NCBI GenBank assembly: GCA_022703765.1
Contig: JAKJHQ010000001.1
Span: 81,854 to 145,853 of the forward strand
Source of the DNA: Candidatus Wallbacteria bacterium
GTDB lineage: Bacteria > Muiribacteriota > UBA9980
Length of the DNA: 64,000 nt
Direction: 5' to 3'
Under the pieces are notes generated by a model, which worked only from the letters and a program-made list of their open reading frames with translations, did no database searches and was not told where the DNA came from. This document shows positions 1-64,000 of this stretch, piece by piece (the stretch's first letter is position 1; each line of letters opens with the position of its first letter). The translations under genes and the position numbers were made by a program.

Positions 1-174
1 AAGTTTTACGGCTATATCGGCCAGGCAAGCCTTGTTTAAATATTCGTTACTGGTATAATGTATCCGTTTGGTTCCCACGAATTGAAAAACGGCTACCGAA
101 AGTAAAAAGCATACTATCGTCAGAGCGAATATTATTTCTATTAAAGAAAGGCCTTTATAATTAATCGATTTCAT
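1..174 (-). CDS. Pseudopilin/type IV pilin-like protein (partial; the gene runs past the start of the window)
   Basis: Minus-strand translation from the ATG at 174 gives MKSINYKGLSLIEIIFALTIVCFLL..., a prepilin-type G-(F/L)SLIE cleavage/methylation motif followed by a hydrophobic helix. The reading frame is still open at position 1. Confidence 0.5.
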   Translation of the reverse strand, partial: MKSINYKGLSLIEIIFALTIVCFLLSVAVFQFVGTKRIHYTSNEYLNKACLADIAVKL

Positions 175-197
175 TTTTCCGCCTTTTTGCGGCACGG

Positions 198-980
198 CTA
201 TTTTCCCTTTCCGCCGCCTTTGCCGCCGCCTTTGCCGCCGCCTTTGCCGCCGCCCTTTCCTTTGTCGTCGCCTTTGCCCTTACCTCTGCCCATAATTTTT
301 TTACGGTCTTCACGGCTCAATTTTACGCGGCGCTCGACTTCGTTTTCAAATGAAAGCGAGCCGCCTAAGGATTTTTTAATATCCTGGCCTATTTTTTTCT
401 GCTTGTTCCCGCTTTCGGAATAAAAAAAAGTTATAGTTTCGCCCAGCGAATCCAGAAGGTCGCGCTTATAAAGATCGTAATAAGTATGGGTGCAAATCAC
501 ATCGTTTTTAAGCATGGAAACTTTCAGCGTTATATTTACGCAGATTATTATAACCCTCATCCCTTCGATAGTTTCCGACTCTATATATCCGTCGAACCCT
601 ACCGTATTTTTAAGAACCGGGTCGTTTTCTATTATGCGCTTAATGGATTTTTTCATCAATTCGACCGGATACGCGCATACGCCGCCTGCTTCGGAGCTGA
701 AAATCTGGCGGTCCTTATAGAACCTGGCGTCCCATGAATAAGCGAACGATTCCGAAAGCAGGAACGTGTGAATGGCCTCCGAAAGGCATTCGGCTTTGAT
801 GTTGAATATAAATTTAGAAGCCTGTCCGGTTTCTTCGCGCGTTATAAAAGTAAGCGAAGCGAGGCCTATGAATAAAACAGCGGCCATGCCGATAACAAGG
901 GCAAGGGCCATGCCGCGCCGCCCGGTTTTAACTCCGGCGGTATATTTTTTAAAACTCTTATCACATAGAAGAGTTGACAT
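198..980 (-). CDS. GspK-like pseudopilin/secretion protein with a C-terminal Gly-Lys low-complexity tail
   Basis: The N-terminus (RRGMALALVIGMAAVLFIGLASL) is basic then hydrophobic, like GspK. The C-terminus is KGKGGGKGGGKGGGKGGGKGK, encoded by tandem GCCGCCTTT-type repeats at 198-290. It sits between two pseudopilin genes. Confidence 0.4.
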   Translation of the reverse strand: MSTLLCDKSFKKYTAGVKTGRRGMALALVIGMAAVLFIGLASLTFITREETGQASKFIFNIKAECLSEAIHTFLLSESFAYSWDARFYKDRQIFSSEAGGVCAYPVELMKKSIKRIIENDPVLKNTVGFDGYIESETIEGMRVIIICVNITLKVSMLKNDVICTHTYYDLYKRDLLDSLGETITFFYSESGNKQKKIGQDIKKSLGGSLSFENEVERRVKLSREDRKKIMGRGKGKGDDKGKGGGKGGGKGGGKGGGKGK

Positions 981-1530
981 TTTTAAACCTCACAACGAAT
1001 ATGCTTCCGCTGTAATCTTTTTCGCCGCTATTTTTAAATTTGATTCCTACCATCAGAGCCCCGTAACTTAAAGCCGTAAAATTAACGCTTTCTACGTTTT
1101 TTATAAAAACCGGATAAATTTCTTCATCGGCCTTTTCGAGCGCGCCCGCCGCGTCGAAAGAAGCGAGGGCCCCGTTTTCGGCCTTTAAAACCACTATTCT
1201 GCCGTCAAGCTCGCGGAATTTCACATATCCGAGAGTTTTAACCGGAGCCGGTTCCAGTATTTCAACCGCTCTGGCAAGCCTTTTTTCTAAAAGCTGGTCA
1301 GCCGTCCTGTAAACTCTTTGCACAGCCACTTCTTCATTGAGGCCCGGAATTTTTTTAGAAAAATAATTAAAAATATAAAAACCTACGGTTATTACCATTG
1401 AAAAAAGCGCAATGGATATCAGGGTCTCAACCAGAGTAAAAGCCCTGCGGCCGGCGCCGCGCCGTTTGCAGCAGGCAATACTGCATGTTTTTTCGTTTGT
1501 TTTAGCGATTTTCATAAAATCAATAACCAT
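961..1530 (-). CDS. Prepilin-type N-terminal cleavage/methylation domain protein (T2SS/T4P pseudopilin)
   Basis: The motif RAFTLVETLISIALFSMVI is a G/A-FTLxE prepilin signature followed by a TM helix. The leader before the motif is unusually long, so the true start is uncertain. Confidence 0.55.
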   Translation of the reverse strand: MVIDFMKIAKTNEKTCSIACCKRRGAGRRAFTLVETLISIALFSMVITVGFYIFNYFSKKIPGLNEEVAVQRVYRTADQLLEKRLARAVEILEPAPVKTLGYVKFRELDGRIVVLKAENGALASFDAAGALEKADEEIYPVFIKNVESVNFTALSYGALMVGIKFKNSGEKDYSGSIFVVRFKNVNSSM

Positions 1531-1552
1531 CGTTTAAATTTTTACGCCGTTT

Positions 1553-2281
1553 TCATTGTTTTAATAGCTTATAACTGACCGCTTTTAAAATAACGGGATT
1601 GATATTATCGTTATGTAATATTTCAGCCGTCAGTTCTATTTTAGAACCCAAAGTGAAGTCTATTTTCATATCGTCGGCGAAAATTATTTTACAAAAATCG
1701 CCGTATGAGTTCAAATTTATTCCGGCTTCGCGCTTTATTGAATTATAGGCGCTGACGATCCCGGTTATTTTTACTGTCGGAACGCCTTTCGCGTCGTAGG
1801 TGATAACGTTGGCGGGCGATACGGGCTGCGATGCCGTTTTATTTTTTTTGCCCGCCGTACTGGAGTTTTTAGCTTTATTATCGACTTCGCCGCGGTTAAT
1901 AAAAACAATCGTCATGGAAGATGTTACCATAAAAGCGGCAAGCACGATAATCCATAAAGCGTAATTAGTGCCGACTTTCGGCTGGCCGCCTGAAATAATT
2001 TCTTCAAAGCGTCCGGGACGTTTTTCTTTTATAGCTTCCAGGGCTTTTTTTACCGAATACCTTACAAGGTTATCCCGGTGGTTGAGATACCCCGTTAAAA
2101 TTTTAACGGCCCGTTCGTCTGCGAGCTCGCACATTACCTGAAAAGCGTATTTTCTAACCCGTTCGTCCGGATTTCCAAGAGAAACTATCAGAGTTTGAAT
2201 ATATTGCTCAGGCCCCGAAGAAAGTTCGTCAAAATTTATCTCAGTAAATGAAATTTGATCTTCGTTTTCAGTTTCTTTCAT
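1553..2281 (-). CDS. HEAT-repeat/TM protein of unknown function (pilus or secretion accessory?)
   Basis: The N-terminal region is HEAT-like (RVRKYAFQVMCELADERAVKILTGYL). There is one TM segment (ALWIIVLAAFMVTSSMTIVFI) and a C-terminal domain. It lies in the same operon orientation as the pseudopilins. Confidence 0.3.
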   Translation of the reverse strand: MKETENEDQISFTEINFDELSSGPEQYIQTLIVSLGNPDERVRKYAFQVMCELADERAVKILTGYLNHRDNLVRYSVKKALEAIKEKRPGRFEEIISGGQPKVGTNYALWIIVLAAFMVTSSMTIVFINRGEVDNKAKNSSTAGKKNKTASQPVSPANVITYDAKGVPTVKITGIVSAYNSIKREAGINLNSYGDFCKIIFADDMKIDFTLGSKIELTAEILHNDNINPVILKAVSYKLLKQ

Positions 2282-2521
2282 TATCAGTCACAATTTCGTA
2301 AAATAATTTCCTTATATATATCTTACATCAAATTCTCGTTTTTTTCAATATTTTAAAGGATTATTAAAAACATTTGCCTTAATGAATCCAATCAAAATAC
2401 CTCCATTATCGAATTCATTGATTAATCAAAACTCAAAACTTTCATTTTTCTTGTGTATAGATATTTTTTTCACCTTTTATAAAAAAAACCTAATTTTTTC
2501 AAAATTTTTATCGAAATTTAC

Positions 2522-2550
2522 TTGACATAAAAGAAGAAAAGTTGTATCAT
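2522..2550 (+). promoter_or_regulatory. Candidate sigma70 promoter (TTGACA-17-TATCAT) upstream of rex::hydC
   Basis: TTGACA at 2522-2527, a 17-nt spacer, then TATCAT at 2545-2550, about 45 nt upstream of the ATG at 2596. The surrounding region is AT-rich. Confidence 0.4.
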
Positions 2551-2595
2551 TTTATTAGTGAAAAAAATAACTAATCTTAAAGAGGGCTAAACGAT

Positions 2596-3765
2596 ATGGA
2601 TTTCAGTCTCAGAATCGTTGAAAGATTGCCCAAGTACCTTCAACTGGCGTGTCATTTAAAAGAGCTTGGCCATAAATACATAAGCTCGTCGATTCTTTCA
2701 AAACATTTTTTCATAGACCAGAATAACATAAAAAAGGACCTTTCATTTCTTAATTTAAATGGAAAGCCTAATAAGGGTTATGAAATTAACGAGTTTATTT
2801 CGGCCGTTAAAATGGTCCTGGGCACGACGACGGTCAACAAGGCTATTGTCGTAGGTTCGGGAAACCTGGGCCGGGCGGTCAGCAATTATTCCAATTTTAC
2901 GGACTACGGCCTTAAAATAGTGGCCATGTTCGATGACTCGCCCGAAAAAATAGGAGGTTCGGTAGAAAATTTTAAAATATTACCGCTTGACAATCTTTCA
3001 GAAGTAATTACCAAACTTGGCGTCAAACTCGCCATACTCACGGTGCCGGCAAAGAGCGCGGCAAAAGTGGCCGGTAAATTGTACGATCTCGGTATCAGAT
3101 ATTTCTGGAATTTCGCTCCCGTCCATTTAAAACTGCCGGACGACGCGATAATCAAAAACGAGAATTTAGCAGCGAGTTACATGTTTTTGTCATACCAGAT
3201 AAACCTAAACACTTATAGAAATAATGGAGGTAAAATCGAAATGGTTAACGGCGACATCGAAAAACGCATTTACGAAGCGTTTAACAAATACGCGAAATCA
3301 CGCGATAATTTAATCCCCATTCTGCAGGACGTCCAGGATATCAGAGGCTATATTTCAAAAGAAGACATAAGAAAGATATCCGATTATCTCAACATAGCCG
3401 ACTCTAAAGTTTACGGCGTTGCCACCTTTTACAACCAGTTTAAGCTCACGCAGCCCGGTCACTATCAGATTTCCGTTTGCCGCGGCACCGCATGCCACGT
3501 AAAAGGCTCTCTCAATATTATTAATTCATTAAAAGACCATTTGAAGGTCGAAATAGGCCAGACTACCCGTGATAAAATATTCTCGCTCCAGCAGGTTGCC
3601 TGCCTCGGCGCATGCTCCATCGCTCCGGTAATAATGATAAACGATAAATTTTACGGCCACCTCGACGTATCTAAAACCCTTGCGATAGTAGATAAATTAA
3701 AAGCCGACTACCTCAGCGAAAAAGAAGCCGGAAAAACTCCCGCTGTAAGCATGGCAGGACAATAA
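2596..3765 (+). CDS. Redox-sensing repressor Rex fused in frame to the NuoE-like [2Fe-2S] HydC (gamma) subunit of the bifurcating [FeFe]-hydrogenase
   Basis: Residues ~1-205 carry the Rex winged-helix plus Rossmann fold (VVGSGNLGRAV, ILTVPA, RYFWNFAP, SYMFLSYQ). Residues ~216-389 are NuoE/HndA-like with a thioredoxin-like fold and a 4-Cys [2Fe-2S] motif (CRGTACH...CLGACSIAP). A GGAGG at 3226-3230 sits 10 nt before an internal ATG at 3241 (MVNGDIEKR...). Confidence 0.7.
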   Translation: MDFSLRIVERLPKYLQLACHLKELGHKYISSSILSKHFFIDQNNIKKDLSFLNLNGKPNKGYEINEFISAVKMVLGTTTVNKAIVVGSGNLGRAVSNYSNFTDYGLKIVAMFDDSPEKIGGSVENFKILPLDNLSEVITKLGVKLAILTVPAKSAAKVAGKLYDLGIRYFWNFAPVHLKLPDDAIIKNENLAASYMFLSYQINLNTYRNNGGKIEMVNGDIEKRIYEAFNKYAKSRDNLIPILQDVQDIRGYISKEDIRKISDYLNIADSKVYGVATFYNQFKLTQPGHYQISVCRGTACHVKGSLNIINSLKDHLKVEIGQTTRDKIFSLQQVACLGACSIAPVIMINDKFYGHLDVSKTLAIVDKLKADYLSEKEAGKTPAVSMAGQ

Positions 3766-3846
3766 ATTTCAATCGCCGGTAACGGAAAAATTCTCGATTA
3801 CTAATTCTTAACTCGAATTAATAATTAATCTGGAGGAATTTCAGTC

Positions 3847-5667
3847 ATGAGTAAAGTTAAAGTGTATATAGGTATGGGCACCTGCGGCCTCGCCCAGGGC
3901 GCACTTGAAATAAAAAAAACCATCGAAGATTTTTTAGACACAAGAAAAATAAATTTTGAAATCGTTCCCGTGGGATGCATCGGCTATTGCTCGCGCGAAG
4001 TCATGGTAGATTTCGAATTCGAATCGATGCCGAGAATATCCTACTGCGAAATTACCCCGCAAAACACGGTAGAGTTCCTCATCGAATTAATCGACAATAA
4101 AAATTATTCGAATAAATGGCTGCTCGGCACATATAAAAAATCGCCCAACCTCGTCTGCCTTTATGAAACGCCTTATTTCGTAAAACAAAAAAGGGTCGCC
4201 CTCGAAAATTGCGGAATAATAAATCCTTATTCCATAGACGAATATTCGGCCGTCCACGGCTTCGTGGCCCTGAAAAAAGTCCTTTCCGCAATGAAACCCG
4301 AAGACGTAATAGACGAAATTAAAAAATCAGGCTTAAGAGGACGCGGCGGCGGCGGATTTCCGACCGCAATCAAATGGGAGCTCGCGTTCAAGCAGCCCGG
4401 CACTAAGAAATATATAGTAATGAACGCCGACGAAGGCGATCCGGGCGCGTTCATGGACCGCGCCATCCTCGAAAGCGATCCGTTCAGAGTTATCGAAGGC
4501 ATAACCATCGGCGCTTACGCCACAGGCGCTTCGGCCGGCTATATTTACGCCAGGGCCGAATATCCGCTCGCCATAGAAAGACTCGAAAACGCCATAAAAA
4601 TATGCAAAGAAAAAGGATATCTCGGCAAGAATATAATGAATTCTAAGTTTTCCTTCGACCTTAAAGTAAAAAAAGGCGCCGGCGCTTTCGTTTGCGGCGA
4701 AGAAACCGCTCTTCTCGCCTCCATAGAAGGCAAACGCGGCATGCCCACTCCGCGCCCTCCTTACCCCGCTGAAAAAGGCCTTTTTGGAAAACCCACGGTC
4801 ATAAATAACGTCGAAACGTTCGCCAACGTCCCCTGGATATTGCGCGAAGGCTCCGATAAATTCGCGGCTTACGGCGTCGGCAATTCGCGCGGCACCAAAG
4901 TTTTCGCGGTAACCGGAAGAGTGAAATATTCCGGCCTGATAGAAGTCCCTATGGGCATAACCCTTAAAGAGCTCATCTACGACATCGCCGGCGGCGTTCC
5001 GGAAGGACGCAAATTCAAAGCCGTACAGATAGGCGGCCCCTCCGGCGCGTGCATGCCCGAAAAACTCATGGACACCAAAATCACATACGAAGAACTTAAA
5101 GCCAACGGCGCTATGATGGGCTCCGGCGGCATGGTAGTAATGGACGACACGACCTGCATGGTCGATGTGGCGCGCTTTTTCATGAATTTCATCCAGACCG
5201 AATCCTGCGGAAAATGCATTCCATGCCGCGAAGGCACGAAGCGCCTCTATGAAATACTCGACAGGATAGTTTTAAATACGTCCAACCAGAAAAAATCTTC
5301 AGACGAACTGCTCAGATTCAAAGGCGTCCTCGAACTCGAAGAGCTCTGCTCCGTTATAAAAAACAGTTCCCTGTGCGGCCTCGGACAGACGGCGAGCAAT
5401 CCCGTATTATCGACTCTCAAACACTTCAGAGACGAATATGAAGCTCACATATTTGAAAAGAAATGCCCGACGCACGTCTGCTCGTCGATGGTCAAATGCT
5501 CGATCATCAGCGAAAAATGCAAAGGCTGCAGCCTTTGCGCGAGAAAATGCCCTCACGGCGCCATTTACGGCAAACCCGGTTCGCCTTACCTTATAGCGGC
5601 AGACAAATGCACCGGATGCCTTGTGTGCATCAGCACATGCAAATTCTCAGCTATCGTAAAGGAGTGA
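3847..5667 (+). CDS. hydB: [FeFe]-hydrogenase flavoprotein subunit HydB (NuoF-like, NADH/FMN-binding, extra Fe-S domains)
   Basis: N-terminal thioredoxin-like [2Fe-2S] (GMGTCGLAQGA), the NuoF core (GLRGRGGGGFPTAIKWE; GKCIPCREG) and two C-terminal [4Fe-4S] ferredoxin motifs (CKGCSLCARKCP; CTGCLVCISTC). A GGAGG RBS precedes the start. Confidence 0.85.
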   Translation: MSKVKVYIGMGTCGLAQGALEIKKTIEDFLDTRKINFEIVPVGCIGYCSREVMVDFEFESMPRISYCEITPQNTVEFLIELIDNKNYSNKWLLGTYKKSPNLVCLYETPYFVKQKRVALENCGIINPYSIDEYSAVHGFVALKKVLSAMKPEDVIDEIKKSGLRGRGGGGFPTAIKWELAFKQPGTKKYIVMNADEGDPGAFMDRAILESDPFRVIEGITIGAYATGASAGYIYARAEYPLAIERLENAIKICKEKGYLGKNIMNSKFSFDLKVKKGAGAFVCGEETALLASIEGKRGMPTPRPPYPAEKGLFGKPTVINNVETFANVPWILREGSDKFAAYGVGNSRGTKVFAVTGRVKYSGLIEVPMGITLKELIYDIAGGVPEGRKFKAVQIGGPSGACMPEKLMDTKITYEELKANGAMMGSGGMVVMDDTTCMVDVARFFMNFIQTESCGKCIPCREGTKRLYEILDRIVLNTSNQKKSSDELLRFKGVLELEELCSVIKNSSLCGLGQTASNPVLSTLKHFRDEYEAHIFEKKCPTHVCSSMVKCSIISEKCKGCSLCARKCPHGAIYGKPGSPYLIAADKCTGCLVCISTCKFSAIVKE

Positions 5668-5673
5668 TTTTTC

Positions 5674-7395
5674 GTGAAAACAAAGTTAAAAATGACCATA
5701 AATAATAAAGAAGTAGATTTCATAAAAGGCGAAACCATCTATCAGGTGGCTAAAAAAGCCGGACTCTTCATACCCACTCTCTGCTATATGGAAGGCTACA
5801 AGCCTTCCGGCGCATGCCGCATCTGCGTAGTGGAAGACGTAAAAACCGGAAGGCTTATAGCGTCGTGCTCGTATCCCGCCGAAAGCGGCATGGAAGTGCG
5901 CACCGATTCGCCCCAGGTAAGAATGTCGCGTAAAAAAATCATCGAGCTCCTGCTTTCCAACCATCCGCAGGACTGCCTCACATGCACCAAGAGCGGCGCC
6001 TGCCTTCTTCAGAACCTTTCCAAGCAGTACGGCGTGGATGAAATAGCTTTCCAGGGCGGAGCTAAAAAGAAAGCCGTAATCGATAAAGCTTCCCCGTCGG
6101 TAGAGCGCGATATGGCCAAATGCATTCTCTGCGGCCGCTGCGTAACGGTCTGCTCCGAAAAGCAGGGAGTTTCCGCCATAGATTTCTCGCACCGCGGATT
6201 CAGCACCCAGGTCGCTCCCGGAAGTTTTAAATCCCTCGCGGAAGGCAACTGCGTTTCATGCGGCCAGTGCATCATGGCCTGCCCCGTAGGCGCGCTGCAT
6301 GAAATTTCGCACAAAAAACTCGTCATCGACGCTATTATAAACCCAAATAAAAAAGTGGCGCTTCAGTTCGCGCCCGCCTGCCAGATGACGTTTCCAGAAT
6401 ATTTCAAAAAATCCATATCGGTCGACGACGCAACGAAAAAGATCACAGGCGCGCTTCGCAGCATCGGCGTGAATTTCGTTTTCGACACCTGCACCGCGGC
6501 CGATATCACCATAGTCGAAGAAGCCAAAGAACTCGTGGAACGCCTTACCAAGAAAAACAAGCCGCTTCCCATGTTCACTTCCTGCTGCCCTGCATGGATA
6601 AACTTTATAGAAACCTTCTACCCAAAACACACCAAACATCTGTCCAGCTGCAAATCGCCGCATATGATGAAAGGCGCGCTCATCAAACATCTGAGCGAAA
6701 AGCTTTTAAAAACGAAAGCTAAAGACCTTTTCGTGGTATCGGTAATGCCCTGCGTCGCTAAAAAATCCGAAACAGGCCGTCCCCAGCTTGAAAACGAAGG
6801 CATGGCAAACGTGGACGCGGTTCTTACCACGCGCGAGCTGTTCTCGCTTCTGGATGAATTCGGCATACAGTACGAAAAAATACAGGATTCCGATTACGAC
6901 CGTCCTTTCGCCAACGCTTCCGGCGCAGGCAAGATATTCGGAGCGACCGGCGGAGTCATGGAAGCCGCCATCCGCACCGCGTATTACTACGTCACCGGCA
7001 AAGAGCTCGATAACGTGGATTACAAACCAGTGCGCGGCATGTCCGAAATAAAGCGCGCCACGGTAGATATAGCCGGAACGCAGGTAAACGTGGCCGTCGT
7101 CAACGGCCTCGGAAACGTCGTTGACATACTCGAAGACATTTCCGCGGGAAAATCCGATCTGCACTTCATCGAAGTTATGAGCTGCCCGTCGGGCTGCGTG
7201 GGCGGCGCGGGACAGCCATACAACACCGACGCGGAACTTCTCAAATCGCGTACAAAAACGACCTATAAAGAAGACGAAAATTCGAAAATCAGGCGTTCGC
7301 ACGAAAACCCGGACGTAATAGAACTGTACGACAAGCACATAAACGAGCACGAAGCGCACGATTTATTACATACAAGGTATAAGGGGGACAAATAA
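5674..7395 (+). CDS. hydA: [FeFe]-hydrogenase catalytic subunit HydA (M3-type, H-cluster)
   Basis: H-cluster signatures L1 TSCCPAW, L2 MPCVAKKSE and L3 EVMSCPSGCVGGAGQP. The N-terminus has a [2Fe-2S] ferredoxin fold (CRICVVE) and accessory [4Fe-4S] motifs. The GTG/ATG start is 7 nt after the hydB stop. Confidence 0.9.
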   Translation: MKTKLKMTINNKEVDFIKGETIYQVAKKAGLFIPTLCYMEGYKPSGACRICVVEDVKTGRLIASCSYPAESGMEVRTDSPQVRMSRKKIIELLLSNHPQDCLTCTKSGACLLQNLSKQYGVDEIAFQGGAKKKAVIDKASPSVERDMAKCILCGRCVTVCSEKQGVSAIDFSHRGFSTQVAPGSFKSLAEGNCVSCGQCIMACPVGALHEISHKKLVIDAIINPNKKVALQFAPACQMTFPEYFKKSISVDDATKKITGALRSIGVNFVFDTCTAADITIVEEAKELVERLTKKNKPLPMFTSCCPAWINFIETFYPKHTKHLSSCKSPHMMKGALIKHLSEKLLKTKAKDLFVVSVMPCVAKKSETGRPQLENEGMANVDAVLTTRELFSLLDEFGIQYEKIQDSDYDRPFANASGAGKIFGATGGVMEAAIRTAYYYVTGKELDNVDYKPVRGMSEIKRATVDIAGTQVNVAVVNGLGNVVDILEDISAGKSDLHFIEVMSCPSGCVGGAGQPYNTDAELLKSRTKTTYKEDENSKIRRSHENPDVIELYDKHINEHEAHDLLHTRYKGDK

Positions 7396-7799
7396 TGAAG
7401 AAGATATTGATAGTTGACGACGACGTCGACGTAAGAGAAATAATAACCGAAACTTTATCGTCTAACGGCTATTCTATCGAAGTAGCCGAAACAGGCGAAG
7501 AAGGCTGGGAAAAATTCGAAAAATTCAATCCTGATCTGGTCATACTCGACTTGATAATGGAAACTTACGACGCCGGCTTTATACTCGCTTATAAAATAAA
7601 GAAAGCCAGGCCCGAAGTTCCCGTAATACTGGCGACATCGGTAAACCAGGAATCAGAAATACAGTTCGATCTTAACGAAGCTAAAGAAAGACAGTGGATA
7701 AAAGCCGACATGTTCCTCGATAAACCCATCAACCCCGGTATTCTGGTTGAAAAAGTGAACAATATTTTAAACGCGCCGGCTAATAAATCGCACCATTAA
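7395..7799 (+). CDS. Single-domain response regulator (CheY-like receiver), translationally coupled to hydA
   Basis: Receiver residues are intact: DD (IVDDDVD), phospho-acceptor Asp (LVILDLIM), Thr (ILATSV) and the Lys-Pro (DKP). The ATG overlaps the hydA TAA as TAATG. Confidence 0.8.
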   Translation: MKKILIVDDDVDVREIITETLSSNGYSIEVAETGEEGWEKFEKFNPDLVILDLIMETYDAGFILAYKIKKARPEVPVILATSVNQESEIQFDLNEAKERQWIKADMFLDKPINPGILVEKVNNILNAPANKSHH

Positions 7800-7842
7800 A
7801 ATAATCTATTTGTCCGCCATTAACGGATAATGAAACCTTAGT

Positions 7843-7924
7843 CGAGAGTTGAGAGCCAGAGGATTTTTATAAGATAAAATACGCCTATTTTATCGGCTGA
7901 AAGTCCTTCAGCTCTCAACTCTCG
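7843..7924. other. Structured element: a 14-bp perfect inverted repeat (CGAGAGTTGAGAGC...GCTCTCAACTCTCG) enclosing a nested 9-bp hairpin
   Basis: Arms at 7843-7856 and 7911-7924. The inner hairpin is GATAAAATA-cgcc-TATTTTATC. It lies between the hydCBA-REC operon and hydS-HK. Confidence 0.5.
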
Positions 7925-7967
7925 GCTTTATCAGCCCGGCCCTTTAATAAAATCAATCCCGATATGG

Positions 7968-7996
7968 TTGTCAATAACCCGATAATATGATATACT
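7968..7996 (+). promoter_or_regulatory. Candidate promoter TTGTCA-17-TATACT upstream of hydS-HK
   Basis: TTGTCA at 7968-7973, a 17-nt spacer, then TATACT at 7991-7996, about 70 nt upstream of the start at 8065. Confidence 0.35.
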
Positions 7997-8064
7997 ATCT
8001 TTGAAGAATTAAATCCTGACCATTTTAATTATAATTCACCAAATTATTACTTATTATACGGCGG

Positions 8065-10068
8065 TTGATTATGTCAATAGTATCCACCATAGGCGAAAAA
8101 TGTAAAAAATGTTACGCGTGCATTAAAAGCTGCCCCGCTCACGCCATAAAAGTCAAAGACGGAAAGGCGAGCGTAATCAGCTTCAGATGCATTTCCTGCG
8201 GCCACTGCACCACCGTTTGTTCACAGAACGCCAAGGTAGTGCTTTCTTATTTCAACGAGTTAAAAAACGATATATCTTCAAAAGAGATCGACGCCATAGT
8301 GGCCCCTTCTTTCACCGTCAGTTTTCTCGACGTCGGCGAAAAATTCGTGAGCGTGCTTAAGGCGCTCGGCTTTAAAAACGTATATGAAGTAGGATTCGGC
8401 GCGGACCTTGTCACTCTTGCCTATAAAAAATATCTAAGCGCAAATAAAGATAAAACCGTAATAGCCACTCCATGCCCGGCCATAGTGAAATATGTCCAGA
8501 AATACGAACCTGAAATGATAAGCCTTCTGGCGCCGATAGTGAGCCCGATGGTCGCCTGCGCCCGCGTGGCCAAGCAGATCAACCCTTCGCGTAAAGTCGC
8601 TTTCATAGGCCCCTGCATCGCCAAGATCGACGAAAAAAGCAATTACAGCCGCGACCTCGATTATTCGATAACTTTCGAGGAGCTCAAACTCTGGATCGTT
8701 GAAAATAAAATAGATATAGAAAAGCTCAAAGATCTCGATTTCGACCCGCCGAAAGCCGGACTGGGAGCTATTTACCCGGTGACCGGCGGCCTGCTCAGAT
8801 GCGCCGATAAAACCGAAGACGTAATAGATAATGAAACGATAGTAACTGAAGGCAAAAACCGCGTGCTGATGGTGCTCGATTCCATAAAAAAAGGCGCGCT
8901 CAAAGGTAAGTTTATCGATATGCTCTTCTGCCTGGGGTGTATCGAAGGACCCAAAATATGTTCGGAACTCAATTATTTCGAGAAAAAATCGAAAATGTCG
9001 GAATACGTTAAAAAACGCGCGTCACAATCGTCTAAAGAAGAATGGGAACAGAACATAGAAAAATATAAAAATATAGACCTCAGCGTCAGGTTCGATTCCG
9101 AGGAAGTTTCCGACATCAAAGAAGCCGACGCGGCCGAAATAAAAAAAATACTCATTCAAATGGGAAAAACGCAGCCCAAAGACGAATTGAACTGCGGCGC
9201 CTGCGGCTATCCGTCATGCCGCGCCAAAGCGCGCGCCATAATAGCGGGGCTCGCCGAAAAAGAAATGTGCCTGCCCTACGTGATCGAAAAACTCGAAGAA
9301 AATATAAACCTGCTCGAGCAGTCCAATTCCATGCTCAAATCTACTCAAAACGAGCTCATCCAGAAAGAAAAGCTCGTTTCGCTGGGTCAGATGGCGGCGG
9401 GCGTGGCGCACGAAATAAACAATCCTCTGGGCACCGTTTTATTATATGCGCATATGTTGAACGAACAAATCGAAAACGAAGACATGAAATCCGACGTCAA
9501 AACTATCATAACCGAAATTAACCGCACCAAAGAGATAATTACCGGAATGCTCAATTTTTCCAGAGAAAACAAGCTTACCATATCTGAATTCGATTTTTCA
9601 AAATTCATAAAGGAAATTTGCGAAAAAGTCCAGTACGATTTTTCAGCGGTCGGAATCAACATAGTAATTAAAGTCAACTGTCCCGACAACGTTTCCATAG
9701 ACGCCGACCAGACGGCGCTCGCGCAGGTTTTTTCCAACCTTCTGTCCAACGCGAAAGACGCTATAATGGAAGCAAAGCGCGATATCGGCAAGATCAAAGT
9801 TGAAGTGATAAAATACGATGAAGAGCTTTCAATTTTATTTACCGACAATGGAACCGGCATACCCAAGGATAAAATTGCCAAACTTTTCACGCCGTTTTTT
9901 ACGACCAAGGGCTACGGCAAAGGTACGGGACTGGGACTGCCGGTCGTTTACGGCATTATAAAAATGCACCGCGGCAAGATAATGGTCGACAGCATAGAAG
10001 GCGAATCCACTACATTCAAGATAAACCTTCCGCTCAAGTCGAACGTCAGCGCGGGGCTACTCGGTTAG
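8065..10068 (+). CDS. Sensory [FeFe]-hydrogenase-like (HydS-type H-cluster domain) fused to a histidine kinase
   Basis: The N-terminus has two [4Fe-4S] ferredoxin motifs (CKKCYACIKSCP; CISCGHCTTVC). The H-domain has a degenerate L1 TPCPA in which the proton-relay Cys is replaced by Pro, L2 GPCIAKIDE, and L3 DMLFCLGCIEGP. The HydS-specific Cx2Cx4Cx16C motif is present (CGACGYPSC...EMC, 9193-9270). A HisKA H-box (AAGVAHEINNPLG) and HATPase_c N, G1 and G2 boxes follow (NLLSNAKDA, DNGTGIP, GTGLGLPVVYG). Confidence 0.8.
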   Translation: MIMSIVSTIGEKCKKCYACIKSCPAHAIKVKDGKASVISFRCISCGHCTTVCSQNAKVVLSYFNELKNDISSKEIDAIVAPSFTVSFLDVGEKFVSVLKALGFKNVYEVGFGADLVTLAYKKYLSANKDKTVIATPCPAIVKYVQKYEPEMISLLAPIVSPMVACARVAKQINPSRKVAFIGPCIAKIDEKSNYSRDLDYSITFEELKLWIVENKIDIEKLKDLDFDPPKAGLGAIYPVTGGLLRCADKTEDVIDNETIVTEGKNRVLMVLDSIKKGALKGKFIDMLFCLGCIEGPKICSELNYFEKKSKMSEYVKKRASQSSKEEWEQNIEKYKNIDLSVRFDSEEVSDIKEADAAEIKKILIQMGKTQPKDELNCGACGYPSCRAKARAIIAGLAEKEMCLPYVIEKLEENINLLEQSNSMLKSTQNELIQKEKLVSLGQMAAGVAHEINNPLGTVLLYAHMLNEQIENEDMKSDVKTIITEINRTKEIITGMLNFSRENKLTISEFDFSKFIKEICEKVQYDFSAVGINIVIKVNCPDNVSIDADQTALAQVFSNLLSNAKDAIMEAKRDIGKIKVEVIKYDEELSILFTDNGTGIPKDKIAKLFTPFFTTKGYGKGTGLGLPVVYGIIKMHRGKIMVDSIEGESTTFKINLPLKSNVSAGLLG

Positions 10069-10095
10069 CGCCAATAAAGAATAAGGAGAAACCCG

Positions 10096-11592
10096 ATGGA
10101 AAAATTACTAGGAAAGGTACTTGTAATAGACGATGAAGACCAGTTCAGAATAGCCCTTACGAAGGTCATAAGCAAGCACGGCTATGAAGCCACGCCTTTT
10201 CCTTCGGCTTTCGCCGCGCTCGACTATTTGAAAGACCATCACGAAGAAATAGACATAACCGTCGTCGATATGAAAATGGACGGCATGGACGGCATCGAGT
10301 TCATCACCAGAATAAATGAATTATATCCGACTATCGTTCCCATAATGGTCACGGCATATTCTTCGATAGATACGGCCGTAAATTCTATCAAGCACGGCGC
10401 TTTCGACTTTATATCCAAGCCTTTCAGCCCGGAACAGATTTTATACGCTCTTCAAAAATCCATGACGCGTAGAAGCCTGCTTGTCCAGAATAAAAAATTA
10501 AAGGCCGAAGCGGAACGCTCCCTTAAAATACTGGGCCAGGAAAAGTCGAAAATACACACGGTAGTCCAGTGCATGGCCAACCCTCTCATAGTCCTTAACA
10601 GCAGCCTGGAAATAGTGCTTTATAATCCTTACTTTGAAAATATCGACATAAATCACCGCATAAAACTTTTCACCAAAATCACCGATTACGATTCGGAATT
10701 CATCAATCAGATAAAAACGCTGGTCAATTCGATGATCGAAAATAAAACGCTCACGATGATCCAGAAAGAATTTCAGATAGAAGAAAAGTTTTTTCAGGCC
10801 ACCTGCGCCGCAGTCATTACCGACCACGAAATCGAAGGCTACTGCGTAGTTTTAAACGATATAACGAAACTCAAAGAAGTCGAAAATTTAAAAAACCAGT
10901 TCGTGTCCATGGTCGCCCACGAAATAAAAGCGCCGATTTCGGCGTCGCTGGGCTATATTTATCTTATACTTGACGGCTATATAACCGACAGGGATAAAAT
11001 ACTCGAAAAACTCGGCCGGTGCAAAGAAAGGTCAGAAACGCTGCTTGAAATGGTCAATGATCTGCTGCAGATATCGCGCCACCAGACGAACCGGCTGAAC
11101 CTCGAAATAAAGCCGGTCAATATCCGCGAAAAAATAGAAAACGCGCTGGAATTCTATGCGCAGGAAATGAAAAAGAAAAATCTCGAACTGGCGAAGGAAT
11201 TTTCCGGGGCGAATTGCGAAATACTCGCCGACGATAAATCGCTCGATATGATACTGAACAATCTCATATCAAACGCCATAAAATATACTCCCGAAGGGGG
11301 CAAGGTGAGCGTAAGCTACACCAACGACGGCGATTACGGCGCGATAGCGGTTAAAGACTCGGGATACGGAATCAGAAAAGAAGACATGCCAAGGCTTTTC
11401 ACTGAATTTTTCAGGTGCAAAACGAAGGAAACTTCAAAAATATCGGGAACGGGCCTGGGGCTATCGGTGGTTAAAAAATTCGTGACCGCGCAGAAAGGAA
11501 CTGTAACGGTAGACAGCGAGTATCAAAAAGGAAGCGTTTTCACGGTAAGGCTGCCGCTTAGCAGAGAACAGAGAACAGAGAACAGAGAATAG
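10096..11592 (+). CDS. Hybrid sensor: N-terminal receiver domain, PAS-like region, then histidine kinase
   Basis: Receiver motifs VLVIDDED, ITVVDMKMDG, IMVTAYSS and ISKPF. The middle region is PAS-like. HisKA is SMVAHEIKAPIS and HATPase_c is NLISNAIKYT...GTGLGLSVVKKF. The 3' end carries four AGAGAAC heptamer repeats encoding REQRTENRE. Confidence 0.8.
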   Translation: MEKLLGKVLVIDDEDQFRIALTKVISKHGYEATPFPSAFAALDYLKDHHEEIDITVVDMKMDGMDGIEFITRINELYPTIVPIMVTAYSSIDTAVNSIKHGAFDFISKPFSPEQILYALQKSMTRRSLLVQNKKLKAEAERSLKILGQEKSKIHTVVQCMANPLIVLNSSLEIVLYNPYFENIDINHRIKLFTKITDYDSEFINQIKTLVNSMIENKTLTMIQKEFQIEEKFFQATCAAVITDHEIEGYCVVLNDITKLKEVENLKNQFVSMVAHEIKAPISASLGYIYLILDGYITDRDKILEKLGRCKERSETLLEMVNDLLQISRHQTNRLNLEIKPVNIREKIENALEFYAQEMKKKNLELAKEFSGANCEILADDKSLDMILNNLISNAIKYTPEGGKVSVSYTNDGDYGAIAVKDSGYGIRKEDMPRLFTEFFRCKTKETSKISGTGLGLSVVKKFVTAQKGTVTVDSEYQKGSVFTVRLPLSREQRTENRE

Positions 11593-11697
11593 AGAATTAA
11601 AACAAGCATATAAAAAAAAGCTTTATTTTAAATCACGATTAACTAATTATATAATATTTAAAAAGAAAAGCTGGAAAGAAAAAGCTGGTGAATCAAT

Positions 11698-13074
11698 ATG
11701 GTAATCGACGAAAATAATATTCAAAGACTGATCGAAGAAAATAAAAACGTTAAAAAAGAAGAAATTCTAAGGATAATCCGTAAGAGCCTCGAATTCAGGC
11801 CACTCGAAATAGCCGAGGCCGCGGCGCTTTTAAATTGCGAAGACGAAAGCCTCATATCCGAAATTAAAACGGCGGCTAAAATCGTTAAAGAAAAAATCTA
11901 CGGCAGGCGCATGGTTTTATTCGCCCCTCTTTACCTTTCGAATTACTGCATAAACAACTGCGCATACTGCGGATTCAAGCAGTCCAACAAGGACATAGCT
12001 CGCAAGACCCTTTCGTTCGAGGAAATAGCCGAAGAAACTTTAAAGATATTAAAAAGCGGACACAAAAGAATATTGCTGGTGGCCGGCGAAGACCTTAAAA
12101 AATGCAGCGTCGATTATATCGTAAAGGCCATCGAAACAGTTTATAAAGTCGATTACAAAGGAAATAAAATCAGGCGCGTCAACGTGAACCTGGCTCCTCT
12201 CGAACACGACGACCTGGTCAAAATTAAAAACGCCGGAATCGGCACCTATCAATTATTCCACGAAGTGTTTCACCGCGAAACATATAAAAAGCTCCATCCG
12301 TCAGGGCCTAAAAAAGATTACGACAAGCGCATATCCATATTCGACAAATGCTACCAGGCGGGGATCGACGACGTCGGAATCGGCGTGCTGTACGGCCTTT
12401 ACGATTATAAGTTCGAAACCCTGGCGCTTTTGACTCAGGCAAAATATCTGGATGACAAATATAAAATCGGGCCGCACACGATTTCAATACCGCGCCTGGA
12501 ACCCGCCGCCGGATGCGATTTCAATCAAAACACCGGATACGGAGTGGCCGACGAAGATTTCAAAAAAGTGGTGGCCGTGCTCAGGCTCGCCGTACCTTAT
12601 ACCGGAATAATTTTATCCACGCGCGAAAAACCCGCTCTCAGAGACGAGCTTATAGAACTCGGCGTATCGCAGCTTTCTGCCGGGTCAAAGACCGAACCGG
12701 GCGGCTACAGCAAACCCCAGCAAGCCACGGGGCAGTTCGTAGTTTCCGATGAACGCTCGCTAGACGAAATAATATCGGCCCTGGCTAATAAAGGCTTCCT
12801 GCCGTCATTTTGCACTTCGTGCTACCGCAGCCTCAGGACGGGCGAATCTTTCATGGCGCTTTCTAAAACAGGCCACATACATGAATTTTGCGATATAAAC
12901 GGGCTTCTGACTTTTTACGAATACCTCATAGACTTCGCTTCGCCGGAAACTAAAGAGGCCGGAATGCTGCTTATCGAAAAGCTCAAACCGGAACTGCTGT
13001 CGGCGGAGCAAATCCAAAAATTCGACGCCTTCGTCAAAAAGTTCAAGGCCGGCGACCGCGATCTTTATGTTTAA
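11698..13074 (+). CDS. hydG: [FeFe]-hydrogenase maturase HydG (radical SAM tyrosine lyase)
   Basis: Radical-SAM CX3CX2C motif (CINNCAYC) plus the HydG-specific C-terminal CX2CX22C (CTSCYRS...HEFC). About 458 aa. The overall ThiH/HydG-like layout, with C-terminal cysteines, distinguishes it from ThiH. Confidence 0.8.
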   Translation: MVIDENNIQRLIEENKNVKKEEILRIIRKSLEFRPLEIAEAAALLNCEDESLISEIKTAAKIVKEKIYGRRMVLFAPLYLSNYCINNCAYCGFKQSNKDIARKTLSFEEIAEETLKILKSGHKRILLVAGEDLKKCSVDYIVKAIETVYKVDYKGNKIRRVNVNLAPLEHDDLVKIKNAGIGTYQLFHEVFHRETYKKLHPSGPKKDYDKRISIFDKCYQAGIDDVGIGVLYGLYDYKFETLALLTQAKYLDDKYKIGPHTISIPRLEPAAGCDFNQNTGYGVADEDFKKVVAVLRLAVPYTGIILSTREKPALRDELIELGVSQLSAGSKTEPGGYSKPQQATGQFVVSDERSLDEIISALANKGFLPSFCTSCYRSLRTGESFMALSKTGHIHEFCDINGLLTFYEYLIDFASPETKEAGMLLIEKLKPELLSAEQIQKFDAFVKKFKAGDRDLYV

Positions 13075-14236
13075 GGCGCTGGCTGATTTTTATAAAGAGC
13101 TCAAAGACTGTTTCCGGCTTTTTTCGGCGTCATCCGCAAAATGCCGGAAAATAGTGTTTTATTCAGAAAGCGATATATACTACCAGTATTACGAGGGAAT
13201 AATAGAAGAGCTGCTTAAAAAGCCCGATATAGAAATCGCTTATGTCACATCGGATATAAACGATTCGATATTTTCCGGCAAAAACCCTCGCATAAAGCCT
13301 TTTTACATTAACAACCTGCTTTCTATAGCAATGATCTATTTTGATTCGAAGGCGTTTATTATGACGATGCCGGACCTGGACAATTTTCATATAAAGCGCT
13401 CGATAAACGGCGTGCACTATATTTACGCTTTTCACGCCATAGGAAGTACTCACCTTCAGTACAGGCGCGAAGCTTTCGATAATTACGACGCGGTTTTATG
13501 CGTCGGGCCGCATCAGGTAAAAGAAATCAAAAAGGCCGAAGAGGTTTACGGCCTTAAGCCCAAAACGCTTATCGAATGCGGATACCACCGCATCGAAAAA
13601 ATCTGGCTCGACCACCGCGGATACGCGGAAAACGAAACCTTTTCCGGCGGCGGGCGAACGACCGTTATGATAGCTCCCACATGGTCGCCCGATAACATTT
13701 TAGACTCGTGCATATATAAAATAATAGATGCGTTAAAAACCGAACCTTCCCTTAACGTGGTAATAAGGCCGCACCCGGAATATATAAAACGCTTCGGAGA
13801 AAAAGTCGCCGCTATACGCAAATACATATCGGACGCAAACAATTTTTCGCTCGAACTCGATATGCTTAAAGACGAAAACCTTCACAAAGCCGATGTTTTA
13901 ATAACCGACTGGTCCGGCATTTACCTCGAATACGCCCTGGGCACCTGCCGGCCGGTGCTGTTCATAAACACGCCCTGCCGCATAGACAACAAAGAATATC
14001 GAAAGCTCGAAATAGAACCGATGGAACTTGCGCTGCGGCCTCTTTGCGGAAGCGTTCTGGAGCCCGAAAATATATCCGCGGTAAAATCCGCGATAGGTGA
14101 ATTAATCGAGAACCGCAGGAAATACGGCGAAAATTTAAATAAAATACGCGGCGAATATCTTTTTAATTTTCTAAATTCGTCTGCGGCCGCGGCCGATTAC
14201 ATACTGAAAATAGCGGACGGGCAGGCCGCTGAATAA
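13067..14236 (+). CDS. TagB/TagF-like CDP-glycerol glycerophosphotransferase family protein (tentative)
   Basis: The C-terminal motif LITDWSGIYLEYA resembles the family signature ITDYSSV(x)FDF, and the 389-aa length fits. Its ATG overlaps the hydG stop as ATGTTTAA. Confidence 0.4.
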   Translation: MFKALADFYKELKDCFRLFSASSAKCRKIVFYSESDIYYQYYEGIIEELLKKPDIEIAYVTSDINDSIFSGKNPRIKPFYINNLLSIAMIYFDSKAFIMTMPDLDNFHIKRSINGVHYIYAFHAIGSTHLQYRREAFDNYDAVLCVGPHQVKEIKKAEEVYGLKPKTLIECGYHRIEKIWLDHRGYAENETFSGGGRTTVMIAPTWSPDNILDSCIYKIIDALKTEPSLNVVIRPHPEYIKRFGEKVAAIRKYISDANNFSLELDMLKDENLHKADVLITDWSGIYLEYALGTCRPVLFINTPCRIDNKEYRKLEIEPMELALRPLCGSVLEPENISAVKSAIGELIENRRKYGENLNKIRGEYLFNFLNSSAAAADYILKIADGQAAE

Positions 14237-14480
14237 TAAAATGATGGCTCTTATTCATTTCATGCGGGTAAGTTTATCAGTGAATAGTTAAGGCTGGGGC
14301 TCGCCCTGCGAGCTCTATATATAAAAGAATAAAAAGCCTTATCGAAATATCAAAAAGTCCTTTAGTTCTCCACTCTCCATTCTGAACTCTTAACTTAAAT
14401 TAATTTAACTTAATATTTTACCCATACGATATGAAAAAGAACCAAAACGATATCCGTAAAAGTTTAAAATCTTTGAAATT

Positions 14481-16061
14481 ATGAAATATATATTAACGCC
14501 CTTATTAATTACGCTATATCCGTTTCTGCTCACGCTGGCTAATAACCGGGCCGACGTGAATATTTCTCAAACCCTGCTCCCTCTGACGGTTGTAGCCGCG
14601 GCGGTGCTAGCGTTAGCCCTCGCCTGCCGGCGGATTTATAATTGCGCCGCTAAAACGTCTGCCGTAACCACGATTTTCGTTTTTTTATTCTTCTCTTACG
14701 GCCATATCGAAGACGCCATGTTTTATAGTTTCGGCAACGCTAACGACAATATACTGGTTTTCGCCATGGCCATAATATCGCTGGCGGCCGCGATGAAAAT
14801 AAAGCAAATATCAAAAGCGGCCGCGGATGACATAAACACCGTATTTATAGCGTTCGCGGTCACTATCGTGCTTTTTCCTCTTTTCACCATCTCCGGACGC
14901 GCGTGGTCCGATTATACGCATAAAGAAGATTTGACAGGCATATTCGAAGAAACGCCGTTCGACGCGGCGAAGCTTGATAAAGCTTCGCTGCCGGATATTT
15001 TTCACATATACCTCGACGAGTACGGCCGCTCGGACGTACTAAAAGAAATATATAAAATCGACAATTCCGAATTCATTAATTATTTAAGGGGGAAAGGATT
15101 TTTCGTGGCGGATAAGAGCCGCTGCAATTATTGCTACACGGACCTTTCGCTGCTTTCAACTTTTAACATGGGATATCTGGACAAAATGACATCCAGACTC
15201 GGCCTCGCGGGCGAAAAAGACCGGAGCATGGCCGCTAAAAAGCTTCTCTGGAATAACGAAGTATTCAAAACAGCTAAAAAGGCCGGTTATAAGATAATCA
15301 CTTTTAACACCGGCGAGCTTTACACTTCCATAACCTCTTCCGACGTTTATTATTCTCCTTTTACCGGCTCATATCACAACGCTTTTTACATAAATATGCT
15401 CCTCAACCTCACGCCGCTGCCCGTGATCTTAAAATTCGCGGGAGCCGATCCGTACCTTCTCTACGACGCGGCCGCGAACCATCGCCGCACGGTCATGCAC
15501 CCGTTCGAAAAAATAGACGAAATACTGGCGGCAAAGGACGGCCCTATATTCGTCTGCCTCTGGGTGGACAGCCCTCATCCGCCTTTCGTCTTCGACGAGG
15601 CGGGAAGGCATGTAACGGCTTTGAAAAGAGGAGCGGCCGCGATAGACCGCTGGGCAATCGAAAGCGAAGAAGACAGGTCGGATTATATCGTCAACTACAG
15701 AAAACAGCTGATTTTTATTACGCTAAAAACGGTAGAATTGATAGATAAAATTCTTAAAAAGCCTGAACGGCGGCCTGTAATCATTCTTCAAAGCGACCAC
15801 GGCCCGGCTTCGCGCTTCGAATTCGAAGTTATACCATCCGACGCGCTAACGTTCAAAGAAAGGTTCGGCATTCTCAACGCGGTTTATCTGGGCGGCAAAG
15901 ACGCCAAAACCGCAGGTTTATACGAAAGCATAACGCCGGTTAATATTTTCAGAATTATTTTCAGCTTATATTTAGGAGCGGATTTAAAGCTCCTTAAAGA
16001 CGAGTGTTTTCATTCTACCTGGCTCAAGCCTTACGATTTCACTAACGTAAGCGGCAGATAA
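14481..16061 (+). CDS. Membrane-anchored sulfatase/LtaS-like (alkaline phosphatase superfamily) phosphotransferase
   Basis: Several N-terminal TM helices followed by an extracytoplasmic domain with ILQSDHGP (an SDHG-type metal/active-site motif). 526 aa. Confidence 0.5.
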   Translation: MKYILTPLLITLYPFLLTLANNRADVNISQTLLPLTVVAAAVLALALACRRIYNCAAKTSAVTTIFVFLFFSYGHIEDAMFYSFGNANDNILVFAMAIISLAAAMKIKQISKAAADDINTVFIAFAVTIVLFPLFTISGRAWSDYTHKEDLTGIFEETPFDAAKLDKASLPDIFHIYLDEYGRSDVLKEIYKIDNSEFINYLRGKGFFVADKSRCNYCYTDLSLLSTFNMGYLDKMTSRLGLAGEKDRSMAAKKLLWNNEVFKTAKKAGYKIITFNTGELYTSITSSDVYYSPFTGSYHNAFYINMLLNLTPLPVILKFAGADPYLLYDAAANHRRTVMHPFEKIDEILAAKDGPIFVCLWVDSPHPPFVFDEAGRHVTALKRGAAAIDRWAIESEEDRSDYIVNYRKQLIFITLKTVELIDKILKKPERRPVIILQSDHGPASRFEFEVIPSDALTFKERFGILNAVYLGGKDAKTAGLYESITPVNIFRIIFSLYLGADLKLLKDECFHSTWLKPYDFTNVSGR

Positions 16062-16149
16062 ATGCGATTTTTTTTATTATTTTTATCGCGTCCGCACTTC
16101 ATAATTTTCCGCCGCGGACGCGAAGCTATATAAAACAGCCCTGGCGGGT

Positions 16150-16587
16150 TTATTTTTTCTTGTCTTTATTTTTATCTTTTTTGTCTTTCTTGCCCTTTTT
16201 ATCGCCTGCGTCTTTTTTATCCTCGGATTGCGCGTTAAACGCTTTAGGAACATAGCTTATAAGTTCGTCCAGCGCTTCGTTAAGAGAAGCTTTCTGCGCT
16301 TCGATCGGCTTGATTTCTTCTTCAATCTTCTGGATTTCCAGCCTTTTCTTATTTATAGCGTTATCGGATTTTTCAATTAATTTTTTCAATTTATCGAGCA
16401 TTTTTTCTTTTTCTTCGTCGGTAAGGGTTTCGTCCTTTATTTTCTGGAGGACTTCCTCGGCGACCGCTTCGGCTTTATCGCTGTTGGCGAATGATTTAGT
16501 TTTAGTTTCACCGGCGGCGGCAGGCGAAGCGTTTGAAAGAAGCGACAGAACAAAGATAACCACGATAAGCTTTAAAAAATTTTTCAT
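16150..16587 (-). CDS. Secreted coiled-coil protein with a Lys/Asp-rich C-terminal tail
   Basis: Signal peptide MKNFLKLIVVIFVLSLLSNASPAAA, a heptad-like charged helical region, and a KKDKKDKNKDKKK tail. Confidence 0.45.
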   Translation of the reverse strand: MKNFLKLIVVIFVLSLLSNASPAAAGETKTKSFANSDKAEAVAEEVLQKIKDETLTDEEKEKMLDKLKKLIEKSDNAINKKRLEIQKIEEEIKPIEAQKASLNEALDELISYVPKAFNAQSEDKKDAGDKKGKKDKKDKNKDKKK

Positions 16588-16621
16588 AAAAACATTCTCC
16601 TATAGAGTAATTCACAATTGC

Positions 16622-16659
16622 TAAAAAAAAAGACAGGTCTTAGACCCGTCTTTTTTTTT
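16622..16659. terminator. Bidirectional rho-independent terminator
   Basis: A9-AGACAGGTC-tta-GACCCGTCT-T9: a 9-bp stem with one G·U pair, flanked by an A-run and a T-run. It lies between the two coiled-coil genes. Confidence 0.65.
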
Positions 16660-16671
16660 ATTCAGATTTTA

Positions 16672-17187
16672 CTACTTTTTGTCTGCGGCCGGTGTAGCAG
16701 GAGTTGCGGGAGTTGCGGGAGTTGCGGGAGCCGCGTCTTTAGCCGGAGGCGTATAGCTGGAAAGTTTGTTGTACACTTCGCTGGCTTTATTTCTTGTTTC
16801 TTCGGCTATTTTAACATGGCCTTCGAGCATTTTTATGGTTTCTTTCATTTCGTTAAGGAGCATTTCGGAATTTTCAAGCCTTTTTTTCATGTTTTCGAGC
16901 ATTTTAGCTTTAGCTTTTTCGTTGATCTTGTTTTCGGCGATAGCGGCTTCAATTTTCGTTATAACTTCGGTAATGGCGGCTATTCTTTTTTTGAACTGCT
17001 CGTCTTTTTTAGCCTGCATCTGATCCATTTTAGCTTTTCTTTCTTCGACGGATTTCTTTTCGCCGCCGGCAGCCGGAGCCGCAGCGTCCTGAGCGAGAGC
17101 CACTCCCGAAACGAAAGATAATAAAAGTGCCGCAACGATTAACAGTTTGAATAACTTCATTAAAAAACCACTCCTTTTAATTTTCAT
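16672..17187 (-). CDS. Secreted coiled-coil protein (paralog of 16150-16587) with a (PAT)n tail
   Basis: Signal peptide (LLIVAALLLSFVSGVALA), a charged coiled-coil region, and a C-terminal PATPATPATPATPAADKK encoded by tandem 9-nt repeats. Confidence 0.45.
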   Translation of the reverse strand: MKIKRSGFLMKLFKLLIVAALLLSFVSGVALAQDAAAPAAGGEKKSVEERKAKMDQMQAKKDEQFKKRIAAITEVITKIEAAIAENKINEKAKAKMLENMKKRLENSEMLLNEMKETIKMLEGHVKIAEETRNKASEVYNKLSSYTPPAKDAAPATPATPATPATPAADKK

Positions 17188-17428
17188 CGGAAGGCATTTT
17201 TAAAACAGCCGCCCGATGTTTTTAGATGATTTAATTTTAGCATATTTTTACTTTAAATTCAAGACGCCCCTGTTTCTTTTTTACCGAAGAAAATTCCGCT
17301 TATTTCATTTTCGCCTACGAATTTATCCATAAGCTCTTTAAATTTAATTAAAGCTTCTTCCCTGCAGGCATTTTCAAAGTAAACGGTAGGCTCGATTTTA
17401 TCTTTATATACTATTTTGCAATAATATT

Positions 17429-18523
17429 TCATGGCCGGTACCTCGATAAAGCTTCTTTAATTTCATACGCGAAGGCTTCGCACTCTTCAAGCTTTATACA
17501 CTCCGGATAGTTTAACCCGAAAATTTTTTTCATTTTATCTATTATATCGCCGCAAAAATAAATCCGGCCTTCCCTGATGTCTTTGATGCCGTCAAAAGAA
17601 AGGCTGGCGCGGTTTATCTCCTCGGCGCGGGACCGGGAAATATCAGCGGGGAGCTCGAGCGCCGCTCCTGCGGCCGAAACTCTAGCCGGATAAGCGCCCG
17701 CCAGCCCTTCCGGGCCGGGTATATGCATAAAATAATTCTGGTCAAAAACGACGGCCTGTATAATTTTAACCATATCGGAAGCGATCATCATGTTTCGCGG
17801 CGGGCCCGACGCCGTGGGTATTTTAGAAAGCTTAAAAATTTCTTCGTCGCTTATTTCATTAAACGGCTCGCCGTCCACAGTGCAGCGCATATAATAAGGC
17901 GAACCCTTGGCAGAAGCTTCGCGCGAAACGTAGGTATTTAAGAAGTGGCTTCCTATCATGACTACTTTTACGCGGCCTGCCGGAATTTTTTTATAGCCCG
18001 CCACCGCGGCCTGAATGCGCGGGACCAGATGGTTCAGGTTGCCGGCGCCGCAAAAAGGCTCAAGGCCTGCACTTTTCAACGCCGGACATACTCCGTCGGG
18101 AAAGCTCGAATTAATTACTTTTGTTTCGACGCCTGATTTTTTTACGGCAAGCATGAGCTTATATATAAGCGGAAGCGAAAGGGCGATCCATGCGCCGTAT
18201 CCTATCTGGTTGGGATATGAATACTGGCCGTATTTAACGCCTTTAATAAACCGCGCCGTATAAGCTATTATATCCGGCTTCATTTCCGCAAGCGTTTCAG
18301 CCGTGCGGTCCACATCGCCCAGGTCCATTTTAACCAGGCTTATATCCGGATAAAACCCCATAATCGCCGCTGAAACTTTAATAGTGTTGATCAGCGCGAG
18401 CGCCTCGTCGGTCGAACGGGTGCCTACTATTATTTTATGGCCTTCTATGCCGGGCGTCCGGGCAAGATATTCCAGCGCGAAACTTCCGGCGCTGCCGAAA
18501 CCGGCTATAAGTATTTTTTTATC
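17429..18523 (-). CDS. Saccharopine-dehydrogenase-like NAD(P)-binding oxidoreductase
   Basis: Rossmann N-terminus MDKKILIAGFGSAGSFALEYL. The ORF extends to 18577, but the start is probably the Met at 18523. Fold-level assignment only. Confidence 0.4.
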   Translation of the reverse strand, partial: DKKILIAGFGSAGSFALEYLARTPGIEGHKIIVGTRSTDEALALINTIKVSAAIMGFYPDISLVKMDLGDVDRTAETLAEMKPDIIAYTARFIKGVKYGQYSYPNQIGYGAWIALSLPLIYKLMLAVKKSGVETKVINSSFPDGVCPALKSAGLEPFCGAGNLNHLVPRIQAAVAGYKKIPAGRVKVVMIGSHFLNTYVSREASAKGSPYYMRCTVDGEPFNEISDEEIFKLSKIPTASGPPRNMMIASDMVKIIQAVVFDQNYFMHIPGPEGLAGAYPARVSAAGAALELPADISRSRAEEINRASLSFDGIKDIREGRIYFCGDIIDKMKKIFGLNYPECIKLEECEAFAYEIKEALSRYRP

Positions 18524-19284
18524 CATGAGGCGTTTCTTCCTTTCGCCACGTCTTCGAGCGTGTTCAAATTTATCCATTCGGCGCTTTCTATTATCACCGG
18601 CGAGAGCGGAAATTTCGCCGCGGCGCGGTTTATAGAAAACAGGCCGTTGCGGGTATCGGGCTTTTCGCCGATTATATTATATAAATAATCTTCGAACATT
18701 TCAATTAAATGTTTAAGGGCGGCGCCTCCGAATTTCCACATCTGCATGCTTTCTCCAATAACATCTTCTCCGGGTTCGATATATTTGAAAACATCGATAT
18801 GGTTTTCGTCGTAGGCGAAATGGCGAACGCTTCCGCCGCGGCCGCAAGCGGCGACGCTCCTGGCCGGATTCAACTCGCAGTTTCTTAAAAGCACGCAGTT
18901 TTCATGCGGCGAACCGATTACGCGCGCGAAATACTGAGCGGGCATCAGAAGGTCCGCTTCCACGATTACCGCGGAATCGGCGTTTTTAAGGTGAGGCGCC
19001 GACAGCGCCATGGAATATTCGCAGCCGTGATAGTTGTAAAAATCGTTTTCCACGAGCTTTACGGCCGTTTTATAATTGCGGGTTCGGATAAACGACCTTA
19101 TTTTTTCGCGAAGATGGCCTACTATTATTAAAGTTTCGTCTATTTCACATTCCTGAAGGCATTTTAATATATAATCGAGCGAATTGGTGCCGCCCAGATC
19201 TATAAGGCATTTCGGCGTATCAACGGTCAGATCTCCCATGCGGCTTCCCACGCCGGCGGCAAGTATGACTGCTTTTTTGATCAT
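18505..19284 (-). CDS. Sugar-phosphate nucleotidyltransferase (NTP_transferase fold; LicC/cytidylyltransferase-like)
   Basis: MIKKAVILAAGVGSRMGDLTVDTPKCL is the classic G-x-G-x-R nucleotidyltransferase N-terminus. The ATG at 19284 overlaps the upstream stop as ATGA. The ORF-track N-terminal extension is spurious. Confidence 0.6.
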   Translation of the reverse strand: MIKKAVILAAGVGSRMGDLTVDTPKCLIDLGGTNSLDYILKCLQECEIDETLIIVGHLREKIRSFIRTRNYKTAVKLVENDFYNYHGCEYSMALSAPHLKNADSAVIVEADLLMPAQYFARVIGSPHENCVLLRNCELNPARSVAACGRGGSVRHFAYDENHIDVFKYIEPGEDVIGESMQMWKFGGAALKHLIEMFEDYLYNIIGEKPDTRNGLFSINRAAAKFPLSPVIIESAEWINLNTLEDVAKGRNASWIKKYL

Positions 19285-20528
19285 TCGTACCACCCGGCCT
19301 CCGGAATTATCGAAGCGAAACGGCCGCCGCGAGCCGTAAACGAGGCATTCGAAGATATTATATCGCGAGCGTATCCCGTTGCAAAAATTACGACCGCGTT
19401 TATATCGTTTCTTAAACCCAGCTCGGAAGGGGGCTTGATAGGAATATCGGTTCCCGGGATAAATTTGCCCTGATATAGCGGGTTTACGTCGATTACAAAA
19501 TTTATATCCGATGACGTCATGGCGCATATATTGATGAGCGAAACGCCGCGCTGGCCTGCGCCCCAGGCGCAAAAATTCGCGCCGCGGCTTCGGGCGGCGC
19601 TTAAAAATTGCCTGAATCCGTCGCAATATGATTTAACTTTAGCCGAAAACGACTTTAAACTTGAAATATCCGTCAATTTATCATCTTCATAAAACGAAGG
19701 CGATATTTTATAAGAAGGATAGAGGCCGCGATTTTTTTCAAATCCGGCATAAATCAAAATAGAGCCGCCTTCCAGCCCGTTGGTGACTGCGTCTATTACG
19801 AACAGGCCGTATTTTTTAAGAAGCTTCGAAAGCGTATCGAAAGAAAAGTAAGAAATGTGTTCATGAAAGAAAGCGTAAAACTGGTTTTGCGATATTATAT
19901 CGGCCGCGTAAGGCACTTCTATCGCGAGCACTCCTTTCTTTTCATCGAGCGCCGAGCATATCGGCTCCATAACGGCGTCGAAATCATTGAGATGCTCCAT
20001 GACATGCCTTATTATTATAACGCCGGCGCCGGCGCAAGTAAATTCTTCGGGCAGCCGGGCGATAGAGCCGCGGCCAAAATAATCGTTGATAATAATAGCC
20101 CCGACGCCGGACGCGCGGTCGGAAGTCAGTTTTGACGAAGGCTCAAATCCGGCCGCCATGGCGCCGCCGCGCGCGAATTCGTTTAGCAGAAAACCGTCGC
20201 CCGAGCCTATTTCAATTACCGTGCGCGGCGAAAACTTAGAAAAAATATCGCCGCAGAGCCAGCGGGCGTAATTTTTAAAGCTTTCCGAATGCGCCGGCGT
20301 ATATGTATAATCTTTATAAATGTCCGAAGATACTATATCGACGAGCTGAATAAGGCCGCATTCTTCGCAGCGGTATGCGTTAAGGGCGAAAAGCCCCGCA
20401 CGGCCTAGGGAAGGTCCCATGGAAGGATTGCCCGCGAGCGCGACTTCGGGCAGGCTTAAAAACATCTCCAGGCGGGCGCTTCCGCACAGCCTGCATTTTT
20501 GGTTTTTGGTGAAATAAATATCACTCAT
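19281..20528 (-). CDS. Class I SAM-dependent methyltransferase with an N-terminal Zn-ribbon (sugar C-methyltransferase family)
   Basis: Zn-ribbon CRLCGS...CEECG, SAM motif I (VIEIGSGDGFLL), and the ~415-aa length typical of TylC3/NovU-type C-methyltransferases. Confidence 0.5.
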   Translation of the reverse strand: MSDIYFTKNQKCRLCGSARLEMFLSLPEVALAGNPSMGPSLGRAGLFALNAYRCEECGLIQLVDIVSSDIYKDYTYTPAHSESFKNYARWLCGDIFSKFSPRTVIEIGSGDGFLLNEFARGGAMAAGFEPSSKLTSDRASGVGAIIINDYFGRGSIARLPEEFTCAGAGVIIIRHVMEHLNDFDAVMEPICSALDEKKGVLAIEVPYAADIISQNQFYAFFHEHISYFSFDTLSKLLKKYGLFVIDAVTNGLEGGSILIYAGFEKNRGLYPSYKISPSFYEDDKLTDISSLKSFSAKVKSYCDGFRQFLSAARSRGANFCAWGAGQRGVSLINICAMTSSDINFVIDVNPLYQGKFIPGTDIPIKPPSELGLRNDINAVVIFATGYARDIISSNASFTARGGRFASIIPEAGWYE

Positions 20529-21462
20529 AGCTTTTCAATATAGCCTCATAAGTTTTTTCCATGCCTTCTTTCAACTTAACCGCCGGGTTGAACCCCAGGT
20601 TTTTTCGCGCTTTCGAAATATCCAGCAGGCGGCGTTCAGGGTCTCCGGCCCGTTCAAGGCTGTATTCAACTTCCACTTCGGCCGAGCATATTTCAAAAGC
20701 GGCCGCCACGAGCCCGGCTATGCTTAACTCCTCGTCCGAACCTATATTGTACGATTCGCCGCTGCCGCCGTTTTTCGCAGCCAGAAAAGCCGCGTTAGCG
20801 GCGTCAGACGCATATAAAAAAGAGCGGCGAACCGAGGAGGCGTTTTTATTGACCCTTATTTTTTTGCCTTCGTGGATGTTTTTAAGAAGATACGGTATGA
20901 CGTGATTTTCTTCGATATCCCGCGGGCCGTAAATATTGGCGTATCTTAAATGGCAAATTCCGAAACGGTCTTTATAGCAGTTGCCGAGGTGCTCGGCAAG
21001 CATTTTGCCCAGAGCGTAAGACCAGCGGGGCGTGTTTTCTACGGCGTCGAATAAAGAAGGGGTAAGCTCGTCGGTGGGAATTTTCTGCGCATGGCCGTAT
21101 ATTTCGGAACTCGAAGCGTTGACGAATTTTTTGACGTTATGGGCCGCGGCCCAATCGAGCATAATTTTAGTGCCGAAGCAGTTATTGTTGAACGTGTCGA
21201 GCGCGCCTTCATAAAAAAATTTAGTGGCCACCACGGCGGCCATATGAAAAACGCAATCGAAATCAGCCAGCGGCATGGACGCTATATCGAGCACGTCGCC
21301 TTTAATGAATTTGAAGCCGGGCGAATTTATCACTTCCGAAAGGTTCTTTATATCGCCCCTGAAAAAATTGTCTATCGCCGTAACTTCAAAACCGGCTTCG
21401 ACGCACATTTCCGCCAGGTATGATCCCACCAGGCCGGCTGCGCCGGTAATTAAAACTTTAAT
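20521..21462 (-). CDS. NAD-dependent epimerase/dehydratase (SDR, UDP-sugar 4-epimerase/dehydratase family)
   Basis: The Rossmann motif KVLITGAAGLVGSYL is encoded upstream of the GTG used in the ORF track at 21429. There is an in-frame TGA at 21466-21468, so the only way to include the G-x-x-G-x-x-G loop is an ATT start at 21462. Catalytic YxxxK region (YALGKMLAE). Confidence 0.6.
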   Translation of the reverse strand: MKVLITGAAGLVGSYLAEMCVEAGFEVTAIDNFFRGDIKNLSEVINSPGFKFIKGDVLDIASMPLADFDCVFHMAAVVATKFFYEGALDTFNNNCFGTKIMLDWAAAHNVKKFVNASSSEIYGHAQKIPTDELTPSLFDAVENTPRWSYALGKMLAEHLGNCYKDRFGICHLRYANIYGPRDIEENHVIPYLLKNIHEGKKIRVNKNASSVRRSFLYASDAANAAFLAAKNGGSGESYNIGSDEELSIAGLVAAAFEICSAEVEVEYSLERAGDPERRLLDISKARKNLGFNPAVKLKEGMEKTYEAILKSYE

Positions 21463-21485
21463 AACTCATCGCCCCTTTCAGGCAC

Positions 21486-22331
21486 TTATTTTTTTGCCCC
21501 CGCGCGAGCGAACCGCCTTATATATTCGCGAAAAGTCCCGCATTTATAGGCTAGAGTATAAAAAGAGCGCATGGGCCAACCCGATTTTATCTTAAATTTA
21601 CTGCTGTTAAAATTAAACCAGGCGTTACGCCTTGCATTGTTATAAAAGATCTTCCATAAATCCGTAAAATTGGAAAATTTCGGCATATAAGCAGCGCATT
21701 GGGGCGCGATAACCGCGCTTTGCGGATAACGCCTGAGCAGTTCCGGCAGCAGGTTGAAATCGATGGGGTTCACGATGAAATCGTAGCCGCTTTGAATTTC
21801 GAGGTAGGTTTTAAATCTCATGGCTACCGCCATTACGTTGGCCTGCAGAAATATTTCGTATTTGTCGCCCGAAAACCCCGTAATGGTATTGCACATGGAA
21901 ATGCCGTATTTTTTTTCGCCGTAGGAAAGATTCATCTGATAAAACGATAAATTTTCCTGAGCAAGCACCGTGGAAGGTATTGAAAAAAGTATCCCCGGGT
22001 CTTTTTTCAAAGGCTCGACGATCCTTTCTATAAAATCGGAAGAGTAAAGTTCGCTGTCTTCGTTTATGAAAATTATATACTCCGGCCCGAATACGGGTAT
22101 TGTACCGCATTCCACGGGACTCGCCGCGCCTGATACGTTTTCTGATTTGCCGCCGCAGTCTTTATAATAGATAGATAATTGCTTCGCGCGCGGATAATCG
22201 TCGATATGCCTGTACGACGAAACATGCAGCGTGTAATCGGAACACTGCGACTGTCTGTCGAACGAATTCAATAATTTTTTAGACACTTCGAGCGATCTGG
22301 TGCATACGACGCAAAGTATTTTATCGTTCAT
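21486..22331 (-). CDS. Putative glycosyltransferase (GT-A-like), hypothetical
   Basis: Weak resemblance only: an N-terminal ILCVVCTRS (like the xVIIPTxN strand) and an acidic FINEDSE (DxD-like). Confidence 0.25.
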   Translation of the reverse strand: MNDKILCVVCTRSLEVSKKLLNSFDRQSQCSDYTLHVSSYRHIDDYPRAKQLSIYYKDCGGKSENVSGAASPVECGTIPVFGPEYIIFINEDSELYSSDFIERIVEPLKKDPGILFSIPSTVLAQENLSFYQMNLSYGEKKYGISMCNTITGFSGDKYEIFLQANVMAVAMRFKTYLEIQSGYDFIVNPIDFNLLPELLRRYPQSAVIAPQCAAYMPKFSNFTDLWKIFYNNARRNAWFNFNSSKFKIKSGWPMRSFYTLAYKCGTFREYIRRFARAGAKK

Positions 22332-22342
22332 CGAGGCAACGC

Positions 22343-23434
22343 CTACATTCCTTTAATGTCTTTGATAATGTTTTCTATAGTTTCGATCGGCGCGGTAAAA
22401 TCGTTAGGCATAAAAATAACGCTTTCTGAAGCTTTTATCGAATTTTTATAATCGGTTTCAGCCAGATCGTAATTTTTCTTGTAGTAGTGCGCCATAGGCA
22501 GCAGAACGGGCATTTTGCGCTGGGCCGGCAGCGGGTGCCTGGCTATTATTTTAGATATTTTATTATAGGCCTCGCGGCTTTCCACAAGCGCGGGCAGATA
22601 ATTAAAAGTGGTGAGCGAATAGTTGTTCTGATCGACGAATTTTATTTCGTTATGCCTCACGCTAATATCGCGCCTGTAATGCTTGGCCAGCATATATTTA
22701 TATTCGATAAGCGCGTCTATATGTTTTAAATGCTCGTTTATCAATCTGGCTTTTTCGTTAGACATGGTAAAATCGGGGACCGGAATTTTCAATTCGCCCG
22801 CTTCGTCGTAGCCGTTATTGAAAATAAGCTTGAGCCTGGCGTTTATCTTATCGTTAGAAGTGGCTATGATGGCCCCGCTGCCGCAGTTTATTATGGACGA
22901 CGAATCGAAGTTGAATATGGAAATATGACCGCGGCTCCCGCATTTTGCGCCTTTATAAACCGCGCCGAGCGACGTGGAAGCGTCTTCGATCACGAAAAAC
23001 TTATATATGGCGGCCGCTTCCATAATGGAATCTATCGCGCATGGCGCGCCGAACATATGCGAGGCGATGACGGCCTTCAGCTTATTGGTGCTCATAAGCT
23101 CCAGATGCGACATATTGGCGTTATAATTGGCAAGGTCGATATCTATGAACACGGGTTTACATCCGAAAAATTCGATCGCGCCGGGAATCTGCGGAAAATT
23201 AAAAGCCGACAGCGCTACCTGCGAATCGAAATCGAGGTTGAGCGTATAAAAAGAAATCAGAAGCGCCGCTGAAAACGACGATACGGGATAAGAATATTTA
23301 GCCCCGGTATAAGCGGAAAAATTAGCGGAAAGCTTTTCCAGCTCTTGCCTGGAGGCGGGCGCGTCAAAAACTGTCCTGATTTTATTTATGGGGTTATCAT
23401 ATATATTGGAACTGTAAATCGATTTTTCGCGCAT
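22343..23434 (-). CDS. DegT/DnrJ/EryC1/StrS-family PLP-dependent sugar aminotransferase/dehydratase
   Basis: Family-typical layout (FIDIDLANYN...ASHMFGAPC...VIEDASTSLGAVYKGAKCGSRG). The start is probably MREKSIY at 23434, because the longer ORF overlaps the upstream gene. Confidence 0.6.
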   Translation of the reverse strand: MREKSIYSSNIYDNPINKIRTVFDAPASRQELEKLSANFSAYTGAKYSYPVSSFSAALLISFYTLNLDFDSQVALSAFNFPQIPGAIEFFGCKPVFIDIDLANYNANMSHLELMSTNKLKAVIASHMFGAPCAIDSIMEAAAIYKFFVIEDASTSLGAVYKGAKCGSRGHISIFNFDSSSIINCGSGAIIATSNDKINARLKLIFNNGYDEAGELKIPVPDFTMSNEKARLINEHLKHIDALIEYKYMLAKHYRRDISVRHNEIKFVDQNNYSLTTFNYLPALVESREAYNKISKIIARHPLPAQRKMPVLLPMAHYYKKNYDLAETDYKNSIKASESVIFMPNDFTAPIETIENIIKDIKGM

Positions 23435-23453
23435 TTTTTCACTTTCCCGTAAT

Positions 23454-24890
23454 TTATTTGGACGAAGCGGCGGTAATATTTTTAAGTATTTTGGGGCAAA
23501 TGGTGTTGATGTCTCTTGCGCCCATAACAAGCACTATATAAGGCTCTTTACTGTTATCCCTGATGGCGTTGGTCACCGAAACGGCCGTGTCGTCGAGTGT
23601 GGCGCAGTAGCTTACGATGTCGCCCGAAAGCTTCGGCCTGATTTCTTCCACCAGTTCGCGCGAAGTGACGCTTTTATTGACCGTGCCGCCGCCGTAATAT
23701 ATTTCGTTGATAAAAAGCCTGTCGCGGGTTTTAAGGTCGGAAAAAGCTTCGCAGAGTTCGCTGCGCGTGAGAGCGGTAGGCCCGAAGCCGTGAGGCTGAT
23801 AAACCGCGATCACCGGCTTATTAAAAATTTTTACCGCGTCTATGGCTGTTTTGATTTCATGCGGGTTATGCGCGTAATCGTCGATCAGCACGACTCCTTC
23901 GTGGCGGCCCACTACTTCCAGGCGGCGGGCGACGCCGCCGTAGTTTTTGAGCCCGCGGGCGATATCGCCGAGAGCGGCTCCTGCCGTGTGGGAAGCTATT
24001 ATGGCTGCGGCGAAATTTTCAACGTTATGGCGGCCGATCAGGCCCGTTTCAAAAAAATGGCCGTTGATTTTAAAGCTGGAGCCTTCGGGTTTGAGGCTTA
24101 CTTCGCTTATAAGGTAATCGTTGTCGTAAGAATTTACATTTTTCGAATATTCAAAATTTATAATTTTATATTTTATGCGGTCCTTCGACGTGTCGCGCGC
24201 GTCGAAAAGTTTTGACACTTCGGGGCATGAAACGTTAATAAGGGCGTATCCGCCTTCGGTTATATTGGAAATGAAGGCGTTGAACAGAGCGTGCAGCTCG
24301 CCCAGCTCTTTGTGCTCTTTGGAAATGTTTGTGAGAAGCCCTATAAAAGGCTTATATTTAATAATCGTTCCGTCGGACTCGTCGGACTCTATCACGAAAT
24401 AATCCGATTTAGCGTAGCGCGAAGATACGTTGAAATTGCGCGAAACGCCGCCGATCACGAACGAAGGCGAAAGGCCGCACGAATCGAGTATAAAAGAAAC
24501 CATCGTGGACACGGATGTTTTGCCGGCGGTGCCCGCTACCGCTATGGAGCGGCTCGAGCGGTTGAAAAATTCGGCTAGAAGATCGGAGCGGTGCATTTCG
24601 GAAAGCCCCAGTTCACGGGCCTTTACGATATCGGCCACATTGTCCTCGATAGCGGTGGATTTTACGATGATGATTTCTTTGGCGCCGATTCCCGCGGCCG
24701 CGGCGAATTTTTCTATTCCGGAACCGTCCTGCGGATAAAGGCCTATCGATTTTGATTTGAATTCTTCGCATATCGCGCCCGAAAGGTTGCGGTCGGACCC
24801 CGCCACGCGGTGGCCCATTTCATGCGCTACGCGCGCTAAAGCCGACATGCCCGAACCGAGTATGCCGATAAAATAATAGCTTTTCATCAC
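23454..24890 (-). CDS. MurC/Mpl-type Mur ligase (UDP-N-acetylmuramate-amino acid/peptide ligase family)
   Basis: MurC-type N-terminal Rossmann (FIGILGSGMSALA...GSD), the Mur ligase P-loop (AVAGTAGKTSVSTMV), and the C-terminal domain (VARRLEVVGRHEGVVLIDDYAHNPHEI). 478 aa. Confidence 0.65.
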   Translation of the reverse strand: MMKSYYFIGILGSGMSALARVAHEMGHRVAGSDRNLSGAICEEFKSKSIGLYPQDGSGIEKFAAAAGIGAKEIIIVKSTAIEDNVADIVKARELGLSEMHRSDLLAEFFNRSSRSIAVAGTAGKTSVSTMVSFILDSCGLSPSFVIGGVSRNFNVSSRYAKSDYFVIESDESDGTIIKYKPFIGLLTNISKEHKELGELHALFNAFISNITEGGYALINVSCPEVSKLFDARDTSKDRIKYKIINFEYSKNVNSYDNDYLISEVSLKPEGSSFKINGHFFETGLIGRHNVENFAAAIIASHTAGAALGDIARGLKNYGGVARRLEVVGRHEGVVLIDDYAHNPHEIKTAIDAVKIFNKPVIAVYQPHGFGPTALTRSELCEAFSDLKTRDRLFINEIYYGGGTVNKSVTSRELVEEIRPKLSGDIVSYCATLDDTAVSVTNAIRDNSKEPYIVLVMGARDINTICPKILKNITAASSK

Positions 24891-24970
24891 AAACGTTCAC
24901 TCCATTAATTAATTTTGTATTATGCTATTTTTGTATAATATAATATAGTATATTTTATCGGAATTTATTG

Positions 24971-25675
24971 CTATTGCTTTATAATAGACTTGAAAATAAA
25001 AAGAAAAATTTCGGAATCGAGGTCTTCTTCTTTCTTTTTACTTATTTGAATTTTTCCATTGGAAGAAATTTTCATGGTGCGAATGCCGAAAGGAGTATTT
25101 AAAACTCCTTTGACGCTTTTTACGTTGGAAGTGTAATTATGGAAAGGCGAAATATCGGCCAGAGTTTCCATTTTACCGTCGAAACGGAGTTTTTTGATGG
25201 TCGGATGCTCCATTTTATCGAAATCCATGGTCTTTATGAAAGCCATCTGGTCGGAAATTTTTAATATTTTTTCGGGGGTTATGAAAACGGGGCGCGGTTC
25301 GATCTTGCTGAATTTGAAGATAAGCGCAAGGCCGGATTTTACGCCGGAATTTTTTCCGAAAGTGATAAGAAGGTCTTTAAATATGACGAAATGCCCTTCT
25401 TCCACTACGTAAAGCTTTTGCGTTTGCACGCGGCCTTCTTCGAGGGCGTCTATTTCGTGGGCTACTATTTCTTTAAAACTTACCGCCATGGCGTTATCGG
25501 CGATAATTTCATTGTAAAAGCCCGGCTGGTTTTCATCGAGAGCGCACTGATTTTCTTTCAGGCTGACGAATTTAAAAAGGTTTTTAACGTCCTGGCAGGG
25601 GAATTCGTAAAACTGAAAAGAGTTGCTTTTAGAAGATATTACAAGACCGCCCTGATTCTGGTTTTGATTCGCCAT
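24971..25675 (-). CDS. Hypothetical protein
   Basis: ORF with no recognisable motifs. The start was moved to the internal Met to avoid overlap with tRNA-Lys. Confidence 0.3.
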   Translation of the reverse strand: MANQNQNQGGLVISSKSNSFQFYEFPCQDVKNLFKFVSLKENQCALDENQPGFYNEIIADNAMAVSFKEIVAHEIDALEEGRVQTQKLYVVEEGHFVIFKDLLITFGKNSGVKSGLALIFKFSKIEPRPVFITPEKILKISDQMAFIKTMDFDKMEHPTIKKLRFDGKMETLADISPFHNYTSNVKSVKGVLNTPFGIRTMKISSNGKIQISKKKEEDLDSEIFLFIFKSIIKQ

Positions 25676-25688
25676 AAGTTTCCCCCGC

Positions 25689-25761
25689 AAATAAAAAATG
25701 AGCCGTAAAGGACTCGAACCTTTAACCTAGTGATTAAGAGTCACTTGCTCTGCCAATTGAG
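25689..25761 (-). tRNA. tRNA-Lys (anticodon CTT)
   Basis: The reverse complement folds as a cloverleaf: acceptor GGGCCGT/ACGGCTC (with one G·U), D-stem GCTC/GAGC, anticodon stem AGTGA/TCACT with loop CTCTTAA, and T-arm AAAGG-TTCGAGT-CCTTT. Confidence 0.85.
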
Positions 25762-25870
25762 CTAACGGCCCACTTAATTTTTAATTTTCAGCTGATTATA
25801 CATCAAAAATCTTTAAAAAGCAAGATTTTTTTAAAAATATTCCAAAATTCATTGAGTTGCGTATGGCTTT

Positions 25871-27085
25871 GTGATAGAATCGATTCGTAAAACCTCAAAT
25901 AGAAAGGCGATTGAATTGAAAAAAGATAAAAACATCATATTTTACCCAAGCGGACATGGTTTCGGCCACGCCGTCAGGCAGATCGAAATCATAAAGGAAA
26001 TTTTCAAATACAACATCGAAAATAAGCGCGAACACAAGGTCATCGTTAGGACAACCGCCCCCGAATGGGTTTTCACTAATTCGCTCGGCTTGTTTTTTAA
26101 AAAGTTATATCCTTCGCGCGCGGCTGAAATACCTCTCTGGTTCAGCTACAGCCGCTCGCTCAACGACGTGGGAACGGTCCAGTCGGACAGCCTGAACATG
26201 GATATAGGCGCCACTTACGAGGCCGCACGAAACTTTTATTCTAACTTTAAAGAAAGAGCTGCCATGGAGGCCGAATTCATTAAATCGAGCCGCGCGGACT
26301 TCGTGGTAGGCGATATCCCGCCCCTGGCATTCGCGGCCGCAAAACTCGCGGGCGTCAGGTCGGCCGGCGTCACCAATTTTTCCTGGGACTTCATTTACGA
26401 AGAATTCGCCGCTGAAAATAAAGGATTCAACGAAATAATAGATACCGTCAGAAGCGGATACGAAAAATGCGGCATGCTGCTTAAATTGCCTTTCGCATGC
26501 CCGCTTCCGGCTTTTAAAAACATTTCGCCGGTTTCCATGATAGCCAGAAAGCCTTATATTTCAAAAGAAGAGGCCCTTAAAATATTAAATATGGCCCCTG
26601 CGGAATTCGAAGGCGTAACAACGGTTATGATAAGTTTCGGCGGATTCGACACCGGCGGCATAAGGCATGAAAATCTATCCGGATACGCCGGTAAATTAAT
26701 GTTTTTAACCACCATAGCGCCCGCGGCCGGCGAAAAATATCCGTCTAACGTTAAATTCATAGACACCAGCTCCGGGGCGATTTCGTTTGAAAATTTATTC
26801 ACGGTATTCGATATAATAGCCACCAAACCGGGATACGGCGTGGTGGGCGACATAATAGGCGCGGATTCGACATGCCTTTTTACCGACCGCGGCCGCTTCC
26901 GCGAATACGAGTACCTGGTGGATTTTCTCAAAAAGCACACGCGGTCTTCGGTTTATATATCAAGAAACGAATTATTGAACTGCGATTTCGAGCCGCGCAT
27001 AAAAGAGCTGCAATCGCAAATTAAAAAGCCCGAACCTATCGATACGCGCGGCGCCTATGAATGCGCCATGGCTATTATCGAATAA
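25871..27085 (+). CDS. GT-B fold glycosyltransferase-like protein (MurG/UDP-glycosyltransferase-like), tentative
   Basis: N-terminal IIFYPSGHGFGHAVRQ (a Gly-rich loop of the G-x-G-x-G-H type). The C-terminal TKPGYGVVGDIIGADSTCLF resembles the GT-B donor-binding region. Confidence 0.35.
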   Translation: MIESIRKTSNRKAIELKKDKNIIFYPSGHGFGHAVRQIEIIKEIFKYNIENKREHKVIVRTTAPEWVFTNSLGLFFKKLYPSRAAEIPLWFSYSRSLNDVGTVQSDSLNMDIGATYEAARNFYSNFKERAAMEAEFIKSSRADFVVGDIPPLAFAAAKLAGVRSAGVTNFSWDFIYEEFAAENKGFNEIIDTVRSGYEKCGMLLKLPFACPLPAFKNISPVSMIARKPYISKEEALKILNMAPAEFEGVTTVMISFGGFDTGGIRHENLSGYAGKLMFLTTIAPAAGEKYPSNVKFIDTSSGAISFENLFTVFDIIATKPGYGVVGDIIGADSTCLFTDRGRFREYEYLVDFLKKHTRSSVYISRNELLNCDFEPRIKELQSQIKKPEPIDTRGAYECAMAIIE

Positions 27086-27112
27086 AAACGGGCCCTGATT
27101 TTATATCCGCGG

Positions 27113-27151
27113 AGCGCCTTCCCGGTAACTATATCGGGAAGGCGCTTTTAT
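27113..27151. terminator. Bidirectional terminator hairpin between convergent genes
   Basis: AGCGCCTTCCCG-gtaactatat-CGGGAAGGCGCT (12-bp stem) followed by TTTTAT and preceded by A/T-rich sequence. Confidence 0.6.
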
Positions 27152-27166
27152 AAAAAAGAAACTGTA

Positions 27167-27505
27167 TTAAGCTTTGAACTGCTTGACGGCGTCTTCTTCT
27201 TTTTCGAACACTTTAAAAATTGAATTAAAACCGGTTAATTTAAACACTTCATCGACCGTTCCGTGCAGGCCGCAAACGTAAATATCGCCCTGTTTGGCCT
27301 TTGCGCGTTTCGCCGACGCGAGGACGCCTCTAAGCCCGGCGCTGCTTATATATTCCAGTTCCTGAAAATTTACTACGAAAAAAAGGTTATTTTCAGCCAT
27401 TAATTCGCTCATCTTTTTTTCGAATTCCGGAGCCGAATTAGCGTCCATTCTTCCGTTAACGCCAAGGACGGAAACGTTTCCCTCTTTTTTTAACGATATC
27501 TGCAT
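27167..27505 (-). CDS. STAS-domain anti-sigma-factor antagonist (SpoIIAA-like)
   Basis: 112 aa. The conserved phospho-Ser context is ELEYISSAGLRGVL. Typical STAS length. Confidence 0.7.
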   Translation of the reverse strand: MQISLKKEGNVSVLGVNGRMDANSAPEFEKKMSELMAENNLFFVVNFQELEYISSAGLRGVLASAKRAKAKQGDIYVCGLHGTVDEVFKLTGFNSIFKVFEKEEDAVKQFKA

Positions 27506-27621
27506 ATTGACACCTCTTAATTATTATCTTGCCATGTTTAATATTTTAAATCATTATACATTAAGAAAAAAAAAAATTCAAGCAAAATGAATTTGGCGGC
27601 AACAATGAATTAGCAATCCCA

Positions 27622-30105
27622 TTATAAATACCGGCAACGCATTTCATAATCGGTAATTTTAACGCGGCGGCCCGGGCTCAATATTATGCCGCCGCAGTTT
27701 TGCGAATCAAACAGTTTATAACCCAGATTTAAATATCTTTGCAGCGCCTCTTTATGCGGATGCCCGAACTTATTCGACGCGCCGCTGGAAATAAAAGCCG
27801 CTCCGGCCCCGCAGGCCGATAAAAATTCGGCGCCGGATGAGTATTTAGAGCCATGATGCGGCGCTTTTATAAAATCGAACCCGGTTTCGCCTATTTTTTT
27901 AATAAGGGGTTTTTCGGCCGCGCCGGTGATATCGCCGCAAAAAAGCGCGGCGCGATTATTAACCCGGACCGCCGCCACCAGTGAAGAATCGTTGGCATCT
28001 TCATTAGAGCCGGTTTCCGGCCATAAAAATTCGAGCACCGCTCCGTCGCAATTAATCTTTTCGCCCGCCGAAACGCTTTTTACGCCGCGCGCGATGCTTA
28101 GTAGTTTTTTAAATTCAATTTCTTCGCGGCCGGTTTCATGATAAAGCAGATTCTTGATTTTTATTTTCGGATTTTTATATAAATTCAACGCGCCGCAATA
28201 GTGGTCCATGTGCGCATGCGTAATTATCAAATATTCGATTTCATCGATCTGGCGGTATCTTAAATACGGGGCGATAACTTTAGAATATGCCGATCGGCCG
28301 CCGCCAGCGTCGATGATTATCCATTTACGGCCGGAAGTCTTCACCAGCGCGCAATCGCCCTGGCCGACGTCGAGAAATATCATTTCCGCGCCTTCCATCG
28401 ATTTAACCGCGAAGCCTCGAATATTAAAAAGCGCTAATATTATAAGCGCGGCCGCCGCTAATTTTGCCGGCGTAAGTTCGGCCCCGCGCGCGAAGCGGAA
28501 CGCTAAAAACGCCAGGAACAAATATATTGCCGCCATTTCGAAAAACCCGAGTTTATATATGGCGATATTTCCCATCGGCAGAGAAGAAAGCCATTCGTTT
28601 AACTTTAGCGCTGCGAAGGTTACGTGGTATATAAGCGAAGCAGCGCCCCAGGCCAGCCATGAGCTGAAAAAAGAAAAAAATATAAAAATCAGGCAGAGCG
28701 CGAGCAATATTTCATATATCCATAAAGTAAAAATATTTGCGGGCAGCGAGTTAAGCGGAAAATAGCCAGATATAAAAGAAATCAGCGGATAAGATGCCGC
28801 CATGGCGATAAAGCTGATTTTGCAATAATCCATAATAGCATTTAAATAAGGGCTTTTTAAAAAATTTATTTCATAATCGCATGCCGCTATGATTGCGAAA
28901 GTGGAAATATAAGAAAGCCAGAAACCCGCGCTGAAGATAAATCTTGGAAATAAAACGATGTGGAAAAAAAGCGCGGCTATAAAAATATTGTATTTATTCA
29001 CGCCGCGCTCCAATGCTCCGCAGGCGGCAGCCGCAGCAAAAGAGATATATGCGCGGGTCACGGCGGCCTGAAACCCCGTAATCAAAAAATAAACGCTCAC
29101 AAACGTAAAAGCCGCCAGTGAAGCCTTTCTCGAATCGACATTCAGCGCCGAAAGCGCCGATAAAATAAACGCCGCCAGAAGCGTCACGTGGCCGCCGCTT
29201 ACTACCAGAACGTGCAGAAGGCCGCTTTCGGTGAATTCGAAAATTTCGTCGTTGTCCAGATATATATTTTCGCCGAGCGCCGAAGAATCTCCGAGCGCGA
29301 ATGCCCTGAGAAAACCCGAAACGCCGGGCGGAAAATATTTTTCGAACAGCCCTTTCACTTTATTTTTAATCGAGGCCGCGAAAGAGCCGCTTTTTTTAAT
29401 TATCTTCACCCCGCCGGCCGGAGCGGTAAGAACGTATAAAATTTCATGCTGCAGGGGATTGTAATTTATCGGAAGATGAGGGTTTTTATATTTATGCATC
29501 CGTTTCACTATTCCCGAAACTTCCACCAGATCGTTTTCTTCGAGTCCGCCGGACCCGGATGCGGATTCCGTCAGGCCGCCTTCTTCTGCTTCGCAGCGCA
29601 AAAATATCCGGCCGTATATATTTTTAAAAGCGCCGCTTTTAGCGTCGTAAAGTTTTTCCACATCGAGCGCGGCGGTAAGATAGTTTTTTCCATATTCCCC
29701 GCCGTTATGATTTTCGACACTAACCGTCGAACCCGTAACCTTTATGAAAGCGTCCTGCTTTAAAACGCGGTTTATGCCGTTAGATATATAAGCAGTTTCG
29801 GCCGCGCACCGGAGCATGGCGCATAAAAAAACTGCCGCCATCAATAAAAACGCGGTGTAAATTCCGCCTGAAAATTCCCGACCTTTTATTCCTCCTTCGC
29901 AGCCAGCGGGAGTTTTAAAATAGTCTTCAGCCGCAAAAGCTCGTTTTTTATAAACAGCCATAGCGCCGGCCGCCGCCGCTAAAAATGCGATAATAGCTAT
30001 GGCTGCGCGCCGGGCCGTCATGGCCGGCGCGCATAAAATCCCCAGAATATAAAATATTATTATAGATAAAAGCTTATAATTCATACCGCGCCTTAAACCG
30101 CGCAA
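27622..30105 (-). CDS. comEC: DNA internalization competence protein ComEC/Rec2 (with a C-terminal metallo-beta-lactamase domain)
   Basis: Polytopic membrane core (competence domain) plus a C-terminal MBL motif (ITHAHMDHYCG). 827 aa. The start may instead be the Met at 30084. Confidence 0.8.
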   Translation of the reverse strand: MRGLRRGMNYKLLSIIIFYILGILCAPAMTARRAAIAIIAFLAAAAGAMAVYKKRAFAAEDYFKTPAGCEGGIKGREFSGGIYTAFLLMAAVFLCAMLRCAAETAYISNGINRVLKQDAFIKVTGSTVSVENHNGGEYGKNYLTAALDVEKLYDAKSGAFKNIYGRIFLRCEAEEGGLTESASGSGGLEENDLVEVSGIVKRMHKYKNPHLPINYNPLQHEILYVLTAPAGGVKIIKKSGSFAASIKNKVKGLFEKYFPPGVSGFLRAFALGDSSALGENIYLDNDEIFEFTESGLLHVLVVSGGHVTLLAAFILSALSALNVDSRKASLAAFTFVSVYFLITGFQAAVTRAYISFAAAAACGALERGVNKYNIFIAALFFHIVLFPRFIFSAGFWLSYISTFAIIAACDYEINFLKSPYLNAIMDYCKISFIAMAASYPLISFISGYFPLNSLPANIFTLWIYEILLALCLIFIFFSFFSSWLAWGAASLIYHVTFAALKLNEWLSSLPMGNIAIYKLGFFEMAAIYLFLAFLAFRFARGAELTPAKLAAAALIILALFNIRGFAVKSMEGAEMIFLDVGQGDCALVKTSGRKWIIIDAGGGRSAYSKVIAPYLRYRQIDEIEYLIITHAHMDHYCGALNLYKNPKIKIKNLLYHETGREEIEFKKLLSIARGVKSVSAGEKINCDGAVLEFLWPETGSNEDANDSSLVAAVRVNNRAALFCGDITGAAEKPLIKKIGETGFDFIKAPHHGSKYSSGAEFLSACGAGAAFISSGASNKFGHPHKEALQRYLNLGYKLFDSQNCGGIILSPGRRVKITDYEMRCRYL

Positions 30106-31214
30106 GCGGCCTTTACAAGCTGCTCGAGCCTGCTTCTCACGGGTCCTGCGTCCTTGATCATAAGCCTGATATTATCTTTACCCTGCGCTATTTTTTCGTT
30201 ATCCATGCTGTACCAGGCGCCGTTTTTTTCGATTATCCCCCTGTCCAGGGCTATATTTATAAGATCGCTTTCGTATGAAATTCCGTCGTTGAAAAGCAGT
30301 TCCAGTTCGGTATGCCTGAAAGGCATCGCGCACTTGTTCTTTATTATTTTAGCCCTTATTTTTATTCCGACCGGGCTTTCGCCGTTTTTAATGGTTTCTA
30401 TCTTTCTTACCTCCATTCTCACGGAAGAAAAAAACTTCAACGCCCTTCCGCCGGGGGTGGTTTCGGACCCGCCGAACATGCTGCCTATCTTGTCGCGCAG
30501 CTGATTTATAAATATCACGCTGCAGGAATGGTTCGACGCGAGCGAGGTCAGCCGCCTTAACGCCGAAGCCATAAGCCGCGCGTGCAGGCCGACCTGTATT
30601 TCTCCGCTATTGGCCTCTATTTCCGCTCTGGGCACTATCGCTGCCACCGAATCGATAACCACGAGATTCACCGCGCCGCTTTTAACCAGGTCGTTGCATA
30701 TATCGAAGCATTCTTCGCCTGAAGCAGGTTGTGAAACTAGAAGTTTTGAAAGATCCACGCCTATTTTTTTCGCATAATTTATATCCAGCGCGTGCTCTGC
30801 GTCTATAAACGCCGCTATTTTTCCGCTCTTTTGAAAATTAGCTATGATATTAAGCGTCAGCGTGGTTTTTCCGCTCGATTCGGGGCCGTAGAGCTCGATT
30901 ATCCTTCCGGAAGGGAGGCCGCCTATCCCGAGCGCGGCGTCGAGAGAAATTATTCCGGTAGATATTGGTTCATAAATACTTTTATCGTCGGGCCGGCTGT
31001 CTTCATAGCTAAATATGCTTCCGCGCCCGAATTTTTTCAGTATCTGCTGTTTTATAAGCGAAAGTTCCTGTGCTTCTTTTCCGCGGTCATTTTCGCAATT
31101 AACTTCGGCCTTTGCGTCAGGTTTAGTTTCAGCCTTTTTTTCACAATTTTCGATTGTCCCGGCCTGAGATTTTAATGCCGCGCTTTTTACCGCCTTAAAT
31201 TTTTCAATACCCAT
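30093..31214 (-). CDS. recA: Recombinase RecA (with an ~45-aa N-terminal extension)
   Basis: Walker A ELYGPESSGKTTLTL, FIDAEHALD, and the L1/L2 loop regions. It is nested between comEA and comEC on the same strand. Confidence 0.9.
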   Translation of the reverse strand: MGIEKFKAVKSAALKSQAGTIENCEKKAETKPDAKAEVNCENDRGKEAQELSLIKQQILKKFGRGSIFSYEDSRPDDKSIYEPISTGIISLDAALGIGGLPSGRIIELYGPESSGKTTLTLNIIANFQKSGKIAAFIDAEHALDINYAKKIGVDLSKLLVSQPASGEECFDICNDLVKSGAVNLVVIDSVAAIVPRAEIEANSGEIQVGLHARLMASALRRLTSLASNHSCSVIFINQLRDKIGSMFGGSETTPGGRALKFFSSVRMEVRKIETIKNGESPVGIKIRAKIIKNKCAMPFRHTELELLFNDGISYESDLINIALDRGIIEKNGAWYSMDNEKIAQGKDNIRLMIKDAGPVRSRLEQLVKAACAV

Positions 31215-31329
31215 TCGACACCCCTTTACTTTTTAATTTAGCCCGATTTTTTATATACAAATCTCTAAATACAAACTATTCATAACAAGCCGTTCGCTAT
31301 GCACTTCAAACTTCACACCGCATGAGCTG

Positions 31330-31947
31330 TCAGTATATTACAAAATGCTTATTAAGCTTGCGCATTCTTTTCTTGCCGATGCCTTCTATCGCGCCTAGAG
31401 ATTTTAAAGATTCGATTCTTCCGCCGTTATTTCGCCTGAATTCGATAATTTTTTCACCCACCTTTGCGCCGACGCCTTTGATATTTTTGAAATCTTCCAC
31501 GGAAGCCGAATTAATATCTATTTTAGGTTCCTGCGGGTTTTCGGCGTTTGCATAAAGTTCGAATTCCTGCGGATCGTCTATCTGCGGCGAAGGATCGTCC
31601 GCCACCATAATTTTATCTTTAACGGCTTCATACAAACGTTCTCCGATGCCTCCTACTTTTTTTATTTCGCATCTGGTTTTAAATCCGGAATTTTTTTCCC
31701 GGTATGCTATTATCTTTGCCGCCATGGCGGGCCCTACGCCTTTAAGCGCCATAAGTTCCGCCGCCTGGCATGTGTTTATGTCGAGCGGAAAATTTGCGCT
31801 TTCGATAACTTCGGGCGCAGTGCCTTCGGAACCGGCCGCCCATTGGGAATATCCGGAGCACAGGTTGATAAAAATTCCGAGCGCCGAAACCGCGCAAATA
31901 ATAAAAATAAGTCTGGACTCTTCCTTTGAAAATTTTAAAAATTCCAT
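31330..31947 (-). CDS. comEA: Competence protein ComEA (tandem helix-hairpin-helix DNA-binding domains)
   Basis: N-terminal TM anchor. Two HhH units: LMALKGVGPAMAAKII and FKNIKGVGAKVGEKIIEF. Confidence 0.75.
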   Translation of the reverse strand: MEFLKFSKEESRLIFIICAVSALGIFINLCSGYSQWAAGSEGTAPEVIESANFPLDINTCQAAELMALKGVGPAMAAKIIAYREKNSGFKTRCEIKKVGGIGERLYEAVKDKIMVADDPSPQIDDPQEFELYANAENPQEPKIDINSASVEDFKNIKGVGAKVGEKIIEFRRNNGGRIESLKSLGAIEGIGKKRMRKLNKHFVIY

Positions 31948-32387
31948 TGAACCGCCTCCATTAATTTAATATTTCCTTTTCATTTCGAGCGATTAGTGTA
32001 AAACCGTCGCCTAATCCGATACATTTCAAAGTTACTTTCCATAAAACAAGTTTTGTGCCATAAAAAATATCTTCAAAAAGCCTTTAAAACCGTGTTCCGT
32101 TTTCACCAATTCTCATTTTGAGATTTCTTTAAATTAGTTAATTCACTATTTAAGGCTGTTTAAGGCAAAAAATACCGATATCGTTTTAAGACTTAATTCT
32201 CAAAACGATACCAGAGCATTTTTTTGGCTCTTTTTTTGTGTGGGAAGTTTGTCAGTGGATAGTGAATAGTTTTAGAATATTATTTAAAATTTAAATAAGT
32301 TCCTTTGTGCTTTAGCGGGTAGTTTTGGGCAGGGTGCCAGACAAGTTTTTTCGGGGACGCGTTCTAAAATCCCTCCGGGATTTTAGC

Positions 32388-32487
32388 CGCTTGAGCTCAG
32401 CGCCTCACGCCCATCCCGGGCTTCGGCGCTTCCGCTACACCCCTCAAAAATTTTGTCTGGCCCCTGCTATAAGCTTAAAATCAACTT
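32388..32487. repeat. Degenerate direct repeat, copy 1 (~100 bp), containing local hairpins
   Basis: Shares ...CCCATCC...GGGCT(T/C)CGGCG(C/A)TTCCGCTACACCCCT(C/T)AAAAATT...TCTGGCCCCTGCTA(T/C)AAGCTTAAAATCAACTT with copy 2. GCCAGACAA at 32337 can pair with TTGTCTGGC at 32452. Confidence 0.6.
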
Positions 32488-32582
32488 AAAAATAAGTTGA
32501 TTAACCAAAATGTATAATATAAAACTTTAATATTCCCTCACCAGCAAGCCGTTGCCGTCCATGGCGCGTGCTGCATTAGGGC

Positions 32583-32708
32583 CTCCGAGCTCCGATCCCG
32601 CCCATCCGACAGACATGGATGGCAAGGAGGCGGCCTTGGGCTCCGGCGATTCCGCTACACCCCTTCAAAAATTATTCTGGCCCCTGCTACAAGCTTAAAA
32701 TCAACTTT
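32583..32708. repeat. Degenerate direct repeat, copy 2
   Basis: See copy 1. About 85% identity over the 3' 70 bp, with an insertion containing the hairpin CCATCCgacagacatGGATGG. Confidence 0.6.
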
Positions 32709-32809
32709 AACAATGGATTACAACCTGAAAGTTCTTTTTATAGGCTGGTTAACACAAAAGCCTACTATAAAACCATAATTTTGACTAACCAGCAAGCCAT
32801 TATTGCTGC

Positions 32810-32837
32810 GCAGACGCGCGCGTAAGCGCGCGTCTGC
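32810..32837. repeat. Perfect GC-rich palindrome: 12-bp arms GCAGACGCGCGC-gtaa-GCGCGCGTCTGC
   Basis: Read directly from the sequence. It is followed by AAAAAA on the plus strand, i.e. there is no U-run 3' of the hairpin in plus-strand RNA (read in the minus-strand RNA direction the run lies 5' of the hairpin), so it is not a canonical terminator in either orientation. Confidence 0.6.
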
Positions 32838-33148
32838 AAAAAACAGAACCATAAAAACAAAAATAGAAATAGAAAAATAGAAAGATAAAAAAAAGTGGTA
32901 CGAAAAGAAATATTGGCAATTAAGGAAAATAAAAGTAAATCAGAAAAGAATTTGTAGCAACATAAGAAAAGAGCTTAGCCTAATTAAAGCCCCGGCAGAA
33001 AAGCAGGCACTTTGCAAAATAAAGCGTCAGGCTAATTTGGGGTTGGAAGGGATTTTAAGGGAAGGGAGGGGCCTTTGGCCTCTAGCCTTCCCTTATCGAA
33101 TAAACAAATTATTATTCGAATTTTTTTCAACCTTAATTATAGGCAGGA

Positions 33149-35179
33149 TCAATAAGCATAAACTTTGAACATATCGCCGGGAGCGCCTGCAAATATTATC
33201 AGGCCGCCTTTCGGAAGATAAAATTCGCCTTTATCCACGGCGCTGTCGAACACAAGGCCTTCTCCGCCAGCCGCCATTACTCTGGAGCCGGCAGGAAGTT
33301 CGCCAAATTTGACCACGGCGCCTTTATCCGATTTAAGCCATTCGTTCCACTGCTCGGTTTTGATGGTAACGCGGTTAACGCCGCTGACAAGTTTTCTGGC
33401 TGTATCTTCGGACGAATACATGAACATATTAGATTTGATCCATGTTTCGCCGTTGACATCGACGAGTTTGAGCGACGACTGATCGCGAAAAGCCGTGGCA
33501 GCTATTTCCGCACAATCGGGACCTTCGATTTTTTTAAGGCCTCCGAAGCTGACGTAACCCGGAAGCGCCTCATAGGCTTTAGCTTCGACGAGGCCGACCA
33601 TAGCGTATACCACCTGAGCCGGCATATTTCTAACAAGCCATTTTTTACCGGCGATATCGGCCCTTAATTTTTGAGGGTTTTCGATCTTTTCGATCTTCTG
33701 GTACATGAGCATATCGACGCCGTAATTAGGAACCTTATGAGCCGCTATGTAGGTCTTGCCGTCGACGACGGTGAAGTAAAGCGTCATTTTCTTTTCATGA
33801 TAATAAAAATAACCGCCGTTATGAACTAAAGACATTACGGCCGGCTCTTCTTTAGATGCGCCGGGAGCAACTTCGGCGGGAGCGGCCAGTTCCATTTTTC
33901 CGTTATCGCGGTCGAAGCGGACTCTGACTACGCTGTCGGCGTTGCAGTAATATCCTTCGAACTTGAGTAATTCTTCGGGTACGGGGCGGGCTTCGACAGG
34001 TTTTTCTACGGGCTTCGCCGGCGGTATCTGGATTTTCTTCGCTTTCATCACGGCGTCGAGTATCGGGCGCGACAATTCTTCGAGGTCTGCGACGCTGCCG
34101 GTTATCGAATAAACGACCGTGACTCCGTGTTTGGGAACGGTCTGCATATAAGTGCTGTAGCAGGTGGTTCCGCCGCTTTTAGCGAGCACCTGGATGCCGA
34201 GGTCGGCGTAATCTGGCAGCGACGAATAGTCCCAGCCGAATTCGTTGAGTATCTGGGGCCCGCGGAGTTTGTCGTAAAATTTAGTGGGCTGCGATTTCAG
34301 AATCTCGGCCACGGATGCGTCGGACAGAACGCGCTTTGCGAAAGGGGAAAAGCTCGAGGCGAATCGGCACATATCGGAAGCTGTCGACGAAAGTCCGCCG
34401 GCGCCGTAAACCATTACGACCTCGCGCGGATATTTTTTACCGTTCTTCAGTCCGTAGTATTCGGCGGTGTTTTCAACGCCGGCCTCGCCGACTGAGACAC
34501 CCGTGTTTTTCATGCCGAGCGGTTTAAATACGCGGCGCGCCAGAAAATCGATGAATTTTTCGCCTGAGACGCGCTCGACGATCATTTCAGCAAGGGTGAA
34601 GCCGTCGTTGCAATATATTTGCATAGCGCCGGGGGCGTGTTTGAGATAGGCTTCGGCCATGCTGTCGATAAGGTAGCGGTGCATATTTTCATCTACGGCG
34701 TATCCGAAATAAAAATGCGAGCCGGGCAGGCCGGAGGAATGGTTGAAAAGCATGCGCACGGTAATGTCGCGATAGCGCGGGTCTTTCATTCTGAATTCGG
34801 GAAGGTAATTGACCACCGGGTCGTCCAGGCGCACTTTGCCGTCGTCGACCAGAAGCAGTATTCCGACAGCGGCGAACATTTTGCTGGTGGAACCGACGTT
34901 AAAGCGCGTTTCGGGGTTAACCGGCCGGTTAGCTGCGCGGTCGGCTGCGCCGAAGCCTTCGGCATAAACTATCTTTCCTTCGTCGGCGACGGCGACGGTG
35001 GCGCCGCTGCAAAACCCGCCGGCGATGGACTTCCACATAGTTTCACGGGCGGTCTTTATCGCCTCGCTGTAATCGATTGAAGCGCGCTTACGCACACCGG
35101 AAGCTTCGGCCAAGCCTGTGTTGGATGTGAGTAATAAAATCGAAGACGCCAGAAGAACCGCAGTAATTTTTTTAAACAT
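33149..35179 (-). CDS. Secreted serine hydrolase of the beta-lactamase/PBP (class C-like) family, with a C-terminal extension domain
   Basis: Signal peptide, then the S-x-x-K active site (FNVGSTSKMF). 676 aa. Confidence 0.65.
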   Translation of the reverse strand: MFKKITAVLLASSILLLTSNTGLAEASGVRKRASIDYSEAIKTARETMWKSIAGGFCSGATVAVADEGKIVYAEGFGAADRAANRPVNPETRFNVGSTSKMFAAVGILLLVDDGKVRLDDPVVNYLPEFRMKDPRYRDITVRMLFNHSSGLPGSHFYFGYAVDENMHRYLIDSMAEAYLKHAPGAMQIYCNDGFTLAEMIVERVSGEKFIDFLARRVFKPLGMKNTGVSVGEAGVENTAEYYGLKNGKKYPREVVMVYGAGGLSSTASDMCRFASSFSPFAKRVLSDASVAEILKSQPTKFYDKLRGPQILNEFGWDYSSLPDYADLGIQVLAKSGGTTCYSTYMQTVPKHGVTVVYSITGSVADLEELSRPILDAVMKAKKIQIPPAKPVEKPVEARPVPEELLKFEGYYCNADSVVRVRFDRDNGKMELAAPAEVAPGASKEEPAVMSLVHNGGYFYYHEKKMTLYFTVVDGKTYIAAHKVPNYGVDMLMYQKIEKIENPQKLRADIAGKKWLVRNMPAQVVYAMVGLVEAKAYEALPGYVSFGGLKKIEGPDCAEIAATAFRDQSSLKLVDVNGETWIKSNMFMYSSEDTARKLVSGVNRVTIKTEQWNEWLKSDKGAVVKFGELPAGSRVMAAGGEGLVFDSAVDKGEFYLPKGGLIIFAGAPGDMFKVYAY

Positions 35180-35249
35180 AAACCACTCCTCTTTAAATAT
35201 TTATCCGTAAAGAGTTTTTATTTATATGCCTGCTCTATGCGGAACCGAT

Positions 35250-36053
35250 TTATTGGGCACCTACGTTTTTAAGCATGGTTATAATTTCGCTATATTCCCG
35301 GAATCTTATATCGGCGAGTTTCATGGCGGTATTTCCGCTTTTATCCTTGAGATTGACTCCTGCGCCTTTTTCGAGAAGGATGCGGACTATGTCCACGAAA
35401 CCGTGGTATGCCGCGCGCATAAGGGCCGTAGCGCCGTTGGGATCTTTGATGTTGACGCCTTCGCCTTTTTCTACGAGCGCTTCGACGAGCTGGACGTTGG
35501 CGCGTAAAACCGCTATCATTAAAGGCGTATTGCCGTCGTTATCTTTTTCGCAGACATTCGCGCCGCGGTTAAGAAGCGCCTTGACGGTTTCGACATGATT
35601 TCCGTCCACGGCGTACATAAGCGCGTTACTGCCTTTTTTATCTTTGAGGTCTATGGCGGGGCCTTTTTCGAGGATCATTTCGACGATCTGCAAAAACCCT
35701 TTGGAAGCGGCCCACATCAAAGCCGTGGCGTCGCCGTTATTGGTGATATCGCAATTAGCTCCCCTGTCTAAAAGAAGGCTGGCCGCGTTTGTATGCCCGG
35801 CGGAAGCGGCCACCATAAGCGCCGTCCAGCCTTCGCCGTCCTGCAGGTTTAATTTCGCGCCCTTGAGGATCAAAATCTCCAGTATATCGACGTCGCCGGT
35901 GTTAGCGGCGTAAAGCACCAGCGGCACTCCGCGTTCGTCCTTGACGTTTATATCTTCGATTTTTTCCACCAGCGCCCTTACGACGTCGGTATTAGCTTCA
36001 TTTATGGCTTCGACCATTTTAGATATCAACTCGTTGTTCAGCTCACCGCTCAT
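35250..36053 (-). CDS. Ankyrin-repeat protein
   Basis: Multiple 33-aa repeats of the form G-TALM-AA--GH---V--LL--GA. Confidence 0.8.
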   Translation of the reverse strand: MSGELNNELISKMVEAINEANTDVVRALVEKIEDINVKDERGVPLVLYAANTGDVDILEILILKGAKLNLQDGEGWTALMVAASAGHTNAASLLLDRGANCDITNNGDATALMWAASKGFLQIVEMILEKGPAIDLKDKKGSNALMYAVDGNHVETVKALLNRGANVCEKDNDGNTPLMIAVLRANVQLVEALVEKGEGVNIKDPNGATALMRAAYHGFVDIVRILLEKGAGVNLKDKSGNTAMKLADIRFREYSEIITMLKNVGAQ

Positions 36054-36105
36054 TTTAAGCTCCCTTTTATTTTTATTTGTTTATGCCGATTATATGGGGG
36101 AAATT

Positions 36106-36948
36106 TTAAAGTTTAACCGCAAAATATCCCTTTTCATTTTTAGCGATCCTCGCCAGAGGCCACTGATGGTCATGTTCGAAAATGCCGACGGCGTCTTTTT
36201 TTATCATTTCATCGAAAAACGCTTTTTTTTCTTCCACTATCGTAAGCGGAAAAAGATCGTAGCCCATAATGAAAGGTATCGGCACATGCGAAGTGGTGGG
36301 CGCCAGATCGCTGAGGTAATAGGCCGATTTACCTTCGGACTCTATGACGACGGCCTGCATCGCGCGGGTATGGCCGTTAACGGCGCGCAGCGAAATCCCG
36401 TCGAATACATTAGCGGTATCGCCGTTAACAAATTTAAGGCGCGGAGAAGCCAACACGGGGTCGAGGTTATCTTTTAAAAAAGACGCCCGGTCCCGTTCGG
36501 TAGGCTTTACCGCAGCCTGATGGTGATCTTTTTGCACGTATATATCGGCGTTTTTGAATAAGAGGGTAGAGACGCCGTTTTCGAATGCGGTAAAACCTCC
36601 GCAATGGTCGAAATGAAGATGGGTGACGATTATATCGCTGATGTCGTCCGGCGTGAAGCCGAGTTTTGAAAGCTCTTCGCGCAGGCTTTTGCCTTTATTG
36701 TCAACGCCGTAAATGGCGCTCCATTTTTCATCGAATTTATCGCCGATGCCGCCGTCGACGAGTATTTTCCGGCCACCGCCGATAATCAGGGCCGGCCTGA
36801 GCCCGAGGGTGATGCGGTTGAGTTCGTCGGCGGGGTTGGTTTTATTCCATATAGTTTTAGGCACCACACCGAACATTGCGCCGCCGTCGAGTTTGAACGT
36901 ACCGCAGTCTAAAACGTGAATTTCGTATTTTCCGATCTGTATCTTCAA
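36106..36948 (-). CDS. MBL-fold metallo-hydrolase
   Basis: HxHxDH motif (THLHFDHCGG). 280 aa. Confidence 0.7.
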   Translation of the reverse strand: MKIQIGKYEIHVLDCGTFKLDGGAMFGVVPKTIWNKTNPADELNRITLGLRPALIIGGGRKILVDGGIGDKFDEKWSAIYGVDNKGKSLREELSKLGFTPDDISDIIVTHLHFDHCGGFTAFENGVSTLLFKNADIYVQKDHHQAAVKPTERDRASFLKDNLDPVLASPRLKFVNGDTANVFDGISLRAVNGHTRAMQAVVIESEGKSAYYLSDLAPTTSHVPIPFIMGYDLFPLTIVEEKKAFFDEMIKKDAVGIFEHDHQWPLARIAKNEKGYFAVKL

Positions 36949-37075
36949 GTAACTGCACCCTTTCTATAAAAATTGCCGTCAAGCTTCATATTAAACAGCA
37001 TTAGTATATGTTATGAAATTATATCACATGCGGTATTTCATTGTCAAAATTTTAAAAATCAGGACGTTTATTTGT

Positions 37076-37606
37076 TTATATTTGTTCAGAGCTTAGCAAT
37101 CCGCGCTTATTTTTCCGAGAAATGCTCTTCATAAAGGATCTTGAGATCGAGCGCGCTATCGCGCTGAAATCCGAGCCATTGCGGTATTGCGGCAGTTCCT
37201 TCAGCCATTCGCATTTTACCCAGTCGGCGCGGTCGGATTCATAATCGTAGAATATTATAAGGCGGGGTTTTTCTATGATAAAATAGTCGTAGAAGTTGGT
37301 AGATTTCTTTTTGCACTTATCGCGGTATTTTTCGATAGCGGAATTTTTCGGGCTTTCCAATAAATCTCTTATTTCTTCCGCGCAGGGAAGGGCGGAATCC
37401 CGGGCCGGGCCTGTCAAAGACGAAAGCTTGCAGCGCGGGAGTTTTGCAAGTTTCGATTCCGCGACCGGTTCGCCGGCCGTTTTTTCGGGTGGCCCGGCTT
37501 CGGCGCACCTTTGAAAATTATAGTTCGGCACGAACAGAAAAGCTATCGCTAAAAACAATAGAATAAACGATCCGTATTTTGATTTGAATTTCAAAAAAAA
37601 TTTCAT
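37076..37606 (-). CDS. Hypothetical secreted protein
   Basis: N-terminal signal/TM (FILLFLAIAFLFV). No recognisable motifs. Confidence 0.3.
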   Translation of the reverse strand: MKFFLKFKSKYGSFILLFLAIAFLFVPNYNFQRCAEAGPPEKTAGEPVAESKLAKLPRCKLSSLTGPARDSALPCAEEIRDLLESPKNSAIEKYRDKCKKKSTNFYDYFIIEKPRLIIFYDYESDRADWVKCEWLKELPQYRNGSDFSAIARSISRSFMKSISRKNKRGLLSSEQI

Positions 37607-37729
37607 TTTGTGTTTCCTTGATTTATAAGCGTTACGGCCGGTTATTATAATCTATGAAAATTATTGCAGCAAAAAAGAAAAATCAATGTCAATATAATAT
37701 CTTTCGCGCAATACCCTTCGCATCAGGTA

Positions 37730-38575
37730 TCACTTAATGAATTTATTTTCGTCGAGTTCCCTGAAGGCGAGAGCGAGTTCTTCCTTCGTGTTCATGACGA
37801 TAGGCCCGCCCCACGCCACGGGCTCTTTAAGCGGTTTCGCGGCCAGCAGCAGGAACCGCGCGCCTCCGCTTTCGGCCTTCGCGGTAAATGCACCGCCTTT
37901 ATCGAAAAGTACGGCGTTTTTTTCTTTTATAAGTTCGCCGCCGGAGGCGGCGAAGCGCAGCGCGCCGTCGAAGATATAAATGAAAAGCGTGTCGGTTTCC
38001 TTCGTATCAATAGACCATTCGGCGACGGGCTTGAGTTCGACGTCGAGGTAGTCCGGCTTCACGTGCTCGCCCTGCATGGCGCCGCGCGTTCCCCTGTATT
38101 CGCCGGAAATAACGCGGACGGTAGCGCCGCATTCCTCTTCTATCGCCGGTATGTCGTTATCGAGTATGTCGTTGTATTTAGGCTTTGTCATCTTGTCCTT
38201 AGCCGGAAGATTCAGCCAAATCTGTGCGCCGAGCATCCGTTTCGAGGCCTTAGGCATTTCCTGGTGAATGATGCCGCTTCCGGCGGTCATCCACTGGCAG
38301 CCGCCGTCAATGATCTCGCCGTTGTTGCCCAGGCTGTCGCCGTGCTCTATTTTGCCTTTTACGAGGTAGGTTATGGTTTCGATCCCTCTGTGCGGGTGCC
38401 ACGGAAAGCCTTTTATATAATCCAGCGGGTCAGTCGAGTCGAACGCGTCGAGCATAAGGAACGGGTCGAAATCGGCCGTATCACGATTGCCAAAAACCCT
38501 TACCAGGCTAACTCCCGCGCCATCGACCGTCCGGGCTCCCGAAACTATCCTGAGTATTTTGCGTTCTTCTTTCAT
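37730..38575 (-). CDS. Pirin-family protein (bicupin)
   Basis: FPWHPHRGIETITYLVKG...GDS and QWMTAGSGIIHQE, the pirin metal-binding signatures. Confidence 0.8.
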   Translation of the reverse strand: MKEERKILRIVSGARTVDGAGVSLVRVFGNRDTADFDPFLMLDAFDSTDPLDYIKGFPWHPHRGIETITYLVKGKIEHGDSLGNNGEIIDGGCQWMTAGSGIIHQEMPKASKRMLGAQIWLNLPAKDKMTKPKYNDILDNDIPAIEEECGATVRVISGEYRGTRGAMQGEHVKPDYLDVELKPVAEWSIDTKETDTLFIYIFDGALRFAASGGELIKEKNAVLFDKGGAFTAKAESGGARFLLLAAKPLKEPVAWGGPIVMNTKEELALAFRELDENKFIK

Positions 38576-39117
38576 GTCAAATTCCTCTTTCGATATTCAT
38601 TTTCGATTAAAGACATCATAATGAAATCGTGATATTTTCCCTTACAGAAATATCCGTCTTTCAGTTTTCCCTCTTCATTAAATCCTATACTTTTCCAGAA
38701 TTTTAAGCCATTTTCATTAAACCCCGCGACGCCTATGGCAAGCCTGTGAAAATTAAGACTATTAAATCCATAATCGAGCATCAGCTCCGCCGTTTCTTTT
38801 CCGAATCCTTTTTTCCAATAATTTTTATCCCATATTATCAAAGAGTAGTCCGCGGTCCGCCATGGCGTAAATATTCTCAAAAAACCAGTTTCGCCTATTA
38901 TTTTACCGGTTTCCCTATCGACGATGACAAACCATATTCTATCGTCCGTTTTCTGGCATTTTTCATAGAAATCTTCCATACTCCGCTCGGTCATCGGAAA
39001 GACCTCGCCTGACAGTTCGCCGATTTCTCTATCGGACATTAAATTTTCAAGTTCCTTTAAATCGCATCTTTGAATAGTTCTTAAAACAATTCTTCCGCCT
39101 GTAAGAAAGATCCCCAT
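38572..39117 (-). CDS. GNAT family N-acetyltransferase (RimJ/RimL-like)
   Basis: The acetyl-CoA binding region is WKKGFGKETAELMLDYGF. The start was set at 39117 because the RBS AAGGAGG sits 4 nt upstream of that ATG. The longer ORF overlaps tspO. Confidence 0.7.
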   Translation of the reverse strand: MGIFLTGGRIVLRTIQRCDLKELENLMSDREIGELSGEVFPMTERSMEDFYEKCQKTDDRIWFVIVDRETGKIIGETGFLRIFTPWRTADYSLIIWDKNYWKKGFGKETAELMLDYGFNSLNFHRLAIGVAGFNENGLKFWKSIGFNEEGKLKDGYFCKGKYHDFIMMSLIENEYRKRNLT

Positions 39118-39179
39118 AGTTCCTCCTTTAATCAGAGATAGCATACCTTTTAGCGGCTCGGCACCGCCGAAGCCGCCCT

Positions 39180-39665
39180 TTAACCGTTGAGCCTCCAGTA
39201 TTCGAAGTTGAGCAGTGCAGCGAAACTCACCCATAGTATATAAGGAATCAATAATATTCCTGCCGCCGGCGATATTTTATAAAACGCGAATATATTCCAC
39301 AGTATGAGAAACCACAGTACCGTAATTACGACGAGCCCCGCCAGAGTGGACTTCATGCCGAAAAACGCGGCGGACCACATGACATTGAAAAAAAGCTGGG
39401 CTGAAAATATGGCGAAAGCTTTCTTATTTTGGGATAATGACGCTTCCGGCCGCGCGGCCAGGTAAAGCGATATCCCCATCAAAACGAAAATAGTTATCCA
39501 AACCGGAGCGAAGACCTGGTTAGGCGGCGCAAAAGAAGGCCTCACAAGAGTCCGGTACCAGTTTTCCAACGAGGCGCGCGTGAAAAACGATCCTATTATT
39601 CCCGCCGCCTGGCAGAGTATAATTGAAGCAAAAAGCTTTAACATACGATTAACCCCGCCATCCAT
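39180..39665 (-). CDS. tspO: TspO/MBR family tryptophan-rich sensory protein
   Basis: About 160 aa with five TM helices and Trp-rich conserved positions (NWY...PSFAPP...FAPVW...W). Confidence 0.7.
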   Translation of the reverse strand: MDGGVNRMLKLFASIILCQAAGIIGSFFTRASLENWYRTLVRPSFAPPNQVFAPVWITIFVLMGISLYLAARPEASLSQNKKAFAIFSAQLFFNVMWSAAFFGMKSTLAGLVVITVLWFLILWNIFAFYKISPAAGILLIPYILWVSFAALLNFEYWRLNG

Positions 39666-40164
39666 TGTAATGCACTTTAGACTCGTCGTAACGCTTCTGC
39701 GGGCTCAATTTCCTGACCGGATGCCCTATCGCCACGACCGCGAGCGTAATTATGCCTTCGGGCAGGCCCATAACCTTGCTTACGCTTTTTTCGCGTTCGG
39801 CGCGCGGATAAACGCCGAGCCAGACGGCGCCGAGGCCTTCGGCGTGGGCCGCCAGAAGGATGTTCTGAGTCGCCGCCGAGCAGTCTTGAACCCAGAATCC
39901 GGAATGTTTTTCGGCCTTTACATCGCCGCAAACGGCTATGGCCAGAGGAGCGCTTAAAAGCGAATCGGCGTAAGGATGGGCTTTAGCCAGTTCGTCCAGC
40001 ATTTCGCGGCCGGTAACGACGACGAACTGCCACGCCAATTGATTTCCGGCCGTAGGAGCGTTCATGGCCGCTTCCAATATTTTCTTGACAGTTTCTTTTT
40101 CAACCGGAATATTTTTAAAATTTCTGATACTGCGTCTGGTCATTATAGCTTCAAATAAATCCAT
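39649..40164 (-). CDS. Nitroreductase family protein
   Basis: MDLFEAIMTRRSIRNF...NAPTAGNQLAWQFVVV is the typical nitroreductase N-terminus. The start was set at the internal Met at 40164. Confidence 0.7.
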   Translation of the reverse strand: MDLFEAIMTRRSIRNFKNIPVEKETVKKILEAAMNAPTAGNQLAWQFVVVTGREMLDELAKAHPYADSLLSAPLAIAVCGDVKAEKHSGFWVQDCSAATQNILLAAHAEGLGAVWLGVYPRAEREKSVSKVMGLPEGIITLAVVAIGHPVRKLSPQKRYDESKVHYNGWRG

Positions 40165-40372
40165 TATATACTCCTTAAAAAAATTTTTAATAAAATGCCG
40201 GCAATGGTTTAGAATAACCAAATTTACCACAACATTCTACCATAACCGGCATACAAACGCAAGTGCAGCCGGCAGGATATCCTGGCGGGCCATCCCGATA
40301 CGCTTGACAATTGACCGTAAATTTTGTAAGATGAATTCGCACTTTCATTTTTATCAGCCAAGGAGAAACCTG

Positions 40373-43036
40373 ATGTTTTTTAAAAAATTTAAAATTAATT
40401 TACGACTCTCCGCCATGATTTTAATCTTTTTCTTTTCCTTTGCGGCGCAATCTTTTTCATTTGATTTTTCCATAAAGCCTTTTGAGGAATTCAAGCTTAT
40501 CGCCTACAAGCTCAACACTTACAAACAGGCCTTCAACCCCGAAAACAAATCTATTTCTCCCGGGCTCGACCACCTTAAAAAACAATATGAATCCACTTCT
40601 CGGGAGCTCGGCTCAAAAAAAGACGAGCTGGTCAATATTTTTAATTCGGCCGTTTCCGCGGACGAACGGCAGTCTATAAAAGCCGTAACCGATTACATAT
40701 GCAACGTCGCCAGCTCCGATCCTTCATACCCGGCTTTCAATTCGCTGCGCGGTATGTTCATACAGAAGATAGATTTTGAAATTATCTCATCGGGCGACAA
40801 TGCCGATAGAAAAGATTTCCTTCAAAAAATAAAAAACGACCTCGATAAAAAAGTCCTTATAGGCTCGACTCCTGTAATAACTTCCGGCTCGAAGAAAAAA
40901 AGCGGTAAAAATAAAATCCCGGTGTATATATCCTTTCACTGGCACATGCACCAGCCGATATACTGGCCTTACGAAGACATGGTAACGACGCATAACCGCG
41001 GCGTCTATTCTTACAGCCTTCTGGACGTCATGTACAGCCGCGAAGGCGCTTATACGTCCTGGCCTTACGAAGCCGTTAAAGCCGCCGCCGATGCAGGGCT
41101 TGCTCACGCAGGCGCGCAGGTGAGCTTTTCCGGTTCTCTAATAGAAAACCTCGATTCGATAAAAAAGGCGGGGCTCCGCTTCAACGGCTGGGAAGCCGCT
41201 TACAGCGCAGGAAGAAACATGAAAACCGCTCTCGAGAATCCCAGGCTGGACATGGTTTCGTTCGGATTCCATCACCCGCTGATGGCCCTTATAGATTACG
41301 AAGACATAAGAAAACAGATACAGGCCCACCGGAATATAACGCTCGGAACTTTCGGATCGCAGGCCGGATATTCCAAAGGAATATTCCCGCCGGAAAACGC
41401 ATTCGCCGAATGGATGATACCGGCGCTTGTAGACGAAGGTCTGCAGTGGGTATTCGTGGATAACATCCATTTTTCCCGCGCCTGTGAAAATTATCCGTGG
41501 GTGAAAGGCGAAAATCTTTACCCGCCGAACAAAGCCGATCAACGCAATCCCGATCCGAAGAACTGGGTACAGCTTTCGGGGCTATGGGCGCCTTCGAAGG
41601 TTACGCCCTGGGCGAACAGGCCTTACTATGTGGCTTATAAAGATCCGGCAAGCGGAAAACCTCAGACTACGCCCGACGGCAAAATAGCAAAAATGATAGC
41701 CGTGCCTACCGACCGCTATATGGGAAACGAAGACGGCCGCGGCGGCTTCGGCGCGCTAAACTACGAACAGGTGATGAGCCAGCTCGAAGAATACAATACC
41801 GACCCGAAACATCCGCTGCTCATAGTGCTTCATCACGACGGCGATAACTACGGCGGCGGATCATGGGGCTATTATCACGACAACTTCAAACGTTTCGTGG
41901 ACTGGGTGAAATCGAATCCCGAAAGGTTCGTATGCACGACGGTTCAAGACTACCTCGATAAATTCCCGCCCGACCCCGAAAATATAATACATGTAGAAAA
42001 CGGCTCCTGGGCCGGAGCGGATAACGGCGACCCCGAATTCCTGAAGTGGAACGGCGATCCCGATCCCAAAACAGGCTATTCGCCCGACCGAAATTCATGG
42101 GGAGTGCTTACTGCCGCTAAAAACTACGTGCTAACCGCAAACCAGGCAGACCCGGATTCGCCCGACGTTAAAAACGCCTGGAAATACATACTGGTAAGCG
42201 AAACTTCATGCTACGAATATTGGGACGGAACGGAAATGTGGGACAGTCATCCCACCCGGGCCGCCAACGGCGCCGTGGCGTTCGCCAAAAGCGCGCTTAA
42301 AGATAAAACCGATTTCAACGATAAAACCCCGCCGACAATTTATAAGCCGCAGCGCGAGCCTTATAATCCGGGCGGAATGGAATGGGGAGCGTCTCCGATG
42401 CCTTCCGATTTTACCGTTTGGACTTACGTTTATGACGTAAGCGGCCTTAAATACGTAAACCTTCAATACGCTATAGTCGAAAACGCGCGCGACGGCTTAA
42501 TAGGCGAGCAGTCATGGGCGAGCGTTCCGATGAGCGCAAGATCCATAGCCGCGCAGACGAACCCCAAACCTTCGGTCAAGGCCCTCGAATATTTCTATAA
42601 AATAGCCGGAAAGAAGAACGCCACTTACGCTTACAGGATCGCAGCCCTTGACGAATGCGGAAATATCGCATATTCACCCGTAAATTACGTCCACGTAGGC
42701 GACGCTTCAGGGCCGGAGCCGGAAAAGCCTTGCTGGACGCCGGAAAATCCCGGCGCCGGCGACACGATAACCATTACCTCCTCCAGGGCCGGAAAACTCC
42801 ATTGGGCAATCAACGGCTGGAAGATGCCGCCCGAATCGCTATGGCCCGCGGGAACGGTAAAGTGGAACGACGGAAAGGCCGTAGAAACGCTTCTCGTTCC
42901 TTCGGAAGACGGGAAAAGTTACTTCATAAAGTTAGGGCCTTTCAATAACGAAAGCGGCGCCGTCAGCGCCTTGAATTTCGTTTTTCATAACGCCGACGGC
43001 TCATGGGGAAGCGATAAAACTATAAATATAAAGTAA
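40373..43036 (+). CDS. Secreted GH57-family-like glycoside hydrolase with large C-terminal accessory domains
   Basis: The ATG at 40373 follows an AAGGAGAAACC RBS, and a signal peptide comes next. GH57-like regions are I HWHMHQP, III FPPENAFAEW and IV LHHDGDNYGG. The ORF-track N-terminal extension is spurious. Confidence 0.5.
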   Translation: MFFKKFKINLRLSAMILIFFFSFAAQSFSFDFSIKPFEEFKLIAYKLNTYKQAFNPENKSISPGLDHLKKQYESTSRELGSKKDELVNIFNSAVSADERQSIKAVTDYICNVASSDPSYPAFNSLRGMFIQKIDFEIISSGDNADRKDFLQKIKNDLDKKVLIGSTPVITSGSKKKSGKNKIPVYISFHWHMHQPIYWPYEDMVTTHNRGVYSYSLLDVMYSREGAYTSWPYEAVKAAADAGLAHAGAQVSFSGSLIENLDSIKKAGLRFNGWEAAYSAGRNMKTALENPRLDMVSFGFHHPLMALIDYEDIRKQIQAHRNITLGTFGSQAGYSKGIFPPENAFAEWMIPALVDEGLQWVFVDNIHFSRACENYPWVKGENLYPPNKADQRNPDPKNWVQLSGLWAPSKVTPWANRPYYVAYKDPASGKPQTTPDGKIAKMIAVPTDRYMGNEDGRGGFGALNYEQVMSQLEEYNTDPKHPLLIVLHHDGDNYGGGSWGYYHDNFKRFVDWVKSNPERFVCTTVQDYLDKFPPDPENIIHVENGSWAGADNGDPEFLKWNGDPDPKTGYSPDRNSWGVLTAAKNYVLTANQADPDSPDVKNAWKYILVSETSCYEYWDGTEMWDSHPTRAANGAVAFAKSALKDKTDFNDKTPPTIYKPQREPYNPGGMEWGASPMPSDFTVWTYVYDVSGLKYVNLQYAIVENARDGLIGEQSWASVPMSARSIAAQTNPKPSVKALEYFYKIAGKKNATYAYRIAALDECGNIAYSPVNYVHVGDASGPEPEKPCWTPENPGAGDTITITSSRAGKLHWAINGWKMPPESLWPAGTVKWNDGKAVETLLVPSEDGKSYFIKLGPFNNESGAVSALNFVFHNADGSWGSDKTINIK

Positions 43037-43045
43037 ATATAAAAA

Positions 43046-44080
43046 TTACCACTGGTCCTGCATATCGTATGGTATCATTTCAAGCGCCGAGCTGAGGCTG
43101 TGCGGCTCGGTCGATTTGATCTCCGTATCTATCATCTGCATGTGGTGTTTTTCTTCGTCGGCGAGCATTTCCCATATTTTCTTTATGCTTTTATCTTTAG
43201 TCTTCTTCGCCGCGTCGTTATATATTGCGTAAGATTCCCTTTCGGCGTCGAGAGCATAGTTTAAAACGTCCTTCAGTGGAAGGTTAGAAACGTCTTTAGC
43301 GAAATTTTTATTCATGAAAAGTTTAGTGTTGGTGTAAAGAAGGCCGCCCGACATTTTTTTAAGAAGCCCCTGGCAATATCCCACGTGGTCTTTTTCATTG
43401 GCCGCCAGAAACATGAACTTAGAGCTTACGTTTTCGCTGGTGGAATTTTTAGCCATTTCCGTATAAAAAACATTGGCGGTAATTTCTTTGCATATCGACA
43501 GCTTGAGGACCGACGAAGGCCGATCGGCTTTAGCTGCGCCTGATTTGACCGACAGCTTTCCGCCGGATAAAAGCTCGCCCAGTATGGCCTGGTTGAAAAC
43601 GTCGAGATCGTCGGGAGTCCTGGCTGTGATGATGTTTCCGTCCTGAAGGGTCGTTTCATCGCTATAGCGGGCGCCGGCGAATTTAAGGTCGTCTCTTATT
43701 CCAACATAGCTGGTCATGCAAACGCCGCCCATGAGGCCTGTAGATATGAGCACCTGCGGGCCGTGGCAGATCGCAGCGACGATTTTTTCATTTTCTATGA
43801 AATGTCTCGTAAAATTAATCGCTATATCGTGCACTCTGAGATATTCGGGCGCGGCGCCTCCGGGGATTATTATGCCGTCGTAATTTTCGGCCGATACGTC
43901 GCTAAAGCCGAGCTTTACGTCGACGGTTTCGCGGCCGTACTTACCTTTATATTTTCCGGGTTTGAGCGCTATGTAATCAACTTCTACGCCGTTTTTCTTC
44001 AAAAACTTAAAAGGCGAAACGCCCTCTTCGTCCTGAAAATTTTCCGCGATTATAAATGCCAGTCTTTTTTTATCTGCCAT
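43046..44080 (-). CDS. DJ-1/PfpI-family protein fused to a C-terminal ferritin/rubrerythrin-like four-helix-bundle domain
   Basis: Nucleophile-elbow motif AAICHGPQVL, and C-terminal E-x-x-H-type motifs (DAERESYAIYN...ADEEKHHMQMID). Confidence 0.6.
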   Translation of the reverse strand: MADKKRLAFIIAENFQDEEGVSPFKFLKKNGVEVDYIALKPGKYKGKYGRETVDVKLGFSDVSAENYDGIIIPGGAAPEYLRVHDIAINFTRHFIENEKIVAAICHGPQVLISTGLMGGVCMTSYVGIRDDLKFAGARYSDETTLQDGNIITARTPDDLDVFNQAILGELLSGGKLSVKSGAAKADRPSSVLKLSICKEITANVFYTEMAKNSTSENVSSKFMFLAANEKDHVGYCQGLLKKMSGGLLYTNTKLFMNKNFAKDVSNLPLKDVLNYALDAERESYAIYNDAAKKTKDKSIKKIWEMLADEEKHHMQMIDTEIKSTEPHSLSSALEMIPYDMQDQW

Positions 44081-44200
44081 GAGAATCCCTCCTGTTATTT
44101 ACTGATAAGCGCTATTTTTCAGGCGCACGGGCGCCGGTCTTATTAATATTTTTTCTATTGAATTATTATAACACAACGCATGATATTTTTAAATAAAATT

Positions 44201-45484
44201 TTAAGAATTGTGAAGCAGGCCTTTTTTGATATATACGGCGTTAGCGTGTTCTCTGAAAGTTGAAAGGCCCGAATTAAAAAAGCGCGATGAAACGAAACAA
44301 AAAAAACCGCAAACGAAAAGGGTGGCGGGAGCGCCTATATGTTTTGAAAGCACCCCTGACATAAGGCTTCCGAACGGGGCCATTCCGATAAGGGCCATAA
44401 CGTATATGCTCATCACGCGGCCGCGTTTATCGTCGTCGGAAAGAGTTTGCAGCATGGTATTACATGCCGCCATACAGGTTATCATTCCTATTCCGGTGAT
44501 ATACATAAAAAAAAGCGAAAGGGCGAAAGAGCGGGAAACGGAAAAAAGCATAAGGCCTATTCCAAGAATACCGGCGCTTCTGGCGGCGACCTTTTCAAGC
44601 CCGGCGAAGCTGCTGCGCGAAGCCATATAAGCTATTCCGCTGAGCGCTCCGCAGCCTACGGCGCCCATAAGATATCCGAGAGTATCCGCGGAGCCTTTTA
44701 AAATATCGCGCGCGAAAACCGGCATAAGGATATTGTATGATATGGACATGAAGCTCGTAACCCCGACAAGCTTAATTATCATCATGATCGGAGGGAAACC
44801 CGCGGCATATTTAAAGCCTTCTTTTATATTAGCTATAATATTCGGATTTTTATTGGTTATTTCACGAGGCACGATTTTCATAAGCAGCAAAGCTGTTATC
44901 ACGGCAACGTAACTCAGCGCGTTAAATAAAAAGCACGGCGTCTCGCCGAAGGCGCTGACTGTAAAACCTGCCACCGCCGGGCCTATGAGGCGCGCCGAAT
45001 TGAATATGGCCGAATTAAGCGCGATAGCGTTAGAAAGGTCTTCTTTATTATCGAGCATATCGACTATAAACGACTGGCGTATAGGAGCGTCGAAAGAATT
45101 TATAACCCCGAGCGTGAAAGTAAGCAGAATCGCCCGCCACACCTCGCCGTTGAACCTGTAAACGGCGTACGCAAGCGAGGACGCCTGAATCATGGCGCAA
45201 ATCTGTGTGAGCACGAGAAGGCGGTGCCTGTTGAAACGGTCCGCCAGCACTCCTGAAACCGGAGTCAGAAAAAACGACGGAATATATCCCATGAACCCCG
45301 TAAAGCCGAGCAGAAAAGAAGAGCCGGTTATTCTGTAAACATACCAACTCAGAGCGACCTGCTGCATCCATGTTCCGATAAGGGAAACGCCGTGGCCGAA
45401 GAAAAAAAGACGGTAATTGCGGCTCTTGAACGCGCGGAATAAATTTTTGAAAAAATAAGAAATTTTATCGGTTATATACGACAT
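44201..45484 (-). CDS. MFS transporter
   Basis: 12 predicted TM helices and the MFS signature region GVLADRFNRHRLL (the G-x-L-x-D-R-x-G-R-R-like loop 2-3). Confidence 0.7.
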   Translation of the reverse strand: MSYITDKISYFFKNLFRAFKSRNYRLFFFGHGVSLIGTWMQQVALSWYVYRITGSSFLLGFTGFMGYIPSFFLTPVSGVLADRFNRHRLLVLTQICAMIQASSLAYAVYRFNGEVWRAILLTFTLGVINSFDAPIRQSFIVDMLDNKEDLSNAIALNSAIFNSARLIGPAVAGFTVSAFGETPCFLFNALSYVAVITALLLMKIVPREITNKNPNIIANIKEGFKYAAGFPPIMMIIKLVGVTSFMSISYNILMPVFARDILKGSADTLGYLMGAVGCGALSGIAYMASRSSFAGLEKVAARSAGILGIGLMLFSVSRSFALSLFFMYITGIGMITCMAACNTMLQTLSDDDKRGRVMSIYVMALIGMAPFGSLMSGVLSKHIGAPATLFVCGFFCFVSSRFFNSGLSTFREHANAVYIKKGLLHNS

Positions 45485-45519
45485 AAAAAATACCTGTTCT
45501 AGTGAAAATATCGATATGT

Positions 45520-46833
45520 TTAACTTTCAGGAGTGACCTCTTCCGGAGAATAAGGGATAAAATAATCTATGCACATATATCCTGCGATAAACCCTCCCAG
45601 ATGGGCCGGCCACGAAACGCTCGAATACGCGCCGAGAAAAAAAGCCATCAGCACCTGGCCTATTACCCATATTCCGATATAATAGACGGCCGGGATTTTA
45701 AACGGATAGAAAAAAATAACCTGATAAAATTTAGCCCCTGGAAAAAGCCTTAGATATGCGCCCATAACGCCTGCGACCGCTCCTGAAGCTCCTATCAGGG
45801 GAATATCGGCCCCGTAAAAGAAAAAAGTGTTGGCCAGTCCGCCTATTATCCCCGTAAATAAATAAAAGCCCAGAAAACTCGCCTCGCGCTCGGCGGCGTC
45901 TTTTCTGTCGTAAAATATGTCGCATACGTTATCGCCGAAAACCCATAAGAAATACATATTGCCGATAAAATGCATCAAGCCGGCGTGAACGAACTGATAG
46001 CTGAATAAATTCAAAAAATATTTCACCGAAAGAAATTCCGCCGGAACAAGCCCCAGCGTATCATAGAATCCCCTTAAAACCTGGTATGCCCTGCTGAGTT
46101 CACCCATGGCGGAGGCGTTCGCGATTAACTTATAGGTAAGGACGAACACCAGCGAGTTTGCAGCGATTATAAAAACCAGCACCAGAGGGAAGTAATAACG
46201 CGGATTATAAACCTCCAGCGGCAGGTTTGAAAACAGGCAGAAAAGATAACTGGAAGCGGAAATAGGCTCATATTCAGAAGCGTATTCATAATTTATATTC
46301 TTATAGTGCATCAGGGCGTTTTTTTCTTCCGCCGGGGAAATCTTTACGGGCCGCGCCGGCGAATAAACTTCGTTGGAAGAAAGGTCCAGCCGTAAGAACG
46401 GCTGGGGCGCGGGGCCGGAAGGCCGCGGCGGATGCATGAAAGTGGTTTCCACTATAGTTTTGGGCCTTAACGCCGAAGGCTGCCTGAACACGGAGCCGTT
46501 CAGCTTCTGCCTGATCTTGTACAGTTCGCCGCTGGATAAAAAAGTCGCGAGGCACGAGCGGCAGAAATGCATTTCATAAATGAGATCGCCTTTGCTGGCG
46601 CTTATCTTATCCATATTGATTTCGCAGGCGGGGCATATAAGATTGGAGCCGTCGTAAGGCAGGCGCGAAAGTATGGTTTCCGCGTCCAGAGAACCGGAAA
46701 GGGCCTTTTTCATCTCGCCGCGGTCGTAATAAACGCCCTTACAGCGCGGACAAATATCGATAATCAAGTCTTTGACCGTGACTTTGTCCATTATCGTATT
46801 ATCCTGGCATTGCGGACATATTCTGGCGTTCAT
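45520..46833 (-). CDS. Rhomboid-family intramembrane serine protease with N-terminal Zn-ribbon domains
   Basis: Three CxxC...CxxC ribbons at the N-terminus. The rhomboid core carries the GASGAVAGVMGAY (GxSG) motif and the catalytic His in the TM6 region (AHLGGFIAG). Confidence 0.65.
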   Translation of the reverse strand: MNARICPQCQDNTIMDKVTVKDLIIDICPRCKGVYYDRGEMKKALSGSLDAETILSRLPYDGSNLICPACEINMDKISASKGDLIYEMHFCRSCLATFLSSGELYKIRQKLNGSVFRQPSALRPKTIVETTFMHPPRPSGPAPQPFLRLDLSSNEVYSPARPVKISPAEEKNALMHYKNINYEYASEYEPISASSYLFCLFSNLPLEVYNPRYYFPLVLVFIIAANSLVFVLTYKLIANASAMGELSRAYQVLRGFYDTLGLVPAEFLSVKYFLNLFSYQFVHAGLMHFIGNMYFLWVFGDNVCDIFYDRKDAAEREASFLGFYLFTGIIGGLANTFFFYGADIPLIGASGAVAGVMGAYLRLFPGAKFYQVIFFYPFKIPAVYYIGIWVIGQVLMAFFLGAYSSVSWPAHLGGFIAGYMCIDYFIPYSPEEVTPES

Positions 46834-46971
46834 AATAAAAACCCTGCTATTTTTTATAAAAATTTACGCTCATTTTAACAGTTTTTGATATATAATGCAA
46901 ATCAAAAAATTAAAGAGCAAAAAATAAAAACGCCCGTATCTTTAGATATGAGCGTTTTTATTCATGTAGAG

Positions 46972-47045
46972 TAGCGAAGGAGGGACTCGAACCCACGACA
47001 ACACGGTTATGAACCGTGTGCTCTAACCACCTGAGCTACTTCGCC
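46972..47045 (-). tRNA. tRNA-Met (anticodon CAT; elongator-type, possibly tRNA-Ile2)
   Basis: The reverse complement is GGCGAAGTAGCTCAGGTGGTTAGAGCACACGGTTCATAACCGTG...TTCGAGTCC...CTTCGCTA. Cloverleaf with a CAT anticodon. Confidence 0.8.
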
Positions 47046-47097
47046 ACATATTTGGTAAAAGCTCGGTTAACGTAAGTTTTGCCGAGCTTTTAATATA

Positions 47098-47172
<75 letters not shown>

Positions 47173-47181
47173 TCGTAAAAA

Positions 47182-47266
47182 TGCCTAGGGCCGGAATTGA
47201 ACCGGCACGGGGCCAAACCCCAACGGATTTTAAGTCCGCTGTGTCTACCAGTTCCACCACCCAGGC
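47182..47266 (-). tRNA. tRNA-Leu (anticodon TAA), class II with a long variable arm
   Basis: The reverse complement is GCCTGGGTGGTGGAACTGGTAGACACAGCGGACTTAAAATCCGTTGGGGTTTGGCCCCGTGCCGGTTCAATTCCGGCCCTAGGCA. Confidence 0.85.
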
Positions 47267-47387
47267 AACTGGTTTAACAGTAAATGTATTTTATCACATA
47301 TCGCTTTGTATGTCAAGAGAAAAAAGATATTAATTAATAATACACGTTTTTCGGGCCGTGAAATTACGCTGCCGTAAGCCTTATTCG

Positions 47388-47858
47388 TTAGTTTTTAATG
47401 AGGTTGATATTGGCGTTTTTAATTTCTTTGGTAAGCTTAAACTTAAGCTTTTCGAACGACGGCGAGTTTAAAAATGGGCGGTATCTTTTATAATAGCCGT
47501 AAGGCTCCGACGGGGAATTGAAATACCCGCCGCGGTTAAGCTTTTTATCGCCGTTTTTGTCCTCGAAAACATGTATCAGGTATTCGCCGGAAGGCATCAA
47601 AAACCTGTACTGCGCCTTCGATTCCTTGACGTTTTCCGGAAAGACTATGAAACTTTTGGCGGCTATGCCGTTTTTATAATCGCTTTCATTCGAATAAATA
47701 TAGACGTAAGCTTTATGCTCGCCGGTAAGGCCCCTGATAAAGCCGCTGACCATGAACAGGCTGCCGGCGAAAGATTCGCCTGCGGCCGCAAAAAATAAAA
47801 CCAGCGCCGCCATAAACGGAATAAAAAACGCAAAACTCTTTAAAATTGGGGTTTTCAT
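47388..47858 (-). CDS. DUF2141-family secreted protein
   Basis: Signal peptide, then the FEDKNGDKKLNRG motif typical of DUF2141. Confidence 0.5.
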   Translation of the reverse strand: MKTPILKSFAFFIPFMAALVLFFAAAGESFAGSLFMVSGFIRGLTGEHKAYVYIYSNESDYKNGIAAKSFIVFPENVKESKAQYRFLMPSGEYLIHVFEDKNGDKKLNRGGYFNSPSEPYGYYKRYRPFLNSPSFEKLKFKLTKEIKNANINLIKN

Positions 47859-48028
47859 AAAAATTCCTTCATTACAAATTTAATTTTTACTCCCGTTATT
47901 TTACAATTATTTTAAAATATTGTCAAACCCTCGAGGATAATTTAAAAGCCTGCCTCAAATTTTTATTGAACCTTATGCGCTATTTTGTTATAATAAGTCC
48001 AGCCAAATAGATAAAAAGCGGAGAGCCG

Positions 48029-49273
48029 ATGCACAAATCAATAATGGATTTTTTCACTTACTACGGCCTCGAATCGGGGATATCATCCTATCTGAGCGTT
48101 TTCATAATGCTCATAGCGATGTTTTTTTTATGCTGGCTCGCAAACGCCGCCGCTAAAAAAATCATATCCAGGGCGGTATATAAAATAGTCAAAAAAAGCC
48201 GGAACCTCTGGGACGATATGCTGTATGAAAACAAGGTTTTCGGAGAAATATCACATATAGCCCCGGCGCTGGTCATAATGGCTTTTACAGGTTATTTTCC
48301 TTTCTGGCGCGAATTTTTAAATAAATTCGCGATGATTTATTTAACGCTCATCGGCTATATAACCATAGACAGGCTCATCGACTCGGTCGAGTGCATTTAT
48401 AAAACATACGAGGTGGCCAAAGAAAAACCTATCACCAGCTACCTTCAGGTTTTAAAGATATTCTGCGTCATAGTCTGCCTGATAATATCGGTAGGGGTTA
48501 TCGTAGAAAAGTCTCCCTGGACGCTTTTAAGCGGCATAGGAGCCATGACGGCCGTTTTAATGGTGATATTCAAAGACACCATAATGGGCCTTAGCGCCGG
48601 AATACAGCTTTCGGTCAATAAAATGCTGCACATAGGCGACTGGATAGAAATGTCCAAATACGGCGCGGACGGCGAAGTGATCGAAATAACCCTGAACACC
48701 GTTAAAGTGCAAAACTGGGATAAGACCATAATCATGATACCCGTTTACAACCTCATATCCGAGCCTTTTAAAAACTGGCGCGGCATGTACGCCGCGGGCG
48801 GAAGGCGCATCAAGCGTTCAGTCTATATCGACGTATCGAGCATAAAATTCTGCCCGGCCGAAACGCTCCAGGAATACAGGCGTTCGGCTTTTCTGGCCGA
48901 AAGGCTGGAAACCGGTTTTAAGGCTATCGACGAACGCAGGCATTCAGTCGAAGAAAAAGAAAGCAAACCAGAAAATCCCCCGGAGGGCGGCGCGTGCGAG
49001 CTCACCAACGTGGCCGTTTTCAGGGCGTATATAACCGGTTTTCTTAAAAAACACCCGGCAGTAAACGATAAGATGCATATAATGGCGCGCCTCCTTCAGC
49101 CATGCGAACACGGGCTGCCCGTAGAAATATACGCATTCTGCCGGCGCACCGAATGGGAATTTTACGAAGCCATCCAGGCCGAAATAACGGAACATCTGCT
49201 CGCAATCGCGCCGAGTTTCGACCTTAAAATATATCAGAAACCGGCCGGCGCCGATTCCAGAACCATAAAATAA
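48029..49273 (+). CDS. Mechanosensitive ion channel (MscS family)
   Basis: TM helices followed by the MscS beta-domain (GDWIEMSKYGADGEVIEITLNTVKVQNWDKTIIMIPV). Confidence 0.75.
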   Translation: MHKSIMDFFTYYGLESGISSYLSVFIMLIAMFFLCWLANAAAKKIISRAVYKIVKKSRNLWDDMLYENKVFGEISHIAPALVIMAFTGYFPFWREFLNKFAMIYLTLIGYITIDRLIDSVECIYKTYEVAKEKPITSYLQVLKIFCVIVCLIISVGVIVEKSPWTLLSGIGAMTAVLMVIFKDTIMGLSAGIQLSVNKMLHIGDWIEMSKYGADGEVIEITLNTVKVQNWDKTIIMIPVYNLISEPFKNWRGMYAAGGRRIKRSVYIDVSSIKFCPAETLQEYRRSAFLAERLETGFKAIDERRHSVEEKESKPENPPEGGACELTNVAVFRAYITGFLKKHPAVNDKMHIMARLLQPCEHGLPVEIYAFCRRTEWEFYEAIQAEITEHLLAIAPSFDLKIYQKPAGADSRTIK

Positions 49274-49349
49274 AAACCATACGGCCAAGCCGCGCGCCCG
49301 GCCGTCAATAAGCGAAATAATTATATTATCGAAATAATCGGAGAAAATA

Positions 49350-50282
49350 ATGCCTAAAATAGTTATAGCCACCAGAAGAAGCCCTCTCGCGTTGATACAG
49401 GCCGGCCACGTCAAAGGCCTTCTTTCAAAAGCCCATCCCGAAAACGATTACGAACTTCTGGAAATAGTCACCGAAGGCGATAAGATCCTCGATTCCCCCC
49501 TGGCCGATTTCGGCGGCAAAGGCCTTTTCGTAAAAGACATAGAAAAAGCCATAATAGAAAAGCGCGCCGACCTCGCCGTGCATAACGTTAAAGACCTTCC
49601 CGCGGCGCTTCCGCGCGAACTTTATATAAGCGCCGTGCTGAAACGCGAAAATCCTTTTGACGCGCTAATTTCCAGAGAGAAAAAAAGGCTCGTAGAGCTC
49701 GCGAAAGGTTCGAAGATAGGCACATCCAGTTCCAGGCGCAAGGCGCAGCTTTTAAATATCCGGCCCGATCTGGATATAATACAGCTCAGGGGCAACGTGA
49801 ATACGCGCCTGGAAAAACTCGCATCCGGAGCGTTCGACGCCATAATCCTCGCTTTCGCGTCGCTCGAAAGAATGCAGAAGACCGAGCTTTGCTCGCAGCT
49901 GTTAGACGACCGCCTGATGGTCCCCGCCTGCGGCCAGGGCGCGCTGGCGGTGGAATCCAGAAAGGGCGATAAATTAATCTCCTCTCTGGTGGATTGCTTG
50001 AACGACAAAAAAACGTTCCTGGAAATAGAGGCCGAGCGTACCGTTCTGGCCCGTCTTAACGCCGGATGCCACGCGCCGGTCGGCATATACTGCCACACGC
50101 TTTCCGACGGCCGCTTTCATCTAAGCGCATCGATCATAACGCCCGACGGAAAGCGGATCATCAATTCGACGCGCGTCGGCATCAAAAACGTCATAGCCGG
50201 CTTCGAGCTGGCCAACGATCTTCTCGACCAGGGCGGAAAAGAAATACTCGACTCCTTGAGAAAACTTCCGGCAAAACAATAA
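49350..50282 (+). CDS. hemC: Hydroxymethylbilane synthase (porphobilinogen deaminase)
   Basis: IATRRSPLALIQA...GDKILD..LADFGGKGLFVKDIE...ADLAVHNVKDLP and the conserved Cys region (CHAPVG). Confidence 0.9.
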   Translation: MPKIVIATRRSPLALIQAGHVKGLLSKAHPENDYELLEIVTEGDKILDSPLADFGGKGLFVKDIEKAIIEKRADLAVHNVKDLPAALPRELYISAVLKRENPFDALISREKKRLVELAKGSKIGTSSSRRKAQLLNIRPDLDIIQLRGNVNTRLEKLASGAFDAIILAFASLERMQKTELCSQLLDDRLMVPACGQGALAVESRKGDKLISSLVDCLNDKKTFLEIEAERTVLARLNAGCHAPVGIYCHTLSDGRFHLSASIITPDGKRIINSTRVGIKNVIAGFELANDLLDQGGKEILDSLRKLPAKQ

Positions 50283-50283
50283 T

Positions 50284-51588
50284 ATGATAAAAAAAGACAT
50301 ATTGGCGGCAATCAAAAAAACTATCGGCGAGTGCGGCGCGTCATCCGCCGTCGGATCTTTTCTCGATTACGACGGCTGCGGCGAGATATTAAAGTGCGGC
50401 GAATTCCAGATTTCGATAAAAGAAAAACAGGTCTTTATCTGCGGGTTCGGAAAATGCGCCGCAGAAATGGCTTCTGGAGCCTTTAAAAAACTCGGCGAAA
50501 AAATAAAGGCCGGAATTCTTTTGTCTTACGAAAGTTCCAGTATCGGCGGCAAAATATCTATTTTAAAATCCTCGCATCCTCTGCCCGACGAAAACACTCT
50601 CGCCGCTTCGGCCCGGCTGCTCGAATTCGTCAAAGCGGTTCCCGAAAACGGCCTTCTAATTTGCCTAGTCTCCGGAGGCGGCTCTTCTTTTTTTGAAATA
50701 CCGGCGCCGGGCGTGGAGTTTAACGATTTGCTCGCTTTGAACGAATCGCTGATTAAATCTAAAATGCCCATCGCCGAAATAAATATCGTCAGAAAAGCGC
50801 TTTCAGCGGTAAAAGGCGGCCGGCTTCTTAAATATATAAAATCTTCGCTTATAACTCTTGCGGTCAGCGACACCGCCGGATCCGACCCGGCCGACATAGC
50901 TTCCGGCCCCACATGGCCGTGCGTTATAGACAAAACCGCGGCGCTCGGCATATTAAAAAAATATAATATAGACGCTCCGGCTGGCGTAGTTTATCATCTG
51001 CAAAATTCCCCGGCGGATTGCGTAAAATGCTCTATCAATCTCAATTCTAAAAATATTATTTATAAAGTCGTCGCCGACAGCGCCGCATTCATAAAAAATC
51101 TCGCCGGGCGCCTTTCAGAAAAATTCAACGCGCGCGCCTTCGCCGCCGGATTTTTTCTCACCGGCGAAAAAGGCCGCGGCCTTGATTATTTTATGGACTC
51201 CATAGAAAAAATAGCCGTGGAATATCACGAAGATTTTATATTCGTGGCCGGCGGAGAGATACCGGTTTCGGCAGGCCAGGCTTGCGGGCGGGGCGGCCGT
51301 TGCCAGCACTTCGCGCTCGGCGCGATGAAGCGCTTAAAAGAACGCGGATTGAGCCTAAAAAAAATCACGATCGCGGCGGCCGCGACCGACGGAATCGAAG
51401 CTTTTACCGACGCCGCCGGGGCCATATTCGACGAGCGCGATCTTGAAAACGCTGAAACCGAAACCATAACCCGCCATCTTGAATCTGCCTACAGTTACGG
51501 CTTTTTCGAAAAAACCGGCGGCCTTATCAAAACCGGCGCCACCGGCTTAAACGTCAACGACGTTTTTATAGCATATTGCCGGTTTTAA
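50284..51588 (+). CDS. MOFRL-family glycerate 2-kinase-like protein
   Basis: LICLVSGGGSSFFE (the LVSGGGS signature) and a GFGKCAAEMA N-terminal domain. 434 aa. Confidence 0.45.
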   Translation: MIKKDILAAIKKTIGECGASSAVGSFLDYDGCGEILKCGEFQISIKEKQVFICGFGKCAAEMASGAFKKLGEKIKAGILLSYESSSIGGKISILKSSHPLPDENTLAASARLLEFVKAVPENGLLICLVSGGGSSFFEIPAPGVEFNDLLALNESLIKSKMPIAEINIVRKALSAVKGGRLLKYIKSSLITLAVSDTAGSDPADIASGPTWPCVIDKTAALGILKKYNIDAPAGVVYHLQNSPADCVKCSINLNSKNIIYKVVADSAAFIKNLAGRLSEKFNARAFAAGFFLTGEKGRGLDYFMDSIEKIAVEYHEDFIFVAGGEIPVSAGQACGRGGRCQHFALGAMKRLKERGLSLKKITIAAAATDGIEAFTDAAGAIFDERDLENAETETITRHLESAYSYGFFEKTGGLIKTGATGLNVNDVFIAYCRF

Positions 51589-51704
51589 AGATTTAATCGC
51601 TTTTTCGGGTTATGCAAAAGCCGGTTAAACCTGAAACTCTATAATAATTTACAAATTTTATTAAAATTCTTGATTCCTGACAATTTTAGGGGTATAATCA
51701 AGTC

Positions 51705-52361
51705 ATGGATTCGTTCGTCAAAGCTTTTATGCTCGGCCTCAGCCTGAGCCCCGTATGCCTGTTCACGTGCACGCCGCTTGTAGTGCCCTATGTATTGAGC
51801 GGCGGAAACGGTTTTTTAGAGTCGCTTAAAGTAAGCGCCAATTTTTTGCTTGGCCGCTTTGCAGGCTATATGGCGGTCGGCACTTTCGCCTGGTATATCA
51901 GCAAGGCAATATTTAAAAACGCCGTGACCAAAAACGTCATAAGCGGCATTTCTTTTTTCGTCCTGGCCGCATTTTTATTGCATCACGCCCTTATAAAATC
52001 TAAAAATGGCTCCTGCGGCTGCGGAGCCGATGCCGGCGACGCGCCTTCAATTTTGAACGGATACTTTTCTAAAACAGCTCTGGGCCTCGGATTTTTAACC
52101 GCCTTCAATATATGCCCGCCCATTCTAATAGCCGTTTTCGAAGCGGCCAACAGGCACGGCCTTATGAGCGCGTTGTTTTTTTACGTGGCCTTTTTCACGG
52201 GCTCTTCGATTTATTTCATAATCGTTCCCTTCCTCGGCGCCGCCTGCCGCGGAAAGACCGCGGTGAATATCGGCCGCGTTTGCGCTGTCGTGATCGGCGC
52301 GTACTACCTTTACCAGGGCGTTTTCAAGACCGTCGGCGGACTGGCTTTAATGTGGAAATAA
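51705..52361 (+). CDS. DsbD_2/CcdA-like polytopic membrane protein with CxxxC and CGCG motifs
   Basis: LGLSLSPVCLFTCTPLVVPY is a DsbD-like first-TM Cys motif. A second loop carries SCGCGADAGD. There are about six TM helices. Confidence 0.35.
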   Translation: MDSFVKAFMLGLSLSPVCLFTCTPLVVPYVLSGGNGFLESLKVSANFLLGRFAGYMAVGTFAWYISKAIFKNAVTKNVISGISFFVLAAFLLHHALIKSKNGSCGCGADAGDAPSILNGYFSKTALGLGFLTAFNICPPILIAVFEAANRHGLMSALFFYVAFFTGSSIYFIIVPFLGAACRGKTAVNIGRVCAVVIGAYYLYQGVFKTVGGLALMWK

Positions 52362-52371
52362 TAACCGCGGG

Positions 52372-54330
52372 GTGGTTGAAGTGGGATTCGTTATAGGCAT
52401 GGCAGGCCATGTCGATCACGGGAAATCGAGCGTTATAAAAGCCCTCACGGGCATAACCACGGCGCGCTACCGCGAGGAGATAGAGCGCGAAATCACTATC
52501 GATATAGGGTTCGCCCACATACAGATCGAAGGCGTGGGACCGGTGTCTATAATCGACGTTCCCGGCCACGAAGATTTCGTCCACAATATGCTCGCCGGAA
52601 TTTTCGGCGCCCGCCTCGCCCTGCTCGTTATCGCCACAAACGAAGGAATCATGCCGCAAACCGTCGAGCATTTCGATATCCTTACCCACTGCGGCGTTTC
52701 AAAGATCGTCGTAGTCTTAAATAAAGCCGACCTCGCCGCCGGCTACGATATAGAATACCGCAAGATGGAAATCGAAGACTTTTTAAAAGGCACAAAATTC
52801 GAAAATTCGAAAATAATAGAATTCTCGTCGAACACAAAAACCGGAGCCGAAAAATTAATCGCGGCCATCAAAGAGGAAATTACCGCCATCAATCGGCCCG
52901 CCGCCGGCAACGCCGACGAAAGCCTCAAAACCGTTCTTTATCCCGTGGACAGGGTTTTTGAAAAACCCGGGTTCGGCCAGATACTTACGGGCACCATTAT
53001 AGAAGGCCGTTTGAAAATAGACCAAACGGTTTCGATAATGCCGGACGGCGAATGTAAAATACGCGCCATAGAGTCGCATTCCAGAAAACTCTCCGAAATA
53101 GGCGGCAACTCCCGCGCCGCGCTTAATATAACCAGGACGCGCGACGCCGAAATAAAACGCGGCTCTTTTCTCGTTTCTCCCGAAATAGCTTCATTATATA
53201 AAGTCCTTACCGTAAAGCTTACGGCGGTCAAAAATCTCAGGCACCCCGTTAAAAGCGGGACTCGAATTAAATTTTATTTCTATTCGGCCTGCTACGCCGC
53301 CAAACTCAGGCTCCTCGATACCGCCGTTCTCGAAGCCGGAAAAGACTGCTTCGCTCAGATAATTTTGAGCGAGCCCGATTTCGCGCTTATATTCAAGCCT
53401 TTCATAATAAGAACTCATACAGACGAAGAAACCATCGGCGGCGGAATAATTTTAAACTGCTCGACGGAGTTCGTCAAAAATAAAAAGGCCGTTCTTAACG
53501 GCGTTTCGATTTTCTCCCAAAATAAGGGCGAACCCGCTCCGGCTTTTCCAAAACTTCTTTTCAATGACCATATGAGTCGTCTCGGCTATATGGAAGTAGC
53601 GGCCGCCTGCGCCGCTTTTAAAACGCTGAAGGCAAAAATAGCCGATACGGTCACGGCCGAAGCCGGAGACGATAAATACCGCGTAATAAAAGAAAGGTTT
53701 CTGACCGGCGAAAAAGCCTTCGGCCAAACTACCGGCAAAATATTAAACGCGCTCGCCGCGCACTTAAATTCAAATTCTTTAGTTTCGGCTGTTTCAAGGG
53801 CAGAACTGATCGGATTATGCGTCGCTAATCCGAAAGAAGCCGATACGGCCTTTTATTCATACGCGATAGACGCTCTTATTTCCGACGGCAGGCTTAAAAG
53901 CGCCGACGGTTCCATAACCCCCGCGACCCGCGAAAAATCCGACACGGCCGGAGCGCTCGATAAAGACTCCGAAATTATTAAACGCAAAATCCTCAAACTT
54001 TTCGATTCCGAACCGCTTACGCCGAAAACCTTAGACGACGCAAAAGCCGGCGTCGCTAAAAACCAGATCGAACTTTTCAATAAAGTGGTCAAATTTTTAG
54101 AGAGCGAAAAAATAATACGCAAAATATTCGAAAATTATTATATAACCTCTACGCAGTCCGAAAAATATATCGCGGCTATAAAAGAAATCCTCGCTCAAAA
54201 GCCTTCATTCACCGTTATCGATTTCAAGGATAAAACCGCTCTTTCCCGAAAATACGCCGTGGCCATACTCGAATTTTTCGACAGGACCGGCGTTACGGCA
54301 CGAAAAGACAACGACAGACAGTTGAAATAA
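52372..54330 (+). CDS. selB: Selenocysteine-specific translation elongation factor SelB
   Basis: EF-Tu-like G domain (GHVDHGKSS, DVPGHE, NKADL) plus long C-terminal winged-helix SECIS-binding domains. 652 aa. Confidence 0.8.
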   Translation: MVEVGFVIGMAGHVDHGKSSVIKALTGITTARYREEIEREITIDIGFAHIQIEGVGPVSIIDVPGHEDFVHNMLAGIFGARLALLVIATNEGIMPQTVEHFDILTHCGVSKIVVVLNKADLAAGYDIEYRKMEIEDFLKGTKFENSKIIEFSSNTKTGAEKLIAAIKEEITAINRPAAGNADESLKTVLYPVDRVFEKPGFGQILTGTIIEGRLKIDQTVSIMPDGECKIRAIESHSRKLSEIGGNSRAALNITRTRDAEIKRGSFLVSPEIASLYKVLTVKLTAVKNLRHPVKSGTRIKFYFYSACYAAKLRLLDTAVLEAGKDCFAQIILSEPDFALIFKPFIIRTHTDEETIGGGIILNCSTEFVKNKKAVLNGVSIFSQNKGEPAPAFPKLLFNDHMSRLGYMEVAAACAAFKTLKAKIADTVTAEAGDDKYRVIKERFLTGEKAFGQTTGKILNALAAHLNSNSLVSAVSRAELIGLCVANPKEADTAFYSYAIDALISDGRLKSADGSITPATREKSDTAGALDKDSEIIKRKILKLFDSEPLTPKTLDDAKAGVAKNQIELFNKVVKFLESEKIIRKIFENYYITSTQSEKYIAAIKEILAQKPSFTVIDFKDKTALSRKYAVAILEFFDRTGVTARKDNDRQLK

Positions 54331-54391
54331 TCCGGCATGAAACACGGCCATAAAATAATATTTTAAATTTTGAATATACAGGACCAATATA

Positions 54392-55539
54392 ATGAATATT
54401 GAATTAAATAATTTAAAAGAATCTACGGCATTTTTAAATACGCTTATAGATAATATCACCTCCGCCATTTTTATCGTTGACAATAACATGGAAGTGCGCA
54501 GCTTTAACGATTCGTTCAAGGCCCTTTTTAACGCCAGCGAGGCCGAAACGCTCATTAAAAGATGCGGAAACGCCATCGGCTGCTATTACGCCATCACCGA
54601 AAACAAGCAGTGCGGCGACACTTCGTACTGCACCGTATGCTCCCTCAGAAAATCCCTTATTACTGCGCTCACTAAAAAAGTACCGGCCTACCGAGAAAAA
54701 CTTATAAGAGAGTTTTATATCGACGGCGTTAAAACACTCAAGCATCTTAGATACACGACAAAATATATTGACTGGAACGGCTCCACCATGGTGCTTGTTA
54801 TAGTTGACGACATAACCGAAATCGAAACGCAAAAAATTAAATTCGAAGAATTGAACGAACAGAAAAACAAGCTGCTCGGAATGGCCGCGCACGATCTTAG
54901 AAACCCCATAAGCGTCGTCAATATGTACTCAAGAGCTTCATACTCGAAGATTTAAGCGACACGAAAAGCCAGTACGCGGACTTCGTGATGGAAATCAACA
55001 ACGCCAGCAAATTCATGCTCACGCTTCTTTCCGACATACTCGACCTTTCAAAAATCGAGGCCGGAAACCTCGATCTCAAAATAAAAGAACACGACTATAA
55101 AGCGTTTTTAGAACATAATATAAAATTGAACCTGGTCATCGCCGAAAAGAAAAAAATTTCCGTCGGGCTCGAATACGCCGCGGAACTAAAAGTAATAAAA
55201 TTTGATAAATACAAGCTGGAGCAGGTTTTAAATAATCTAATAGGAAACGCTATTAAATATTCTTATCCCGAAACCAGGATCACGGTGAAAGTAAGCTCGC
55301 CGCATGAAGGAAAAATACTCACCGAAATCATAGACGAGGGCCAGGGAATACCCGCGGAAGAACTCGAAAACATATTCGTGGAATTCAACAAATCGAGCGT
55401 GCAGTCTACTGGCGGCGAAAAAAGCACTGGACTCGGCCTCGCCATTTCAAAAAGAATCATCGAAGGTCATAACGGAAAAATATCGGTGACAAGCGAAGTG
55501 AAAAAAGGATCTAATTTTTATTTCGAACTGCCTTTATAA
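54392..55539 (+). pseudogene. Frameshifted sensor histidine kinase (Cys-rich PAS-like sensor + HisKA + HATPase_c)
   Basis: ORF 54392-54955 ends inside the HisKA H-box (MAAHDLRNPISVVNMYSRAS...). A frame-B ORF is open from 54901 and continues ILEDLSDTKSQYADFV... through HATPase_c (GTGLGLAISKRI). One -1 shift near 54940 joins the two frames. Confidence 0.6.
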
Positions 55540-56015
55540 ATAAGCGCGGACGCGTACGCCGCCATGCCTTCGGCGCGCCCGAGATGCCCCATCTTTTCGT
55601 TCGTGGTGGCTTTGACCCCGACGGCGGATTCGTCGATTTGAAGCGCGCGGGAAATATTTTCCTTCATCGCCGAAACGTGAGGAGAAATTTTCGGCTTTTC
55701 AGAAATCAATACCATATCCACGTTGATTATAATATAATTTTTATCGGCAAGAAGCCCTTTCACTTTTTCGAGAAGCTTCATGCTGGATATATTTTTAAAG
55801 TTGTTATCCGTGTTCGGGAAATAATATCCGATATCGAAAAGGCCCGCCGCGCCCAGTAACGCGTCCATCAGCGCGTGTATCATAACGTCGGCGTCGGAAT
55901 GGCCTTCCAGGCCGAAATCGGACGGCACCCTCACGCCGCAAAGCACCAGCGGACGCCCGGCTTTTATTTTATGCGTATCGTAACCTATCCCGGTCCTTAA
56001 ATTCAAAATATTCAT
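55518..56015 (-). CDS. ispF: 2-C-methyl-D-erythritol 2,4-cyclodiphosphate synthase
   Basis: RTGIGYDTHK and GHSDADVMIHAL. Confidence 0.9.
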   Translation of the reverse strand: MNILNLRTGIGYDTHKIKAGRPLVLCGVRVPSDFGLEGHSDADVMIHALMDALLGAAGLFDIGYYFPNTDNNFKNISSMKLLEKVKGLLADKNYIIINVDMVLISEKPKISPHVSAMKENISRALQIDESAVGVKATTNEKMGHLGRAEGMAAYASALIYKGSSK

Positions 56016-56070
56016 CTTGCCTCAAAATCTTTATATATTTAATTACTTAATACCGATTCATTAAATATGC

Positions 56071-57249
56071 TCAGACGCCCTTTCTTCCGGAAGTTTTCGG
56101 GGAAAAAGCCCTCGCACGCGCATCCGCCGCAAGAATATCTTCGAGCGAAGGAGCCGCCACGAATTCCTTTAAATGATTATCCATGGCCTTTTTTATAAAT
56201 TTCGGTATGTCCGTGAATTTTATGCGGCCCGCTAAAAAATCCCGCACTGCCGATTCGTTTGCCGCGTTTAAAACCGCCGGCATCGTCCCGCCCCTGCGCG
56301 CCGCATCGTACGCTAACGCCAGGCATGGAAATTTTTTAACGTCCGGCTCTTCGAAACTCAAACGGCCGGCCTTCACAAAATCGAAAGGCTTTATATAATC
56401 CACAGCAAGCCGTTCAGGATAAGAAAGCGCGTAGCTTATCGGAATGCGCATATCGGGATAACCCATCTGTGCTAATATCGAGCCGTCGTTCATTTCTATC
56501 ATCGAGTGTATTATAGACTGCGGATGCACCACCACGCTTATTTTATCGAGCTCGAGACCGAAAAGCTTCATGGCCTCTATTACCTCGAGCCCTTTATTCA
56601 TAAGCGTCGCCGAATCCACCGTTATTTTCGCGCCCATGCTCCAGTTCGGATGCTTGAGCGCCTGTTCCGGCGTCACTTTTTCAAGCGCGGCCGCGCTGAA
56701 ACCCCTGAAAGGGCCGCCTGAGGCCGTTATTATTACGCGCTTCACCTCCGCGCGCTTCACGCCTTCGAGCAGTTGAAAAATCGCGCTGTGCTCCGAATCT
56801 ATCGGAATTATACGGACCTTCTTGCGCGCGGCTTCGCCCATGACTATATCGCCCGCGCACACTAAAGTTTCTTTGTTCGCCAGGCATACTTTCTTTTTCT
56901 TCTCGATCGCCGCGAGAGTCGGCAGCAAGCCGATTCCGCCCACCACCGAAACCACCACGGCGTCCGCGCCCTTATCCGACGCCGCCGCGATATTGCCTTC
57001 TTCGCCCTCATAAACCCGGACGCTCGATTTCGTTTTTTTTAATTTATGCTCCAGCTCGTCCTTCGCCCCGGGCGAATATACCGATACAAACCGCGGGTTG
57101 AACCTTTTGATCTGCTTTAACAGAAGATCGGTGTTGGAATTGCAGCTTAATCCTAAAACATTATATTCGCCCGGATTATTAGATATCACCTCGAGCGTGG
57201 AAACGCCGATAGAGCCGGTAGAACCTATTATGACAATATTTTTTCCCAC
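56071..57249 (-). CDS. dxr: 1-deoxy-D-xylulose 5-phosphate reductoisomerase
   Basis: NIVIIGSTGSIGVSTL, LANKE and the full-length DXR architecture. 392 aa. Confidence 0.9.
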   Translation of the reverse strand: MGKNIVIIGSTGSIGVSTLEVISNNPGEYNVLGLSCNSNTDLLLKQIKRFNPRFVSVYSPGAKDELEHKLKKTKSSVRVYEGEEGNIAAASDKGADAVVVSVVGGIGLLPTLAAIEKKKKVCLANKETLVCAGDIVMGEAARKKVRIIPIDSEHSAIFQLLEGVKRAEVKRVIITASGGPFRGFSAAALEKVTPEQALKHPNWSMGAKITVDSATLMNKGLEVIEAMKLFGLELDKISVVVHPQSIIHSMIEMNDGSILAQMGYPDMRIPISYALSYPERLAVDYIKPFDFVKAGRLSFEEPDVKKFPCLALAYDAARRGGTMPAVLNAANESAVRDFLAGRIKFTDIPKFIKKAMDNHLKEFVAAPSLEDILAADARARAFSPKTSGRKGV

Positions 57250-58334
57250 GGGACCGCCCTTCGCGTTTTAGTGAGTATGACTTTATAAGTTTTCGAATAT
57301 TTTCTGTGCATCTCCGATTGTATCTTTTCGAAATGCGCGTTCAACGCTTCAGGAGTTTCGCGCGGATCAAAAAGCACGTACATCGAAGACCCCGAACCGG
57401 TCATCATTACGTTTTTATAGCCCATTAAATATAACGCTTCCTTCAAGTCGCGGATCTGGTGTTTTCTTGCGAAAACAGGCTCTTCGAGCTTGTTATATAG
57501 ATTGGGGCCTATTTCGGCGAAACCCCCATCGCCCATCAGCGAGGCTATCTTTTCGGCGCGCGCCACCGCTACGGCCCTTATCCTTGCTTCTTCCTCGCCT
57601 TTGACCGACGAAAGGTCGTATTTCACGAAATTCTTTACGTTGTTATACGCGTCGCGAGACGAAACTTCAAAATTAGGATAGACTAACACCAGCGGCCACG
57701 GATTGAAATCGTAAAAAGCGGTGAATTTTTCGCCTATGCCTTCGGCCAGTATGGCGCCGCCTTTTAACCCGAACGCCACGTCGGCGCCCACGCGCCCCGC
57801 TATCGCCATCAAAAGCTCCTGGGAATAATTGAAGTCAAACAGATAATTCAGCGCCTTGAGCGTCGCCGCCGCGTTAGATGACCCGCCGCCCAGCCCGGCC
57901 CCGGTCGGAACTTTTTTATCGAATAATACGTAAATATAAGCCGTTTCAGCCAGCTTTTTGAACGGCACGTGGGAAAATAGCTTTTTGACCGCTATCGCCA
58001 CCGTATTCAGGCTGTCGCACGGAACGCTAAAACATTTTTCGGTGTCGTCTTCGGAAACTATTATCAGCTTTATATTTTCAGAAGCTAAAAATATCGAGCC
58101 GCTGGCCGTTTTTTTATAAGGCAGCTTGAATATCTTTGCCACATAATCAGCAGTATGCTCGATTTTGGAAACGTAAAAATGGACGTAATCGCAAAGATCT
58201 ATAGATGAAAACAAAGTAATTATCTCGTGATATCCCTGCGGGTCCGGCATTTTTTTTATTACGTCGAGAAAAAGGTTTATCTTAGCGTATGAATTTACCT
58301 TAAGAGGCTTATTGTAAATTATATTCGCTTCCAT
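57228..58334 (-). CDS. ispE: 4-diphosphocytidyl-2-C-methyl-D-erythritol kinase (GHMP kinase), with a C-terminal extension
   Basis: AKINLFLDV and the GHMP motif PTGAGLGGGSSNAAA. At 368 aa it is longer than a typical IspE (~290 aa). Confidence 0.75.
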   Translation of the reverse strand: MEANIIYNKPLKVNSYAKINLFLDVIKKMPDPQGYHEIITLFSSIDLCDYVHFYVSKIEHTADYVAKIFKLPYKKTASGSIFLASENIKLIIVSEDDTEKCFSVPCDSLNTVAIAVKKLFSHVPFKKLAETAYIYVLFDKKVPTGAGLGGGSSNAAATLKALNYLFDFNYSQELLMAIAGRVGADVAFGLKGGAILAEGIGEKFTAFYDFNPWPLVLVYPNFEVSSRDAYNNVKNFVKYDLSSVKGEEEARIRAVAVARAEKIASLMGDGGFAEIGPNLYNKLEEPVFARKHQIRDLKEALYLMGYKNVMMTGSGSSMYVLFDPRETPEALNAHFEKIQSEMHRKYSKTYKVILTKTRRAVPWEKILS

Positions 58335-58355
58335 CGTTATAAAAACACCACTTTT

Positions 58356-59147
58356 CTATTTAATGACTGCTTTGAGGTACTCTAGGTCTTCTACGGTAGT
58401 AATTTTAAGATTATCAGACGGACTTTTAAATATTTTCACTTCATAACCGAAATGAACGGCCAGAGAAGATTCGTCGGTAAAAGCCGCGGGCGCGGAACCG
58501 GCCGTTTTTAAATGCCTGTCGAAACATTCCAGCAATATTTTTAAGTTAAAGATCTGCGGCGTGACCACTTTATATATTTTATCGCGGTCCTCATAGCCTT
58601 TGATAAAGCCCGCGGCATCCACCCTGCACAGCGTGTCGTACGAAGGCGACGCCATTACCAGCCCCGCATAGCGGCCGCCGCCCGCAAAAGCTTCGAAGTA
58701 AGCTTCCGCCGCCGCCTTAAACGCCGCTTCGGAAAAATTCGGGCGCGCCCCGTCGTGTATTACCACCGCCGCGTTAACCGGATTTCGGACTAAAGACGAT
58801 ATTTTTAAAAGGCCGTTCAGCACCGACTCGGAACGAACCATGCCGCCCGGGGTTTTATGCACCGGCATATTTAACGGCTTCGCGCCGCGCGCCCTTACTA
58901 AATATTCAGGCGCGCTTTTCATCATGGAATCGAACGCCGCTTCGTCGCGCTGCGCTATTACCGCTACCGCCGCGTCTATAAAAGACATGCGGTCGAATTT
59001 GTCGAGCGAGTGAAAAAGAACCGGCGCGCCGTTCAGATCGGCATAAACCTTATTCGCGCCGCCCGCGGCCGCCCCCATTCTCGAAGAACTTCCGGCCGCC
59101 GCGATCAGAAGATATATTTCATGTTCACAACCGCGGTAACAAAACAT
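58356..59147 (-). CDS. ispD: 2-C-methyl-D-erythritol 4-phosphate cytidylyltransferase
   Basis: LLIAAAGSSSRMG, VIHDGARP. Confidence 0.75.
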   Translation of the reverse strand: MFCYRGCEHEIYLLIAAAGSSSRMGAAAGGANKVYADLNGAPVLFHSLDKFDRMSFIDAAVAVIAQRDEAAFDSMMKSAPEYLVRARGAKPLNMPVHKTPGGMVRSESVLNGLLKISSLVRNPVNAAVVIHDGARPNFSEAAFKAAAEAYFEAFAGGGRYAGLVMASPSYDTLCRVDAAGFIKGYEDRDKIYKVVTPQIFNLKILLECFDRHLKTAGSAPAAFTDESSLAVHFGYEVKIFKSPSDNLKITTVEDLEYLKAVIK

Positions 59148-59185
59148 AACGCCATCCTCCGGACGGCCCCGAAAAATCCGGCCGC

Positions 59186-60682
59186 TTACTCCGCCTTATA
59201 CACGTACTCGTCATTTTCTTTTACTATTTCTTTCATTTCAATGAGAGCGTCAAGCATTTTAGTGAGCTGCTCGACTTTATTATTGACGCCGAATATATAT
59301 TCGCTTACCAGCGGCAGGTCCTGGGTTCCCACGTTCGTTATTTTAACTATCCTTTTTAAATATAATATGTCGAGCTTTTCCCTGATATCGGCTATCGGAC
59401 AGTTAATGCGCATGGGCTGAGAATACGTGATATACGACGACGAATCCATGCCTTCGAAAACTCCGGTGAATTTCAGGGCGGTGAATATATTTGAAATAGC
59501 GCTCTTGCTGAACGTATTCTTGTTGCGGTGATAGACCTCGCGCGCCAGAAAATTAAGCGTTCTCTTATTGTTATCGCCGAAGCTGGAATATACATCCATA
59601 AAACTCTTAACCACGGCCTGCTTCATGGACGGGTTGATGTAAATGCCCATCCTTTTCAGGCCGCGCTCTATCTGATAACGCTTGGAGTACGAAAACATAT
59701 TTCCCGAAAGGACGAATTTACGCGATTCACAGGCCAGATCTATAGCGTGCCTGAAATCCTTGATGTCGTACTTTTCAAATTTAATCGAAGGATAGCTTTT
59801 GTCGAAAAGCCTTTTGACCCTGTCGAGCCTGGCCGCTTTATCCGCCAGTTCATGCTTTTCGAACAGCTGAATGAAAAAGTTTATAAAATTCGCTTGCTTG
59901 AAATTTATGCCTAAATTTAAAGAATCGGTCCTGGCGTCATTTTTAAGAATATCGTTATCGCCGTCGGCGGCCTTGTGCTCTTCGCCCGCGCTGAATTCGG
60001 CCCCCGCCGGACGAACGCCTATTTCAGTCTGGTTCCAGGTGGTTTCTATCGCGCGGATAAGCGCGTCGGCATTTTTGAAATCGCTTTTTTCCAATTTGAA
60101 AGAAGGGTCGAAATGCTTTATGGTAGCCATCATGTTGTCCATGGTGGGCTTGATCCCGCGGTTTTTAATCACGCCGTAAGCTTTTCTGGCCAGCAGCATA
60201 TAATAATCGCGATGATCGAGCGGAGGCGGTTCCTCGCTCTTAACCAGATTTTCATAAAAGGTGAACCGGTCGCATACTTTGGCCAGAAGAAGAGACGTGT
60301 TGTTTTTAGACGCTATTATAACGACGAACTTGCCGTACTCTTTCAGCTTTAACACCAGCGGTATAAAGTCGGCGTCGCCGGTCACGAAAACGAATATGTT
60401 TATGTTCGGCCTGGTGAAAACCACTTCCATGGCGTCGACCGTTATCGTTATGTCGTTGCCCTGCTTGTCGCTTAAATTGAACCTTGGCCGGTCTATAAGC
60501 TCTACCGAATATGAAGCCATCTCCGGCCTGTAAAGCGCGTCGCGCACCCAGTCGCCGTAAGCCCTCTTTTTGACGACCCAGCCGAAATTATCCGAATAAT
60601 CGAATATTATCCGCGGATCGACCTTCTGATTGTCGTAATCGAAAAAAACCGCTACCTGTGAATTTCTTTCCTCCATAACCAT
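59186..60682 (-). CDS. NYN (LabA-like) nuclease-domain protein with C-terminal OST-HTH/LOTUS domains
   Basis: N-terminal VAVFFDYDN...VFVTGDADFIPLV is the NYN/LabA fold. The C-terminal half is typical of OST-HTH repeats. Confidence 0.6.
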   Translation of the reverse strand: MVMEERNSQVAVFFDYDNQKVDPRIIFDYSDNFGWVVKKRAYGDWVRDALYRPEMASYSVELIDRPRFNLSDKQGNDITITVDAMEVVFTRPNINIFVFVTGDADFIPLVLKLKEYGKFVVIIASKNNTSLLLAKVCDRFTFYENLVKSEEPPPLDHRDYYMLLARKAYGVIKNRGIKPTMDNMMATIKHFDPSFKLEKSDFKNADALIRAIETTWNQTEIGVRPAGAEFSAGEEHKAADGDNDILKNDARTDSLNLGINFKQANFINFFIQLFEKHELADKAARLDRVKRLFDKSYPSIKFEKYDIKDFRHAIDLACESRKFVLSGNMFSYSKRYQIERGLKRMGIYINPSMKQAVVKSFMDVYSSFGDNNKRTLNFLAREVYHRNKNTFSKSAISNIFTALKFTGVFEGMDSSSYITYSQPMRINCPIADIREKLDILYLKRIVKITNVGTQDLPLVSEYIFGVNNKVEQLTKMLDALIEMKEIVKENDEYVYKAE

Positions 60683-62172
60683 TAAAAGAAAAGGGTAGTG
60701 CCGAAATTAATTAACTTCGATTTATCGCGCCTGCCGACGGGAAACGCATCGCCGGGTGAAAACACGCCGTAGTTCACATATATAAGAGTGTCTGAATATG
60801 CGCGCCAGGTCATATATAAATCGTAGCCGGTGCCCACTTTTTTATTTGCGACCGTCGCCAGCGAATCGGAAATCGCGCCGTTAACGTCGGATTTATTGTA
60901 TATCATATATTTCGCGCCGAGCTGCATCTCTTTGAACGCTTCCGATTTATAGAACGGTTTTATAAATCCCCCGAATTTGAATACGTTTATATTCGAAAAA
61001 CGCGGGTGCAGCGCCAGGCCCAGATCGTAAACGCCGTAAGGCATGAAATTCTTGTCGTCGGTGCCCGCGCGATTTCCGCCGATTACGTCCGTTACCGATG
61101 CCCTGTCCGGATCGCCCGACGCGTGAGCGTATTCGAGCGTGAGGAAGGGTTTGTATTTGTTTTTCTGGAAGTAATAATCGGTGCCCAGATAATACGCATT
61201 GGCTTTTATCGAATCCGTACCAGTGAGCGCGTTCGAAGCCGCAGTCTTTCCATTCTGCATTACGTATTCAAAATAATATGGCCAGTTCGGCTTGAAACTG
61301 CCTTCAATGCCGGCGCCTGCATAGTTGGCGTCGTAATCGAAATCTTTTGTGGATGCAGGAATTTTAACCTTGCCGTCGCGTTCTGCCAGGACATAACCGT
61401 AAACTTTTTTGTTTTTTAAGCCTAAATAATCGGCCTGGAACCCATAAAAATCACGGTAGCTGCGGTTCAAATAGCCGGCGTTGCTCTGGTCGGCGTTGGT
61501 TTCGCGCGGCTGCGTGCGCGCCGCGAAGCCGTTGAGAACCCACCTGGGGTAAAGTTTTTCAACGTGTATTCCGTCGTGGATATTTGCGTACGTAAAGCCG
61601 CGGCCCACCCTGAGGAACTGGCGGCCTATTTTAACACTTAAATCAGGCTTGCGGTTGAACGTGTAATAAAGCATGTCGAACTTAAGGCCTATGTTTTTTG
61701 AATTAGGAGGCGCTAACGAATTGTCGCCTTTTAAATTAAGACGGCCGTAACGGGCCCTTACATAATAACTGTCGTTATTGTCGAGACGCTTAGACAGCCA
61801 GAAACGAAGGTCCGGAGCGTCCGCGCCCGTCGGCGAATCCGCGATGGCTGAACTTTTATCTTCGTTTATGAACTTATAATAGTTGTACGCGAACACGAAG
61901 CCCCAGCGGCTCGAAAGATCGCGCGGAACCAGATAACTCATGTCGTTAGAGGCGAACATAAGATTTGAAATGGTTGAAGAAACCGGAATTGAATTCTCGC
62001 CGGAACGTAAATCCCCGCCGGACGAAGTTTCGGTTGAAGGTGCATTCGCTTTAGCTGACGATTCCGACTTTTTGGCTTCAGAAGCCGCTTTTTTATCGGC
62101 CGCCGCGGCCGGAGCCAGCGTTAAGCAGAACGCCGTTATAACCATGACCGTTACAGTTAAAATCTTTTTCAT
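60682..62172 (-). CDS. Outer-membrane beta-barrel protein (alginate-export/porin-like)
   Basis: Signal peptide, alternating amphipathic Tyr/Gly-rich strands, and a C-terminal ...TTLFF (terminal Phe) characteristic of Gram-negative OMPs. Confidence 0.5.
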   Translation of the reverse strand: MKKILTVTVMVITAFCLTLAPAAAADKKAASEAKKSESSAKANAPSTETSSGGDLRSGENSIPVSSTISNLMFASNDMSYLVPRDLSSRWGFVFAYNYYKFINEDKSSAIADSPTGADAPDLRFWLSKRLDNNDSYYVRARYGRLNLKGDNSLAPPNSKNIGLKFDMLYYTFNRKPDLSVKIGRQFLRVGRGFTYANIHDGIHVEKLYPRWVLNGFAARTQPRETNADQSNAGYLNRSYRDFYGFQADYLGLKNKKVYGYVLAERDGKVKIPASTKDFDYDANYAGAGIEGSFKPNWPYYFEYVMQNGKTAASNALTGTDSIKANAYYLGTDYYFQKNKYKPFLTLEYAHASGDPDRASVTDVIGGNRAGTDDKNFMPYGVYDLGLALHPRFSNINVFKFGGFIKPFYKSEAFKEMQLGAKYMIYNKSDVNGAISDSLATVANKKVGTGYDLYMTWRAYSDTLIYVNYGVFSPGDAFPVGRRDKSKLINFGTTLFF

Positions 62173-62252
62173 TTGCTTTTATATCCCGCCTTCCAATATA
62201 AAATAATTAATATCGTTTTAAATTTTATACGGCCGGACGCCGCGTTAACCGA

Positions 62253-62846
62253 TTATTTTAACGGCTCTATCTGAACCGCCGGCTTGTTTTCTTCCGTTGC
62301 GCTTTCTTCCGCCGCATCTTTACGGCCGGCTTCGTTATATTCTTTGGCGCGCTGTAAAAGCGAAACGAGGTCCGGACCGCTCATAACGTCTTTAGCGGAA
62401 GATTCCGGCATGACTTTATAATATGCCATGTCCTGCAGGCAGTTTCTCTGCGAACGGCCCGTCAGCTTTATAATAGCCCCGCCCTTCATGTTCAGGGCGC
62501 GGTGGAAAAGAAGCGCCGCAAAACCTCTGGTTAGAGGTTTTTTATCGTTGATCATAGTGCGCTCGCCTATGACTTTGATATCGCGTAAAACCCTTATTTT
62601 TTGCTCTACCGAAAGCTTGTCGATGCTTTTATTTTTGAAAATCATCAATACGTCTATCAAATCCGAAACGGTAGCCTGCTTTTTTTCCATCAGCGTAAAT
62701 ACCGAAGACGAACCCGTAACTTTGGCTTCGGCCGCGAAAGCCGCGGACGCGAAAATAAACGATAGCGCCATAACCACTAATATGCTTTTAAAAACTAACT
62801 TATTCAACTTTATCACCTCGTTAAAATATTTGCCGATTATTTCCAT
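62253..62846 (-). CDS. Hypothetical secreted protein
   Basis: Signal peptide SILVVMALSFIFASAAFA. No recognisable domain. Confidence 0.3.
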   Translation of the reverse strand: MEIIGKYFNEVIKLNKLVFKSILVVMALSFIFASAAFAAEAKVTGSSSVFTLMEKKQATVSDLIDVLMIFKNKSIDKLSVEQKIRVLRDIKVIGERTMINDKKPLTRGFAALLFHRALNMKGGAIIKLTGRSQRNCLQDMAYYKVMPESSAKDVMSGPDLVSLLQRAKEYNEAGRKDAAEESATEENKPAVQIEPLK

Positions 62847-63625
62847 CTGACCGTCAGCCTGCCGAACTCGTGCTTGGTCTCTTCGAGAACTTCTTTGACG
62901 ACTTCTTTGCTGGTCTCAACTTCGCTGCGCGCGTCGGAAAACGTTTCTACGAATTTCTTCTCGTCCTCGGTAAGCGACTGGTTGGTTACCGTTACTTTCG
63001 ATTCTTCAGCTACCAGCTTCGTATTGGATTCAGGAATTGACGTTTCGTTTTTAACCATCGTCGATTCGTCTTTTGAAACCGTTACTTTCTGCCCCAGATT
63101 ATTGGAAACCTCTACCACGCCCGTAATCGTATGGACCTGGGTTCCAAACCCCGGATGCACGGTTATCTCTTTTTCGGTGCCCCTTACCGATATCGTGGAA
63201 ACCGGCGTCTTAACCTGAAAATTAGTGTTCTTGTCAACGTCTTTATGAACCGTGGCGCGGACCTTTCCGTTGTAAAGCGTCACTTCGGTATCCACTTTCT
63301 TTAATTCGCTGGTGAATTTATTTACCTGTATTTTTGAAAGCTCTTTTATTTTCATCTTCGATTTATCCATGAACTCGAGTTCGCAATTAGACTCGAACGC
63401 CGTCATTATATATGCGCCCTGGCTGAGCTGCTGGTTGACGCTCGCAGGTTTCCACTCGGCGCTGTCGCCGGTTTTAACCGTAACGTCGCCTTCGAGCGCC
63501 ACAATTTTAGCCGAAACATCCTGGGCATAAGCCGGTTGATCGCCGGAAACAAAAACGGCCGCCGCAAAAGCAGTGCAAATTATTGCCAGCGCTTTTGTGT
63601 AGCCGGTAAACTTAATTCTCATCAC
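62837..63625 (-). CDS. FecR-domain-containing secreted protein
   Basis: Signal peptide. The motif LEGDVTVK...GAYIMT...NCELEF...GKVRATV...QVKTPVSTISVRGTE matches the FecR (PF04773) beta-sandwich pattern. Confidence 0.55.
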   Translation of the reverse strand: MMRIKFTGYTKALAIICTAFAAAVFVSGDQPAYAQDVSAKIVALEGDVTVKTGDSAEWKPASVNQQLSQGAYIMTAFESNCELEFMDKSKMKIKELSKIQVNKFTSELKKVDTEVTLYNGKVRATVHKDVDKNTNFQVKTPVSTISVRGTEKEITVHPGFGTQVHTITGVVEVSNNLGQKVTVSKDESTMVKNETSIPESNTKLVAEESKVTVTNQSLTEDEKKFVETFSDARSEVETSKEVVKEVLEETKHEFGRLTVRWK

Positions 63626-63812
63626 AACCTCCGTAGAACTTTATAAGTTAAATTTTATTAACCCGATAAACCGCATGACGGTATATTATATATATTATCT
63701 TACAAACCACTCAAAAAATCAACATAATTTTTATTTTTTATTTATTACCGCTTACCGCCGCAAAAGCATCTAAATACCCATAAAAATGCCGCATGCTTTT
63801 TCGCCAGCCGCT

Positions 63813-64000
63813 TTACGCTTCGCCAATCTCCGCCAGATAATCAGCCAGCGCTTCCTGCCACGGACGTAATCCCTTGAAACCCGAATAATAAAGCGCCGTC
63901 TTCAATAGCCTTGAATTTTTAGGCCGCGCGGCCGGCCTTTTAAACGCCTCCGAATCGACAGCGTTTACCTTTACCCCGTCCATCGCGGATAATTTTAAAA
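63813..64000 (-). CDS. Partial CDS (C-terminal 62 aa only; N-terminus beyond the window), unknown function
   Basis: The minus-strand frame is open from the window end to a TAA at 63813-63815 and encodes ...LKTALYYSGFKGLRPWQEALADYLAEIGEA*. Confidence 0.3.
   Translation of the reverse strand, partial: LKLSAMDGVKVNAVDSEAFKRPAARPKNSRLLKTALYYSGFKGLRPWQEALADYLAEIGEA

Follow-up and report, generated by a model that had tools for sequence, protein, structure and literature searches.

A family of modular, hairpin-rich, protein-less repeats with a preferred orientation in a clade of uncultured digester bacteria

Positions ~32255-33097 of the 64,000-nucleotide stretch of Candidatus Wallbacteria DNA analysed here (the window) hold a composite copy belonging to a lineage-specific family of non-coding, modular repeats. 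The family encodes no protein, is rich in hairpins and lies at dozens of sites, almost always in the same direction relative to the apparent course of replication, which makes it a probable passenger mobile element and not a gene.

The copy lies within the tract at 31948-33148, which a sequence-only reading of the window had rightly taken to be gene-free: a credible ORF is absent and the internal ORFs span merely 43-68 aa. The neighbours of the tract and the modules within it are as follows.

31330-31947, minus strand: comEA, left neighbour of the gene-free tract
32165-32240, unstranded: back-to-back terminator-like hairpins, left of the element and outside the repeat family
32214 to 32175, minus strand: terminator-like site with a 17-bp stem and T-run (terminator-like call)
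32214-32240, + strand: AGAGC..GCTCT followed by T7, a terminator-like site (sequence reading)
32255-32306, + strand: UP remnant, the 5′ edge of the element; similarity to other copies begins at ~32260-32290
32307-32480, + strand: long hairpin of unit 1 (A5 + CORE), a three-way junction from the fold and the alignment of 16 copies
32328-32356 with 32442-32468, + strand: helix P1 of the unit 1 hairpin
32359-32390, + strand: helix P2 of the same hairpin
32392-32440, + strand: helix P3 of the same hairpin
32481-32500, + strand: small hairpin TCAACTT-AAAAAT-AAGTTGA, at the start of the 32481-32550 segment
within 32481-32550, + strand: T3a of unit 1 (block D2, copy 1), ending in ACCAGCAAGCC (32540-32550)
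32551-32637, + strand: B5 module, 5′-truncated, including the hairpin CCATCC-gacagacat-GGATGG (32602-32622)
32638-32710, + strand: CORE copy 2, with 3′-arm variant TTCAAAAATTATTCTGGCC, whose matching 5′ arm is absent from the window
32711-32739, + strand: linker INS2, after CORE copy 2
32740-32798, + strand: T3a copy 2
32790-32808, + strand: hairpin CAGCAAGCCATTATTGCTG
32810-32837, + strand: T3b, a perfect GC palindrome GCAGACGCGCGC-GTAA-GCGCGCGTCTGC (inverted repeat 100% complementary)
32838-32965, + strand: A-rich linker with microsatellite (AAAAATAG / AAAAAACAGAAAC type), differing in length and sequence between copies
32966-33097, + strand: tail module (ATAAAGCGTCAGGC ... GGGGTTGGAAGGGATTTT), the 3′ end common to every family member
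33057-33094, + strand: terminal hairpin AAGGGAAGGGAGGGGCC-TTT-GGCCTCTAGCCTTCCCTT, then ATC, at the end of the tail, stopping 3 nt before the 3′ boundary
33149-35179, minus strand: β-lactamase-family gene (676 aa), right neighbour of the tract

Other loci have no match to the sequence left of ~32260. The UP remnant holds AGTGRATAG heptamer repeats and the conserved lead-in TTTAAAyAAGTTCCTTTG..TTTAGC, and is overlapped by a sigma70-like match (TTGTCA-18-TAGAAT, 10/12, at 32249-32278); the copy at locus L019 also has such a promoter-like site, with a terminator-like one behind it. GGGCAGGG stands at the 5′ foot of the unit 1 long hairpin, with GTAG 4 nt upstream of it. The long-range complementary arms already seen in copy 1 do flank the CTAAAATCCC-tcc-GGGATTTTAG hairpin, at 32333-32356 and 32441-32464, with slight corrections of position (GCCAGAC runs from 32336 and AAAATTTTGTCTGGC from 32447), and the CCATCC...GGATGG hairpin described in copy 2 was recovered. 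Likewise ACCAGCAAGCC does recur, at 32540 and 32788 rather than at 32541 and 32780, and the reported (A)nTAGAAA repeats are present as a short microsatellite at 32859-32893, as delimited by a tandem repeat finder. The T3a/T3b module is found in most copies, and the G-tracts of the tail fit a G-quadruplex motif.

The direct repeats that first drew attention to the tract are real and were drawn too small. Block D1 (32418-32490 against 32638-32710) covers 73 nt at 88% identity and block D2 (32492-32553 against 32740-32801) 62 nt at 74% identity, with the copies spaced 220-248 nt apart; the two motif blocks occur nowhere else in the window, where the chance expectation is ~0. They do not constitute an independent ~100-bp repeat, being the CORE and T3a modules of two fused units. 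The junction at 32550/32551 falls at a microhomology, CAGCA(A/C)GCC, common to the end of T3a and the start of B5, and it was at these 9 nt that unit 1 (UP-A5-CORE-T3a) was joined to unit 2 ((B5)-CORE-INS2-T3a-T3b-A-rich-tail), which produced the direct repeats. Elsewhere B5 is an optional insertion within helix P3 of the long hairpin, and in two copies (L012 and L026) A5-B5-CORE forms a single hairpin. The arm variants, one of which is stranded in CORE copy 2 of the window, covary in complete copies.

The hairpins are maintained by compensatory changes. The 181-nt fold of copy 1 has a minimum free energy of -85.8 kcal/mol (z = -9.2 for the + strand, -7.8 for the minus strand), and copy 2, which lacks the 5′ arm, folds no better than shuffled sequence. 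In a 16-copy alignment the A5-CORE three-way junction comprises 54 pairs; 99.4% of cells are paired and compensatory double changes occur at 11 of the pairs. This result is equalled by 0/500 shuffles, and slid-alignment controls reach only 34-59% pairing. Helix P3 exists in three versions, each fully compensated. Among 42 variants of the tail hairpin, stem position 10 covaries through G:C, C:G, T:A and A:T, and the G-rich 5′ arm is nearly invariant. The interior stem carries G.T pairs on the + strand, where the minus-strand fold has A.C mismatches, a faint hint that the conserved fold may belong to the + strand.

The core recurs at many sites beyond the tract. The core motif matches 14 contigs of the related metagenome-assembled genome (MAG) ADurb.Bin243 and one contig of another MAG, and the tail motif matches 76 digester or sludge metagenome contigs, which resolve into 57 site groups, or 74 distinct 3′ flanks, and thus represent at least 57 distinct sites. 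As far as our searches show, the family is limited to one uncultured digester clade. Every copy examined is intergenic. Module order is fixed (UP, long hairpin consisting of A5-CORE with or without B5, T3a, T3b, A-rich microsatellite, G-rich tail with end hairpin), and within this order copies range from 0.1 to 0.9 kb and from 0 to 3 A5-CORE units, many being tail-only or without the long hairpin. Short forms are nested in longer ones with the 3′ end common to all. Their 5′ endpoints fall into three modular classes on the full-length reference (about 1-105, 311-369 and 432-510), and random 5′ truncation was accordingly rejected.

Individual sites show both persistence and turnover. A relative with a 97%-identical ComEA carries the element, and at the orthologous site of a sister lineage (L106) the flanks are ~88% identical and enclose a single-unit element with a different interior. 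Two further pairs of loci (L037/L073 and L056/L094) combine near-identical flanks with differing interiors; chimeras in metagenome assembly could explain part of such interior differences. Independent assemblies end inside the element in 9/10 contigs on the comEA side and 2/3 on the β-lactamase side. Neither a clean empty site nor an excision footprint was seen among related loci, and a relative with 63% ComEA identity is uninformative as an empty site because both the element and the neighbouring gene are missing from it.

Terminal inverted repeats are absent from the element, as the 5′ end (AGTGAATAGTG... or ...AAGTTCCTTTGCATTTTAGC) is not complementary to the 3′ end (...GCCTTCCCTTATC), and the 30-nt inverted arms at 32333-32356 and 32441-32464 are internal to A5-CORE. 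Target-site duplications were sought at 42 sites and not found: the longest word common to the 5′ and 3′ flanks averages 6.83 nt against 6.69 nt for mismatched pairs, in a comparison that is blind to duplications of 2-4 nt. The 5′ flanks of ~7 full copies are T-rich with a 'TTAT'-like tendency, and with so few copies and an imprecise 5′ boundary no conserved target tetranucleotide is definable there. Nor does the family have a conserved ORF: small ORFs in the tail ('...GLEGILREGRG...') go out of frame from one copy to another through loop indels, and coding potential was rejected. The genes next to the elements have no protein family in common, and in 91 loci the 2.5 kb around the elements contain no small ORF with an HUH-like motif. 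No Y1/HUH or other transposase was found in ~0.6 Mb, a search that would miss a partner encoded once in some other part of the genome.

A search of the tract against Rfam 15 gave 0 matches at the gathering threshold and only chance-level, non-credible matches at E<=10, and the canonical copies L019 and L012 gave none; the earlier failure to match RNase P, tmRNA and SRP signatures is thereby borne out, and 6S, group II intron and HEARO/omega-RNA are likewise unsupported. On the + strand A-runs come after T3b and the tail hairpin, and on the minus strand T-runs come before them, so that the main hairpins of the element are not intrinsic terminators on either strand; terminator-like sites are restricted to the flanking 32165-32240 and to the UP module of other copies. 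A role as leader of a downstream gene family was rejected, the 3′-side gene being in the same orientation at 7 and in the opposite orientation at 6 of the first 16 loci. An internal promoter in T3a (TTGAYT-17-TAAAAC) was also rejected, as its -35-like box is missing in many copies and a scan finds nothing recurrent. Finally, the suggestion of att-like remnants is unsupported: the copies have no flanking integrase or prophage genes, viral contigs gave 0 matches with two patterns, and phage and plasmid collections gave 0 by blastn.

The orientation of the copies is strongly biased. GC skew of the flanks, read on the + strand of the element, is positive at 37/45 sites (p = 1.5e-5), and among sites with |skew| >= 0.03 the + strand lies on the G-rich strand at 31 against 3 (p = 8e-7); the window's own copy has the minority orientation. 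Gene direction does not account for this. Across 45 site representatives the flanking coding sequence is co- and anti-oriented with the element in a ratio of 51:49, skew is +0.0567 where genes are co-oriented and +0.0562 where they are anti-oriented, and protein genes are themselves unbiased, with 50.6% on the G-rich strand. If GC skew, the sole basis used here, marks replication direction in this host, the orientation bias would mean that the + strand is exposed as the lagging-strand template.

A structure this stable and so well supported by covariation invites the explanation that the family consists of structured non-coding RNA genes, present in many copies and read from the + strand, in which the three-way-junction hairpin and the G-rich tail would form the functional RNA and the leading-strand bias would reflect selection against head-on collisions of transcription with replication. 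The earlier suggestion of paralogous sRNAs is of this kind, and what stands of it is the strongly conserved structure. G.U pairs are tolerated on the + strand only, both the window copy (TTGTCA-18-TAGAAT) and L019 begin with a sigma70-like match at their 5′ edge, the tail hairpin has a 5′ arm whose sequence is invariant beyond the needs of pairing, and the orientation is co-directional with the replication suggested by skew, as is that of the window's four tRNA genes, which likewise lie on the G-rich strand. Against this, Rfam offers no match even at E<=10, the short forms have no recurrent promoter-like site, the hairpins have no U-run on either strand, and a recurrent promoter or terminator is lacking overall. 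Truncated copies are many, and so many tail-only or hairpin-less forms would be unexpected among ~50 functional genes. Since protein genes show no leading-strand bias, selection for an RNA-gene bias of 82-91% would need extreme expression, and we consider this explanation unlikely. The architecture of the host chromosome offers a different setting, in which the repeats would be retained by the host between genes, spread and homogenised mainly by recombination or gene conversion, and be held in one orientation as carriers of polar motifs read along the chromosome (FtsK/KOPS-like GGGNAGGG, Chi-like or G-quadruplex), as transcription insulators or as mRNA 3′ stabilisers. The E. coli KOPS consensus, GGGNAGGG, is matched on the + strand by GGGCAGGG at the foot of the long hairpin and by GGGAAGGG within that of the tail. 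Outside the elements, in 289 kb, GGGNAGGG occurs 8 times on the leading and 2 times on the lagging strand and GGGCAGGG 5 and 0 times, counts that are too small and fit base composition, and the KOPS idea was rejected; use of GGGNAGGG by this host is conjectural. The A5-CORE of the window copy is 92-94% identical to its ADurb.Bin243 paralogs and 81-86% to the sister-lineage ortholog, which indicates concerted evolution, and the persistence of the element at the orthologous site and the terminator-like hairpins of the UP module also suit retention by the host. Recombination alone, however, cannot explain the colonisation of > 57 unrelated intergenic sites, and the A-runs behind the main hairpins speak against termination. 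We regard such an architectural role as distinctly unlikely.

Retroposition provides a third route to dispersal. In the manner of a SINE, a reverse transcriptase resident in the host, for instance that of a group II intron, might copy a master transcript starting at the 3′ end, with 5′ truncation at hairpins where the enzyme stalls. The common 3′ end, the nested 5′ classes beginning just 3′ of the strongest hairpins and the A-run after the 3′ hairpin in most copies would all be expected, and the clade does possess a group II intron whose 465-aa reverse transcriptase is intact; it is inserted in one copy of the element. Intron retrotransposition, moreover, is also known for an orientation bias toward the lagging-strand template. 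Yet target-site duplication is absent, the 5′ ends follow module classes instead of being scattered, and features of a ribozyme or intron are missing from the element. The A-run pairs with a T-run 5′ of the terminal hairpin and is thus probably part of the structure. We know of no bacterial precedent for SINE-like retroposition and regard it as highly improbable here.

The family can be compared with several known kinds of repeat. In the IS200/IS605 group the top strand is excised as a single-stranded circle that integrates into the template of the lagging strand, a preference reflected in the orientation of genome copies (PMC5027513). Our element shares with these insertion sequences and their ORF-less derivatives (PATEs) the absence of terminal inverted repeats and target duplication, the subterminal hairpins and a single 'active' strand (PMC5027513), as well as an orientation bias in which the active strand is the lagging-strand template, a correspondence that for our element depends on GC skew. 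It differs in having no tnpA or tnpB nearby, left and right hairpins of unrelated sequence, and left ends in three nested classes; among the ~7 full copies a conserved target tetranucleotide was not found. REP/BIME repeats are mosaics on which a Y1 transposase acts as single-stranded DNA, generating variability and tandem amplification (PMC3333891), and the same chemistry would explain both properties in our family. Further likenesses are high copy number, an intergenic and non-coding mosaic make-up in which few kinds of module vary in combination and tandem number, imperfect palindromes with compensatory changes that preserve the stems, and a GTAG 5′ of the long hairpin in ~12/16 copies (noticed post hoc; PMC3333891). 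REP sequences, in contrast, are 30-40 nt long, usually paired head-to-head and without net polarity, whereas our element is 0.2-0.9 kb, with fixed order, orientation bias, a three-way junction of at least 140 nt and a microsatellite, and no RAYT gene was found. Its modules, among them a 28-nt palindrome and a 38-nt tail hairpin besides that junction, are much larger than the unit of a REP, and an element of this length and modular build is no classical REP.

MITEs such as Correia/NEMIS, Nezha and bcr1 carry terminal inverted repeats and target-site duplications. Our family resembles them in being multi-copy (at least 57 sites), short, non-coding and intergenic, in breaking assemblies and in its long hairpins, but neither of these hallmarks is present and a classical MITE was rejected for that reason. 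'MITE-like or REP-like' was nonetheless the closest of the three options first offered, the core being multi-copy and dispersed. The pneumococcal BOX elements (boxA-boxB(n)-boxC), about 100-300 nt long, are similar in their modular intergenic form, constant terminal modules, variable internal number and stable predicted structure; the sequences are unrelated and the host clades differ. To our knowledge, no replication-strand polarity has been reported for BOX elements.

The explanation we tentatively prefer, at somewhat short of even confidence, is that the family is mobile but non-autonomous and is processed at the replication fork as single-stranded DNA, in the way of IS200/IS605 insertion sequences, PATEs and REP/BIME elements. 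The + strand hairpins would be the structures recognised by a trans-acting enzyme while the + strand is the lagging-strand template, and the candidate enzyme would be a Y1 HUH transposase. Cleavage and strand transfer, together with recombination between copies, could then shuffle, duplicate and truncate the modules. Both the single-stranded mechanism and the identity, or even the existence, of a mobilising enzyme are conjectural, and the two end hairpins are dissimilar, unlike LE and RE of IS608, which counts against such an element. A bolder and doubtful proposition is that the family represents a new kind of replication-polarised, protein-less mosaic element rather than a REP, BOX or PATE look-alike. 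Its three-way junction and G-rich tail would be working parts on one DNA (or RNA) strand, and it would be either the non-autonomous partner of an unrecognised single-strand recombinase or a carrier of GGGNAGGG-type motifs needed by the host.

The repeat element accounts for a 1.2-kb intergenic tract that had appeared empty and for the breaking of public assemblies there. The family, which as far as our searches show is limited to one digester clade, is of moderate rather than broad interest. Its non-coding repeats have a very strong replication-strand polarity (82-91%) beside unbiased protein genes. Combined with a 140-nt junction supported by covariation, this polarity points to a process that involves the single-stranded DNA of the fork.

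The feature picked out by the sequence-only reading at window 31948-33148 is real and is explained in kind: a mosaic interspersed repeat, specific to the lineage, is present there as a composite copy. The tract lies between comEA (31330-31947, minus strand), beyond which are recA and comEC, and the 3' end of a gene for a 676-aa β-lactamase-family protein (33149-35179, minus strand). Its description as gene-free holds, with only ORFs of 43-68 aa inside. The ComEA start codon is uncertain, with 205 aa called (window 31330-31947) against 239 aa in a 97%-identical relative (L106 5001-5720), and the left border could therefore shift by up to ~100 nt. Repeated sequence occupies window ~32255-33097, limits set by comparison of copies, and the family is modular, with the order and orientation of modules fixed.

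Modules of the element, 5' to 3'
UP: heptamer repeats AGTGAATAG, with a terminator-like hairpin next in many copies
A5-CORE: long hairpin whose apical part can hold insertions such as B5
T3a: AT-rich module
Small hairpin, then T3b: perfect GC palindrome GCAGACGCGCGC..GCGCGCGTCTGC
A-rich microsatellite: length differs between copies
Tail: ~130 nt, with terminal hairpin AAGGGAAGGGAGGGGCC-loop-GGCxCCTCGCCTTCCCTT and ATC, usually with an A-run next

Back-to-back terminator-like hairpins separating the comEA promoter region from the element
Hairpin a: window 32165-32240 pair, minus strand, 17-bp stem and T-run
Hairpin b: window 32165-32240 pair, + strand, AGAGC..GCTCT and T7

As predicted from their sequence, the paired hairpins would keep transcription that leaves or crosses the element from reaching comEA. 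Copies form nested classes with a common 3' end (full length, T3a-T3b-tail, or tail only) and carry 0-3 A5-CORE units. The window copy consists of UP-A5-CORE-T3a joined to (B5)-CORE-INS2-T3a-T3b-A-rich-tail, where INS2 is the linker after the second CORE. The junction, 32550/32551, falls exactly at the microhomology CAGCA(A/C)GCC, with which T3a ends and B5 begins. The degenerate direct repeats first noticed here are genuine, being CORE and T3a as they occur in each of two units that have fused. The two related segments align at 88% (32418-32490 with 32638-32710) and 74% (32492-32553 with 32740-32801), spaced 220-248 nt apart; both motif blocks are found nowhere else in the window, and some of the coordinates first proposed were 1-8 nt off. 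The A-rich linker at 32838-32965 contains a microsatellite, for example (AAAAAACAGAAAC)n, and may be a slippage hotspot given how greatly its unit number varies between copies (L013, L015, L096).

Although only one copy is present in the 64-kb window, the family is widely interspersed. A genome-collection scan with GGCGNTTCCGCTACACCCCT returned 16 loci. A single MAG, 'bacterium ADurb.Bin243', accounts for 14 of them, each on a separate contig and often at its end; a second MAG, JPNA_metabat.86, has one, and the last is chance-like. Scanning metagenomes with a tail motif added 76 loci, every one from an anaerobic digester or activated sludge, and dereplication of 91 loci left 57 site groups, or 74 sites if differing 3' flanks are counted. 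The organism's public assemblies, metagenome and MAG alike, break within the element. Ten public contigs encode an identical ComEA protein and are 99.9-100% identical to the window across the overlap; nine stop inside the tract, at window 32327 (three contigs), 32384, 32388, 32427, 32454, 32632 and 32790. Contigs entering from the β-lactamase-family gene side also stop inside it, at ~32650 and ~32300. All these contig ends lie inside the element (L002-L010, L028, L029; listed range 32327-32790), and in GCA_029557635.1 the locus is divided between contigs JAKQIG010000521.1 and JAKQIG010000438.1.

The three-way-junction hairpin is well supported. Long-range pairing suspected around copy 1 proved to be a long hairpin of very high stability that encloses a three-way junction (MFE -85.8 kcal/mol; z = -9.2 for the + strand, -7.8 for the minus strand). 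Copy 2, without the 5' arm, folds no better than shuffled sequence and, judged by its modules, is a 5'-truncated unit. In an alignment of 16 complete hairpins the A5-CORE consensus has 54 pairs, with standard pairs in 99.4% of cells and compensatory double changes in 11 pairs, values reached by 0 of 500 column shuffles; sliding partners by 1-3 columns lowers pairing to 34-59%. Helix P3 of the junction has three alternative sequences, each fully compensated (AGCGCC/GGCGCT, GGCCCT/AGGGCC and GGCTTC/GAAGCC), and the arms of helix P1 also covary (GACAAG/TTTTGTC, GATAATT/AATTATTC and CCATAC/GTATGG). This covariation indicates that the hairpin structure is under selection. In the tail hairpin, among 42 variants, one stem position is seen as G:C, C:G, T:A and A:T. 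The hairpin's G-rich 5' arm hardly changes, in contrast to its variable 3' arm; this argues for a constraint on the 5' arm beyond pairing. GGGGTTGGAAGGGATTTTAAGGGAAGGGAGGGG at window 33040-33072, overlapping this arm, fits the canonical G-quadruplex motif. Interior G.T pairs on the + strand become A.C mismatches in the minus-strand fold, a hint that the + strand is the folding strand.

Replication-strand polarity is unusually strong. With each site oriented by the element, 37 of 45 have positive flank GC skew (p = 1.5e-5), and where absolute skew is at least 0.03 the positive sites outnumber the negative by 31 to 3 (p = 8e-7). The skew is independent of gene direction (+0.0567 beside co-oriented and +0.0562 beside anti-oriented genes). 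Protein genes across all loci divide 50.6:49.4 between strands relative to skew, to our knowledge an unusually low bias for a bacterium. GC skew is usually read with the G-rich strand as the 'leading' strand sequence, which is also the sequence of the lagging-strand template, single-stranded at the fork. By this reading, with replication direction here taken from GC skew alone, the element + strand would be the 'leading' strand sequence. The window copy is among the few reversed ones, since window + strand skew is negative in 14 of 15 overlapping 8-kb windows (the exception, 20001-28000, is +0.012). All four window tRNA genes (25699-25771 and 46972-47266) lie on the minus, G-rich strand.

The element has a traceable history. 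L106, the JPNA_metabat.86 locus, has flanking genes ~88% identical to the window and carries at the same site a single-unit copy, A5-B5-CORE-T3a-T3b-tail, which places the insertion before the lineage split and makes the two-unit form the derived one. In A5-CORE, ADurb.Bin243 copies are closer to the window copy (92-94%) than is this ortholog (81-86%), and loci with 92-99% identical flanks differ in their interiors; together these point to exchange between copies, to which assembly chimeras may contribute. Copies in L046, L081 and L073, and in L056/L057 compared with L094, share one flank and differ in the opposite flank or interior, reflecting either repeat-mediated rearrangements or chimeric metagenome contigs joined at repeats. 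Both element and β-lactamase-family gene are absent from a relative further removed (ComEA 63% identical). At L109 4613-5000, compared with window 33149-35179, that gene is missing and synteny of the flanking ankyrin-repeat gene and comEA is kept. Gene and element may have been acquired jointly or one after the other. The tail of one copy holds a group II intron (L025 1462-3355, locus + strand; equivalent to window 33054/33055) whose 465-aa reverse transcriptase/maturase ORF (L025 1879-3276) is intact. It sits directly after the terminal hairpin read on the element minus strand (...CCCTTAA/GTGCG..., slash at the insertion point), reminiscent of class C introns' targeting of terminator-like stem-loops.

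What the element is can be narrowed by what accompanies it. The 3'-side gene is co-oriented at 7 and opposed at 6 of the first 16 loci, and flanking coding sequence at 45 site representatives is 51:49; this random orientation rules out a gene-family leader. The main hairpins are not intrinsic terminators, whichever strand is read, because A-runs come next. The copies yielded no conserved ORF, no recurrent neighbouring protein family and no small HUH-like ORF within 2.5 kb, and nothing matched among viral contigs or in phage and plasmid records. A multicopy structured RNA gene family would account for the structure and the co-orientation with replication, yet copies are truncated and lack promoters and terminators. 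In the window the Rfam scan recovered only four tRNAs, all outside the tract; within it even E<=10 gave nothing credible, and two canonical copies matched no family. We consider a structured RNA gene family unlikely. Somewhat less probable still is a polar or architectural repeat retained by the host. GGGCAGGG and GGGAAGGG (within window 32321-32334 and at 33059-33066) fit on the element + strand the consensus of KOPS, the chromosome polarity motif read by FtsK, which we take to be GGGNAGGG in E. coli, a resemblance only; motif counts outside elements (8 to 2 in 289 kb) are too small for a judgement. A SINE-like retroposon seems very improbable.

Our tentative preference is for a non-autonomous element that is processed in single-stranded form. 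Transposition of IS200/IS605 elements and of their ORF-less derivatives takes place on single-stranded DNA, at the lagging-strand template, and is reflected in how they are oriented in genomes (PMC5027513); in REP/BIME mosaics a Y1 transposase produces variability and tandem arrays (PMC3333891). The same features recall both: strand-specific hairpins kept by compensation, modular shuffling, tandem amplification and a polarity not seen in genes, with neither coding capacity, terminal inverted repeats nor a target-site duplication of detectable length (longest shared flank word 6.83 nt, against 6.69 nt for mismatched flank pairs). GTAG, the conserved REP tetranucleotide, stands 5' of the foot of the long hairpin, at a distance of 4 nt (within window 32321-32334), again a resemblance only. 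Unlike IS200/IS605, the element has end hairpins unlike each other, and neither a target motif nor an excision footprint was found among copies. If the favoured reading is correct, a trans-acting enzyme would mobilise the element while it is exposed, single-stranded, in the lagging-strand template.
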